From Eukaryota sp. TZLM1-RC (Eukaryota; Protista; Metamonada: BaSk clade): 64,000 bases of DNA. The notes under the pieces are model-generated. The model did not search any database, was not told where the DNA came from, and worked only from the letters and a program-made list of their open reading frames with translations. Location of the stretch: positions 620,001 through 684,000 of the forward strand of contig JAUPSS010000001.1 of assembly GCA_040285825.1 (NCBI GenBank), in the 5' to 3' direction. The position numbers and the translations under genes were made by a program. Below, piece by piece: positions 1-64,000 of the stretch; within the stretch, counting starts at the first letter, position 1; every line of letters begins with the position of its first letter.

Positions 1-234
1 TTTTATCCCTTTTCTTTATCCCAAAGGCTTGGATTTATTATCTATTTATTGATTTTTTGTTATTTATTTATTGATATTTTATTATTTCAAATTGCTTGTA
101 TTTTCAATAAAACCATGAGAAAAAAAGGTTTAATTTAATTAAACTCGGGATCCGTGGTCATTAAAATGAATCGAACCAGAATCTGTAACATTGAAACTGT
201 TATTCAGTCAAATTTATTGCTGTTTAATGTCCGT

Positions 235-308
235 GTTGATGTAGGGGAGGCAGGTTTTGAGGATGTGGAGTTTTAATTGTGTATTTCATATTTGTTGTTG
301 AATAAAGA
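235..308 (+). mobile_element. Severely 5'-truncated RLE non-LTR retrotransposon 3' tip (family D) with 13-bp TSD
   Basis: Encodes VGEAGFEDVEF* like the end of ORF 603..1013, then AATAAA. Flanked by the direct repeat GTTTAATGTCCGT at 222-234 and 309-321. Confidence 0.75.
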
Positions 309-553
309 GTTTAATGTCCGTACAACAGAGCTGAATACATATTATAAACTTTTTTTGCTCCGAATTAAACCATTTTAGGATTGCCAGAAAATCTTTGAGA
401 TACTGAATTTTGTTGAATTACGTAATCTCAATACAAAAACACAATGATTCCGCTTTGTAACTTACTGTTGAAGAAAACTTCAGAATCAACAATGCTCATA
501 GTAATTTGATATTCAATTCCAAAAGTTTAAGTTTATTTTTAAGTTTGCTGTAC

Positions 554-1247
554 ATTCAATTTTATTCATTTAACAAGAAATATGGACACATAAAATACAC
601 AGCTAAAACTGCACATCCTTAAAACCCGCCTCCCCCACTTCAAAATTATTAATTGCTAAAGATTCAGAAAATTTCCCAAAGGAAGAGAGTGAATCAGAAA
701 TTAGTTTTATCATTCCCTTATAAATAGAAAATTCAATCCTGTTTTGCCAGTAAACACGATTGAAAATTCTTCCAGTTCTTTCTTTTGCAACTACAGCAAA
801 ATCCTCGAGGAAAGCCATAGCAGCCTTACCTAGAGATCCAAGCAAAGAAAAAACAAAAGGACATAAATTATATTGGGCATGAGAATTTTCATTAACTGAG
901 AAAATGGGTTTCACATATTTAGCAATTTTATATTTTTCGCCTGCAAGAAGAGGATTATTTACATCCGAGTTAATGAGATGTTCGTTAGAAGTATCAAAAG
1001 GGTCAATGGACATGACGTCTTAAATGGTAACGCTTCTATTTAATCCGACAACAACCAACTCACCTCTTGCCAGACCATATAACTTCTGTTGTAGCGATTA
1101 CTATCAATATCGGGGTCATCAAGAATTAATTGTGAGAACAACGGCTCTCATAAGGAATCTACTCGATATGATTTACATATGACATAAATTTGGTCCCTGA
1201 CATTATAATGTACTTTGCTTCTAAATGTAATGAAATGTTTACAGTTC
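554..1247 (-). mobile_element. 5'-truncated RLE non-LTR retrotransposon (family D), endonuclease region, decayed
   Basis: ORF 603..1013 has KxxKY and PFVFSLLGSLG, typical of the RLE C-terminus. Flanking direct repeat AGTTTG(C/T)TGTAC at 542-553 and 1248-1259. Confidence 0.8.
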
Positions 1248-1432
1248 AGTTTGTTGTACTACTCGAGTTTTTTATTTTTATTTATTGTATCAAGAGTTCA
1301 ATGCTGATAACTGTTCGTTCTTTTTTATACTCTTAAACATTTTTTATTCTGAAAAAGCTGGAATTGCCTACATGGCAAGAAATGAATCTCCTGTAATAAA
1401 GAACCTTTTCTTTTTCCGTTGAAACAGTAACA

Positions 1433-1836
1433 TTGATCAAATTTTTGGGAGTTTATTTGAACAGCTATTATCCATCTTGCGAAAATTTAAACCATCATCG
1501 ATCAAGTAGGGGAGTTGGATGGAAAAATTACTTTGAGAGAAATGGTTACACAGTATGTTTAGTTGATGAGAGAAACACATCTTCAAAGTGTCCAACTTGT
1601 TATAACCCAGTGAATGTATTTTTTGATGTTGAGAACCCTAGTCCATGGATGAGAGAGAAATATCCTACTGTGAAATGTTATGCTTTGTTAAGATGTCGAG
1701 CTGAAGTTTGTGAGAAGAATGTCAAGGAAAGGGTAAGGTGTGGAATCGTAACAAGTTAGCACGTATCAACATCAAGGCAATTGTAGATTATTTTGTAGAG
1801 GACAGTGTTGGTGATAGGCCTTCATATTTGTCATAA
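1433..1836 (+). pseudogene. Fanzor (TnpB-like) C-terminal remnant
   Basis: RGVGW...VCLVDERNTSSKCPTC...ALLRC, then after a frameshift near 1740 WNRNKLARINI...RPSYLS*. This gives RuvC-II Glu, Zn finger and RuvC-III (D to N). Confidence 0.8.
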
Positions 1837-1923
1837 GATGTAGCCTTTTACCACACTGAATCTGTAGCATTTTTTGGCTTGAATTCAATTTTACTGTTGC
1901 CGTTGGGCATTACGCTAGCTGGA

Positions 1924-2000
1924 TGTAAAGAGAGTTAAGATAAAGTTAATTTTATTAAATGTCATTCTATATAAAGGTACTCACTAGTGAGATACCTACA
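1924..2000 (-). repeat. 3' LTR (77 bp) of Ty3/Gypsy element
   Basis: Minus strand reads TGTAGG...CTTTACA directly after a polypurine tract (2001-2017). Contains TATA-like and AATAAA motifs and resembles the 81-bp solo LTRs at 29733 and 38502. Confidence 0.75.
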
Positions 2001-2031
2001 CTACCTTCTCTCGTTTCGTTAATTAAAATTA

Positions 2032-4676
2032 CTAACTATTGTTGTTCCGCTTCCTTTGCGGATATCGCTTTTGTCGAGGCACGGGGAGAGCCTGAGACGA
2101 GCTATTGGATATATTAGCTTTGCGTTTTCTTTTATTTGGCTTACTAATAAATCGCTTATACGCTTCTGAATATCTGATCGAATGGAGTGGTTCCTCGGTA
2201 GTTTCTCCACCAAACCATTTCACAGTACAGAAGGCTCCCTGAGATGTTTTATATTCCTCAAGGATTTCTTCGATGACATGTTTACCTGAATCGGGGGCTG
2301 CGATTACCCTGGGTAAATCAACATCGTTAGGATCGTCAGTCTCTCTTTGATACCTTTGTCTCATCACCAGTCGTCAGGTTCTTAACTGTCAATGTGTAAT
2401 TGGATGGGATTTCTATAATTAAAAATGGGCCTAACGAAGATCCATGCAATTTGCTGTTTTGCTTAGCTTTTCGAAGAATATAGTCACCAATCTTAAATGT
2501 GGTTTCTGCATTGTTATTAATATTATTCTGACTGGGTTTGTTTAATAATTGGTGGTTCTCTGCTTCCTCCCATTTCTTTTGGAGACGATCAGTTTTAAGT
2601 TTGAGGTCTTGTAAAAGTGAGACATTGGATTCAAAATCGAATATGCCGCCAAGGATGTTAGCAGGGTCTAGGGCTGATATATGTCCCGAAAATCAATTCA
2701 TAGGGGGTGTGGTTTGTGATTCTGCTTTTGGTTGAGTTAATTAATAACTGTGTAATTGGGACATATGTGGACCAAGCATCATAGTCGTTGTAATCTATTA
2801 ATAATCTTCTTATACATTGAATTACATCCCTATGTTTCCTTTCTACCAATCCATTACTTTCAGAGTGATATGGAATTGAATTTGTGACTTCAATTGACAT
2901 TCTCTGGCATAGCAATTTGAATGTTTCATTGGCGAACTCTGGGCCATTATCACTATGTATAGCCATATGTATGCCGAATATTGCACAGATATTCCAAATT
3001 AATGCATCTGCCACTTCTAAAGCATTGAGTTCTTTCAGTGGCACTAGTATTGTATATCTAGTGAAACTGTTGACGAAAACTAATAAGTATTTATTATCAT
3101 TATTATCTTTATTCAGAGGTCCAATTGTGTCTACATTTAGTTTAGCAAATGGACGATTTGCCTACAGTGAGCCCGTTGAGGGAGTCTTTGATTGTTTTAT
3201 GGGGGCTGTTTTCTGACAAGTAGGACATTTTTCGATGTGTTTGATGAGGTCTTTTCTCATGTTTGGCCAGTAAAAATCACTTTTGGAAAGCTTGTGAAGA
3301 CTTTCGTTTTTGCTTGGGTGGTCTGATTGTGTTAATCTGTGTATTAGATTGAGTGCTGTTTTTCTTAGTTTGGTCGGTATTATCATTTTGTTATTATTAT
3401 TAAGCCAGATTTCTGTGTTTCTGCAGAGTGTGGCGTTTTTGGCGTTATTGCTAATGGCCAGTTGTTGTTCTGCTCTTACTTTGGATAACCAATTTGAAAA
3501 GATTGGTAAATCTGGGTGTCTTGATAATTCGAGAATGTGGATTGGTTCTGGACTTTCATAGTCGGAATCGTCATCTGGGGGGTGGAATTTCACCGTGCCA
3601 GTAAGGATCGTGTGGGTGACTGATGTGATTTAATTCTGGTATTACTGAATTGTCGTCAATGTTTTGTGACATCATGTCTGCCCAGTGATTGTCTTCTCCT
3701 TTCTCATGTACTATATCAAAATCAAATTCTGATAAAATAGGTAACCATCTTCTGACTATTCTGTTCTTTTCTGGAGCTGTGGCGAGAAACGCAATATTTC
3801 TATGGTCGGTGAATATGGTTAAGTGTCGAGTGATGAGGAAGAGCTTTCTAAATGGCTTTCTGTTAGTATTAATAATATTGCGTATAGTTCCTTTTGTAAT
3901 GTTGACCAACGTTTTTGAGTATCAGTTAATATTCTACTGTAAAAAGAGATTGGTTTTACTTTTCTATCTTTTAATGCAGTTCCTATGGGTGCATATGGTT
4001 CGACCTCTTGCCAGATAACTCCTTCTACTGCGATGTCTGATGCATCGGTGCTTATTAAAATGCGTTTGTCTGGTGATGGTAATTCCAGAGGCATATGATT
4101 AATGATTAATTCTTTTATTTGTTCTAATAGTTGGTCGTGTATGGTTTCCCAGTTGACACGGCGTTGTTTGTGTTTGATTAATTCGTTTATGGGTGCAATT
4201 AGTTGTGAAATGTTTGGGAGCCAGTCTCTGATGAAATTGACTGAGCCGACTAATGACCGAACTTCTTTTATTGTTTTTGGAGCAGGTATGTTAATTAAAG
4301 CATCGACTCGTTTTTGACTAATTTTACGTTGTTTATATTGGAAAGTGCTGCCTAAAATGTCAATTGGTTGTTTGTCAGTAACGAATTTACATTTTTTCAA
4401 TCCAATGTTGACTCTTCTATCCCTTGCGCATTGCAGTACCCTTTGAATTCTTTCTACAAATTGTTGAAGGGTTGATCCAATTATGATTATGTCATCAATG
4501 TATATGAACACTCCGTCTATCTGAAAAATTTCCATCATAACATTTTGAAAAATTGCTGGGATACTCTTTAATCAGAAACATGCCCTTTTAAACATAATGG
4601 ATCTGCCAGGGATAGAGATGGATGTCTTTTCAATATCCTCGTCAGCGACTTTCATCTGCCAAAAAGCTTTTGGAAG
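2032..4676 (-). mobile_element. Ty3/Gypsy (chromovirus-type) pol, 3' part: RT-RNaseH-integrase-chromodomain, frameshifted
   Basis: LPKAFWQ, YIDD (RT); TDAS, FTDH (RNase H); CPTC, HSDNGPEF, SNGLVER (integrase); VKWFGGETTEEP (chromodomain). Several stops and frameshifts. Confidence 0.92.
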
Positions 4677-5069
4677 TTATAATTTAGTTATAATTTCATC
4701 TGTCAAATATATTTGCATAAATTCCCCGTGACCATCCAACTCACCGTGATGATTTGGAGTTTTTTGGTGTTTTATAAATGTATATTGTTTACCATTCTTT
4801 TCGAAATGATATGCAACTTCCTTAATCTCAGATGATGTTGAGATTTGATTTAATAATGTTCGCACATTAATAGAATTTTCAACATCATATTTAGTGATGT
4901 ATTCATTTAAACTAAAATCACGAATTGTTTGTGGTGATAAATATTCTGCAAGTCTATTTAATTTTTTAATTTCCATTCCTATATTAAAATTGAATAGTTT
5001 AACATTTTTCACAATTCCGTGTTGTGTGAATGCTGGCCAATATTGTTCTTTTCCATCCAATTTATCCAC
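4677..5069 (-). CDS. Hypothetical viral protein
   Basis: ORF inside the viral block; no recognisable motif. Confidence 0.45.
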   Translation of the reverse strand: MDKLDGKEQYWPAFTQHGIVKNVKLFNFNIGMEIKKLNRLAEYLSPQTIRDFSLNEYITKYDVENSINVRTLLNQISTSSEIKEVAYHFEKNGKQYTFIKHQKTPNHHGELDGHGEFMQIYLTDEIITKL

Positions 5070-5092
5070 CCAATCTAAATAAAAATAAAACT

Positions 5093-5398
5093 CTAGTTCA
5101 GAAATAAATGGGATTTTTTTAAAGATAAATCATTGAATTCGCTAGATTCCATCAAATGTTCTTTTCCAATATAAATTGTCTCTGGTACATTATTCATCAA
5201 CACACTGATGATTGAACGTTTTTCATATTTTGTCATTAATGGATGAATTTCAAATAAATCATTCAAGGATTTATATTGTAATTCACCACCAGCTGAAGTC
5301 AGTTGTATTGTGTCAACTACCCATTTAAATTTTGTTGGGTTAAATTTTAAATTAATTTTATCAACACTATTTGGTTTAATTCGTTTTAGTATGGTCAT
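5093..5398 (-). CDS. Putative viral RNA polymerase subunit, RPB6-like
   Basis: HPLMTKYEKRSII resembles the RPB6 signature PYMTKYERARVLG; lies near other RNAP genes. Confidence 0.5.
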   Translation of the reverse strand: MTILKRIKPNSVDKINLKFNPTKFKWVVDTIQLTSAGGELQYKSLNDLFEIHPLMTKYEKRSIISVLMNNVPETIYIGKEHLMESSEFNDLSLKKSHLFLN

Positions 5399-5424
5399 TG
5401 ATAGTCAAAAAATAAAAATATTTA

Positions 5425-6051
5425 TTACCATAATGCATTAATAGAATTATTCCTCAACCATTCCTCTTTTTCATCAATTTCCATATCTTTAAACATTGTC
5501 ACAACTTTAAATCCCATTTCTTTGTATTCTGAAATTGATTTTTCGTGATATTCAATGAATTCTCGAATTTCACAATCTTTATAAACATCCTCACCATCAC
5601 GACTTCGTAATAATATTCGTTCTTTTAATTTATCAAAGTCAATTCCTAAATCAAGAACAACAATCTTATCAAAACATTCATTTAAATATTTTATACCTCT
5701 ATAAACAAGATTTTCCATTGATTCATATGTAGCATTAACAGTGTATCCTTTTTCATTGTAATTTTTTCCAAATAAATGCAAATTACCCAAAAGAAATCTA
5801 TCAAATAATAAATTATCATTACCATTTTTCCAATTATCAAAATCCAAATATCTGGATGTTGTTGTGATGATTTGAAATGTGGATGATATTAATTGGAGAT
5901 CTCTCAATTCAATTCAATTTCATTTCGTTTGTATTTTTTTATTGCATCGAGAAATGTCAATAAACTTTCCTCATAATTTTTACCATTAATAATTGCAATA
6001 CTTTTATTGTTATGATTATATACATTCCAATCATTAACATTTTCAACAATT
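5425..6051 (-). pseudogene. Viral deoxynucleoside kinase, C-terminal part (interrupted and frameshifted)
   Basis: IVENVNDW, FDRFLLGNLHLF and RILLRSRDGE match dNK motifs; joins the P-loop piece at 9493-9597 once the retrotransposon is removed. Confidence 0.8.
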
Positions 6052-9000
6052 TTTTTAATAGGATAAATTTATTTTCAACGCTAACAAAACATTAAACAAA
6101 AAACTAGAACTCAATATCCTCAATACACGCATCAACATCATCAAATCTTTTAAGCGCGCGATTTTCATACTCTATTCCTAATTGTAACAGTGCTTTGGTC
6201 AACATTTCTGGAATTGCTTTAAGAATACTGAAAACAATTCTATTGTGCCAGAAATTGAAGTTCAATTCTTTTCCTGCTCTTTCTTTTATTAAACTTCTGA
6301 AACCTTCAAGAAATTTAATGCCAGATATTCCAATGTTACCAAAAAGAGAAACAGCAAATGGAACCAACTGATACTTAACATGCTCAACACGTCCTAGCTG
6401 AGATAAGGGTTCATTGTACTTTTTGATTTTGCTCTTTTCAGCAAAAGCAAAGTGGAGTTTCATCTCTTTTAGCAAAGTCAATTGCTGAGTCTTTACAAAC
6501 ATCAACAGTGACAACATCAACAACTTTAATAACACCATCAGACGCAGGAGTAATTAAATCAGCACGGCGTTTCCCAAAAAGTATTTTCATTTTCATTTTC
6601 AGATGACAACCTTCGCACAAGTGGTTCAACAAAAGCTTCAATGTGATGGCTTTTGCACATAGCGTATAGTTGGTCTCTAACAGCATCGTGAACAACTGAG
6701 CGATATGTAATATTAAATTTGCAATTAAATAAATGATTCAGATTAATGAGCTGACCACAACGACAAATCAAATCATTTGGCACACTACATGGCCACAGGA
6801 AACACCTCATCCTGAAGGCAGTTGTCCATTGATGATCATTTAATAATAGACCATATACATTTGGAATCTGGGAAATAAGACAACTTGAGCTACTATCCTT
6901 GAGGTCAATTAAAAAGTTTGCAAAAACGGGATTCTTTTCTTTAGCCAAGCTAAGACGAACAGTGAAATCCAAGTTTTCAAAAACTTTTAATATCTTTTTC
7001 TGCAATTTAGCATATGCAAATTTCAAGGAAATCAAACTCCTGGGTGGAATATCTTGAATATCAGCAGGAAAGCATTTGGACCATATGTGAGGAGAGATGC
7101 ATTCAATTTCACTCTGCAAGGACACTAAATAGTCACTAACACAACATTCTATCAAATGCTGGTTTTCAGGAAAACGTTTCAAAAATTCAAAAACGAATTT
7201 TTTTCCTCCACCGATGAATGCGGCTTTACACAAATATTTTGATTTGTGAAAATCCAGGCCTCCCAATTCTGTGCTACAGAAAATATGACATCGTAAAAAA
7301 GAAGAATCAATATCGAGCAAATTAGCCAAAAATTTTGTTCTTAATTCAGTAAAAATTCTGCAAAATTCGAGAGAAATAGATGGTGATTTTGATCGTAAAA
7401 TATGAGTAAATTTCCCTGAATAACAAATTCTGAGGAAGAAAAATTTAAGATGTTTTTCAATATTTAAATCTGAAAGAACCATCAATTCTTCTTCAAAATT
7501 ATCCAAAAGAGAGGAAAGCTGATTTCGAATTTCATCAAAGTTGCCTAAATAACAACCTAAAAAACGAAATCCTGATTCAAAATAATTGATGAAAGGAACA
7601 CTTTGATCATCAATAATGAGATCAGCAGGCTCTCTACCAATCAATAAACATTTGGAAATATTTAGAGAAAGACCAATTTGATAATAGCGCTGTTGAACAG
7701 TTTCAGCAATTGTTCTCAATGAATCAATTGGACCAATTATTGATATGTCATCCATATAAGCAGTTATATGAACATCTGGAAATTCTTGTTTTAATTCACA
7801 CATTAAAGGATGGATAGCAAGGCAGAAAAAGAAAGGACCTAATGGATCACCTTGTTTGACACCAGATGATGATATTAGATTGAATTCCTCATAAACAAGA
7901 GTTGACTGTGAGCCATAAAAATTGTAAAAGAACGACTCAGCTTCTGGAAAATGAGTTTGAAGCAAGGGCAAGATGGACGACCTCTTCACTGCATTGAATG
8001 CGTTTTTAAAATCTAAATTAAAAATATAATTCGAAGTATTGGAATTAAAAAAGACATCAGAAGAGAGTGCTGCAGAAGATGCACCATCAACTGTTTTAAT
8101 TCCAAATTGGAAAGGACTAAAAAAATCTTTAGCCTTTTTACCAATCCTGCCAAACACAGCTGAAGCAAGAATACGAGACAAAGATTCACCAATTGCAATT
8201 GGCCTTATTTTTGATTCATTCTTTTTTAAAGCAATTAAGCGTGAACTTGTCATTTCAGATGGAAGCTTGATTTTTAATGTTAAAATTTTGTTGAAAAAGA
8301 AAACCAAATCATCAATGCATTCAGAACATTGGTTTATCGTGGATTTTAACATGTCAAAAGTGATCATTGATGGACCAGGCGCTTTTCCAGATGGTAAGTG
8401 GTTTATCAATTTAATTAGTTCATCATTAGTTACGGGATTTTGCTCCCAATAACTTACATTATTAGGTTTAGGGCACCTAAAATTTTCAACAGGATGGAGA
8501 CTCTTTAGTTGAGCAACAGTATTTTCATTACATTCTGCAAGTTCAGAGGAAAATAGGCATTGCTTAGCGGAACCATAGCGTCCCTTTAAAGCTAATTTTC
8601 GAACAATTTTTTCTTTCTTCATTACTGAAGGACGAAATTTTGATTTTGATGACAATAATTTTTTATCTTTAAGCAAAAAAACAATTTCCATAGCGGTGTT
8701 ACATCCCATATGCCTTTTTTTAAATTGGTGGTAAATTTTCGAAAACTAATTGAAAAAGGGATGCAAGAAAGAGGACTTACCTGTGATGGAACACGTATTG
8801 GAGGCCTCAAGGAATCAACAACTTTACATGATTCGCAAAAACGTAATGGTCGGCCAGAAGAATTAATGCCTAAATTTTTGGTACAAAATATACACTTATT
8901 ATTCGGAGAATCAATGGATAAATTTATAGGTACTATTGCTGGTATTTCTTGATCAGAATTATCATCATTTATGGGTAACGAAGAGAGGGATTGTTTCAAA

Positions 9001-9492
9001 TCAGCAGATGCAGCACGAGCTTTTAATTGTTCTTGTTTTATTTGGGGACATGTTTTAACGTTATGTCCCGGTTGACGACATTTGCCACAACTCTGAGAAT
9101 GGATTTTTCCAGTTTTTAATGGAGTGTTATCGGGAATCACACTTAAAAATTCATTTTTAGGATTGTGTGATAACGAAAAATTTAAATCAGCAGTTACAGC
9201 ACGAGCATTCAGTTTTTCCTTTTGAATAAGCGGACAAGTTGCAATGTTATGTCCAGATTTTCGACATTTACTACATTTGCGGCGGGGTTTAGAAAAATTT
9301 TCATTTAATTTTTTTTCCAATGATTTTCTAGCATGGAGTGACAGGTGGGGAGAATGAGAACGATTGGTGGTTGAGAAGGTTGGTTTGTCAAGATCACGTT
9401 CGGTACTTTTTGCAGTCCAGTCAGTATCACTGAGAGTGTCTGACATTAAGACTGGAGGAATTCAATCGAACCGACAAAACCGATTTGAACCG
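6052..9492 (-). mobile_element. Apparently full-length RLE non-LTR retrotransposon (CRE-like, family A)
   Basis: Two CCHC knuckles (CSKCRKSGHNIATC), RT (GVKQGDPLGP, YMDD), CRC..H..C, HDAVRD, RADL, KIKKY. Short poly(A) at the 3' end and TSD ATTTTCAACAATT at 6039-6051 and 9493-9505. Three frameshifts, at least two at homopolymers. Confidence 0.95.
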
Positions 9493-9597
9493 ATTTTCAA
9501 CAATTGGTTTGGCATTATAATACTTTGAAATTAATTTACACATTGTTGATTTTCCAGCACCAGGAGGACCTTCAACCAAAATTGCATATCTTTGCAT
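9493..9597 (-). pseudogene. Viral deoxynucleoside kinase, N-terminal P-loop part
   Basis: Manual translation gives MQRYAILVEGPPGAGKSTMCKLISKYYNAKPIVEN. Confidence 0.85.
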
Positions 9598-10096
9598 TTT
9601 TGGTGAATAAAATCATTTTTTTAAGTAAAGTAAGAATTAATCAAATTTGAGTTTATTCTATGGATGCCACCATATATAAAGTTTCCGTCTGGTATTTTCT
9701 TTTTCATTATTTTATTTTTAACAGCAATATTCATTGCATCATCCACCAGGAAGTTGAAAAGATGGGAAACCATTTTTATCCTTGGCAACAATAAAAAGCA
9801 TTCTGAGTGATGCATCGTGTCTATAAGTTGTAAAGACAGAAGATACATATCGGAAACCCTTAGTATTTATAAATATTTCATCTTTGGTGGGGTTCTAATA
9901 AAATTCCGCATTTCACAATATTGAGAAAATCAATCCATAGACTTTTACCTGGCCACCTCATAAATTTTTATTATTCGGATGATATATTCATCATGTTGTA
10001 GATAAATTTCCAATTGAAATACAGTATAATATAATAATGAAAAATGTTTATGATATTGAACAATTTTGTGTATAAGAATGATTTTATTTTTTTTTA

Positions 10097-11382
10097 ATGG
10101 AGTGTCCAATTTGTGTACAAAATTTTATAAAATCGAGAAAAAGCAATTGAGTGTCCAACCTGTAAAATTAAAATTTGTGAAAAATGTATCAAACTAAATG
10201 CACAAAATCAAATAAACTTTTCCTGTATGAGTTGCAATAATGAATGGGTAAATGTTTTTGTTGAGCAACACTTTGGGAGTTTATTTCTAAGAAATATTTT
10301 GAAAAAACAAATTGAACACGAATTTGAATTTGAAAAACAAAAATTCCCACAAATGTCAAAAACAGCCAGTTTGAAAAGAGAATATGAAAAATTATTAACC
10401 ACCATAAACAAACTAAACAAAGAAATGGGAAAAAGAAGATATAGAATTAAAAAAAAATTAAAGTTGTAATTTTCACGCGTCCATATAATGAACAACTTGA
10501 ATTGTTGAATGAATATCACCAATTATGTGATTATCTGGATCAACATGATGAGGAATATAAAAGTTATGTTAATCGCAAACGTGAAATTTATTCTATTTTA
10601 AATGATACTGATGATGAGGTTGGTGAAACACGACCTTGTTCAAAACTAATGGTTACATTATTTCTGGTAAATGTACAATTTGTGAAGATGAATATTTTAA
10701 AAAATGTATGGAACCAACACACGATGGAAAATGTGACAACGACATATTGAAAAATTAAACTGAAATTAGACGTTCAACAAAACCTTGTCCAAAATGCTCA
10801 GTTCCGATTCAAAAAATTGATGGTTGTTCACAAATGTGGTGTACAAAATGTCACACTGCATTTGACTACAACACTCTCATCATTGTTACAAGTAATATTC
10901 ATAATCCGCATTATTTTCAACATTTACGTGAATTAAATATCCAACAACAAAATGAATGTGTGAATCTAATGGATGTTATATTTTATTATCGTTGTAGATC
11001 ACGTATTCATTATCATAATTATTTTAAATATTGTGGAGATGATAATTGTGTTTGTTCAATTATTGAACCAATTCATAAAAAACTTGAAAAATTGTGTCTA
11101 AGAATTGTTCACAATGTTCAAAGACCAATTGAAATAATTGAAAAATATGAAAACATGTATCTTGCGAATGAAATATCTATGGATGTTTTAAAGAAAAAGT
11201 ATTTTGAACTTCGTTTTAAAAATATGATGTTTGGAGAAGTTCAAGCATTGTGGAATGTAATGCAAGATTTATTTTGCAAAGAATTGGGAAACTTTGAATC
11301 TTCCAAACCCATTGACAACTTATTTGATTTATTTTACAAAGAAGTTGAAATAATTTCAAAAGATTTAATAAAAAGAAAATAA
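10097..11382 (+). pseudogene. Viral-type RING/IBR (RBR-like) E3 ubiquitin ligase, fragmented
   Basis: MECPIC...CPTC...CEKC...CMSC at the start and TKPCPKCSVPIQKIDGCSQMWCTKCHTAF...HNPHY later; broken by stops and frameshifts. Confidence 0.75.
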
Positions 11383-11619
11383 TACTGTAAATAAAAATTC
11401 ATTATTTTATTGTTAAATATTTTGGATTGAAATTAAACAAGTCATAAATATTTATAATTGCAGGTGGATTTTTTAATAAAAAATATTGTAAAAATGTCCC
11501 ACCATCATTCATTCTGTCAATAAGAAAAGCATTTCTAGTTATTTGTTTTTGGAAAATTTCAAAATATAGTCGTTCAATCTCTAATAACATTTTTACAAAA
11601 AAATAATCAATTTTTTTTA

Positions 11620-12420
11620 TTAAAACTCTTCCAACACAACACCTAAACAAAACATAATTCCGTGAACCATTTTTGGTATAATGGGGTTAATTGGTGTTAC
11701 TGTCAAATCTGATGGGAATATTTGTTCTTTAGCTGCAACATAACGTCCTGCGCGTTCTTGATAACCATATGAACGTTTGTGTTTCTTTGAGTGTACCTTA
11801 TATCCAATTCCAGCATCAATTGACATGTATGATCGTAAAGCATAACTAGCACCAGCTGCAGGGAATTTTGTCTTTTCCATTGAACCCAATGCTAATCCAC
11901 CCTCAGCTGCTCTACCACCTCTAACAGCATTTTGATTTGATAATTTCATTGTTGGGTTGCGGGAAAAAATCTTTTTAGCGCAGAAATGTAATTGTAAAGT
12001 GTATGGAACTGCAAATATTGTAATTAAATTTTCAATTTCATCACTATGTTTATCAACAAATTTCTGTTGTTTAAAGTGGTGTGGTATTTTTTGAACCAAT
12101 CCATAAACTTCATCCTTCTCTAACGATTCACCATGAAGTCCCAGATGTCTCTCCAAAAATCCAGATGTTACATAACCCCATGTTTCACGTTTATTCATTG
12201 CAATTAGATTAACAATGATATGTGGTGCATAACCGGATTCAGCTAGTGGGAAATCATATGGATGATGTATTGCCGCAATAACAGATTTCTGAGCAGCTGA
12301 TGCAAATTTATCTCCAACTGTTGGGTGTCTAATTGTGTGGAGAATGATTTCTTTTCGTTGATTACCAATTGTTCTTTTCTTTCCAATTATTGAACCAATT
12401 CGATAATCAGTTCCATCCAT
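11620..12420 (-). CDS. rpb2: Divergent RNA polymerase second-largest subunit (RPB2) C-terminal part
   Basis: PTVGDKFASAAQKS, PHIIVN, LHFCAKKIFSR and GGRAAEGGLALGSME parallel GDKFASRHGQKG, PDIIIN, LKHMVDDKIHAR and GRSRDGGLRFGEME. Confidence 0.85.
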   Translation of the reverse strand: MDGTDYRIGSIIGKKRTIGNQRKEIILHTIRHPTVGDKFASAAQKSVIAAIHHPYDFPLAESGYAPHIIVNLIAMNKRETWGYVTSGFLERHLGLHGESLEKDEVYGLVQKIPHHFKQQKFVDKHSDEIENLITIFAVPYTLQLHFCAKKIFSRNPTMKLSNQNAVRGGRAAEGGLALGSMEKTKFPAAGASYALRSYMSIDAGIGYKVHSKKHKRSYGYQERAGRYVAAKEQIFPSDLTVTPINPIIPKMVHGIMFCLGVVLEEF

Positions 12421-12503
12421 TGTGTATGCATTAAATTTAATATGTCGTATATCACCTGTGATAGAATATTGTTCATGTTAAGCAGCAAAAAAATGTTGAA
12501 AAA

Positions 12504-12896
12504 ATGTTACAAGCACACATCTATTTTAAATTAATGCAAGAATTAATTCAAGGAATTGAGGTTTTTGAGGAATCTTTTTCTGAATTAAAAAATGAAGTAA
12601 AGGGTAGTCCTGTATTTTCACTAGAATTAGATGGGTTGAAACATCAAATGAATTTTGATTATATAAAAGTTGCTGATAAATGTTATACCGAACTGAGATT
12701 AAATCTCTCTCGTATTAAAAATGCACATAATTGTTCAAAATATATTAATAAAAAGGATATTGTTAGAAAGAAATGCCCACAGTGTTCAAAAGTTTCATTA
12801 ATTGAACAGTATGAAACAACTAGAACTGGTGATGAAAGCGAAACAACAATTTTATATTGTGAAGAATGTGAATATTATACACGTATTTATAATTAG
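12504..12896 (+). CDS. TFIIS-like transcription factor / RNAP subunit with C-terminal Zn ribbon
   Basis: CPQC...TTRTGDESETTILYCEEC matches the TFIIS QTRSADE zinc ribbon. Confidence 0.85.
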   Translation: MLQAHIYFKLMQELIQGIEVFEESFSELKNEVKGSPVFSLELDGLKHQMNFDYIKVADKCYTELRLNLSRIKNAHNCSKYINKKDIVRKKCPQCSKVSLIEQYETTRTGDESETTILYCEECEYYTRIYN

Positions 12897-13012
12897 AAAA
12901 TTGATTTTTTTTAAAATGAATCTCCAATACGCTATTGGTTATACGATTGTTTTAACTTACTTTTTAATTGTATACTTTTTATTTATGGAGGAAAACCACA
13001 ATGAGAAGAAGA

Positions 13013-13741
13013 TCAACGTTTAATTTTAATCTCGTAATTGTTATCACTCAACACTAGTACATTTTCTGTTCCAATATAGAAATTTGCATTTTCTGTGAAA
13101 TAAACATCTTTTTCAAATTTCAGTGTTTTGAATTGATTAACTCGATCTAAATTTTCCAGTGATGTTCTAGCAACCTCTAAATATTCACCCAAATCAAACA
13201 TTGGTTCTTGATATGATGTCAAGACACGTCTTGTATTTTTTGGTATTTTAGCACAAACAACAACAATATAATTCCAAGGTCTAGGTCTGTAAAAAAAGTC
13301 AAATGAGTGTGAGTTACCAAATACTCTGTGATTTAATATTCGAATAATGTTTCCCAAATATGTTTGATTGTTAATATTCACAACATCTTCTTTTTCTCTA
13401 ATACCATCAGTTATTCCTCGATTTGTTTTTACTTGATATATGTTTTTCATTTCATTCGTTGTTATTTCTGACAATTTAACATCAGTTGGATCGTGGTATT
13501 CATTGAATGCAAATGTTATTGTGTATTCTTGCATATGTTCACCCGTGCGTCTAATTGAACAGGAACCATCATCACCAAGAACTTGATTGAAATATTTCAT
13601 TAAATTATTATGAATTTGGGTATGACCTTCTGGAAAATATGGTGCATCAATTTCATATTCTTTTGTTGTTGTGGTTATACTTATTTTACTACCATACGAA
13701 AACAATAATGGATAATGTCCAGTAATTGAAACTACATACAT
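13013..13741 (-). CDS. Hypothetical viral protein (242 aa, probably beta-rich)
   Basis: Intact ATG ORF within the viral block; no certain motif. Confidence 0.55.
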   Translation of the reverse strand: MYVVSITGHYPLLFSYGSKISITTTTKEYEIDAPYFPEGHTQIHNNLMKYFNQVLGDDGSCSIRRTGEHMQEYTITFAFNEYHDPTDVKLSEITTNEMKNIYQVKTNRGITDGIREKEDVVNINNQTYLGNIIRILNHRVFGNSHSFDFFYRPRPWNYIVVVCAKIPKNTRRVLTSYQEPMFDLGEYLEVARTSLENLDRVNQFKTLKFEKDVYFTENANFYIGTENVLVLSDNNYEIKIKR

Positions 13742-13780
13742 TTTTCAATTAAAAAAACCCATTGATATTCCTAACGCTAT

Positions 13781-14755
13781 TGGTAAGTTAGACTCAACTG
13801 GAATAGTAAGAGCGTTAACACCATCTTTACCGCTGAAATCGCCTGTCAACCTCGGTTTTCGATCATCAGGGTATATTACTAATACAATAGGGGAACTGAA
13901 TTTATAGTTCGATTCAATTGCATAGCCCATTTCGATTAATTCGTCAAAAATTTGGTTAGCTATTTGTAATTTCTTTGGGTTGAGACCCCTTGCTGGATTA
14001 TGTACAACAGCGTTAGTATTATAAAAGGGGATTGACATGGGTGGACAATCGATGCCTTCTTTATTGGGCGTTTCGCTGAATACGTCCTTCGATTGAGCTA
14101 ATATATCAGACAAACTCTTATTATACTCACTATCATCTTATTTAATCTCACATCCAGATCCATCTAATTGCTGGGTAAAATCTTCTTCACTGCTGGGAAT
14201 AGATTCTACATGACCGATTTGGTGAGTTTTAATTCTGTTATCAAATTCGGTTTCAGCATTTAGTAAAGTGCGGCGCTCTTCGTCTAGTACAATTACTAAA
14301 CGGTCAGATGTCAATAACCCAAGTTGTTGTAACATGTCTAGCCCAATTAAAAATTTGTTTGAACCCGGGATTATCGGGAGAGTATGATTTATTGAAACTT
14401 GGTTCGCGATGCTACCAACATTGAACGTCAAAATGCCTTGTGCACTTCCAAGCGAATTGGTCGATACGTTACTAGCAGGGATGAATTGTGTGATGTCGTT
14501 TTCATTGACGGACATTGAACACAGATTTGCTAGGTCTAGGGAAATGACAGAACAATATGCAGCTGTATCTATCATGCCTTTTATGACTGTACTGTTAATT
14601 CTTACCTGAAGTTCTAAAAACTGAGGCTGCTGGGATCTGTTGTGGTTTATACAAGGAGCAGTGTTACCTGTTTGGTTGCATAAATCTCTTTCTGTATTAT
14701 TTATTTCATTAATCTGATTATTTATGTTGCTATTTCCATTGTTCAAGAAAGAGAG
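13781..14755 (-). mobile_element. Ty3/Gypsy pol, 5' part: aspartic protease and RT N-terminus
   Basis: MIDTAA and FLIGLDML (protease); FSSPIVLV and RLTGDF (RT N-terminus); collinear with 2032-4676. Confidence 0.88.
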
Positions 14756-14756
14756 T

Positions 14757-14960
14757 GAAACAATGAAAGATTTGATATTTTTTATGGCGATCACGGATTC
14801 AATTTGCCATTATTAAAAGATTACCTCGGTTTTTCAATCGAATAAGAGAAGCTTTAGCTGGACAGCAAGCAGATCAAGATTTTGTAGAGGAAATCTTGGT
14901 TCAATGATAGTCGTCCCATTAGTAATGAATTAATTAAATTAAGTGTGCAAATTCAATAAA
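14757..14960 (+). mobile_element. RLE retrotransposon 3' end (family B)
   Basis: Near-identical to 45265-45470 and similar to 30277-30483. Confidence 0.8.
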
Positions 14961-15044
14961 TACATATATTCAATCTTCGATTTTCACTTTTCGTTCAGGT
15001 TCAGGTGTTGACGAAAGATCATATCTCAACTACACCTTGGAACC

Positions 15045-18000
15045 ATGGTTAAGCCCGTACTTTCGTCACTTCTACTACCTGCTACCTTGTTCGTTTGTCT
15101 TTTATCTAGACAATCTTATTTCATATTTGCTTTTGTTCCTTCGCTTTTTCTTGCTATTAAGCTTCCGAATCAAAAATGGCCCCCGCTGCTCTCTTTTGCA
15201 TTATCCTTTCTTGGTTTAGTCGCTTCTGCAGTAACCATTCCATTTGACCTCCCCCTTCTTCAGTCTTTATATATAGGTACTTGTTCTGATTCACTATGTA
15301 TACCACCATTTGCGTACTATGGTTCACTTGTTTTCTTGTTATTCATCTATCTTCGACTGCAACCTTCTTCATGCACGCTCTCCTCACATGTCCCTCTCCT
15401 GTCCAATGTTTATCTCAAAACCATTCTCATCCTACTTTCCTTCTCTTTCGTCCCCACACCCACCTACTTCGTCTTCTTCACCCTCATATCGCTTGTTTTG
15501 TCATCTCCAACTTCTCCTCTCCTCTCCCACAACCTCTACCATAAGATCTTCTCCATTTGTTCATTTTCCCACCTTTACTACATTCTTCTCTCCTCTGCTC
15601 TCTCCCTTCCTTACTTTCATGATCCATCTACTCTCCTTCCACTTCCTGTGTCTTTCTTCTCCACACTACACATTCTTACCCTAATTCTCTCCATTTATCT
15701 TCACTCATCCCCTTACTTTTTCTCTCCACATCACCGTATTCCCCAAGCAGATAGTGTTGAACCTAGTCTAATCTCTCTTTCTTTTGTTCCTGACACAACT
15801 GCTTCTATTAGTGTAGCATCTGTAATTTCTTTTTTCTCATGTGGATTAGTATTAATTGCTACCTTCTTTTACCCTTCACCTTGGCTGATTCCGTTGCTGA
15901 TATATGGAATGATTCTGATTATTTTTAAATTAAGAACTTGTGGTTTCAAACGAGGTTATAGAGTTTTATTATTTTCTATTATTTCAATTAATTTAACATT
16001 TATTTCTTTTTCTAAACAACCAAGAGCTGTGACGTTACTTTCAGCAGCTTTCTTTCTATTTTTGAACCCTTTTGGTCTATTGGTGACGTTTTCGCCACGT
16101 CAGCATAGGTACTTTTTGAAATTTTTGAGAATTATTTACACAATTGACCACTCTATTATTGTTTTTACTGCTTCTTTATTAATCACCTTAAATTTACCTT
16201 CAATTCCATTTATTTTACTATTCTTATTATCAGTTCATTATATTCTTCATCCTTTATCATCAAATAAAAAAATTACAAATTTGGTGTTATTTATTTCTTT
16301 TGGTTTTGTTTTACTATTTTATTCCACTTTCTCTTCCTTTATTTCCTCAATCTGTGATTCCCAATTCGCAATTGTGTTGGGCGTTTGTAAGACCCAATCT
16401 TATTATTATTCAGTTATTATCTTTATTTTAATTTCTTCTTTATCTCATTTAAATTATTTACTTAGAAGAATAGATGGTGAAAGTAGAACCTCTTTGTCTT
16501 TTCAATCTCCTTTATTCTTAAAATTCAAATCAGTAATTGGAGTTTGCTTTATCAGCATATACTTGTTATTTAGAGTTTGTTTATTGGAAATTGTTATATT
16601 AGCAATCTTTGTGGTTATTGTTTTACTCCCAATTGTTGGAATTCGAAATTCTTTAATTGACTTTATAGGATTTTCTAGTTTGGTTTTGGTCATTGCTAGT
16701 TTATTTATAATCCAATACACCCCAGTAATGGATTATTTATCCACACTTCTCCCAGCTCATTATGTAGACGTGATATCACGTTATCATTTTGACCTTTTAT
16801 TTGATCGATTTGTTTTTCTTATTTTTCCAGTATTATCTTTTGTTTTTCTTAAGGGAATTGACTTTAATCAGCGCTTCATTTCCCTTTCAAGACCTTCAAT
16901 TATCAAAAATTTAGTCGTTTTCATTCTAGTAATTTCAACATTCCAACCATATATTTTTAAATCTAATACCGTTAATAATTTGTATTTTTGATTTAACTCT
17001 AATCAAACACACAAACGGAACTAGTAGGAAGCTGCTTTATCTAATAACCTCAATTTTAACAATAACTCGATTAACAATTACTTATTTATCAATAGCATTG
17101 CCTCAAGATTTTATTAAAAGTCCTATATTTAAAAATATTTGCATTACCCTCACTCAACCATTGTGACTCTGTTTTTTTGTCTAGAGCATGCTTTAATTTT
17201 ATTACCTTTGGTTATTCAATTAATCATTTCTACCTCCTTCATCAAATCACCTTCCCCATCAATCACGTCGCCTGTGATTGCTTTATTTACATCGCAATTC
17301 CAACTACTTGGCCCAGCTTTCATGCATACAGTGGCAGTAGTGTTTGCTTGGGTATCTATTCTATCTATAAGAGATCCTTTTTCTATTATTCTAGGAGCTT
17401 CCTGTTTAGGCTTTCTTAGTTCTCATCATTGGAGACATCGGAAAAAACTTGTTTGGTTGGTTCTGTTGGGGTTAGTGTTTGGGGTTGTTTCCAAAATTTT
17501 GTTGTCTTCTTTATGTGATCTCTATCCTGATCTCCATTCTTCATGGCCAAAATTTTACGAATTTTTCGGAGTGTCTTGCACATCCAACTCTTTTCCTTTT
17601 TCACTTCAGTTTCCCCATTTTAGCCATATTTTGCCTCTATAGGTCCATGGCCAATCCCCTTGACTTGAGCTTATACTGCCCCGAAACTGAAGATGAAGTT
17701 TCTCCCATCGCTTTTAAAATTGAAAAGTTTTTGTTACCGCTTTTAAGACCTTGTCTAATTATTTTATTGTTCTTTATCGGTGTTCAACGTGCATCTGTTC
17801 CTGCTTTGCTTTACGTAATTGTAGCACTTTGGTTGGTGTATTCGGACTCTGTTTTTACTGAGCTGAAAAGGGCAAAAACTTTCACGTTTTGTTTGTATGT
17901 TTTAAACTGCTCTGTTTTGATTTCACAATCAATATTTCAGTTGAGCTTTTTCAGTGAATCTTCTGATCTCTTCTCGATCTCTTCTATTCTAGGTCTAGAT

Positions 18001-20754
18001 CAATACCATTCTTACTACTCGGCGCTCAAATTATCAGCTTCACTATTGGATTTCATTGTCCACGGCATCTCTTCTTCTTTGGATGTATTGGTTTACTCTG
18101 CTTCCTTTAAAAGATATCTTTCTTCAGTTAAAACCAGCAGAGATTTGGCCATCCAACGAGTCTTGGATGATGAAAAGTTAAGTAAGCTTAGGCGGGAAAG
18201 GATTTTAAAGCAACAGTTAACAGAGAAGGAAGCTACTGAAAGCAGATTGGAAATGTTAAAGTCCAAAAGACTTGGTAAAAGAGATACATCAGCTCGTCAA
18301 ATATTTGAAGAAGAGATCAAAGCACATCAGGACGTTTTAAGTGACCTGGCAAGTAGTGCAGAAGAGATCAAAAAGGATCATGATGACCTGTCAGGTCAAG
18401 AGAAGTCAAGTGACGTTGACGTATCTACTGATCAGAAACTTGATGAAGAGGTCACACCAGATCAAGATGACACGTCTGAGCCTCAACCATCATTTTTACT
18501 TCGAATGGCAACCAAACTTCAGTCAATCATTTTGAACTTTTTCAATATCAACATTTCTGACCTACCACCACGTCATCAAACGTCACCATTACGTTGGTTA
18601 AAGCACAATATCTATAGATACTCTTCTGTATTGTCTTGCTTGCTGTGCTATCTCGCTGCTTTGTGGTTTCCTTCAATTCCCACCGTGATGATTGCTTTCA
18701 CTACAATCACTTTTGGTTTAATGTCCAAATATGGAGGCAAAGCTAGGTTTTGGCAGTTTATTTTGGGAATTTATCTATCTTTATTATTAATCCATTACAT
18801 TTTCACCTTTCCTTTCTTTTGTTTTTGCGTTTCGCCATCAGATTCAATTACCATTTCCTTTGGTAAGTCATGTCTAGATCCCACCAAGTGTCCTGTTCCA
18901 AGGGAGCTTATCGATCCATCAAGTCACCCCTCAGCCCTCAGTTCGCAACTCATTTACCTTGTTGGTATTGCTCCTATAGGCAGCTTCCTCTTCTCCTACC
19001 CTCCCTTGCTGATTGCTGCATTGGGTATCGTTCTTCATCGTTCTATCTCGTTTAGAATGGGCAGGTGGGGAATTGATGTAGAGGAGAGAGTTGGGGTTCG
19101 TCAAGTTTGGGGTAGGGTCGTGGTCTTCTTCAAGACTCTAATGGAGAAGCGTTTCGACGCTATTGGAGTAGACCTCTACCCATTTATGTTTTTTATTGAT
19201 ATACTTCAGTTAATTGCGCTTCCATTTGCCTTTTTTAGTAGCTCAACAGCTTCCCAGTCGGTAATCCAATCAGTCCAGCTCAGTTATTTACCTGGTTTCC
19301 TTGCAATTTGGTTGATTGTTCAGTTTCTGTTAATCATTATTGATAGAACTCTTTTCTATTTGAGATTCGCAAGACTCAAAGCTCTGGTTCATTTTATTTC
19401 AAATTTCACTGTGTTAATTGTTTTTTGTTTAATTTTCCCCCGTAGTAATCACGAATTACCAATTAATGCACCTTTTCTCCTAGTCGCGGCCTTTCTGCGG
19501 TTTGTGGCTGCCGTGTTGAGCTCTCTACAACTTCGTTTTGGTTTTCCGCCACCTTCCTCCAAAGCCTTTTTGATGAAGTCTTACGGTTCTTTTAATAATT
19601 ATGGATACCAAGCCTTTAGAGTCATTCCTTTTCTTTATGAAATGAAATGTTTGTTGGATTGGTCTTTGACTACTACTGCTTTGGAATTTAATTACTGGAT
19701 GCGAATAGAAGATATTTATTCATCGTTATTCTTAATCAAATGCAGAAGGTTATCTACAGCGAAAAGGGGTCGAAATTTTGGCGACCCACAACCAAAATTT
19801 GACAAATTTTCGCAAGGATTTCTTTTGTTTTTCGGTCTTACGCTATTATTATGTTTGCCTTTAATTTTATTTAGTTCTGCTAACCCAGTCTCCAAACCAA
19901 ACCCTATCCAACAGGCCAGTATTGATGTAAGTTTCAATAACTACTTGCCCATTTTCTCTCAGCATGAAGTGCACAAAGTCGATGTTATCCCGGCTACACA
20001 ATACAATGCAATTGTTAGCCATCACTCCTTGCTCCGCGATTCTAACCGTGCAGATGTAAGAAAGATTACCTTTTTCACTTCATCTGATTCTGTGTGGACC
20101 ATTGCTCCTCCTGCCATGAACGGGCTAGTAGAAGCTTTGGAGGATGGAAGGGGAATAGTATCTGTTACTTTGTCGTTTAACAGACACTATCCAAGCGATA
20201 GGAGGACAGCAAAGGGATGGTACTCGTTCAATTTAGATCATGAACATTGTTTAGAGTTGGCCATGTTATTTTCTGGTGATTTAGAAGAAGTAATAATACC
20301 TTTACTTCCAAGAGCTGCATTAATTCCTCTGGCCGAATCACCAATCTTTTCTGATCAACGTGAGGATACTCTCATTCAGCGCAGAGAACGTGACGGACAG
20401 ACTTATTGGTTGATCAAGGATGCTGATTCAAGAGAACCATTCTATATGTATACTTATAGTTTAGAATCGACCGCTGCACTTGGTGCTTATGCCAGCGGGG
20501 GTTTGATTGGATTGTATCTATCAATTGTGATTGGTGTTGGTAGGTTTGTTCGACTTTCATTTTCGGACAGCAAATCCCAAATTTTTGTTTCGGCTCTCCC
20601 AAATGTGGATAAATTACTTGAAATCTGTGAGGATTTGTTCCTGGCCAGGAGTATCTCAGATTTGGTGCTTGAAGAATCAATTTACAAGGAAATCATTCAG
20701 ATATATAGAGATCCAGATACTTTGATTGAATTAACCACACCACCAGTTAAATAG
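15045..20754 (+). CDS. PIEZO: Piezo-family mechanosensitive channel, copy 1 (~1900 aa after correcting four +1 homopolymer indels)
   Basis: Many TM helices, beam coiled coil and the PFLYEMKCLLDW...WMRIEDIY Piezo signature. Indels near 16955, 17135, 17175 and 17593 are absent from copy 2. Confidence 0.92.
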
Positions 20755-21071
20755 TTATTGGTGATAGGTAGTTAATTTAAATAGTGTTTTCGTGCTATAT
20801 CTTTTGAATAAATAAAGCAGTATCTTTTTTGAGCTACTGTCTCGTTATCCGCTACGTTAACTCCAATAATCAATTTCAACAAAATGGTTTTAAAACAAGC
20901 TTTTCATGGGATGGATGCTCTTTAATTGAGCGACTTTTGAGCGTTAAACAAAGCATTTTCCTGCTGTATTTGGAATGGTAGCATCCGATACAAGACGTGA
21001 TGTGAAGTTATGTCAAATACTACAATGTTGTGAATTTCCAGATGATAGAAGAAAAAATGGCTACCAAAAAC

Positions 21072-22013
21072 TTTTTTTTAAAATAGGATAAATTTATTTT
21101 CAACGCTAACAAAACATTAAACAAAAAACTAGAACTCAATATACTCAATACACGCATCAACATCATCAAATCTTTTAAGCGCGCGATTTTCATACTCTAT
21201 TCCTAATTGTAACAGTGCTTTGGTCAACATTTCTGGAATTGCTTTAAGAATACTGAAAACAATTCTATTGTGCCAGAAATTGAAGTTCAATTCTTTTCCT
21301 GCTCTTTCTTTTATTAAACTTCTGAAACCTTCAAGAAATTTAATGCCAGATATTCCAATGTTACCAAAAAGAGAAACAGCAAATGGAACCAACTGATATT
21401 TAACATGCTCAACACGTCCTAGCTGAGATAAGGGTTCATTGTACTTTTTGATTTTGCTCTTTTCAGCAAAGCAAAGTGGAGTTTCATCTCTTTTAGCAAA
21501 GTCAATTGCTGAGTCTTTACAAACATCAACAGTGACAACATCAACAACTTTAATAACACCATCAGACGCAGGGCTAATTAAATCAGCACGGCGTTTCCCA
21601 AAAGTATTTTCATCTTCATTTTCAGATGACAACCTTCGCACAATTGGTTCAACAAAAGCTTCAATGTGATGGCTTTTGCACATAGCGTATAGTTGGTCTC
21701 TAACAGCATCGTGAACAACTGAGCGATATGTAATATTAAATTTGCAATTAAATAAATGATTCAGATTAATGAGCTGACCACAACGACAAATCAAATCATT
21801 TGGCACACTACATGGCCACAGGAAACACCTCATCCTGAAGGCAGTTGTCCATTGATGATCATTTAATAATAGACGATATACATTTGGAATCTGGGAAATA
21901 AGACAACTTGAGCTACTATCCTTGAGGTCAATTAAAAAGTTTGCAAAAACGGGATTCTTTTCTTTAGCCAAGCTAAGACGAACAGTGAAATCCAAGTTTT
22001 CAAAAACTTTTAA
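21072..22013 (-). mobile_element. 5'-truncated copy of RLE family A
   Basis: Nearly identical to 6057-6991, with an uninterrupted ORF 21129..22028 and an A-tail. Confidence 0.92.
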
Positions 22014-22029
22014 TAGGGATGTATCCAAG

Positions 22030-22720
22030 TGGTCTTTTGGACAATTCTTATTGTATTTGTAACAAAAAAACCTACTGCCAATTTTCGCCCATATTGTGAG
22101 CTGTAAGAAATTTCTCCAATATAGGTCACTTCTTCATAATGCCGTTCGTGATGTGACATATGAGATGTTCAAGTGTTACAATTTTAGTTGCAAAGTAGAA
22201 CCTTTGTTGAAGCATTATAGTGATGATAATCTTTTTAATTCACGTCGAGGTGATTAAATTGCTCCTTTTGTGGGTTCCTCTCAAGTTGTTCTTGATTTCA
22301 CTACAGTTGATCCCTTTGCTTTCGTTTATCGCGATGATGTTTTACTTAATAATAATGGTCATTTAAACAAGGCTGAAGATCGTAAAAGAGATAAATATAC
22401 TGAGATATTAAATGATTAAATAAGAACCTTTATTCGAAGTTTTCGTTTGTTCCTTTTGCCTTTTCGATTTTTGGCAACATTGGACAATCCGCCTTGAATT
22501 TCATCAATGATTTTGGTAATTTATGTCGTTCAAGTGGTAAGAATTTTGCAGAGAATTTATGGAAAAATCGTATCATTTTCGCTTTGTACAGAAGTGTTCC
22601 CAAGTACTTGAGTTTAATGATGTCTAAACTTTATAAGGATTCATCAAGAGTTGGCGTGGAGAATTTAGTTTCTTATGTGTTTTGGTTTGTTTTGTTTTTA
22701 TTTGATTCCTTATATAAATG
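22030..22720 (+). mobile_element. Decayed RLE retrotransposon 3' region (family C)
   Basis: HNAVRD, SRRGD, KRDKY motifs with stops; similar to 36680-37122. Confidence 0.8.
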
Positions 22721-23758
22721 GTTTATATTATATATATTATTATATAAATATTGTTCACTAGTATCTACACAAATTATTATCAACCACGCACATTCAAAAC
22801 AGTGAAGGTTCAGCAATAGGTTATTAACCAGAAAATCTGCTTTCTCAAGAGTCCGAACCTGAATTCAAGGGGATAGGTTTCACTCATAGCAGCGTGAATG
22901 TCTTCAGACTTATCATCGTATCACACTACATTAATGTGAAATTGGTCAAAATCAATCTCTGCAAGGAAGCCATGTTGACTAACCTTACAAGTGTCTTCAA
23001 TTCAGTTTCAATTGGAGTTATTAAGATCAAAAATCTTCTGCTCATAAGACTTTAGAAGTTCATGTATATCAGCAGTAGGTTAGACTGGAGTAGATTAAGA
23101 TTGGAGTGAGTTGATTCGTAGAGAGTGAACAAACGATACCAGAGGTGTAGGGGTGTATATTGATAACTGATGGTAGTACAAGTGAAGACAGGAGGAACAT
23201 CTTCTATGGAAGAAAGATGAGTAGAAAGAGGGTGAAGAGGGCGAAGTAGAGAGACAAGGTAATAATAAGTATTCAGATGTCTAGTTTCAAGACAAGAAGT
23301 GCAGCTGAAAGGGGTGACACAGCAGAAGTTGTTGGCACAGCTTGGGATGGACGATCTGCAATAGACTCGAGTTTAGACTCAAGAATAGCCAGCAGTGCCT
23401 CTACAGACTGTCTTTTGTTAGTCTACTTTATATGTTTTATAGTCAATGTGTGAGCGCACTAAACGAAACCTATAATCGCTATAATAGAAAAGCCAACAGT
23501 TCCACAAAGATCCATGGCGAATTCAGATATAGTTGAACGAGGAGCAAAAGGTTCTTCGTCAAAGAAGGAAAGAAATGGGAAGAAAGAAACGGGTGTTGTG
23601 ACTTCCCTTAGTAACGTGTTTGTACTGAATACGGGAATTAAATTGTGAAACTTTACGAATTTTTTGAATCTACAATCACCCTTGATTAAACGAACAACTG
23701 CTTTGACTAACAACAATTTCATCAAATTTCACATCAAATTACTATTTTAGGAAAGAAA

Positions 23759-25759
23759 ATGCTTAAAGCATGTCCAGTATCTATTATAAATGTGTCTAGT
23801 TATCAGTTTGTGCATGTTTCATTGTTTTGTGGATGTAAGGAGTTGAAAATACACCAAATTTTAAAAGTAACTGAAACTGAGAAATCAATCATTTCTGATT
23901 GTCTGCACTTTCCGTTTTCAGCAAGGACTATGCAGTCATGGGCACGTGCCTGCTCCCTTCATCAGTTCTTTGGGCGGCCAGTGTGTGATTACATTGATGG
24001 GCAGCTGACCAAGGTGACCACCATGGCTCACCTCGGCAGTTTGCTGGCCAGAGTTTTTGCTGTGCGCTTCCCTGAAGACAGTCATTTCCTGACTCAGCAT
24101 CAATTCTGGATCCAGTGTCTTGACTTTGTGGCGGTCTCTAAGCCAAAAGTCAGACATCCATTTAACAGACCTGGCAAAGGCCATGTGTATGAGAAGCTCG
24201 AGCGAATCTCTACATCATGGCCGTTTGCTGTCTTGTTCTTGTCAAGAACAGGTCGTAATCATGCACTACCCACTAGTAGGCCTCTACAACAACTAGTGGA
24301 TGCAAAGTGCCGCCAGCTGCAAGGCAACTGCCAGCAGCTTCTTGCTGATGGACTTGTGTCGTGGAAGCTTAACTTCTTCCGCTCGTATGCGGTAGGTTAT
24401 AACTGCCCTGCACCAGCCACTTATGCTGGTTCTGTTCTTCACAACAGCACGAACTTTCGTGAACCTCTTCTTTCTTGGTTCAACACTCACCATAACATGG
24501 CTCTTACTCTGTTTAACTATTTGGTTGGTGATCCTCAAAGGTACAACACTCTTCTTTCTTCTCGAAGAGTGACTCTTAATCAAGAGAACAGTACCTACAT
24601 CTTTCGTTGCGGCTTAACAATCCAAAACTACCTGGAGCAAGCCTTTCCATATACCTTTAGACGACATAGACTCACTCCCATCGCTAGTTTGAAGCCTGCT
24701 TTTGTCCCCTTTTCCACATGGGTTCTCAACCATTTTATCTCCAAAAACACATCACAAACAATTTTGAAAAACCCTTATTTATTTTTTAAAACAAAAGCTA
24801 ATGACTACAACATGTCTTCTAATGGTGATAGTGTCCGTATAACTTTCAAACCGCACCCCAAAGCAACACGAGTGAGATTGTCTGGAGAAGCCTTGAGTAA
24901 TAAGAGATCCAGAGGGGAACTTGACTACTACGAAACCACTCGGAATAGAAAACATACCTTGCAAGCCAAGGTTGAACGGCCAAGACCTCGCCAGAAACCA
25001 AAAGCTACTGAGTGGCAGGCACCTGATGACCAAACGGAAATGGTGTTCTGGGCCATCGACCCCAACCACTCAAATCTATGTGGTTCCAGTATTGGAACAG
25101 GTTCAGGGCCGACCGTATCCAATATCTTCCTGGCACCAAAGCAACGAAAAATCAATCACTCCGCTTCACTGACCCACTCATCAATAGATGTTTATGACGT
25201 GCAGAAATTGAACCATTATCTGCTTGAAATATCAGCTATCGGTGACTATAAGGACTATGAAGGTAATAACGTAAGACGATCATTACTAAAGCAGCAATTA
25301 TATCTGAGTGCTCGAAACGCATTGAGGAGAAACACATTTGACTTCTTTATAAGAAAACAGAAAAGATTCAGCTCCATTATCAACAAAGTGAAAAAATTTG
25401 CAAACGGTCGAGAAGTAAAGGTGTGGCTTGGCAATGGAGGTGGTGGTACATCACGTCAAAAAGTGAAAACTCCACGTAAGGCATTTCTCAAGTTGTTACA
25501 ACGTTCATCTGCTAATGTGAAGATCGGAGATGAATATATGACATCTGCAAAGGTGAACTGCTGCAAGATGCTACACCAAAAGATCTATAGAGAAGTTGAT
25601 GGTGAAGTTAAAGTTCACAACGCCTATTTCAGTTGTCCGGAATGTAATCAAGTATGGTCTAGAGACATTTCTGCATCACTAAATCAGCTAGAAATTGCAA
25701 TTAGTGAGCACTACTATGGAACAAGACCAGAAGCGCTCCAGAGACCACAAAGAAACTAG
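23759..25759 (+). CDS. Fanzor / TnpB-family RNA-guided endonuclease
   Basis: RuvC-I WAIDPN, VWLGNG, RuvC-II GDEYMTS, Zn finger NCC...CPEC, RuvC-III WSRDISASLN and terminal RP. The true start may be the ATG at 23930. Confidence 0.88.
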   Translation: MLKACPVSIINVSSYQFVHVSLFCGCKELKIHQILKVTETEKSIISDCLHFPFSARTMQSWARACSLHQFFGRPVCDYIDGQLTKVTTMAHLGSLLARVFAVRFPEDSHFLTQHQFWIQCLDFVAVSKPKVRHPFNRPGKGHVYEKLERISTSWPFAVLFLSRTGRNHALPTSRPLQQLVDAKCRQLQGNCQQLLADGLVSWKLNFFRSYAVGYNCPAPATYAGSVLHNSTNFREPLLSWFNTHHNMALTLFNYLVGDPQRYNTLLSSRRVTLNQENSTYIFRCGLTIQNYLEQAFPYTFRRHRLTPIASLKPAFVPFSTWVLNHFISKNTSQTILKNPYLFFKTKANDYNMSSNGDSVRITFKPHPKATRVRLSGEALSNKRSRGELDYYETTRNRKHTLQAKVERPRPRQKPKATEWQAPDDQTEMVFWAIDPNHSNLCGSSIGTGSGPTVSNIFLAPKQRKINHSASLTHSSIDVYDVQKLNHYLLEISAIGDYKDYEGNNVRRSLLKQQLYLSARNALRRNTFDFFIRKQKRFSSIINKVKKFANGREVKVWLGNGGGGTSRQKVKTPRKAFLKLLQRSSANVKIGDEYMTSAKVNCCKMLHQKIYREVDGEVKVHNAYFSCPECNQVWSRDISASLNQLEIAISEHYYGTRPEALQRPQRN

Positions 25760-25935
25760 CTTCAAAGCTACGTATTGTTCTAGAGGAGAAATGGGCTCAC
25801 TGAGATTGGTGGCCAATTATTCAAGGATTTTGGAACGTCTGTGGACGATCTCACCAAGGATGAAAGTTCTTGGAATAAGTTTGAATGATGCTTGACGAAA
25901 GTATGCATTTCAAATGAAAACCACAGAAAGTTCGC
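25757..25935 (+). ncRNA. Putative Fanzor omegaRNA
   Basis: Several hairpins directly after the Fanzor stop: 25757-25770, 25817-25831 with 25863-25878, 25836-25847 and 25880-25914. Boundaries are inferred. Confidence 0.6.
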
Positions 25936-25940
25936 ACATA

Positions 25941-26821
25941 ATGTCCCTCCTCTATTCTCACACTTCAGATTATTTAACAGTAAACTCACTAGATCTACAT
26001 ACAGAAAGATGGATCCCAGCGAACAAAGCTGTTAGGGATTGTACACTTGTGTTGTTGAACCACGGTATGTTTGGTAATACATACAATTGGAGGTTCCTTG
26101 GTCCCTTTCTTGCTGAAAAGGGTTTCTTTGTGTTAGCCATTGATATGGTTGGCTTTGGGCTATCCTGTAGATGTACAAATTGTGTTCATGGTCATGATGA
26201 TAGAGCCAGGTTGTTATGGGGTGTAATAAAACATGTAGAGCAAGAGTATAGCATATCAGATACCCTGAAATGGGTAATTATTGCTCATTCAATGGGATGT
26301 GCTAGTGCAATAATGATGAAAAGGAGAAAGAACACAAAATAGAACGTTTAATCTTTATTGCCCCGGCTCTACAACCAGTCATTTCACCTGTAGCGAAATT
26401 CATATGCAGCTTGAGACCACTGAGACCAATGATTTATCCAATTACCAAAGCAGTACTCAAAAGAAGAAGTCGCTTTGAAAGGAGTCTAATTAAAGCTTAT
26501 GGAAGGGTACCTACTGAGGAAGAGATTGAAGGACACTTCACTCCACTACAGATGCCCGAGACACATAAATGCTTAGTTAAAATGATGGCAACTCAAAGTG
26601 AGGATATTGGTGTTGATTTAATAAGGTCAATCGGGGATCTCCCAATACTGATAATATGGGGAGACAAGGATGCAGTGGTTCCGTTAGAAGAAGGAAGGTG
26701 GTTGGAAGAGCTACTGAACACTTCGATAGTAGTTATTGAAGGCGAAGGTCGTTGTCCCGCTGAAACAAATCCAGAAGAGACAAACCACATCATTTGGGAT
26801 TGGCTATCCAAAACTCCGTAG
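25941..26821 (+). pseudogene. Alpha/beta-fold hydrolase (frameshift near 26335)
   Basis: HGMFG oxyanion motif, AHSMG nucleophile elbow, WGDKDAVVP; the expected catalytic His reads as R (GRCP). Confidence 0.8.
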
Positions 26822-26934
26822 CATCATGTCTGGAGATTAACATTGTAATACTATGTCAGCCTACATCTAGGGCACATGTAAGGTCTATTGTTTGATTGAC
26901 AAATACATAATCTCAAAAGGATACATTAAAAAAC

Positions 26935-27600
26935 ATTCATTTTATTAAATAAGGAATAAGACATCATCAAATACACAACTAAAGCTCCTCAAAACCTGTC
27001 TCCCCTGCATTGAAACAGTTTATTACTAATTCACAAAATTTTCCAAAAGAAGAAAGTCAATCAGAAACTAATTTCTCCATTTTCTTACACAGAAAATACA
27101 ATCCCGTTTTGCCAGTAAACACGATTCAAAATTCTTCCAGTCCATTCCTTTACAACTACATGAAAATCCTCAGGGAAAGCCAAAGCAGCCTTACCTAATG
27201 ATCCGATCAAGGAAACAACAAAGGGACATAAATTATATTGGGCGTGATAATTTTCATTGACGGAACAAATAGGTTTCGTTTTACAATTTGTGTTTTTCAC
27301 CATCCAGAAGAGTGTTATTGACATTTGAATGAATGAATTGTTCGATAGAAGTATTACAAGGGTCCGTGGACATGGCATCTAAATGGTAAAGCTTCAATTT
27401 AATCCGGAAGCAACCAACACACCTCATGCAAAACCCATAGAAGCTCTGTTATAACGCGTACTATCAATATTGGGGTCATCAAGAATAAATTTTGTTAGCA
27501 AAGGCTCTAAAAAGGAATCTACTCGATATGTTTTGGACATTGCATAAATTTGGTCCGTGACAATATTATGCACTTTGCTTTTAAATGTATTAAAATGCCA
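26935..27600 (-). mobile_element. Decayed RLE fragment (family D)
   Basis: Similar to 554-1247 (HAQYNLCPF, RVYWQN). Confidence 0.8.
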
Positions 27601-27689
27601 ATAGTTGCAAAAGATGAGTAAACAACAGAGATATACCACATTTACATGTTAAATGATTCGGCAAATTTTTTTACATTATCAATTTTATG

Positions 27690-29320
27690 GAAAACCAATA
27701 AATCAACATCTAAAAATCCATCTCTCCCAGAACAAAAACACTAGATGCCATTCTCTCATGATAAGATCCAAGAGAAAGCGAAGCATCAGAAACCATCTTC
27801 AACATCCCCTTAAAATTAGAAAACACAATTCTTTTCTGCCAAAACAATTTGTTAAAATATCTGTTAGTTCTTCTCTTTACAATCATTTCAATATTTGCCA
27901 AAAAACGTATAGCCTTGGGAGCAAGTGAATCAAATAGATAAAATATAAATAGATACAAATTGTATTTTGCGTGTTGTTGACTGGCCAATTTGGACAAGCG
28001 TTCATTGTATTTTTTGATTTTTGATATTTTCACCATTTGAAAGAGTATCGTGAATTTCAGAATTAACGAGCCTTTCATTTGAGGCATTACAAGGATCAAC
28101 AGCCATTACATCCAATAAAATTAAGTTCCCATCTAATCCACGTAAAATAACAATACCTCTATTATTCTTATGAAAATTATCAGTATCAAACAGATTTGAC
28201 AACAGAGGTTCCAAAAAGGATTCAATTCTATGAGACTTACACATACAATATAAATTATCTCTTACAGCATCGTGAAACTTGCTGCTAAAAGTAATAAAAT
28301 GTTTACAATTTAACAAATGAGTAATTGCATTTTTGCGAAAACATTTACAAATAAAATTATGAGGTAAATTATCAGGCCAGATAAAAGAACGAACTCTTAT
28401 ATTCAAAGTCCAAGCATAATCAGTTAAGAGAGTACCATACACTTGAGGAATTGTTGTTACTAAGGCAGAAGAAGTACTATTACACATATCTTGTCCATCA
28501 CATCATAATCCAAGTTTTCAAAAATCTTTGACGATTTTGGTTGAAGCTTTTTACAGCAAAACTGTAAATTAAAAAGAGATCGGTTTGGAATTACTTGAAT
28601 TGATTGAGGAAAACATTTGGTCCAAATTTGTGGTGGCAAATTGTCAAGCTCACAAGATAACTCATGCAAATTTGGACTGCAACTGAGAACTAACAGATGT
28701 GAATCATCAAGAAATCTACGAGAAACTTCATAAACAAAATTCTTGCCTCCACCCAAAAATGCTGCTTAACACAATATAGAAGATTTAGTAAATCCAATAC
28801 TACCCAAATTTGCTGAAGAAAATAAGTGACTTTTCAACATTTTTGGTTCTACATCCAATTAATCAGCAAAAAAATCCTGTTCTCAATGAATTAAAAGAAC
28901 GACAAAAATCTATTGCTATGGAAGGAGCACAAGATCTCAAAATGTGGGTTATTCTCCCAGTGTAGCAAATTTTAAGCATGAAAAATTTGATATGTGTTTC
29001 TAGATCTAAAGAAGAAATTGAATCAAGTTCAATTTTCATTTTCTCCAAAATAAAATGTAATTCATGTTGAATATGAGGCACGTTTCTAACCAACAACCAA
29101 GGAACTGAAAAGCATCACTACTATAATTGGTAACAGGGACAACAGAATCGTTTATCACAAGATCTTGAGCAGAAGAGCCAATCAGAAGGCATTTGCTCGC
29201 ATTAAGATAAAGCCCAATATTTCCATATGAATCGGCAATTTCTTGAGCAACCAATTCTAGTTAATCAAATGAACCAATCAAGGATATATCATCCAAAAAA
29301 GCAACTATTTTTATAGAAGA
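27690..29320 (-). mobile_element. Decayed RLE retrotransposon RT C-terminus and endonuclease (family E)
   Basis: FLDD, FLGC, HILRS, HDAVRD and KIKKY across several broken ORFs. Confidence 0.85.
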
Positions 29321-29429
29321 AGTTCCACTGTTTTTGCATTAAATGAAGAAATTTCAAAAATTGATGTAGAAAAATGGGTTTCGATGTTTTCCCCAATCAT
29401 TCAATGGCAATAGTCCAGAAAAAAATGTT

Positions 29430-30483
29430 TTAAATTTGAAGTACACTCTTCGAACATTACAGAAAAGATTGACTGGAATGTATGAAAAAGATCTTTATAA
29501 TAATATATGCAGCTCGGCTGTTTTAAATCAAGATCTTCACTCATTGTTATTGCAAAAGGGTGTTTCTGAAAACAAGTCGTCAGATTCTTCACTTTTTGTA
29601 ACCATTGTACCACGAAGATTTGGATTGTGTGCCACTAATGAAGCATTTGTAACAAAAATGAGATTATATTTGAACATCCTCATTAATCAACTATTATCAA
29701 AAGAAAAATGTATTTGTTCGAATTCACCTCACAGTTGCCTTAGGTTGCAAAAGTGGTTGAGATAAAGATAATTTATTTTCTATTCATATTATAAAAGCCT
29801 TAGGGCGCCAACATCACCTCTTTTTGTGCCATGCTCTGAATTGCTCTAAATTGTTAACTTATCGTTTTTCATTACATGATGCTGTTAGAGACACTGTTTT
29901 CATTATGGCACAAACTCCAAGGATATTGTGTATCAAAGAGCCCCTGCTGAAGGAAACACTTTCTCTGAATAGTTTTGGTTCTGATGATAGAGGTGATGTA
30001 TACTGTGATTGGATTGATATTTCTGAAGCTATTGTTGACTTTGTCTCATGTAATGTTGCAAATGATACTTTGGTTCACAGAAGAAAACTTAATCATGTGG
30101 CAGCTCTGGATTTTAAAGCAAAAGAGAAACATAGAAAATATGATAAAGATATTGAAGAGGCTAATGTTGATAGAAATGCACAGCTGGTTTTTATTGCTTT
30201 CCCATTTTCGATAAATGGAAGATTATCAGTTGAAGCAGAAACTTTTTTGGATGACTTCCAAAAAATGGTGAAAGAAAAAACAATGAAAAGATTTGATATT
30301 TTTTTATGGCGTTCACGGATTCAATTTGACATTATGAATAGATTACCGCGGTTTTTCAATCAAATTAGAGAAGCTTTAGCTAGACAGCAAGCAAATCAAG
30401 ATTTTGTAGAGGAAATCTTTGTTTAATGATAGTCGTCCCATTAGTTATGATTTAATTTAATCAAGTGTGCAAATTCAATAAAT
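29430..30483 (+). mobile_element. 5'-truncated RLE retrotransposon (family B) interrupted by a solo LTR
   Basis: CIC...HALNC, HDAVRD, RGDVY, KHRKY; AATAAA at the 3' end. Confidence 0.85.
29733..29813. repeat. 81-bp solo LTR with 4-bp TSD (TCAC)
   Basis: TCAC at 29729-29732 and 29814-29817; removing the insert restores the RLE frame (SNSPHLFLCHALNC). Second copy at 38502. Confidence 0.8.
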
Positions 30484-31247
30484 ACTAACTACCTAACAAC
30501 TCTTCGAAAATTGAGAAAAAAGGCACACAGTGTTTTTTCCCTATTTTTTTGGATTCAACAAACATTTAAATCAGCAGTGATTTAATTTCTCGATTTTGCA
30601 TTTACTGTCTATGGATGATGTTTAGTTCTTGATGATGTGTATGTAAGGTTGTCAAAACACAACGGAATGAATCATGAAAAATAAAGTTTGAACTTCCTGG
30701 ATACAAATTTGGACTCTTTGTGACTGAAATTGACTGAGGAAATTTTGAAGTTGCAATTCCCAAAGAATTGGACAATTGAACTGCGAAGACTAAAAAGATG
30801 TTGTGTAAGCAGCCAAGTTATAAAAGGGGACATAAAATTCTTAATGATCAGTGTTCAGGCCATACAAACAAAACTAGAGTTTTTGATCGATCATCTTTTG
30901 TCTATTTGTGAACACAAAATTCTCTTTCGAATGTGGTTGTTTTTGGGGTTGAATAGAATTGAACGTTCTTTTGCTCAAGTTCAACACCATTGTCAGTATT
31001 TTTGAGCTACAAAAATATAGTGAGAAGACTCTACTACCTTGAATTCTCAAAATATTTTTTTTTCACATTTTCAGTAGATTGGATGTCGGTACACAGACAG
31101 ACAACCATGAATGTTGCTTAATATCATTTTACTAACAAACTTAATTTCAAACTGCTTTAAAAACCGGCAACTGTTCAAAAATTATCGTAGTAAAGTTAAA
31201 TTCTTCATTTTATAGTTCTAGTGTAGCTTCTGAAATACTTCTGAAAT

Positions 31248-31333
31248 ACGCCAACTCTTGATGAATCCTTATAAAGTTTGGACATCATTAAACTCAAGTA
31301 CTTGGGAACATTGCTGTACGAAGCGAAAATGAA
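31248..31333 (-). mobile_element. Short RLE family C 3' fragment
   Basis: Reverse-complement match to about 22573-22656 (VPKYLSLMMSKLYKDSSRVGV). Confidence 0.7.
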
Positions 31334-31641
31334 AGTTCGGGGAGGAGCTGTGGAAAGGCGTGATTGGCCAAAGATTTGCTTGGAGGGAAGTCTTGGATTG
31401 TAATACACGGGTCCAGGTGTATGAAGTCTTTGCTTAAAGTGTCATATTCATTATGGGGATTCTCATGTAGCACGATATGTCCAAAATTGAGTAATAAATG
31501 GTGGTCTAGATGGGGCACGTATAGAATGTAACAAATATATGAAATATGTTGTGTGAAATGGCACCTATGACCAATGGGAAATAGAAATTAGCATGAAGGA
31601 ATGTTCATTGGCATTTTTGGTAATTATCATATTTTCTCACA

Positions 31642-33855
31642 ATGCTCTCGTGTCCACATTGTTCAATGGATTTCAACGAAGAGTCTCGTGTGCCACTGGT
31701 TGTTTGCAGTCAGCGCCATAGTGTATGCGGTGTATGCTCTGATGCTGTGGAATCCTGTCCGATATGCAATGAAGATATCCTGCCGTCACCGGAAGTCAAC
31801 CTCAGTTTGCGCGATATAGCCAAAGCTTCTTGCAAGGAGGACCTCTGTGTACACATTCCCTCTAACCAGGTCAAACTTTTGCACATGATTGGACAAGGAG
31901 GATATGCCCAGGTGTTTGCCGCTTCTTGGTTTGATTCAGACGTCGCCGCCAAGACTGTTGCTCTCACAGAAGAAGGTAAGAAACGACTGAGGAAAGAGAT
32001 TGGTATTATGGCCAAGATTGATCATCCCTTTATCCTCCGCGTTTTTGGTCTGGTCAGCTTAATGGACAGACTCGCCATAATTATGGAACTTGCTGAAGGT
32101 TCTCTGCCAGTGCCGTCAAGATTGACTAAACAAAGTCTCTTGTTTGCAAAAAGGATCTGCCAGGCAGTTCGTTTTCTGCACTCCAAATCACTTGTGCATG
32201 GAGATCTCAAGCCCGAGAACATTCTTTTTGTGAATGGACAAGTGAAATTAGCCGATTTTGGAACATCCAGGACTGTTGCCAAGACTTCCACGGCCACCAA
32301 TCTATCATGTACAGTAAGATATGCCGCATTAGAACAGCTTGATAACAAAGTTTCTCTTGCTTCTGACATTTACGCTATTGGAATCATCCTTTGTGAGTTA
32401 CTCTGCAATTATAGACCATTTGTAAACATGGAACAAGTTGCCATTATGGGTGCAAAGTTTTTGAACAAGCCGTTGGCTTTAAGTGACCAGATTCCCCATG
32501 TTCTCAGAGAATTAATCGCCCAATGTTGCTCTTCAGATCCAGCTGCCAGACCAAGTATTGCTCAAGTTCTTCTAGTTTTGGATCAATTGGATGACTTTGC
32601 TGAAGAATGTGATGAAAATCCTATAAGTATTAACAATGATGTTCAAACGCAACTGCAAACTGCCAACTCTACAATCGAGTCTCTACGAAAGAATGTTACT
32701 GATTTGGAGGCTTCCAGTCAACAACTCACCAACGATTTGACAGAACGGGATTCCAGAATTGCCCGGTTGGAAGAAGAAAGGGCTGGTATCAATGCCCCCA
32801 ATCAACACCTCAGTCACATTTTGGATGAACGTGATGCTAGAATTGCCACTATGGAAGAAGCTTTAAATGCCAGCAAGGCCGGTATTGCTGAGCAAGATAC
32901 AGAAAATGCCAACCTTAGATCTATCATTGATGAATTGGAAAAGCAAAATACTCTACTCAGTAGAACTAATTCTGATTTAGCAAGCAGAATTGCTGACCTT
33001 GAAGCGTTGTTGAAAGAGTGCCATTGTAATCAACCTTTGAACAATATCGATGATCATCATCCTCCATCTAAGGAAGAAATTTTGGAAGACATCAAGTCGA
33101 ATGTAAATTGGAATGGATTGGTGGATGGGGTGAAGAAGGGTGTTGAGGCTTTGGTTGATGGTTCTATCACTGAATTGAATCTTTACAAGAACAAAATTAC
33201 CTCTGAAGGCGCTAGTGCTCTCGCCCGTGCTCTGGAGAGCAATTCCACTCTGACTACATTGCGTCTTCAGTACAACAACATTACCTCTGAAGGCGCTAGT
33301 GCTCTCGCCCGTGCTCTGGAGAGCAATTCCACTCTGACTAAATTGAATCTTTGGAACACCAACATTACCTCTGAAGGCGCTAGTGCTCTCGCCCGTGCTC
33401 TGGAGAGCAATTCCACTCTGACTGAATTGGATCTTAGCAACAACAAAATTACCTCTGAAGGCGCTAGTGCTCTCGCCCGTGCTCTGGAGAGCAATTCCTC
33501 TCTGACTACATTGTATCTTCAGTACAACAAAATTACCTCTGAAGGCGCTAGTGCTCTCGCCCGTGCTCTGGAGAGCAATTCCTCTCTGACTACATTGCGT
33601 CTTCAGTACAACAACATTACCTCTGAAGGCGCTAGTGCTCTCGCCCGTGCTCTGGAGAGCAATTCCACTCTGACTAAATTGGATCTTTGGAAAAACAACA
33701 TTACCTCTGAAGGCGCTAGTGCTCTCGCCCGTGCTCTGGAGAGCAATTCCTCTCTGACTGAATTGAATCTTGGGGAGAACAACATTAGCAATTCAACCAA
33801 ATCTAAACTTCGACAAATAGCATCTAATCGTTCTTCTCTCCGAATTTTCGTTTAA
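31642..33855 (+). CDS. RING-like Zn finger / protein kinase (TKL-like) / coiled coil / LRR protein, paralog 1
   Basis: CPHC...C...H..C..C...CPIC; GQGGYA, AAK, HGDLKPEN, DFG; 7 full 28-aa RI-like LRRs plus a terminal one. Confidence 0.93.
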   Translation: MLSCPHCSMDFNEESRVPLVVCSQRHSVCGVCSDAVESCPICNEDILPSPEVNLSLRDIAKASCKEDLCVHIPSNQVKLLHMIGQGGYAQVFAASWFDSDVAAKTVALTEEGKKRLRKEIGIMAKIDHPFILRVFGLVSLMDRLAIIMELAEGSLPVPSRLTKQSLLFAKRICQAVRFLHSKSLVHGDLKPENILFVNGQVKLADFGTSRTVAKTSTATNLSCTVRYAALEQLDNKVSLASDIYAIGIILCELLCNYRPFVNMEQVAIMGAKFLNKPLALSDQIPHVLRELIAQCCSSDPAARPSIAQVLLVLDQLDDFAEECDENPISINNDVQTQLQTANSTIESLRKNVTDLEASSQQLTNDLTERDSRIARLEEERAGINAPNQHLSHILDERDARIATMEEALNASKAGIAEQDTENANLRSIIDELEKQNTLLSRTNSDLASRIADLEALLKECHCNQPLNNIDDHHPPSKEEILEDIKSNVNWNGLVDGVKKGVEALVDGSITELNLYKNKITSEGASALARALESNSTLTTLRLQYNNITSEGASALARALESNSTLTKLNLWNTNITSEGASALARALESNSTLTELDLSNNKITSEGASALARALESNSSLTTLYLQYNKITSEGASALARALESNSSLTTLRLQYNNITSEGASALARALESNSTLTKLDLWKNNITSEGASALARALESNSSLTELNLGENNISNSTKSKLRQIASNRSSLRIFV
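33169..33786 (+). repeat. 84-bp coding tandem repeat (LRR array)
   Basis: Core GAAGGCGCTAGTGCTCTCGCCCGTGCT repeated 7 times at an 84-bp period. Confidence 0.95.
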
Positions 33856-33965
33856 TAAACACATTTCAGTTACTTTTTTCATCAATACAAAACCAATAAT
33901 AAAATCGTCCAACACCAATACAAATCAAAACCCAATATAAACTAGAAAAATCAACAACATCATTC

Positions 33966-34150
33966 GCCAACATCGTAGTCCAGTGGGTTTGCTCTTCGTT
34001 CTCTGCTTTGGCAACAGGGTTCGAATCCTATCTGCTGCACTTCTGGCAAAAGGGGACCCCAAAGTGGGAGCCAGCATTCCCTTTCCCACTTTCCGGGTCT
34101 GACTGCATGGTGCTTGATCAATGAGGGTGATTCTGAAGATTGGGCATTTT
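33966..34150 (+). repeat. tRNA-derived, structured SINE-like repeat
   Basis: A box TAGTCCAGTGG at 33976, B box GGTTCGAATCC at 34018, GC-rich hairpin at 34055-34099. Copies near 56811, 60378 and 60841. Confidence 0.55.
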
Positions 34151-34194
34151 GGGTTTTTATGGATCTTGATTTTGCATGTTATTCGCAAAAATTT

Positions 34195-35660
34195 CCTTTT
34201 GTGAGAAATTGTTACTGTAATTTTTTAACAAATATATATATATTTTCTGCGAATAATCAAGTCAAATCAAAAGAAACTAAAACACACAAGAAACAAAACT
34301 ATTTGGGAACACTTCTGTACAAAGCGAAAATGATACGATTCTTCCATAAATTCCCTGCAAAATTGTTACTACTTGAACGACACAAATTACCAAAAATCAT
34401 TGATAAAATTCAAGGCGGATTGTCCAATGTTGCCAAAAATCGAAAAGACAAAAGTAACAAACGAAAACTTTGAGTAAAGATTCTTATTTAAATCATTTAA
34501 TATTGCAGTATATTTTCCTCTTTTTCGGTCTTCACTAAGTAATACATCATCACAATAAATAAAAGCAAAGGTATCTCTTGATCATCAGAATCGAGACTAA
34601 AACAATTATTGTTTCCAGACGCATGTGTGGAAATTTTTTTAAACTCTTGAGGAACTTCGTAATTGACTTGGCCTTTGTTTGTGAATCTTGCAAGGCTGTA
34701 GATTGTTCAAAATATTATACGTGTTACAGCACAGGTAACTCCTCTATCTTCTACCTTCCTTTTCAATTTGCTTCTGGAAATTTACTAATAATTTAAAAGA
34801 AGGAATATGGGATATCACACGGACATGGAAATTTGTTTGCTTAAAGCTAAAACAGTATTGTCTTACAACTCCAAAAATACTTGAAAATACTAACGGAAAC
34901 TGTTGCAGAGTTTATACCGGTTTAAAATTCGAATCAGATTTTTTGATCACTTAGAATTGTTGCAAAACCTGTATTGTTCTTCGATCGTGAACAAGACAAA
35001 TTGTTAAATAACATGCTCTTAATTGAACGTATTTTATTGTTCTAGTGTTCTAGTGTTTTATTCTAAGTGTTTCAAGAATATTCAGTTAACCAGAGAACGA
35101 TCTTTATGAAGAGCTATCAAAATTGCCACTTCATAATCTTTTATAGACTGGTTTTTACTTATAAATTTTGTTTTGTCAAATTCGATTTAAAAATAGGAAT
35201 TTATGCAAAATTCATCACTATTTCACAATGTTTGCAAAATTCCGATCTCCTTTGATGAAAAGAGTAAAATTAAAGAGTACAACGTACCCTTATCGTAGGT
35301 AGGATGTGTTGCGCATGTTAAGTATTATTATACAATTTTTATGGCTCACAGCAAACGCTTATCAAAAAAAGATTGTAATTTCATATCATCTGGTGTCAAT
35401 AAGATTATCCGTTGTGTCCTATCTTTTTCTGCTTTTGCTATTCATCCTTTAATGAATGAATTAATACAAGAATTTCAAGCTATTCAAATTACTGCTTATA
35501 TAAATGAAATTTTTAATTATTGGTCCAATTGCTTCATTGAGAAAAATTGTTAGAATTGTTCAACAACTATTATCAAATTAGTCTTTCCTTAAATATTTCT
35601 AAATGCTTGTTGATTGGTAAAGAGATTGCTGAACTGGTTATTGATGATCAAATTGTTCCT
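34195..35660. mobile_element. Mosaic of decayed RLE fragments (family C on minus, family A-like on plus)
   Basis: Matches 36680-37080, and on the opposite strand parts of the family A element near 7600-7870 and 8630-8850. Confidence 0.7.
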
Positions 35661-36650
35661 GATGAACAAATTTCCTAAGAAATTTGTTCTCAAAGTATTG
35701 AATTGACGTGCAGAATCATGAGAAATTGTGGGAGATGAAGAACGAAGAAGATGATTAATTTTTGATCCAAAACACACATTTAGAACCGAAAACGCTAAAT
35801 GTTTGTCAATTTCTAGATCTTGAATAGCCAAAAGTTGCTCTTCGATTTTTTTCAAAATACCTGACAAAATCGAATTAACTTTTTCACAAGTTCCAAATTT
35901 AAAGCCAAGAAAACGAATAACATTTTCTTCATAATCAAAGTATTTGATATATGTTTCATTAAATGCTACCCCAGCATCCTGATTACCAATAGTGAAACAC
36001 TTGGGCAATTTTATATCTAACACTGTTTGGACAGGACAACGAAATGTTGTACCCGTGCTGTAAAAGAAACAAAGGGCCGATAAGTGATAAATCATCTGCA
36101 TAAGCACATATATGAATGTCAGGAAAATCCAACTTAAATTTTACCAAAATTGATTGCAGTGCAAAGCAAAAGAAAAATGGACCCAATGGATGGACCTCTT
36201 GACGAAACAATATACTGAGAATGAAAAATTAAGTAAGAGGGTGATTCATACATCAATTTCAAATACGTCAAAAGTGGAGAATAATGTAGTTTAAGTTATT
36301 GTAAAATACTTGAGCGAAAAACCGTGTTGAAAGCATTTTTAGAATCAATGTTCAATAAATAATTCTCGCCTTTTTAATTGAAAAATAAATCTGTACACAA
36401 CGCAGCACAAATTGTGCCATCAGAAATGCCAATTGCAAACTGATAAGGACGAAAAAAATTAATTGCGGATGACTTAACTCTTTTAAAAGAAATAATTGCT
36501 GATAATCTCATTATGGACTCACCAACAGCAATAGGTCTGACACCACCCCCAGGCTTACTTAAAACAACTACACGAGATGCCATTAACGCTTGTGGTAATT
36601 TGAAACGTCCCATGATAACACTATTAAAAAGGAAAGCTAAATCATCCACG
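35661..36650 (-). mobile_element. Decayed RLE reverse transcriptase (family F)
   Basis: KPGGGVRPIAVGE, PLGPFFF, AYADD, HLLRS. Confidence 0.85.
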
Positions 36651-36679
36651 ATTTTTGCTTTTTTTCTTTTCTTTTTGTC

Positions 36680-37122
36680 TTTTGTGAGAAATTGTTACTG
36701 TAATTTTAACAAAAATATTCGTTTTCTACGCAGAATCAAATCAAATCAAATCAAAAGAAACTAAAACACACAAGAAACAAAATTATTTGGAAACACTTCT
36801 GTACAAAGCGAAAATGATACGATTCTTTCATAAATTCCCTGCAAAATTGTTACCACTTTGAACGACATAAATTATCAAAATCATTGATGAAATTCAAGGC
36901 GAACTGTCCAAAGTTGACAAAAATCGAAAAGGCAAACGGAACAAACGAAAACTTCGAATAAAGGTTCTTATTTAAATCATTTAATATCTCAGTATATTTA
37001 TCTCTCTTACGATCTTCAACCTTGTTTAAATGGCCATTAGTACTAAGTAAAACATCATCGCGATAAACAAAAGCAAAGGGATCAACTGTAGTGAAATCAA
37101 CAACAACTTGAAAGGAATCCAC
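36680..37122 (-). mobile_element. RLE family C 3' end
   Basis: VDFTTVDP, KRDKY, FVPFAFS; A-rich tail near 36652-36680. Confidence 0.8.
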
Positions 37123-37149
37123 AAAATTTCCATCTTTTATGCATAACTT

Positions 37150-37544
37150 TTAATCCAATAAAGAATAAAATAATCAAATACACAACTAAAGCTCCATATC
37201 CTCAAAGTGTGCCTCCTCTACCACAAAACAATCAATTACTAAAGATTCAGAATATTTCCCAAAAAAATGCAGAATGAATCAGAAATTAATTCACCATTCC
37301 CTTAAAAATAAATAATACAATCCGGTTTTGCCAGTCAACACACTTGAAAATTCTTCCAGTTCTTTCCTTTTCAACTACATCAAAATTCTTGACGGAGACC
37401 ATTGCAGCCTTATCCAAAGACCCAAGCAAGGAAAAACAAATGAACATAAAATGTATTGGGCATGTGAATATTCATTGACAAAAGAAGTATGTTTCACGAA
37501 TTAAAAAATTTTGTATTTTTCGCCAGCAAGAAGAAAACTATTTG
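37150..37544 (-). mobile_element. RLE family D 3' fragment
   Basis: Similar to 560-960. Confidence 0.75.
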
Positions 37545-38047
37545 ATGCCGTTAGGCAGATGAACACACGAAACAAAGAGAGAATTCTGAGTTTATAAAAT
37601 TAATTCATAAACCAATATCACGAAGAAATCTACTAAATCAATTTAAGTTAAACAACAACACTTTTTTCCGTTTTTTTTGAAGACATTGAGCAATACATGA
37701 ACACGGCAGAAAAAGAAGTTGTCCAATTTTTACGGTAATTTTTTTGACATCCTTACACACAGTTCAAATGTACATTTGTTGGTATAAGTCGAAAAGTCGA
37801 GATGAACAGAATGACATAACATATATTATTGACATTATTAGTCTCAATAAACTAGAAGGAACCGTCACATTCGCTACTGAAGAACAGCTAACCTGCATTC
37901 CAGGCTACACCTTCGGTTGTTGTTGAATTAAAATTGATTTAGTAGGGTTCTTTGTATTTCGACTGATCACGTTATACTCGATTATGAATCAGTTATTAAT
38001 GAACTTAGTGTTCTCTCTCCTTCGTGTGTTCATCTGCATAACGGCAT
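37545..38047. mobile_element. MITE-like element with long imperfect terminal inverted repeats
   Basis: ATGCCGTTAGGCAGATGAACACACGAA is inverted at 38021-38047, and the inverted similarity extends for about 115 bp. Confidence 0.75.
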
Positions 38048-38242
38048 TACCTTTTCATAGACAACGCAAAACTGAGTCAAAGTATATGGTTTAATTACCT
38101 TACGTGTTTTAAAGACGTTCACAGATGTTTGGTCATCAAACACCTGTATATTTTTCAAATTTATCTCAACTACTATCACCCATAAAAAACACCTGCAACC
38201 TCAAAAGATTTCGGAATAACAGAATGTGAATTTATGCATTTC

Positions 38243-38457
38243 CAATCAGCTCAATCAAAAATGCCACCTCACACAAGTTCACATACTGAATTCTGAACGC
38301 ATGTCATTCACAAATCAGGCCAAATCATTACGATATTTGCTCGATATTTCAATCAGCTCAATCAAAAAATGCCACCTCACACATGTTCACATACTGAATT
38401 CTGAACGCATGTCATTCACAAATCAGGCCAAATCATTACGATATTTGCTCGATATTT
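38243..38457. repeat. 107-bp tandem duplication
   Basis: Two near-identical units starting CAATCAGCTCAATC at 38243 and 38350. Confidence 0.9.
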
Positions 38458-38501
38458 AAACATAAGATTTTCAACGAACTACTGTTTTTTATCCTCACTA
38501 A

Positions 38502-38582
38502 TGTTGCCTTAGGTTGCAAAAGTGGTTGAGATAAAGATAATTTATTTTCCATTCATATTATAAAAGCCTAAGGGCACAAACA
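38502..38582. repeat. 81-bp solo LTR
   Basis: TG...CA ends, near-identical to 29733-29813, flanks CTAA and CCAA. Confidence 0.75.
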
Positions 38583-38820
38583 CCAAAGCACTCTTCACCA
38601 CTTCTCCAATCACATTCATGCGCTTCAACCTCTGTATAACATCAAGGGACAAACCAGATAAAATTGTGCCCACAGAAAAAAAATAATCTTAATAATTTTA
38701 TCTGAATTTGCTTTAAATGCTTGTTTATCCATACAGGTAGAGATTGCTTAACACCAGGTATTGAATTACCAATTTGAGCCAAATCGAGTCATTTTCTTTG
38801 GTCTCCCTACTGTTTCCACA

Positions 38821-39917
38821 TGTCAATATCCTCTTAGGGTCACTCCACTTCGCTCCTCCCCAGAAGCGCCGGCGTCAGGTCGCTCCCCGTGCTCGTTCTT
38901 CGACGACCACCACCTCTCCTGAAGTAAAAAAACCCCTTGTACAACATGTTCAGTGGTCTGATCAAGCTTGTTTACTGGGAATATTTAAATTATTTGGAAA
39001 AGCTTTTTGAGAATTATCAACAGGTTAAAGCAAAATTTTACACCAAATGTGGAATAAGTAAAGTAGTAGCTCAATTTGCTCAAGAACTGGTCAATGATCA
39101 TTCAATTCTCAACATGTTGTTTTTAGAAGATCCTCAGGAATTAAATATAGGTGCAAGTATTTCTGACTTACGACTGTGATTATCCAAAGATGATCATGGT
39201 CCCAACGTAATTAATACTGTAATTAAAAGACTTGATGTTTTCTATGACGACTTTGATCATGAGGAAGCTGATTATGATCAACCATTGTTGTCATTTTTCC
39301 CTGTAGTTGAGTTTGTTAAGATTGGTGGAGAGTCATTATGTGGTGAAAGGTTTGCTATAAATTTGACACATTCATCAAATCTTAAATGTTTAGAGCTTGA
39401 TTTTGAATCCGATGTAGAAGAATTACCCACTTCACTAGTGAAGTTAGTGCTGAAACACTATGCCATTGAGGTAAATGATTTAAGCTATCTCCCATTATTG
39501 AAAGAATTAGTGGTGAGTTGCTATTGTATTTCAGAAGGAATTTCAACAGGCGAAATTCATGTACCTCAATCTATTCGGAGATTGTAAATTGCTTTTTTCT
39601 TCGGAAGAACCTCCTGTCAATAATCAAATCAAATCTCCAAACTTGAAGGAATTCATTATTGATGATTTAATTCCGATCATTATCACTGAAAAAACTTTCC
39701 TTCTTTGAAATTCATTCAATTGACTAAATTTGAGGAAATTTTGTTCGATTCTCCCCCATCTCCAACAACTCTAATTAATCAAGGTTTAATTAAATCTGTT
39801 CAGTTAATCAGGAAAAATTATTTAGTTGAATTATCTTGTTTTCCATGGTGGATTCAGTATTCAGTGAATAAGGATTTGATTGATATTTTCGGTGACTATG
39901 TAGCTGAAAATAAATAA
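38821..39917 (+). pseudogene. Fragmented host gene with LRR-like repeats
   Basis: LKCLEL, LPTSLVKLVL and LPLLKELVV over several broken ORFs. Confidence 0.55.
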
Positions 39918-40462
39918 TCCTTCTGTTTTCTTTTAAGAAATCTTTCTTCCTATTTATTTCCATTTTGAACTTATCGATTCCGTTGTTTCATAATTAATTT
40001 CGTTTATTAGCCCTTTTATCTTGTAATTCTGCTGTAATAAGTCACTGTACTCTAGTTGAAAACATCATTTATGCGAATGTTGAATAAAAGTACATTTTGA
40101 GTTTGAATTTATCTGGCTTGTTTAAATGTTTATTTCATTAATAAATTGAATTTCTATAATTGAACATCATACAATGCTTCACTGAGCTTGAATTATGTCT
40201 TTACACCCAAGATCACCATTATAAATACAACTGTCTAATATCAATTTTTTCCTGTCAAAGTAGTTATACCAACATCCACACAGCAGAGATAACTCTATGA
40301 TGGCGATTTGATCAATTCCTAGAGTATGTGTACCTCAAAATATCAAAACCCATTAGAATGGTTTATGCCATTATCCTATATATATTAATGCGAGTGTGAG
40401 TGGGTGTTATATTCAATTAGTCTTTTCATAAAATAAATAACAGTGGTTTGATTGAATTCCTC

Positions 40463-41197
40463 ATGAAACTAACTGTTATAGGCCACTGGGCAGGATATCC
40501 TAAAGCTGATGACGCTACCTCTGGTTATTTGCTCCAGCACGATGGTTTCAATGTTCTTATTGATTGTGGTAGTGGTGTATTGTCCAACATGTTGCACTTC
40601 GTTTCTTACACCGAACTGCATGCAGTTGTCATCTCCCACTACCACCATGATCATATTGCTGACGTAGGTCCACTACAATACGCTAGGCTAGTGGAAACAC
40701 AGCTAGGCAAGGTGAATTCTCCACTCAAAGTATATGGCCCATCGTATGATCAGGATACACTGTCAAAGTTAAAGAAACCTCCATTTGTTGACACTGTTCC
40801 ATATGACCCGCAAAGCCGAAAAACAATAGGTCCGTTTGAGTTGGAATTTCATGAAAATATCCACTCAATTAAATCATTTGCCATTAAGGCTACTTGTGGA
40901 TCCAAATCAGTAGCTTATTCAGGAGACACTGCCTATCATGAGACATTGGCAGAGTTTGTGAGTGATGTAGATTTGTTCATTTGCGAGGCGAGCTTCTATC
41001 CTTGGCAAGATGCAGTGCCTTATGGACACTTAACAAGTACAGAAGCAGCGAGAATTGCTCAAAAAGCGTCAGTAAATCATCTTTTACTTACACATTTACC
41101 TCACTTCGGAAATGTAAACGAGTTGCTTGAGGATGCTAAGAAACATTTCGAACAGAGAACGAGTCTGGCATTCAAAGGGTGGTGTTGTGAGATATAG
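40463..41197 (+). CDS. MBL-fold metallo-hydrolase (YhfI / RNase Z-like, bacterial type)
   Basis: MKLTVIG, LIDCGSG, SHYHHDHIAD, YSGDT, LLTHLP; 244 aa from the ATG at 40463. Confidence 0.9.
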   Translation: MKLTVIGHWAGYPKADDATSGYLLQHDGFNVLIDCGSGVLSNMLHFVSYTELHAVVISHYHHDHIADVGPLQYARLVETQLGKVNSPLKVYGPSYDQDTLSKLKKPPFVDTVPYDPQSRKTIGPFELEFHENIHSIKSFAIKATCGSKSVAYSGDTAYHETLAEFVSDVDLFICEASFYPWQDAVPYGHLTSTEAARIAQKASVNHLLLTHLPHFGNVNELLEDAKKHFEQRTSLAFKGWCCEI

Positions 41198-41397
41198 TTG
41201 TTTTTGTGGTTTGATTCCATTGTGGTTTGATTCCATTGGAATGTGGAAGTGTAAAGAAAATGGTGTGTTAAAGTAACTACAAGTGATTCAATCAATCAAG
41301 ATGATTCAATCAATCAACATTTTGACACCATAAATTCAATAGACTTGATGACTAGACACTAGCATTAGTAGAGAAAAATTCGTTAATGAAACTTTAT

Positions 41398-43440
41398 TTA
41401 TAAGTCAAGTTTGAGACAACTTTTGACAAATTTCTTCAAAAAAGATTTCTTGACAAATTCAGGATCTTGGTTGACATTCCAATGCCCGTACTTTCTATAA
41501 CAAGAAGGGTCGTTTTTCATATCACACTTGTCGCCAAACTTGCACTTATAAGGAATCACTGGTATAGGTTCATGGGAAAATGTGAAGCGATGGAGAGGAT
41601 CCTTAAGACCTTCACAACTTACCCCATGTTCACATACTTCCAGCTCAACGTGGTCAAATAGTCTGCAGTGTTCCTCGTTTTCCACATCTTTACAAAATCC
41701 TGAATATCGACATATATGTTTAAACCCCCTTAAATGCTTGGCTCCCTCGGAGGTCTTTCCCATATGATCCACATAGTAATACTCGCAGGTATAAGGATTA
41801 GGACATTGAGGTAGTTCAGAGTTTATTTTAGGAGCACTTTTAGTAATACAGGAAGATCTTGGTTTTTGAAACGATTTTGTGGATGTAAAATGTTGAAAAA
41901 ATGTTCGATGGGATAGTGAAGCCAACTGGTTACAATTTTTAAAGGGACAACGTGGGACATGGTGAAATTTTGAAATATGATCTCTTTCTTCAACACGTTG
42001 GCAGGGAAAGAGCAAATCATGACATGGAAGCATAAAATTTCGAGAATTTTGAATTAAATCGTATTTAATTAAATCTTGGCATTGTGCTAGACAATCCCCA
42101 AATCCACTAAATATAATTGAATCAAAAAACTTGTGAAAAATGGAAAGTGCAAATGATATAACAGTCATTGCACCAGGAATAGGGTTTCTGAAAGCTCCAC
42201 AACCAAGAGGGCAAATCACCAAATGAGTAATTCCGTGTTTAATGGCAGCTAAAAAGACACAAGTCCATCTCTTGTATAGTAATTGTAAATCATCAAAATG
42301 AGCATAGTCTTCACCAAAGTTTTCAACTTCCTTTTTTTGTGGATTTTGAGGAGCAGCAGTACTTATAATGGTAACTCTTTGTGGTTTTTCAAGCAATTGA
42401 CATCCAGTAGCTTCCGTTGTTTTGAAAATTTCCACATTTTCGGTAACTACAACATCAATTTTAGCTGTTTTCCATGGATATGCTACCCTTTGGCCAGAAA
42501 CTACCTGTCCACCATACTGTTCAGGATCCAAAGCAGCACCTAGAGTTGTTCTTCTGAAAAGTGATTCTTCCTGAGCACTGGCACCCGTGAGATAACCACC
42601 ACCAGGATGTTCCTCATTAGCCATGTTGAGGACACCAACACGGTTAGTGGCAGGATCAAGGCCAATCGCACATTCAAGACAGTCTTTTTCCAAAAATTCG
42701 ATCGGTTTAACATCATTAGTTGCAAAAAAATCAAAATCCTGATTAAAAAAATCGTCAAAAAAATAGACAGAATTACATAGCAAATTACAATTCAATCTAA
42801 TAAAGGATTCACCATTCAGAGCATAACCATTGGCATTCACGACTCTCAAAGTCTGAGCTAATATGATGCACAACACAAGCCTATAACAATTGTTGAATCT
42901 TCGTCTGAGAGAGGGAAGGTCATAGGAAATGATTAGGAAATGGATTAATTGATCATTGTAATTTTCGACTAAATTTCCATAGTAATGCAGAGCCAAATCA
43001 ACATGGGCCTTTTCTTCGGCAAAACAAACAGGATACGCAAGAGCAGGATTGAATTCCTCAACCAAAACTAATGTAATTTCTCTATTTTTCCCTTTAATTC
43101 TACAATTAAAAATCGTACCTCTTTTTAGAACACATTCATCCTCTGTGCTGACCAGAACAACTCTTCTATCCCCAAACAAAGTGATCTTGTGCTTTGTGGA
43201 AGTGAGGCTCTGGTCAATGACGTGTTTCAGAGTTGAGAAATTTGGACAAGGAATGAAGACTAGTTCGAATAAATAGAATTCATTAAAAGAAATTCTAAAA
43301 TTTTGGTTGGAAGTTTCAATTGATTGAATGATCTCTGATTGATCTTCTTTTGAAAAGACCAAATATTCGAACAATGAAATGTCAGCCAATATTTGGTCAT
43401 TTAGATAGATTGTCTGTGAATTCGGTAATAGTTGAGCCAA
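41398..43440 (-). CDS. Bacterial-type poly(ADP-ribose) glycohydrolase (DUF2263/TIGR02452-like) with C-terminal PBZ-like Zn fingers
   Basis: LNMANEEHPGGGYLTGASAQEESLFRRT and LGCGAFRNP; about six Cx4-6C...Hx5H repeats. Confidence 0.85.
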   Translation of the reverse strand: MAQLLPNSQTIYLNDQILADISLFEYLVFSKEDQSEIIQSIETSNQNFRISFNEFYLFELVFIPCPNFSTLKHVIDQSLTSTKHKITLFGDRRVVLVSTEDECVLKRGTIFNCRIKGKNREITLVLVEEFNPALAYPVCFAEEKAHVDLALHYYGNLVENYNDQLIHFLIISYDLPSLRRRFNNCYRLVLCIILAQTLRVVNANGYALNGESFIRLNCNLLCNSVYFFDDFFNQDFDFFATNDVKPIEFLEKDCLECAIGLDPATNRVGVLNMANEEHPGGGYLTGASAQEESLFRRTTLGAALDPEQYGGQVVSGQRVAYPWKTAKIDVVVTENVEIFKTTEATGCQLLEKPQRVTIISTAAPQNPQKKEVENFGEDYAHFDDLQLLYKRWTCVFLAAIKHGITHLVICPLGCGAFRNPIPGAMTVISFALSIFHKFFDSIIFSGFGDCLAQCQDLIKYDLIQNSRNFMLPCHDLLFPCQRVEERDHISKFHHVPRCPFKNCNQLASLSHRTFFQHFTSTKSFQKPRSSCITKSAPKINSELPQCPNPYTCEYYYVDHMGKTSEGAKHLRGFKHICRYSGFCKDVENEEHCRLFDHVELEVCEHGVSCEGLKDPLHRFTFSHEPIPVIPYKCKFGDKCDMKNDPSCYRKYGHWNVNQDPEFVKKSFLKKFVKSCLKLDL

Positions 43441-43443
43441 ATT

Positions 43444-45115
43444 TTAGTCAATAACAGAATGATTAATTGGTGATCCATCTTCGACAACGACTGTGATCGA
43501 CGTCAAGGCTAAAATTTTAGAAGTTTGATCTCTTCCCCTGCTCTTGAGCTCTACTATTTCCTTTTGCTTATCCATTAATTTTTGTTTCAATTTTTGAATC
43601 AATTGATTGTTTTTTTCATTATTATTGACCGCCAACTGATCACTGTTAGTGGACACTTCTGAAATTTCTGCCTTTAAACCCAAAACTTCCTTTTCCAAAT
43701 TTTCAATGATTTCCGATCGGTCGGCTACACAATTTTTCAAAGAGTCAATGATAGCAACAAATTTTTCATTAATTTCTTTAATTTTCCCATATTGCCCTTC
43801 TAATTCATCATGAGAGTCAGAAAGATCCTTGAAAGCTGATTCTGATTGGTTCAAGGAAACAGAAAGTGATTTAATAACTGATGAATAATTGGTAGATTTT
43901 TCGAAAAGATCACAAAAAAGATCATAAAGCTCATTGAAAGAAGTTGAAAATGTTTTGAATTCTGAACGTTGTGACTGAATGGTTTCCTCTAACTGAGTAA
44001 GTTTTGACTCCAATTCAACAATTAACGTAGACTTAAATTGAATTTCTGTATTCAATTCAGCAATCAAGTCTTGATTATTCTTGATTGATTGACAATTTGA
44101 TTGATTCTCGGTTGATAATTCCGAATTACTGGCTTTAAGTGACATAATTTCCGATTCCAGTGATTCTTTTTCAGACGTTAGAGATTTGATTTGAGTAGTT
44201 AATTCAGCAATTGATGAATTTAATTCTGCAAATTTAGAACTTTTCATCAATAATTCTTGATTCTTTGAATTAATTTCAGCATCTTTTTCTTTCAATAATT
44301 CAGTTTTATCACCATTATTTTTTTCATTTTTCTTAATTTCTTCTTTTAATTCACTATTCAACAGACCCAACTCATCTAATGCACTTGATAATTCATAATT
44401 TTTACTGTTAATTAAGGTGATTTCAACTTTTAACTCAGTAATAATTGAGTTTAACTGTTCCTTTTCCAGAATTAATTCCTTTTCACTCTCCGAGTTACTA
44501 CTAATTTTTGCTTTAATTTGATCCAATTCAAGTTCTCTTTCGGATATAACACTACCTAATTTTTCTTTTTCTAGCACAACCAAGTTATAATTTGTTTCTA
44601 ATCTAACCAACGAGTCAGTTTTGAGCTGACAAGTTTTCTGACATTCTGAATTTTTCGAAGTGATCTCTTCTAACTGAGACTTAAAATTTTAACACTGTTC
44701 CTCAGTCAAGGTTAAATTTGACCGAAGCTCTTGAATTTTATCGGAAATGTCTTGATTTTTGAGCTTCCAAGTCTTGTTTTTCTTCACTAACTTTGTTGAA
44801 ATTTCGTTGTAATTTTTCATAAAGTTTTGATAATTCCTGATTTTTTGACCGTCATGTCATTTAATTGATTGGTAACGTCAGCAATTTTGACCTTATCAGA
44901 TTCTACTTTGGCTTTCAAATGATTAATCTCTTCCTTTAAAAATCCAACTTGTCGTTGATTGAGCTTCTTTGATTCAAGCTCAAAGTTTTTAAAATTTTGT
45001 TCCAAAATTTCGTAATCTGACTTTGACTCTGCAAGACTTTGGGTTAATTCTTCACATTCCTGTTCGAATTCAGCAGACTTCCGTTGAAAACCTTTCAACT
45101 TGCCAATTTGAGACA
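43444..45115 (-). pseudogene. Long coiled-coil region, in frame with the PARG ORF and 5'-truncated by an RLE fragment
   Basis: Heptad-rich ORFs 43444..44610 and 44817..45116; the junction reads GAC TAA AAT TTG into the PARG frame. Confidence 0.7.
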
Positions 45116-45470
45116 AACATAGAAAATATGATAAACTTATTGAAGAGGCTAATGTCGATAGAAATACACAGCTGGTTTTTATTGCTTTCCCATTTTCGAT
45201 AAATGGAAGATGATCAGTTGAAGCAGAAACTTTTTTGGATGACTTCCAAAAAATGGTGCAAGAAAAAACAATGAAAGATTTGATATTTTTTTATGGCGAT
45301 CACGAGATTCAATTTGCCATTATTAAAAGATTACCTCGGTTTTTCAATCGAATTAGAGGAGCTTTAGCTAGACAGCAAGCAGATCAAGATTTTGTAGAGG
45401 AAATCTTGGTTCAATGATAGTCGTCCCATTAGTAATGAATTAATTAATTTAAGTGTGCAAATTCAATAAA
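45116..45470 (+). mobile_element. RLE family B 3' end
   Basis: KHRKY...DFVEEILVQ*, similar to 30127-30483. Confidence 0.85.
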
Positions 45471-45554
45471 TACATATATTCAATGTTCGATTTTCACTTT
45501 TCGTTCAGGTTCAGGTGTTGACGAAAGATCATATCTCAACTACACCTTGGAACC

Positions 45555-48500
45555 ATGGTTAAGCCCGTACTTTCGTCACTTCTACTACCTGCTACCTTGT
45601 TCGTTTGTCTTTTATCTAGACAATCTTATTTCTTATTTGCTTTTGTTCCTTCGCTTTTTCTTGCTATTAAGTTTCCGAATCAGAAATAGCCCCCGCTGCT
45701 CTCTTTTGCATTATCCTTTCTTGGTTTAGTCGCTTCTGCAGTAATCATTCCATTTGACCTCCCCTTCTTCAGTCTTTATATATAGGTACTTGTTCTGATT
45801 CACTATGTATACCACCATTTGCGTACTATGGTTCACTTGTTTTCTTGTTATTCATCTATCTTCGACTGCAACCTTCTTCATGCACGCTCTCATGCACAAC
45901 TGCTTCTATTAGTGTAGCATCTGTAATTTCTTTTTTCTCATGTGGATTAGTATTAATTGCTACCTTCTTTTACCTTTCACCTTGGCTGATTCCGTTGCTG
46001 ATATATGGAATGATTCTGATTATTTTTAAATTAAGAACTTGTGGTTTTAAACGAGGTTATAGAGTTTTATTATTTTCTATTATTTCAATTAATTTAACAT
46101 TTATTTCTTTTTCTAAACAACCAAGAGCTGTGACGTTACTTTCAGCAGCTTTCTTTCTATTTTTGAACCCTTTTTGGTCTATTGGTGACGTTTTCGCCAC
46201 GTCAGCATAGGTACTTTTGAAATTTTGAGAATTATTTACACAATTGACCACTCTATTATTGTTTTTACTGCATCTTTATTAATCACCTTAAATTTACCTA
46301 CAGTTCCATTTATTTTACTATTCTTATTATCAGTTCACTATATTCTTCATCCTTTATCATCAAATAAAAAAATTACAAATTTGGTGTTATTTATTTCTTT
46401 TGGTTTTGTTTTACTATTTTATTCCACTTTCTCTTCTTTTTATTTCCTCAATCTGTGATTCTCAATTCGCAATTGTGTTGGGCGTTTGTAAGACCCAATC
46501 TTATTATTATTCAGTTATTATCTTTATTTTTAATTTCTTCTTTATCTCATTTAAATTATTTACTAAGAAGAATAGATGGTGAAAGTAGAACCTCTTTGTC
46601 TTTTCAATCTCCTTTATTCTTAAAATTCAAATCAGTAATTGGAGTTTGCTTTATTAGCATATACTTGTTATTTAGAGTTTGTTTATTGGAAATTGTTATA
46701 TTAGCAATCTTTGTGGTTATTGTTTTACTCCCAATTGTTGGAATTCGAAATTCTTTAATTGACTTTATAGGATTTTTCTAGTTTTGTTTTTGGTCATTGC
46801 TAGTTTATTTATAATCCAATACACCCCAGTAATGGATTATTTATCCACACTTCTCCCAGCTCATTATGTAGACGTGATATCACGTTATCATTTTGACCTT
46901 TTATTTGATCGATTTGTTTTTCTTATTTTTCCAGTATTATCTTTTGTTTTTCTTAAGGGAATTGACTTTAATCAGCGCTTCATTTCCCTTTCAAGACCTT
47001 CAATTATCAAAAATTTAGTCGTTTTCATTCTAGTAATTTCAACGTTCCAACCATATATTTTAAATCTAATTCCGTTAATAATTTGTATTTTTGATTTAAC
47101 TCTAATCAAACACACAAACAGAACTAGTAGGAAGCTGCTTTATCTAATAACCTCAATTTTAACAATAACTCGATTAACAATTACTTATTTATCAATAGCA
47201 TTGCCTCAAGATTTTATTAAAAGTCCCATATTTAAAATATTTGCATTACCCTCACTCAACCATTGTGACTCTGTTTTTTGTCTAGAGCATGCTTTAATTT
47301 TATTACCTTTGGTTATTCAATTAATCATTTCTACCTCCTTCATCAAATCACCTTCCCCATCAATCACGTCACCTGTGATTGCTTTATTTACATCTCAATT
47401 CCAACTACTTGGCCCAGCTTTCATGCATACAGTGGCAGTAGTGTTTGCTTGGGTATCTATTCTATCTATAAGAGATCCTTTTTCTATTATTCTAGGAGCT
47501 TCTTGCTTAGGCTTCCTCAGTTCTCATCATTGGAGACATCGGAAAAAACTTGTTTGGTTGGTTCTGTTGGGGTTAGTGTTTGGGGTTGTTTCCAAAATTT
47601 TGTTGTCTTCTTTATGTGATCTCTATCCTGATCTCCATTCTTCATGGCCAAAATTTTACGAATTTTTCGGAGTGTCTTGCACATCCAACTCTTTCCTTTT
47701 TCACTTCAGTTTCCCCATTTTAGCCATATTTTGCCTCTATAGATCCATGGCCAATCCTCTTGACTTGAGCTTATACTGCCCCGAAACTGAAGATGAAGTT
47801 TCTCCCATCGCTTTTAGAATTGAAAAGTTTTTGTTACCGCTTTTAAGACCTTGTCTAATTATTTTATTGTTCTTTATCGGTGTTCAACGTGCATCTGTTC
47901 CTGCTTTGCTTTACGTAATTGTAGCACTTTGGTTGGTGTATTCGGACTCTGTTTTTACTGAGCTGAAAAGGGCAAAAACTTTCACGTTTTGTTTGTATGT
48001 TTTAAACTGCTCTGTTTTGATTTCACAATCAATATTTCAGTTGAGCTTTTTCAGTGAATCTTCTGATCTCTTCTCGATCTCTTCTATTCTAGGTCTAGAT
48101 CAATACCATTCTTACTACTCGGCGCTCAAATTATCAGCTTCACTTTTGGATTTCATTGTCCACGGCATCTCTTCTTCTTTGGATGTATTGGTTTACTCTG
48201 CTTCCTTTAAAAGATATCTTTCTTCAGTTAAAACCAGCAGAGATTTGGCCATTCAACGAGTCTTGGATGATGAAAAGTTAAGTAAGCTTAGGCGGGAAAG
48301 GATTTTAAAGCAACAGTTAACAGAGAAGGAAGCTACTGAAAGCAGATTGGAAATGTTAAAGTCCAAAAGACTTGGTAAAAGAGATTTATCAGCTCGTCAA
48401 ATATTTGAAGAAGAGATCAAAGCACATCAGGACGTTTTAAGTGACTTGTCAAGTAGTGCAGAAGAGATCAAAAAGGATCATGATGACCTGTCAGGTCAAG

Positions 48501-50853
48501 AGAAGTCAAGTGACGTTGACGTATCTACTGATCAGAAACTTGATGAAGAGGTCACACCAGATCAAGATGACACGTCTGAGCCTCAACCATCATTTTTACT
48601 TCGAATGGCAACCAAACTTCAGTCAATCATTTTGAACTTCTTCAATATCAACATTTCTGACCTACCACCACGTCATCAAACGTCACCATTACGTTGGTTA
48701 AAGCACAATATTTATAGATACTCTTCTGTATTGTCTTGCTTGCTGTGCTATCTCGCTGCTTTGTGGTTTCCTTCAATTCCCACCGTGATGATTGCTTTCA
48801 CCACGATCACTTTTGGTTTAATGTCCAAATATGGAGGCAAAGCTAGGTTTTGGCGGTTTATTTTGGGAATTTATCTATCTTTATTATTAATCCATTACAT
48901 TTTCACCTTTCCTTTCTTTTGTTTTTGCGTTTCGCCATCAGATTCAATTACCATTTCCCTTGGTAAGTCATGTCTAGATCCCACCAAGTGTCCTGTTCCA
49001 AGGGAGCTTATCGATCCATCCAGTCACCCCTCAGCCCTAAGTTCGCAACTCATTTACCTTGTTGGTATTGCTCCTATAGGCAGCTTCCTCTTCTCCTACC
49101 CTCCCTTGCTGATTGCTGCATTGGGTATCGTTCTTCATCGTTCTATCTCGTTTAGAATGGGCAGGTGGGGAATTGATGTAGAGGAGAGAGTTGGGGTTCG
49201 TCAAGTTTGGGGTAGGGTCGTGGTCTTCTTCAAGACTCTAATGGAGAAGCGTTTCGACGCTATTGGAGTAGACCTCTACCCATTTATGTTTTTTATTGAT
49301 ATACTTCAGTTAATTGCGCTTCCATTTGCCTTTTTTAGTAGCTCAACAGCTTCCCAGTCGGTAATCCAATCAGTCCAGCTCAGTTATTTACCTGGTTTCC
49401 TTGCAATTTGGTTGATTGTTCAGTTTCTGTTAATCATTATTGATAGAACTCTTTTCTATTTGAGATTTGCAAGACTCAAAGCTCTGGTTCATTTTATTTC
49501 TAATTTCACTGTGTTAATTGTTTTTTGTTTAATTTTCCCCGCAGTAATCACGAATTACCAATTAATGCACCTTTTCTCCTAGTCGCGGCCTTTCTGCGGT
49601 TTGTGGCTGCCGTGTTGAGCTCTCTACAACTTCGTTTTGGTTTTCCGCCACCTTCTTCCAAAGTCTTTTTGATGAAGTCTTACGGTTCTTTTAATAATTA
49701 TGGATACCAAGCATTTAGAGTCATTCCTTTTCTTTATGAAATGAAATGTTTGTTGGATTGGTCTTTGACTACTACTGCTTTGGAATTTAATTACTGGATG
49801 CGAATAGAAGATATTTATTCATCGTTGTTTTTAATCAAATGCAGAAGGTTATCTACAGCGAAAAGGGGTCGAAATTTTGGTGACCCACAACCAAAATTTG
49901 ACAAATTTTCGCAAGGTTTTCTTTTGTTTTTCGGTCTTACGCTTTTATTATGTTTGCCCTTAATTTTATTTAGTTCTGCTAACCCAGTCTCCAAACCAAA
50001 CTCTATCCAACAGGCCAGTATTGATGTAAGTTTCAATAACTACTTGCCCATTTTCTCTCAGCATGAAGTGCACAAAGTCGATGTTATCCCGGCTACACAA
50101 TACAATGCAATTGTTAACCAACACTCCTTGCTCCGCGATTCTAACCGTGCAGATGTACGAAAGATTACCTTTTTCACTTCATCTGATTCTGTGTGGACCA
50201 TTGCTCCTCCTGCCATGAACGGGCTAGTAGAAGCTTTGGAGGATGGAAGGGGAATAGTATCTGTTACTTTGTCGTTTAACAGACACTATCCAAGCGATAG
50301 GAGGACAGCAAAGGGATGGTACTCGTTCAATTTAGATCATGAACATTGTTTAGAGTTGGCCAAGTTATTTTCTGGTGATTTAGAAGAAGTAACAATACCT
50401 TTACTTCCAAGAGCTGCATTAATTCCTCTGGCCGAATCACCAATCTTTTCTGATCAACGTGAGGATACTCTCATTCAACGCAGAGAACGTGACGGACAGA
50501 CTTATTGGTTGATCAAGGATGCTGATTCAAGAGAACCATTCTATATGTATACTTATAGTTTAGAATCGACCGCTGCACTTGGTGCTTATGCCAGCGGGGG
50601 TTTGATTGGATTGTATCTATCAATTGTGATTGGTGTTGGTAGGTTTGTTCGACTTTCATTTTCGGACAGCAAATCCCAAATTTTTGTTTCGGCTCTCCCA
50701 AATGTGGATAAATTACTTGAAATCTGTGAGGATTTGTTCCTGGCCAGGAGTATCTCAGATTTGGTCCTTGAAGAATCAATTTACAAGGAAATCATTCAGA
50801 TATATAGAGATCCAGATACTTTGATTGAATTAACCACACCACCAGTTAAATAG
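45555..50853 (+). CDS. PIEZO: Piezo-family channel, copy 2 (multiple frameshifts, in-frame ~408-bp deletion)
   Basis: Near-identical to copy 1 with the same PFEW motif; indels in the 5' part and near 49540. May be a pseudogene. Confidence 0.85.
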
Positions 50854-51145
50854 TTATTGGTGATAGGTAGTTAATTTAAATAGTGTTTTCGTGCTATATC
50901 TTTTGAATAAATAAAGCAGTATCTTTTTTGAGCTACTGTCTCGTTATCCGCTACGTTAACTCCAATAATCAATTTCAACAAAATGGTTTTAAAACAAGCT
51001 TTTCATGGGATGGATGCTCTTTAATTGAGCGACCTTTTTCACTTCACCTTTTCTAGTGTAGCTTCTGAAATACTTCCACAACAAATCGCATTCGCCAAAG
51101 TTTATTGGGTGCAAAACTTAATTACATTGAACTATAAGGAAACAT

Positions 51146-51529
51146 CTACGAAAAAAATTTATTAACTACATCCTTAGAATGATGTTCCACTGCATGCTGA
51201 ATTAATTCAGACTCAGTGATTGGGACAAAAGCATCACACAAATTACATCGTTTAACTCGTGACGGACACTGTCTGTAATGGGCAGCATACTCACTTCTAG
51301 TGGTGGCATAGTCACACATACAGCAAGTAACTGAAAGATTTCCTATGATTCGTCTAATGGGGAGACATGGGTTAAGTTTAAAGGCAGAACTACGGCACGA
51401 AGGACAGGAATCTACCTTTGCACATTCGCTGCAAAAAAGTGTATTACAACAAGAAATTTCAACAGCATCGTGCAAGACTTCCATACAAATTGAGCATTCA
51501 AAGTGAGTTGTATCATTTGAACTGACCAT
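51146..51529 (-). CDS. Small RING finger plus TRAF-type Zn finger protein
   Basis: CSICMEVLHDAVEISCCNTLFCSEC...CPSC followed by CCMC...H...C and CNLC...H; ATG at 51529. Confidence 0.8.
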   Translation of the reverse strand: MVSSNDTTHFECSICMEVLHDAVEISCCNTLFCSECAKVDSCPSCRSSAFKLNPCLPIRRIIGNLSVTCCMCDYATTRSEYAAHYRQCPSRVKRCNLCDAFVPITESELIQHAVEHHSKDVVNKFFS

Positions 51530-51563
51530 ACAATTTCGTAATGATTCAATAGGTACGGAAAGG

Positions 51564-52853
51564 TCAAGGAACTTTGCTTGACCTTGCATGATTTGGACCA
51601 GTTTCACGCCCGTGTGGTTTAATTTTTTGTTGGTGGGAAAAATAACACCCGAGTGACGAAAATACATTAGGGTGATGATTGGGTTGAGGTTGTGGTTGAG
51701 GAACATGCGGTGATGGATAAGAATCTCGGCGCATTTGGGGATCAGGGTTATTGTCTTGAGGAGCAGGTTGGCGGATAACAGGTGCATTGAGGATGGAAGT
51801 TGGGAGACAAAACTTGGTAAAAATCTTCCTGGCAGTTGGCATCTGTGCTGCTCTATGGCTAAGTGGTACATCATATCTTTCGTGGAAGACAAACATAGCA
51901 ACCTTGTCTCCTTCTGTAATAGGGTTAGAGACGATACAATTGTCTACGTTAATTAAGACACATCTTGGTTCCATATGACCATCCATTTTGGCCAGAATGA
52001 AAGAGGTTGAGTTTGAGAGCACAAAGTAGCCATTGCCTTTGCTATGGATAACATAGTCTGATGCTGGGAGTTCTATGGAGGAGCACTGGGAGTTATCTAA
52101 AGGCATCACGACTAATTGCTGGCTCTGAGATAAGGTAACACCAAGATAATGGTTGTTGATAAAACCTATGGATGATCCAGTAATGTTCATGTGGACATGA
52201 TAATCTTCCAGCCTATCATTGAAAAGATTAACAGAAGAGGTTGTCATGAGTGCGAGTATGCCATTATGCAATGCGGCCTGACAAGCAAATAAACCCTCCC
52301 TTTTAGCAAACTTAATGAATTGAGGAGGTGTGACTCCACCTTGGATTTCTACAAGTTCTTGTTGGAGAGCATCTCGGAGTTGGACCTGTAAAATGAGACA
52401 TTGTGAAGTTTCGCCCAAATTGTATACGATATAGAGATTTTCTCTATCTGAAACAGCACAAACAGGATGATCAGGAGATCCAGAAACCCTAATGCGTGTG
52501 GTTGTCTTCAATTCAGGTTTGGTATCGGAGTTTCGTTGCCAATGACGAAGGCATACTTCGTTTTCAGATTCAACCTTTACAAATTCAACCGATACAGAGG
52601 AATCCTCGTGGAGTGTTACAACATCAGATAAATCGGAAATCATGGGGCAAAAGGACTTTCTATTTTGGAAATCGGAGGGGTGAACATGAAGCCCAACATC
52701 ATGCTGAGCAAACAGTAGATGATCAGAGAGCACAAGCTTCTGTATATTTGCTTTTGTAGATTTTTGCGTTACTTCAGGAATGTCCAAAAGGTGTAATTGT
52801 TGAAAGCTTGACCTATCACATTGGTTGAGTGACTTAACTTGTGGTGTTTCCAT
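51564..52853 (-). CDS. Hypothetical protein, possibly a beta-propeller with a Pro/Gln-rich tail
   Basis: 429-aa ORF from the ATG at 52853; beta-strand-like pattern only. Confidence 0.6.
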   Translation of the reverse strand: METPQVKSLNQCDRSSFQQLHLLDIPEVTQKSTKANIQKLVLSDHLLFAQHDVGLHVHPSDFQNRKSFCPMISDLSDVVTLHEDSSVSVEFVKVESENEVCLRHWQRNSDTKPELKTTTRIRVSGSPDHPVCAVSDRENLYIVYNLGETSQCLILQVQLRDALQQELVEIQGGVTPPQFIKFAKREGLFACQAALHNGILALMTTSSVNLFNDRLEDYHVHMNITGSSIGFINNHYLGVTLSQSQQLVVMPLDNSQCSSIELPASDYVIHSKGNGYFVLSNSTSFILAKMDGHMEPRCVLINVDNCIVSNPITEGDKVAMFVFHERYDVPLSHRAAQMPTARKIFTKFCLPTSILNAPVIRQPAPQDNNPDPQMRRDSYPSPHVPQPQPQPNHHPNVFSSLGCYFSHQQKIKPHGRETGPNHARSSKVP

Positions 52854-53694
52854 GATGAATCTTTGTAGTGTTTTAGCGAAAAAATATTCTGTTGGAAAGA
52901 TGAAATTCTTGATACAGAATTTATATAGTTGAACAGTACGAGGACTGTTCTCCTTCAGATTTCTCATAAATTTGTCACAATGATAATGTTGTAATTGCAA
53001 GTTGCAACTGACAAAAGCAATAATAGTTAAAGACTATTATCGGTATTATAAGGTTCAGGTAATAAACCTAGATCGTGGGTTACTAGCAGAATTTAGGTTC
53101 AAATTCATTAAAATAATGTGGACATAATGGGTGTAAATTTTTTTTGCAAAACCACAATCAATCTGTTTTGCAATTTTTAACCTCGTTTTTTAACCCTTTG
53201 CTGAGTTTTGTGAGCTTACTAGCCTATCTTGAAATAAAATCTTCTGAAAAATTATTAATGCTTTGAACCATTACCAAACAAACCATTAAACGAGTGCCAC
53301 AACACCACGTGAAACTCTGATATATCCACATGAATAAGTAGTTTAAGTTTGTTTGGTGAACCTTTTTGCGGCAAAACTGCAAAATAAAAAGAGAAAAATC
53401 GTTCGGAATTTAATTAAATTAATTAAATAAATTTGAGGGTGACAATGTCAGTACAGCCGACTCGGCTGCCTCTGTAAACACGGCCAAAACTACCCTCTCC
53501 AATAAGATCAAGTACAAGATCAATATATCAGTATAGATCAGTATAAGATCAAGGTGGTCTAGATGGGGCACATATAGATCGTCACAAATATGTGAAATAT
53601 GTTGTGTGAAATGGCACGTAGTGATGATGATCATTGAAATCAGGCATGAAGGAATGTTCATTGGCAATTTTGGTAATTATCATAATTTCTCACA

Positions 53695-56600
53695 ATGCTC
53701 TCGTGTCCACATTGTTCAATGGATTTCAACGAAGAGTCTCGTGTGCCACTGGTAGTTTGCAGTCAGCGCCATAGTGTATGCGGTGTATGCTCTGATGCTG
53801 TGGAATCCTGTCCGATCTGCAATGAAGATATCCTGCCGTCACCGGAAGTCAACATCAGTTTGCGCGATATAGCCAAAGCTTCTTGCAAGGAGGACCTCTG
53901 TGTACACATTCCCTCTAACCAGGTCAAACTTTTGCACATGATTGGACAAGGAGGATATGCACAGGTGTTTGCCGCTTCTTGGTTTGATTCAGACGTCGCC
54001 GCCAAGACTGTTGCTCTCACAGAAGAAGGTAAGAAACGACTCTGGAAAGAGATTGGTATTATGGCCAAGATTGATCATCCCTTTATCCTCCGCGTTTTTG
54101 GTCTGGTCAGCTTAATGGACAGACTCGCCATAATTATGGAACTTGCTGAAGGTTCTCTGTCAGTGCCGTCAAGATTGACTAAACAAAGTCTCTTGTTTGC
54201 CAAGAAGATCTGCCAGGCAGTCCGTTTCCTGCACTCCAAATCACTTGCACATGGAGATCTCAAGCCCGAAAACATTCTTTTTGTCAATGGGCAAATCAAA
54301 TTGGCCGATTTTGGAACATCCAGGACTGTTGCCAAGACTTCCACGGCCACCAATCTATCATGTACAGCTCGGTATGCAGCCTTGGAACAGTTTGAGAACA
54401 AATTGTCTCTTGCCTCAGACATCTATGCGATTGGAATCATCCTTTGTGAGTTACTTTGTAATTATAGGCCATTTGTCAATATGGATCAGCTTGCCATAAT
54501 GGGAGCTAAGTATTTCAAGACACCATTTGCTTTGGGTGAACACGTTCCCAGTGTGCTCAAAGAATTAATCGCCCAATGTTGCTCTTCAGATCCAGCTGCC
54601 AGACCAAGTATTGCTCAAGTTCTTCTAGTTTTGGATCAATTGGATGACTTTGCTGAAGAAGGTGATGAAAATCCTATTAGTATTAACAATGATGTTCAAA
54701 CGCAACTGCAATCTGCAAACTCCACAATCGAGTCTCTACGAAAGAATGTTACTGATTTGGAGGCTTCCAATCAACAACTCATCAACGATTTGACTGAACG
54801 GGATTCCAGAATTGCGCGGTTGGAAGAAGAAAGGGCCGGTATCAATGCTTCCAATCAACACCTCAGTCACTCTTTGGAAGAACGTGATGCTAGAATTGCT
54901 ATTATGGAAGAAGCTTTAAATGCCAGCAAGGCCGGTATTGCCGAGAAAGATACAGAAATTGCCAACCTTAGATCTACCATTGATGAATTGGAAAAGCAAA
55001 ATACTCTACTCAGTAGAACTAATTCTGACTTATCAAGCAGAATTGCTGACCTCGAAGCGTTGTTGAGAGAGTGCCATTGTAATCAACCTTTGAACACTAT
55101 CGATGATCATCATCCTCCATCAAAGGAAGAAATTTTGGAAGACATCAAGTCGAATGTAAATTGGAATAGATTGGGGGATAAGGTGAAGGAGGGTGTTGAG
55201 GATTTGGTTGATGGTTCTATCACTAAATTGAGTCTTCAGTTCGACGACGACGACGAGAGCAATTCCTCTGACTCAACTCTGACTGAATTGGATCTTCGGT
55301 ACAACAACATTACCGCTGAAGGCGCTAGTGCTCTCGCCCGTGCTCTGGAGAGCAATTTCACTCTGACTACATTGCATCTTGAGAACATCAACATTACCGT
55401 TGAAGGCGCTAGTGCTCTCGCCCGTGCTCTGGAGAGCAATTCCACTCTGACTGAATTGGATCTTTGTGAAAACAACATTACCGATGAAGGCGCTAGTGCT
55501 CTCGCCCGTGCTCTGGAGAGCAATTCCACTCTGACTACATTGGGTCTTCGGTACAACGAAATTACCGCTGAAGGCGCTAGTGCTCTCGCCCGTGCTCTGG
55601 AGAGCAATTCCACTCTGACTGAATTGAATCTTAGGGACAACAACATTACCTCTGAAGGCGCTAGTGCTCTCGCCCGTGCTTTGGAGAACAATTCCACTCT
55701 GACTAAATTGGTTCTTGGGGAAAACAACATTACCTCTGAAGGCGCTAGTGCTCTCGCCCGTGCTCTGGAGAACAATTCCACTCTGACTACATTGGGTCTT
55801 GAGCACAACGAAATTACCTCTGAAGGCGCTAGTGCTCTCGCCCGTGCTCTGGAGAGCAATTCCACTCTGACTGAATTGAATCTTTGGATCAACAGAATTA
55901 CCGCTGAAGGCGCTAGTGCTCTCGCCCGTGCTCTGGAGAGCAATTCCACTCTGACTGAATTGAATCTTTGGTGCAACAGAATTACCGCTGAAGGCGCTAG
56001 TGCTCTCGCCCGTGCTCTGGAGAGCAATTCCACTCTGACTGAATTGAATCTTCGGTCCACCGAAATTACCTCCGAAGGCGCTAGTGCTCTCGCCCGTGCT
56101 CTGGAGAGCAATTCCTCTCTGACTACATTGTATCTTTGGTCCAACAGCATTACCGATGAAGGCGCTAGTGCTCTCGCCCGTGCTCTGGAGAGCAATTCCA
56201 CTCTGACTACATTGTATCTTGAGTGCAACAACATTACCTCTGAAGGCGCTAGTGCTCTCGCCCGTGCTCTGGAGAGGAATTCCACTCTGACTGAATTGAA
56301 TCTTGACTCCAACAAAATTACCTCCGAAGGCGCTAGTGCTCTCGCCCGTGCTCTGGAGAGCAATTCCACTCTGACTTCATTGGATCTTCAGCACAACAAA
56401 ATTACCTCTGAAGGCGCTAGTGCTCTCGCCCGTGCTCTGGAGAGAAATTCTACTCTGACTACATTGGGTCTTGGGGGCAACAACATTACCTCTGAAGGCG
56501 CTAGTGCTCTCGCCCGTGCTCTGGAGAGAAATTCTACTCTGACTACATTGGGTCTTGGGGGCAACAACATTACCGCTGAAGGCGCTAGTGCTCTCGCCCG

Positions 56601-56703
56601 TGCTCTGGAGAGCAATTCCACTCTGACTGAATTGTATCTTTCGTACATTAATTCCAGACTTCGACAAATAGCATCTAATCGTCCTTCTCTTACCGTTTAT
56701 TAA
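53695..56703 (+). CDS. RING-like Zn finger / kinase / coiled coil / LRR protein, paralog 2
   Basis: Same architecture as 31642..33855, with 16 full LRRs plus a terminal one. Confidence 0.93.
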   Translation: MLSCPHCSMDFNEESRVPLVVCSQRHSVCGVCSDAVESCPICNEDILPSPEVNISLRDIAKASCKEDLCVHIPSNQVKLLHMIGQGGYAQVFAASWFDSDVAAKTVALTEEGKKRLWKEIGIMAKIDHPFILRVFGLVSLMDRLAIIMELAEGSLSVPSRLTKQSLLFAKKICQAVRFLHSKSLAHGDLKPENILFVNGQIKLADFGTSRTVAKTSTATNLSCTARYAALEQFENKLSLASDIYAIGIILCELLCNYRPFVNMDQLAIMGAKYFKTPFALGEHVPSVLKELIAQCCSSDPAARPSIAQVLLVLDQLDDFAEEGDENPISINNDVQTQLQSANSTIESLRKNVTDLEASNQQLINDLTERDSRIARLEEERAGINASNQHLSHSLEERDARIAIMEEALNASKAGIAEKDTEIANLRSTIDELEKQNTLLSRTNSDLSSRIADLEALLRECHCNQPLNTIDDHHPPSKEEILEDIKSNVNWNRLGDKVKEGVEDLVDGSITKLSLQFDDDDESNSSDSTLTELDLRYNNITAEGASALARALESNFTLTTLHLENINITVEGASALARALESNSTLTELDLCENNITDEGASALARALESNSTLTTLGLRYNEITAEGASALARALESNSTLTELNLRDNNITSEGASALARALENNSTLTKLVLGENNITSEGASALARALENNSTLTTLGLEHNEITSEGASALARALESNSTLTELNLWINRITAEGASALARALESNSTLTELNLWCNRITAEGASALARALESNSTLTELNLRSTEITSEGASALARALESNSSLTTLYLWSNSITDEGASALARALESNSTLTTLYLECNNITSEGASALARALERNSTLTELNLDSNKITSEGASALARALESNSTLTSLDLQHNKITSEGASALARALERNSTLTTLGLGGNNITSEGASALARALERNSTLTTLGLGGNNITAEGASALARALESNSTLTELYLSYINSRLRQIASNRPSLTVY
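55282..56640 (+). repeat. 84-bp coding tandem repeat (LRR array)
   Basis: 16 copies of the same 27-bp core at an 84-bp period. Confidence 0.95.
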
Positions 56704-56810
56704 ACATATTTCAATTACTTTTTTCATCAACACAAAACCAACTATAAAATCGTTCAACACCAATACAAATCAAAACCCAATATAAACTAGAAAAATCAAC
56801 AACCTCATTT

Positions 56811-56995
56811 GCCAACATCGTAGTCCAGTGGGTTTGCTCTTCGATCTCTGCTTTGGCAACAGGGTTCGAATCCTATCTGCTGCACTTCTGGCAAAAAGGG
56901 ACCCCAAAGTGGGAGCCAGCATTTCCTTTCCCACTTTCCGGGTCTGACTGCATGGTGCTTGATCAATGAGGGTGATTCTGAAGATTGGGCATTTT
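56811..56995 (+). repeat. tRNA-derived structured repeat, second copy
   Basis: Near-identical to 33966-34150. Confidence 0.55.
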
Positions 56996-58179
56996 CGATA
57001 TTTGTGGATCTTGATTTTGCATGTTACTCGCAAAAATTTCCTTTTGTGAGAAATTGTTACTGTAATTTTAACAAAAATATTCGTTTTCTACGCAGAATCA
57101 AATCAAATCAAAAGAAACTAAAACACACAAGAAACAAAACTATTTGGGAACACTTCTGTACAAAGCGAAAATGATACGATTCATCCACAAATTCCCTGCA
57201 AAATTGTTACTACTTGAACGACACAAATTACCAAAAATCATTGATAAAATTCAAGGCGGATTGTCCAATGTTGCCAAAAATCGAAAAGGCAAAAGGAACA
57301 AACGAAAACTTTGAGTAAAGATTCTTATTTAAATCATTTAATATTGCAGTATATTTTCCTCTTTTTCGGTCTTCACTAAGTAAAACATCATCACAATGAA
57401 TAAAAGCAAAGGTATCTCTTGATCATCAGAATCGAGACTAAAACAATTATTGTTTCCAGACGCATGTGTGGAAATTTTTTTAAACTCTTGAGGAACTTCG
57501 TAATTGACTTGGCCTTTGTTTGTGAATCTTGCAAGGCTGTAGATTGTTCAAAATAATATACGTGTTACAGCACAGGTAACTCCTCTATCTTCTATCTTCC
57601 TTTTCAATTTGCTTCTGGAAATTTACTAATAATTTAAAAGAAGGAATATGGGATATCACACGGTTATGGAAATTTGTTTGCTTAAAGCTAAAACAGTATT
57701 GTCTTACAACTCCAAAAATTCTTGAAAATACTAACGGAAACTGTTGCAGAGTTTATACCGGTTTAAAATTCGAATCAGATTTTTTGATCACTTAGAATTG
57801 TTGCAAAACCTGTATTGTTCTTCGATCGTGAACAAGACAAATTGTTTAATAACATGCTCTTAATTGAACCTATTTTATTGTTCTAGTGTTGTAGTGTTTT
57901 ATTCTAAGTGTTTCAAGAATATTCAGTTAACCAGAGAACGATCTTTATGAAGAGCTATCAAAATTGCCACTTCATAATCCTTTATAGACTGCTTTTACTT
58001 ATAAATTTTGTTTTGTTAAATTCGATTTAAAATAGGAATTTATGCAAAATTCATCACTATTTCACAATGTTTGCAAAATTCCGATCTCCTTTGATGAAAA
58101 GAGTAAAATTAAAGAGTACAACGTACCCTTATCGTAGGTAGGATGTGTTGCGCATGTTAAGTATTATTTTACAATTTTT

Positions 58180-59975
58180 ATGGCTCACAGCAAACGCTTA
58201 TCAAGAAAGATTGTAATTTCATATCATCTGGTGTCAATAAGATTATCCGTTGTGTCCTATCTTTTTCTGCTTTGCTATTCATCCTTTAATGAATGAATTA
58301 ATACAAGAATTTCAAGCTATTAAAATTACTGCTTATATAAATGAAATTTTAATTATTGGTCCAATTGCTTCAGTGAGAAAAATTGTTAGAATTGTTCAAC
58401 AACTATTATCAAATTAGTCTTTCCTTAAATATTTCTAAATGCTTGTTGATTGGTAAAGAGATTGCTGAACTGGTTATTGATGATCAAATTGTTCCTTTCA
58501 TTAACTCTTTTGAATCAGGATTCCATTTCTAGGTGGTTATTTAGCCAATTTTGAGGATATATGAAATCACTTTTCCTCCCTTTTTGCACATTTGGAACAG
58601 GAAATTGCTGTTCTTTCAGATTTAGATATTCAAAGACATCCTAAATTTTTCTTTCTCAGAATTTGTTATTCAGAAGAATTTAGTTATATCCTACGATCAA
58701 CCTTACCATCTCTCTCGATTTTTGCAGAATTTTTAATGAATTAAGAACAAAATTGTTGGATGATATGCTCAATATTGATTCTTCTGTTTTCCGTGGTCAT
58801 ATTTGTTTATCACAGAATTAGGAGGCATAGATTTTAACAATTCTAAATATTTGTGTAAAACTGCATCGATTGGTGGATGCAAAATTTTTGAATTATTGAA
58901 ACGTTTTCCTGAAAACAAACATTTAATAGAATGTTGTGGTATTGATTATTTGGGGAAAGAAATTGGAGAACGAAATTGAATCCCTCTCTCCTCACATCTG
59001 GTCCACATGCTTTCCTACCGATATTGAAGAAATTCCCGCCAGAACTTTGATTTATTGAAGATCTACATACACCAAATTGCAGAAATAAATACTAAGGGTT
59101 TTTGAAAACTTGCATTTTATTGTTAATCTTAGCTTGCATAAAGAGAAGAATCTCGTTTTTACCAACTGTTGTATTGATCTTAAGGAAAGTAGCTCAAGTT
59201 GTCTCATTTACCAAATTCTAGATGTTTATGTTTTATTCTTAAATCGCCATCAAAGGACAACTGCCTTAAAAATGAGGTTATTTTCTGTGGCCATGCAGTT
59301 TGCCAAATGATTTGATTTGTCGTTGTGGTCAGCTTCTTATGTTGAATCATTTATATTATTGCTAATTTAATATTACCTAACGATCAGTTGTTGATGATGT
59401 TGTTAGTTACCAACTGTAAGCCATGTGCAAAAGTCACCATATTGAAGCTTTTGTTGAACCACTTCTGCGTAAATTGCCACCTGAGAATGATGATAATACT
59501 TTTGGAAAACGCCGTGCTGATTTAATGACTTCTGCGTCTGATGGTGTGATGACAGTTGTTGATGGTTGTGAAGATTCAGCAATTGATTTTGCCAAAAAAG
59601 ATGAAACTCCACTCTGCTTCATTGAAAAGAACAAAATCAAGAGCCTTTATCTCGCCTAGGGTTTGTTGAGCATGTGAAATATCAGTTGGTTCCATTTGCT
59701 GTTTCTCTTTTTGGTAACTTTGGAATCTTTGGTATAAAATTTGTCGAAGGATTCTGATGTTTCCTAAAAGAAAGAGCAGGAAACGAGCTGATCATTAATT
59801 TCAGGTACATTAGAGTTGTTTTTAGTATACTTAAAACAATTTCAGAAATGATAACCAAAACAGTTACAATTATCACTAGAGTATACAGATCGTGCACTTG
59901 AGATATTAGATGATGTGGATGGGTGTATTGAGAAATTATTGAGTTCTAGTTAGTTGTTTATTTGTTTTGTTTGCG
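58180..59975 (+). mobile_element. Heavily decayed family A-like RLE element (RT to 3' end)
   Basis: MCKSHHIEAFVEPL and GKRRADL; collinear with 6070-7870 on the opposite strand. Confidence 0.85.
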
Positions 59976-60840
59976 TTTCAAAATAAAAGAAAACATGATA
60001 GAAGATGCTGCTGAAAATGAGTACTAGAAATACGATACTGTATAAAACCACAGCCATTGTAAAAGAAATCTCCTGTTGAGTTTACAAAAGCTGAATTCCC
60101 AACTTCGATTCCCTTCATCAATCCCCCAAACCCAATGTAGTCTTTTTGAGAGCATCGTAAAAAAGCTCTGACATCAATGAAGCTGATGACACTTAAAGCG
60201 AACAACCTCTGTGCTTTTCCTTTGTTCAAAATGATGGTTGGGTCATAATCATACCCTCTTTTAGACGAATGAATGCTACTTTTGAAGCCTTATGTAATCT
60301 ACCACGCAAAACAAAGAAGTTCTAATCTTTATGGAATAAATGAGAAACAACTAGTACCGATGGGTAAGCAAAAGGGGATCTGCTGCACTTCTGGCAAAAG
60401 GGGACCCCAAAGTGGGAGCCAGCATTTCCTTTCCCACTTTCCGGGTCTGACTGCATGGTGCTTGATCAATGAGGGTGATTCTGAAGATTGGGCATTTTAG
60501 GTTTTTGTGGATCTTGATTTTGCATGTTATTCGCAAAAATTTCCTTTTGTGAGAAATTGTTACTGTAATTTTTTAACAAATATATATTTATTTTCTGCGA
60601 ATAATCAAGTCAAATCAAAAGAAACTAAAACACACAAGAAACAAAACTATTTGGGAACGCTTCTGTACAAAGCGAAAATGATGCGATTCTTCCATAAATT
60701 CCCTGCAAAATTGTTACTACTTGAACGACACAAATTACCAAAAATCATTGATAAAATCCAAGGCGAACTGTCCAATGTTGCCAAAAATCGAAAAGACAAA
60801 CGGAACAAACGAAAATTTTGAGTAAAGATTCTTATTTAAA

Positions 60841-63800
60841 GCCAGCATTTCCTTTCCCACTTTCCGGGTCTGACTGCATGGTGCTTGATCAATGAGGGTG
60901 ATTCTGAAAATTGGGCATTTTCGATATTTATGGATCTTGAGTTAGCATGTTCTTCGCAAAAATTTCCTTTTGTGAGAAATTGTTACTGTAATTTTTTAAC
61001 AAATATATATTCATTTTCTACGGAAAATCAAATCAAATCAAAACAATCTAAAGCACATAAGAAACAAAACTATTTGGGAACGCTTCTGTACAAAGCGAAA
61101 ATGATGCGATTCTTCCATAAATTCCCTGCAAAATTGTTACTACTTGAACGACATAAATTACCAAAATCATTGATGAAATTCAAGGCGAACTGTTCAATGT
61201 TGCCAAAAATCGAAAAGACAAAAGGAACAAACGAAAACTTTGAGTAAAGATTCTTATTTAAATCATTTAATATTGCAGTATATTTTCCTCTTTTTCGGTC
61301 TTCACTAAGTAAAACATCATCACAATGAATAAAAGCAAAGGTATCTCTTGATCATCAGAATCGAGACTAAAACAATTATTGTTTCCAGACGCATGTGTGG
61401 AAATTTTTTTAAACTCTTGAGGAACTTCGTAATTGACTTGGCCTTTGTTTGTGAATCTTGCAAGGCTGTAGATTGTTCAAAAATAATATACGTGTTACAG
61501 CACAGGTAACTCCTCTATCTTCTATCTTCCTTTTCAATTTGCTTCTGGAAATTTACTAATAATTTAAAAGAAGGAATATGGGATATCACACGGTTATGGA
61601 AATTTGTTTGCTTAAAGCTAAAACAGTATTGTCTTACAACTCCAAAAATTCTTGAAAATACTAACGGAAACTGTTGCAGAGTTTATACCGGTTTAAAATT
61701 CGAATCAGATTTTTTGATCACTTAGAATTGTTGCAAAACCTGTATTGTTCTTCGATCGTGAACAAGACAAATTGTTTAATAACATGCTCTTAATTGAACG
61801 TATTTTATTGTTCTAGTGTTGTAGTGTTTTATTCTAAGTGTTTCAAGAATATTCAGTTAACCAGAGAACGATCTTTATGAAGAGCTATCAAAATTGCCAC
61901 TTCATAATCCTTTATAGACTGGTTTTACTTATAAATTTTGTTTTGTCAAATTCGATTTAAAATAGGAATTTATGCAAAATTCATCACTATTTCACAATGT
62001 TTGCAAAATTCCGATCTCCTTTGATGAAAAGAGTAAAATTAAAGAGTACAACGTACCCTTATCGTAGGTAGGATGTGTTGCGCATGTTAAGTATTATTAT
62101 ACAATTTTTATGGCTCACAGCAAACGCTTATCAAAAAAGATTGTAATTTCATATCATCTGGTGTCAATAAGATTATCCGTTGTGTCCTATCTTTTTCTGC
62201 TTTGCTATTCATCCTTTAATGAATGAATTAATACAAGAATTTCAAGCTATTAAAATTACTGCTTATATAAATGAAATTTTAATTATTGGTCCAATTGCTT
62301 CAGTGAGAAAAATTGTTAGAATTGTTCAACAACTATTATCAAATTAGTCTTTCCTTAAATATTTCTAAATGCTTGTTGATTGGTAAAGAGATTGCTGAAC
62401 TGGTTATTGATGATCAAATTGTTCCTTTCATTAACTCTTTTGAATCAGGATTCCATTTCTAGGTGGTTATTTAGCCAATTTTGAGGATATATGAAATCAC
62501 TTTTCCTCCCTTTTTGCACATTTGGAACAGGAAATTGCTGTTCTTTCAGATTTAGATATTCAAAGACATCCTAAATTTTTCTTTCTCAGAATTTGTTATT
62601 CAGAAGAATTTAGTCATATCCTACGATCAACCTTACCATCTCTCTCGATTTTTGCAGAATTTTTAATGAATTAAGAACAAAATTGTTGGATGATATGCTC
62701 AATATTGATTCTTCTGTTTTCCGTGGTCATATTTGTTTATCACAGAATTAGGAGGCATAGATTTTAACAATTCTAAATATTTGTGTAAAACTGCATCGAT
62801 TGGTGGATGCAAAATTTTTGAATTATTGAAACGTTTTCCTGAAAACAAACATTTAATAGAATGTTGTGGTATTGATTATTTGGGGAAAGAAATTGGAGAA
62901 CGAAATTGAATCCCTCTCTCCTCACATCTGGTCCACATGCTTTCCTACCGATATTGAAGAAATTCCCGCCAGAACTTTGATTTATTGAAGATCTACATAC
63001 ACCAAATTGCAGAAATAAATACTAAGGGTTTTTGAAAACTTGCATTTTATTGTTAATCTTAGCTTGCATAAAGAGAAGAATCTCGTTTTTACCAACTGTT
63101 GTATTGATCTTAAGGAAAGTAGCTCAAGTTGTCTCATTTACCAAATTCTAGATGTTTATGTTTTATTCTTAAATCGCCATCAAAGGACAACTGCCTTAAA
63201 AATGAGGTTATTTTCTGTGGCCATGCAGTTTGCCAAATGATTTGATTTGTCGTTGTGGTCAGCTTCTTATGTTGAATCATTTATATTATTGCTAATTTAA
63301 TATTACCTAACGATCAGTTGTTGATGATGTTGTTAGTTACCAACTGTAAGCCATGTGCAAAAAGTCACCATATTGAAGCTTTTGTTGAACCACTTCTGCG
63401 TAAATTGCCACCTGAGAATGATGATAATACTTTTGGAAAACGCCGTGCTGATTTAATGACTTCTGCGTCTGATGGTGTGATGACAGTTGTTGATGGTTGT
63501 GAAGATTCAGCAATTGATTTTGCCAAAAAGATGAAACTCCACTCTGCTTCATTGAAAAGAACAAAATCAAGAGCCTTTATCTCGCCTAGGGTTTGTTGAG
63601 CATGTGAAATATCAGTTGGTTCCATTTGCTGTTTCTCTTTTTGGTAACTTTGGAATCTTTGGTATAAAATTTGTCGAAGGATTCTGATGTTTCCTAAAAG
63701 AAAGAGCAGGAAACGAGCTGATCATTAATTTCAGGTACATTAGAGTTGTTTTTAGTATACTTAAAACAATTTCAGAAATGATAACCAAAACAGTTACAAT

Positions 63801-64000
63801 TATCACTAGAGTATACAGATCGTGCACTTGAGATATTAGATGATGTGGATGGGTGTATTGAGAAATTATTGAGTTCTAGTTAGTTGTTTATTTGTTTTGT
63901 TTGCGTTTCAAAATAAAAGAAAACATGATAGAAGATGCTGCTGAAAATGAGTACTAGAAATACGATACTGTATAAAACCACAGCCATTGTAAAAGAAATC
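60841..64000 (+). repeat. Near-identical duplicate of 56915-60070 (runs off the window)
   Basis: Identical ORF translations at 59110/63040 and 59682/63612; a further partial copy lies at 60378-60840. Confidence 0.9.

What the first reader, a model, noticed from the sequence alone, without database searches (positions are those of the whole stretch)
31642..33855. Kinase-LRR receptor-like family with a frozen scaffold and a hypervariable binding face
Seen: two paralogs (also 53695-56703) with 7 versus 16 full repeats. The 27-bp core is identical in all 23 repeats, silent sites included, while the x positions of LTxLxLxxNxITx change in nearly every repeat. No TM segment is evident. Known: these positions form the concave ligand-binding face of LRRs, diversified in VLRs and NLRs. 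Inference: a cytosolic, rapidly diversifying sensor coupling recognition to kinase and possibly ubiquitin output, a candidate protist immune or recognition system driven by repeat shuffling.
Basis: partly seen in the sequence, partly recalled or inferred. Interest (0 to 1): 0.8.

Follow-up and report, generated by a model that had tools for sequence, protein, structure and literature searches.

The report
Fast-diversifying LRR sensor kinases, Skoliomonas
A free-living, bacteria-eating protist has a young cluster of genes for probably cytosolic zinc-finger kinases whose near-identical leucine-rich repeats differ mainly at four residues on the predicted binding face and are reshuffled between gene copies, the pattern seen in immune-type receptors of fungi and brown algae, but their ligand, their expression and their job are untested.

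Summary
Observation confirmed. The window is from Skoliomonas litria (Eukaryota sp. TZLM1-RC). Both ORFs encode RING finger, non-RD TKL-like kinase, coiled coil and a ribonuclease-inhibitor-type LRR array (7 and 16 units of 84 nt). I collected 11 such genes on one contig (90 units). Codons 4, 6, 8 and 9 have pN 0.53 against pS 0.04 for the unit; 106 of 107 four-fold third positions inside them are fixed, and all alleles are linked by single-base steps. That fits point mutation plus diversifying selection, not a mutagenic hotspot or a DGR. Units are reshuffled within and between genes. The scaffold is young or homogenised rather than frozen (pN/pS about 0.65; the 27-nt core is exact in 70 of 90 units). 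The same LRR module sits on other N-termini, and homologous RING-kinases in sister species carry TPR or SPRY-like tails. It evolves like fungal HIC NLR and Ectocarpus LRR arrays but has no NOD or Roc domain: a new variant of a known kind. Ligand, expression and strain variation were not shown. The scan had already noted this family on neighbouring paralogues of the same genome.

The parts
31642..33855 (+). Gene 1 (G1): RING-kinase-coiled coil-LRR, 737 aa, single ORF
   Evidence: identical to P0001 on the 4.04-Mb contig of Eukaryota sp. TZLM1-RC
31651..31767 (+). RING-HC (C3HC4) zinc finger, C4 C7 C22 H26 C29 C32 C39 C42
   Evidence: ligand spacing read; zf-RING_5 E 0.0017, below the curated cut-off; homologues hit Sina_RING at E 4e-5
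31870..32595 (+). TKL-like protein kinase, non-RD (K104, E119, H186-G-D188, N193, D205-F-G, E231)
   Evidence: Pkinase E 4e-45; best solved relatives BRAF, TAK1, DLK; motifs
32315..32507 (+). Divergent tract in the kinase C-lobe (about aa 225-289), one of two haplotypes in the family; G1 shares it only with L002
   Evidence: 43 nt differences to G2 in aa 223-292, pS 0.55, pN 0.12
32641..33015 (+). Long helix, probable coiled coil (aa 334-458)
   Evidence: AlphaFold helix H334-458; weak coiled-coil Pfam hits
33070..33159 (+). Two-helix N-cap of the LRR domain, shared with other LRR genes of the genome
33163..33750 (+). Seven 84-nt (28-aa) RI-type LRR units; hypervariable codons 4, 6, 8, 9
33751..33855 (+). 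Terminal LRR unit with variable x residues and C-terminal cap
33856..34534 (.). 3' flank shared at about 90% by most collected kinase-LRR paralogues (to 34357 in L005, 34199 in L009); part of it is a dispersed and tandem repeat; no tRNA or Rfam hit
53695..56703 (+). Gene 2 (G2): paralogue, 1002 aa
55216..55275 (+). Broken first LRR unit of G2: the helix is replaced by four GAC codons, frame kept
55276..56619 (+). Sixteen 84-nt LRR units of G2

Best explanation
A young, clustered family of cytosolic recognition proteins in an arms race. SHOWN: architecture RING - non-RD TKL-like kinase - coiled coil - RI-type LRR horseshoe; four residues per repeat on or just after the concave beta-strand are under strong diversifying selection; units are duplicated, lost and exchanged within and between genes; genes spread mostly by segmental duplication; the LRR module moves between different N-terminal modules. 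INFERRED mechanism of diversification: high unit identity drives unequal crossing-over and short gene conversion, which homogenise the scaffold and recombine point mutations at the x codons into new binding surfaces that selection keeps. INFERRED mechanism of action: the LRR face binds a fast-changing non-self protein (virus, intracellular or ingested bacterium, or a polymorphic self/kin protein); binding clusters or releases coiled-coil dimers, which activates the kinase by proximity and the RING as an E3 ligase, leading to ubiquitin-dependent disposal of the target or a defence/death signal. Odds: selection plus recombination as the cause of the pattern about 0.9; non-self or parasite sensing as the job about 0.6; the clustering-activation step about 0.35.
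For: pN 0.53 at x codons versus pS 0.042 over the unit, 90 units. Tree-free minimum count: 41 non-synonymous events on 9.1 sites versus 18 synonymous on 19.0 sites, ratio 4.7, p 9e-9. Codon-model likelihood on x codons rises to omega 8-32 (lnL -546.6 at omega 1, -519.1 at omega 8), scaffold optimum between 0.6 and 1. 106 of 107 four-fold third positions inside x codons keep the site's own base, A, T, G, C at codons 4, 6, 8, 9. 72 different x combinations in 90 units; 122 of 160 site pairs fail the four-gamete test; association between codons is mainly at 3-6 nt. The nearest unit is in another gene for 43 units, own gene for 30, tied for 17; arrays of duplicated blocks share no unit order although Piezo flanks are 98-99% identical. 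Scaffold pS 0.036 is below the 0.095 of the unique 5' part. Strands at unit positions 4-6 in a model with pLDDT 94-98 over the LRR; fold matches NOD2 LRR Z 30.5, rmsd 2.1. Same spacing of selected sites (0, +2, +4, +5) as Ectocarpus type I LRRs, sites 15, 17, 19, 20 (PMC3341825). [quoted passage not shown] Homologous RING-kinases in sister species end in TPR arrays, SPRY-like or UBA domains. A related LRR module sits behind an MLKL_N-like domain (P0023; Pfam E 8.5e-4, atlas score 0.88).
Against: No ligand, phenotype or expression data. No run on record as RNA holds the gene; the laid contigs cannot show expression. One strain only, so balancing selection and array polymorphism are untested. 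Units are not independent and recombination can inflate tree-based omega; the within-x minimum count alone is marginal (p 0.05). Recurrent mutation can also break the four-gamete test. The RING hit is below Pfam's cut-off and one paralogue (L006) lacks the RING. The non-RD motif is shared with non-LRR homologues, so it is not specific evidence. The MLKL-like call for P0023 was not confirmed by structure (pLDDT 55, no Foldseek match).
Confidence: 0.6

Rival explanations
1. Intragenomic conflict or self-recognition: the LRRs track fast-evolving products of selfish elements (retrotransposons, Fanzor, endogenous virus) or act in kin/mating-type discrimination, with the same evolutionary signature but no external pathogen.
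For: The region is packed with non-LTR and Gypsy retroelements, a TnpB/Fanzor-like ORF and a virus-like segment. Fungal HIC receptors HET-D/E recognise polymorphic self protein HET-C (PMC12222747). PRDM9 and KRAB zinc fingers show the same array logic (own knowledge).
Against: No direct link to any element; RI-type LRRs with a kinase are not known DNA readers (own knowledge); no co-varying partner gene was identified.
Confidence: 0.17
2. Adaptor family for ordinary cell biology, like the Giardia Nek-ankyrin expansion: kinase targeting or E3 substrate selection, with different arrays addressing different self proteins or organelles.
For: Giardia, in the sister lineage, has 198 Neks, 133 with 1-26 ankyrin repeats, some with coiled coils and RING domains, evolutionarily mobile, of obscure role (PMC3218828). 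RI-type LRRs are common in axonemal proteins.
Against: Giardia ankyrin arrays are described as divergent, not near-identical. Stable self targets do not explain omega far above 1 at four sites, nor complete loss of unit order between 98-99% identical duplications.
Confidence: 0.1
3. Targeted mutagenesis or programmed assembly (DGR-like, AID-like or VLR-like) writes the variable codons.
For: Third positions A, T, G, C at the four codons superficially fit AAN templates; reverse transcriptases lie nearby; two unit variants in short-read contigs are not among the 120 collected units.
Against: Codon 4 third-position A is fixed in 90 of 90 units; scaffold adenines deviate 0.7%, less than C (2.6%) or G (1.7%); first bases of codons 8 and 9 are not A-rich. 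All 45 links among x-codon alleles are single-base steps. No template or stray cassette with up to 5 mismatches to the core in the window or 11 loci of about 22 kb. The RT ORF at 6559-8709 has an upstream CCHC-knuckle ORF and looks like a non-LTR retrotransposon. The unmatched variants can come from uncollected paralogues.
Confidence: 0.05
4. Neutral recent expansion with relaxed constraint at surface sites, or an assembly/polishing artefact of a nanopore assembly corrected with short reads.
For: Scaffold pN/pS is only about 0.65; several copies show lesions (broken first unit in G2, insertion in L003, RING-less L006). The assembly was ABruijn plus Nanopolish plus Illumina correction (10.1101/2023.05.03.539051), which can blur near-identical repeats.
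Against: Relaxation caps pN/pS near 1, observed about 12. Errors would not spare third positions or avoid stops and frameshifts in 120 units. The 5' parts are under purifying selection (pN 0.029, pS 0.095). Short-read contigs hold x-variable units, one identical to an assembled unit of L010.
Confidence: 0.08

Closest known systems
Fungal HIC NLRs (Podospora HET-D/HET-E HNWD family; TPR and ANK HIC NLRs; PMC4986451, PMC12222747, PMC13449251)
   Same: Near-identical repeats under concerted evolution, a few hypervariable sites under diversifying selection, repeat-number variation, exchange between genes, association with transposable elements, combinatorial N-terminal modules.
   Different: No NACHT/NB-ARC ATPase; LRR rather than WD40/TPR/ANK (no LRR NLR found in fungi); output is RING plus kinase; unicellular host; function untested.
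Ectocarpus LRR-ROCO and LRR-kinase candidate receptors (PMC3341825)
   Same: LRR shuffling, rapid gene turnover, positive selection at four residues with the same spacing on the concave face.
   Different: There each 24-aa repeat is an exon; here 28-aa RI-type repeats lie in one intron-free ORF with near-zero silent divergence; no Roc-COR; kinase is N-terminal to the LRRs and preceded by a RING.
Animal NLRC3/NOD2-type RI-like LRR sensors (including coral expansions)
   Same: Same LRR class and fold: best non-Skoliomonas sequence hits are NACHT-LRR proteins; NOD2 LRR Z 30.5.
   Different: Similarity is limited to the LRR; no NACHT or death-fold domain.
Giardia Nek-ankyrin / Protein 21.1 families (PMC3218828)
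   Same: Metamonad expansion of N-terminal kinase plus variable repeat array, coiled coils and RING domains, fast turnover.
   Different: Nek versus TKL-like kinase; divergent ankyrin versus near-identical LRR; RING C-terminal there, N-terminal here; no reported site-specific positive selection that I read.
TRIM proteins (RING - coiled coil - SPRY) and plant non-RD LRR receptor kinases
   Same: RING, dimerising coil and a C-terminal variable recognition domain in one chain (TRIM, own knowledge); sister-species homologues end in SPRY-like domains; non-RD kinase plus LRR (PMC8463890).
   Different: No B-box and an inserted kinase; no signal peptide or TM segment, so not a surface receptor.

Membership tests
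NLR / STAND receptor | Central NACHT or NB-ARC ATPase | tested here: not met
   No such Pfam hit and no room in the model
NLR / STAND receptor | C-terminal superstructure-forming sensor repeats | tested here: met
HIC hypervariable repeat sensors (evolutionary class) | [quoted passage not shown] | tested here: met
   TRF 91% and 89% nucleotide matches over 620 and 1370 nt; scaffold p-distance 0.024-0.027
HIC hypervariable repeat sensors (evolutionary class) | Diversifying selection at a few ligand-facing sites | tested here: met
   positions
HIC hypervariable repeat sensors (evolutionary class) | Repeat exchange within and between genes, copy-number variation | tested here: met
   4-16 units per gene; (recurrent mutation not fully excluded for single site pairs)
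HIC hypervariable repeat sensors (evolutionary class) | Allelic polymorphism and balancing selection between strains | tested here: inconclusive
   Only Logan contigs of one main sample; no piece spans an array
HIC hypervariable repeat sensors (evolutionary class) | Ligand-specific non-self recognition that triggers a response | not testable with these tools
   needs bench work
LRR-ROCO | Roc-COR GTPase tandem; one repeat per exon in brown algae | tested here: not met
   no GTPase, no introns
LRR receptor-like kinase | Signal peptide, extracellular LRR, TM helix, C-terminal kinase | tested here: not met
   kinase precedes LRR; no TM segment by hydropathy or model
Variable lymphocyte receptor (VLR) | Incomplete germline gene assembled from flanking LRR cassettes; surface or secreted | tested here: not met
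   complete ORFs; no free cassettes within about 10 kb of 11 genes or in the window
Diversity-generating retroelement target | Template repeat, adenine-specific substitutions, DGR RT | tested here: not met
TRIM | RING - B-box - coiled coil | tested here: not met
   no B-box; kinase between RING and coil
Non-RD TKL-like protein kinase | Catalytic K, E, HxD, N, DFG present; no Arg before the catalytic Asp | tested here: met
   third glycine of the G-loop is Ala; activity not tested; TKL assignment rests on best hits, no tree
RING-HC E3 ligase | C3HC4 ligand spacing | tested here: met
   spacing exact; profile hit weak; ligase activity not tested

The most novel reading that the evidence does not exclude
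A NOD-free intracellular immune system in a single-celled eukaryote: a shared pool of interchangeable LRR units is recombined fast enough to give new receptors within growing cultures, and is plugged into RING-kinase, RING-pseudokinase, RCC1 and MLKL-like modules that dispose of intracellular parasites or kill the infected cell.
Probability: 0.1. Interest if true: 0.88.

Novelty: new variant of a known kind. Interest (0 to 1): 0.55.

Why it matters
Whether single-celled eukaryotes have diversified, receptor-based immunity is largely open; most examples come from multicellular fungi, algae, plants and animals. This family gives concrete, short, intron-free candidates in a culturable free-living metamonad, with the binding residues already marked by selection. 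It also shows the 'identical scaffold plus hypervariable face' strategy working without a NOD ATPase, wired straight to a RING and a non-RD kinase, and swapped among several N-terminal modules. Three searches of the paper library found no description of it. If the function is mundane, it is still a clean natural library of 28-aa LRR binders.

Tried and rejected
DGR/adenine mutagenesis: rejected. Local mutation hotspot: rejected, third positions inside x codons are fixed; the synonymous excess at x codons (4 events) is not significant, p 0.12. Strong purifying selection as the cause of the frozen scaffold: rejected, pN/pS about 0.65. Connectivity of codon alleles against random codon sets is only modestly unusual per site (p 0.01-0.16), so it is supporting, not decisive. 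Retroposition as the main route of spread: not supported for G1, G2, L001, L003, L004, which sit in duplicated blocks; L006 is cut at the 5' end and joined to a downstream retroelement, but the shared stretch runs about 380 nt past the element's apparent end, so transduction versus DNA duplication is unresolved. tRNA or ncRNA downstream of the genes: no ARAGORN or Rfam hit. TPR array of the sister-species homologue P0125: internally conserved, with replacement-only variation at three positions, but it falls into a few older unit types with high pS elsewhere, so selection there was not shown. Structure of the P0023 N-terminus: low confidence, no match. Reads: I laid them on 31400-33250 only (one unit), because the tool turns away long repeats; only Logan contigs exist, so array length, cell-to-cell variation and expression could not be read. 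First IQ-TREE run failed on thread count and was rerun.

Full report
Source. Gene 1 is identical to a protein on the 4.04-Mb contig of Eukaryota sp. TZLM1-RC, and its closest relatives are P9112_0131xx-0134xx proteins of the same contig, JAUPSS010000001.1 of GCA_040285825.1. I take this to be Skoliomonas litria, a free-living anaerobic bacterivore of soda lakes and sister to Fornicata (PMC11603281, 10.1101/2023.05.03.539051). The strain-to-name link rests on my own knowledge and on earlier scan notes; the paper's text did not contain the strain code. From offsets in those notes the window lies at about 620-684 kb of the contig (inference), so the 11 genes studied span about 0.65-1.29 Mb.

Observation. 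Both ORFs are intact and intron-free. The 27-nt core is present 7 and 16 times at exactly 84 nt spacing and nowhere else in the window. Silent sites in it are invariant in these 23 units. Across nine further genes the core is exact in only 47 of 67 units, so 'frozen' is a little strong. Gene 1 units 2-3 are repeated as units 6-7 (0 and 3 differences). Gene 2 has a broken first unit and a shortened cap.

Anatomy. Residues 4-42 have exact C3HC4 spacing, with a weak profile hit. Residues 77-318 are a kinase whose best solved relatives are BRAF, TAK1 and DLK, with K104, E119, HGD, N193 and DFG in place and no Arg before the catalytic Asp. AlphaFold gives one long helix at 334-458, a two-helix cap, and eight beta-alpha units at pLDDT 94-98. 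The LRR matches ribonuclease inhibitor by sequence (E 1.5e-52) and the NOD2 LRR by structure (Z 30.5, rmsd 2.1 over 240 residues). Unit positions 4-6 form the strand; 4 and 6 flank the buried leucine and 8-9 follow it, which by established LRR geometry is the concave face and its rim. I could not compute solvent exposure from the model. There is no TM segment.

Selection. From 11 kinase-LRR genes I extracted 90 units. At codons 4, 6, 8 and 9 pN is 0.53; pS over the whole unit is 0.042; scaffold pN is 0.024 and pS 0.036; codons 11 and 14 are intermediate, pN 0.29. The four sites carry 7, 11, 14 and 13 amino acids, rich in Tyr, Trp, Arg, Asn, Asp and Gly. A tree-free minimum count gives 41 replacement events on 9.1 sites against 18 silent events on 19.0 sites (ratio 4.7, p 9e-9; a lower bound because the sites are saturated). 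A codon model on a fixed tree prefers omega of 8 or more at x codons and 0.6-1 on the scaffold; recombination may inflate the first figure. The clearest test is inside the codons: first and second bases have diversity up to 0.7, while 106 of 107 four-fold third bases keep the base typical of that site. A hotspot would not spare them. Adenines are not the preferred targets, no template copy was found, and all alleles connect by single-base steps, which rules against a DGR.

Shuffling. There are 72 x combinations in 90 units; 122 of 160 site pairs show all four gametes; statistical association is mostly between codons 3-6 nt apart. Units are only slightly more alike within genes than between them (scaffold 0.024 versus 0.027, p 0.03). 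The nearest unit lies in another gene for 43 of 90 units, and arrays from duplicated blocks share no unit order although neighbouring Piezo DNA is 98-99% identical. Scaffold pS (0.036) is lower than pS of the unique 5' parts of the same genes (0.095 overall, 0.05-0.10 outside one divergent tract). So the repeats are more alike than the genes that carry them, as expected from concerted evolution. The 5' parts are under purifying selection (pN 0.029), which argues that the family is or recently was functional.

Modularity. Three genes (L007-L009) join the same LRR module, from about residue 420 on and 93-100% identical to gene 1, to a different RING and a degenerate RD kinase that lacks the glycine loop and DFG. 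RCC1 genes on two other contigs carry the same unit at about 95% scaffold identity in L010. P0023 puts an older version of the module behind a kinase-like domain and an N-terminus with a weak MLKL_N match; folding did not confirm that. In the other direction, the RING-kinase has 40-46% identical homologues in Skoliomonas GEM-RC1 and RCL that end in a 12-unit TPR array or SPRY-like domains, and in S. litria in UBA or a divergent LRR. A RING-kinase-coil chassis with exchangeable C-terminal binding domains is therefore a lineage trait, and the hypervariable LRR version was found only in S. litria within the reach of the word search.

Spread. The block Piezo - kinase-LRR gene - metallo-beta-lactamase - PARG recurs in the window and in L001, L003 and L004, which points to segmental duplication in a region rich in retroelements. 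L006 is 5'-truncated and fused to a downstream non-LTR element; transduction is possible but not shown.

Reads. No run on record as RNA was found. Logan contigs of the DNA sample cover the gene with paralogue-type differences; one 1.2-kb contig matches none of the eight collected type A genes at all listed sites (best 27 of 31), so more copies or alleles probably exist, or the contig is chimeric. Three short pieces show x-variable units; one equals a unit of L010, two are not in my set. A run labelled as another organism of the same study holds small near-identical pieces; I cannot say whether it is another strain or a labelling effect.

Mechanism. Shown: architecture, selection, shuffling, module exchange. 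Inferred: binding of a fast-changing ligand at the concave face; activation of kinase and RING by ligand-driven clustering of coiled-coil dimers, by analogy with TRIM ligases and RAF/RIPK-type kinases (own knowledge); a defence output. A virus-like segment in the same window (dNK, Rpb2 fragment, TFIIS-like ORF inside a Gypsy element) suggests that large DNA viruses reach this lineage, which offers a plausible selective agent but no link.

Comparison. The evolutionary mode is that of fungal HIC NLRs (PMC4986451, PMC12222747), which is reported across domains of life and enriched in ATPase-containing proteins (PMC13449251), and of Ectocarpus LRR genes, whose four selected sites have the same spacing (PMC3341825). 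It is not an NLR, ROCO, RLK, VLR, TRIM or DGR target by the defining features tested. Giardia Nek-ankyrin proteins are the nearest architectural parallel in the clade (PMC3218828). Verdict: real, well supported as a diversifying repeat-sensor family, new in architecture and lineage, function unproven. Earlier agents of this scan reached the same reading on neighbouring paralogues; I wrote my reading before opening their notes, recomputed the numbers here, and do not count their agreement as evidence.

Noticed in passing
window 32315-32507; L002: Two old haplotypes of the kinase C-lobe (P+1 loop to helix G) segregate among otherwise 95% identical paralogues; G1 and L002 carry one, six genes the other (pS 0.55, pN 0.12). 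Could change substrate docking.
   Followed up: partly
P0023 (P9112_000490): MLKL_N-like helical domain, degenerate kinase and an LRR module related to this family in one chain; profile and atlas support are weak, fold not confirmed.
   Followed up: partly
L012:10001-12451 (Skoliomonas sp. RCL, RCL1_008928): Homologous RING-kinase with 12 internally conserved TPR units, inserted among Gypsy-like ORFs; replacement-only variation at three unit positions.
   Followed up: partly
P0121, P0122 (GEM-RC1): Homologous RING-kinase-coiled coil with a SPRY-like C-terminal domain (atlas score 0.97): TRIM-like layout with an inserted kinase.
   Followed up: partly
L007-L009:10001 onward: Second RING-kinase type, lacking glycine loop and DFG, fused to the same LRR module; possible pseudokinase partners.
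   Followed up: partly
L011:12437-13544: In this RCC1-LRR gene ten consecutive units have the same x residues: an array that expanded without diversifying, a useful internal control.
   Followed up: no
window 15045-20938 and 45895-51037: Duplicated Piezo channel genes (98.6% identical), split into several ORFs; further partial copies in L003 and L004.
   Followed up: partly
window 23759-25759: 666-aa ORF with a C-terminal TnpB-type zinc-ribbon hit (Fanzor-like).
   Followed up: no
window 3819-14794: dNK, Rpb2 fragment and TFIIS-like ORFs between Gypsy protease and RT-RNaseH pieces, interrupted by a non-LTR element: virus-like segment.
   Followed up: partly
window 6050-9446 (-), 57558-59987, 61488-63917: Non-LTR retrotransposon family with CCHC knuckles; decayed copies directly downstream of G2, in a 3.9-kb tandem duplication.
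   Followed up: partly
window 40448-44610: Metallo-beta-lactamase-fold gene and microbial-type PARG gene that travel with the kinase-LRR genes in duplicated blocks.
   Followed up: no
window 34030-34534; L007:12923-19583: A repeat in the shared 3' flank forms tandem arrays elsewhere (about 890-nt period, 8 copies in L007); no tRNA or Rfam match.
   Followed up: partly
L003 about 12100-12140: T- and A-rich in-frame insertion before the terminal LRR unit.
   Followed up: no
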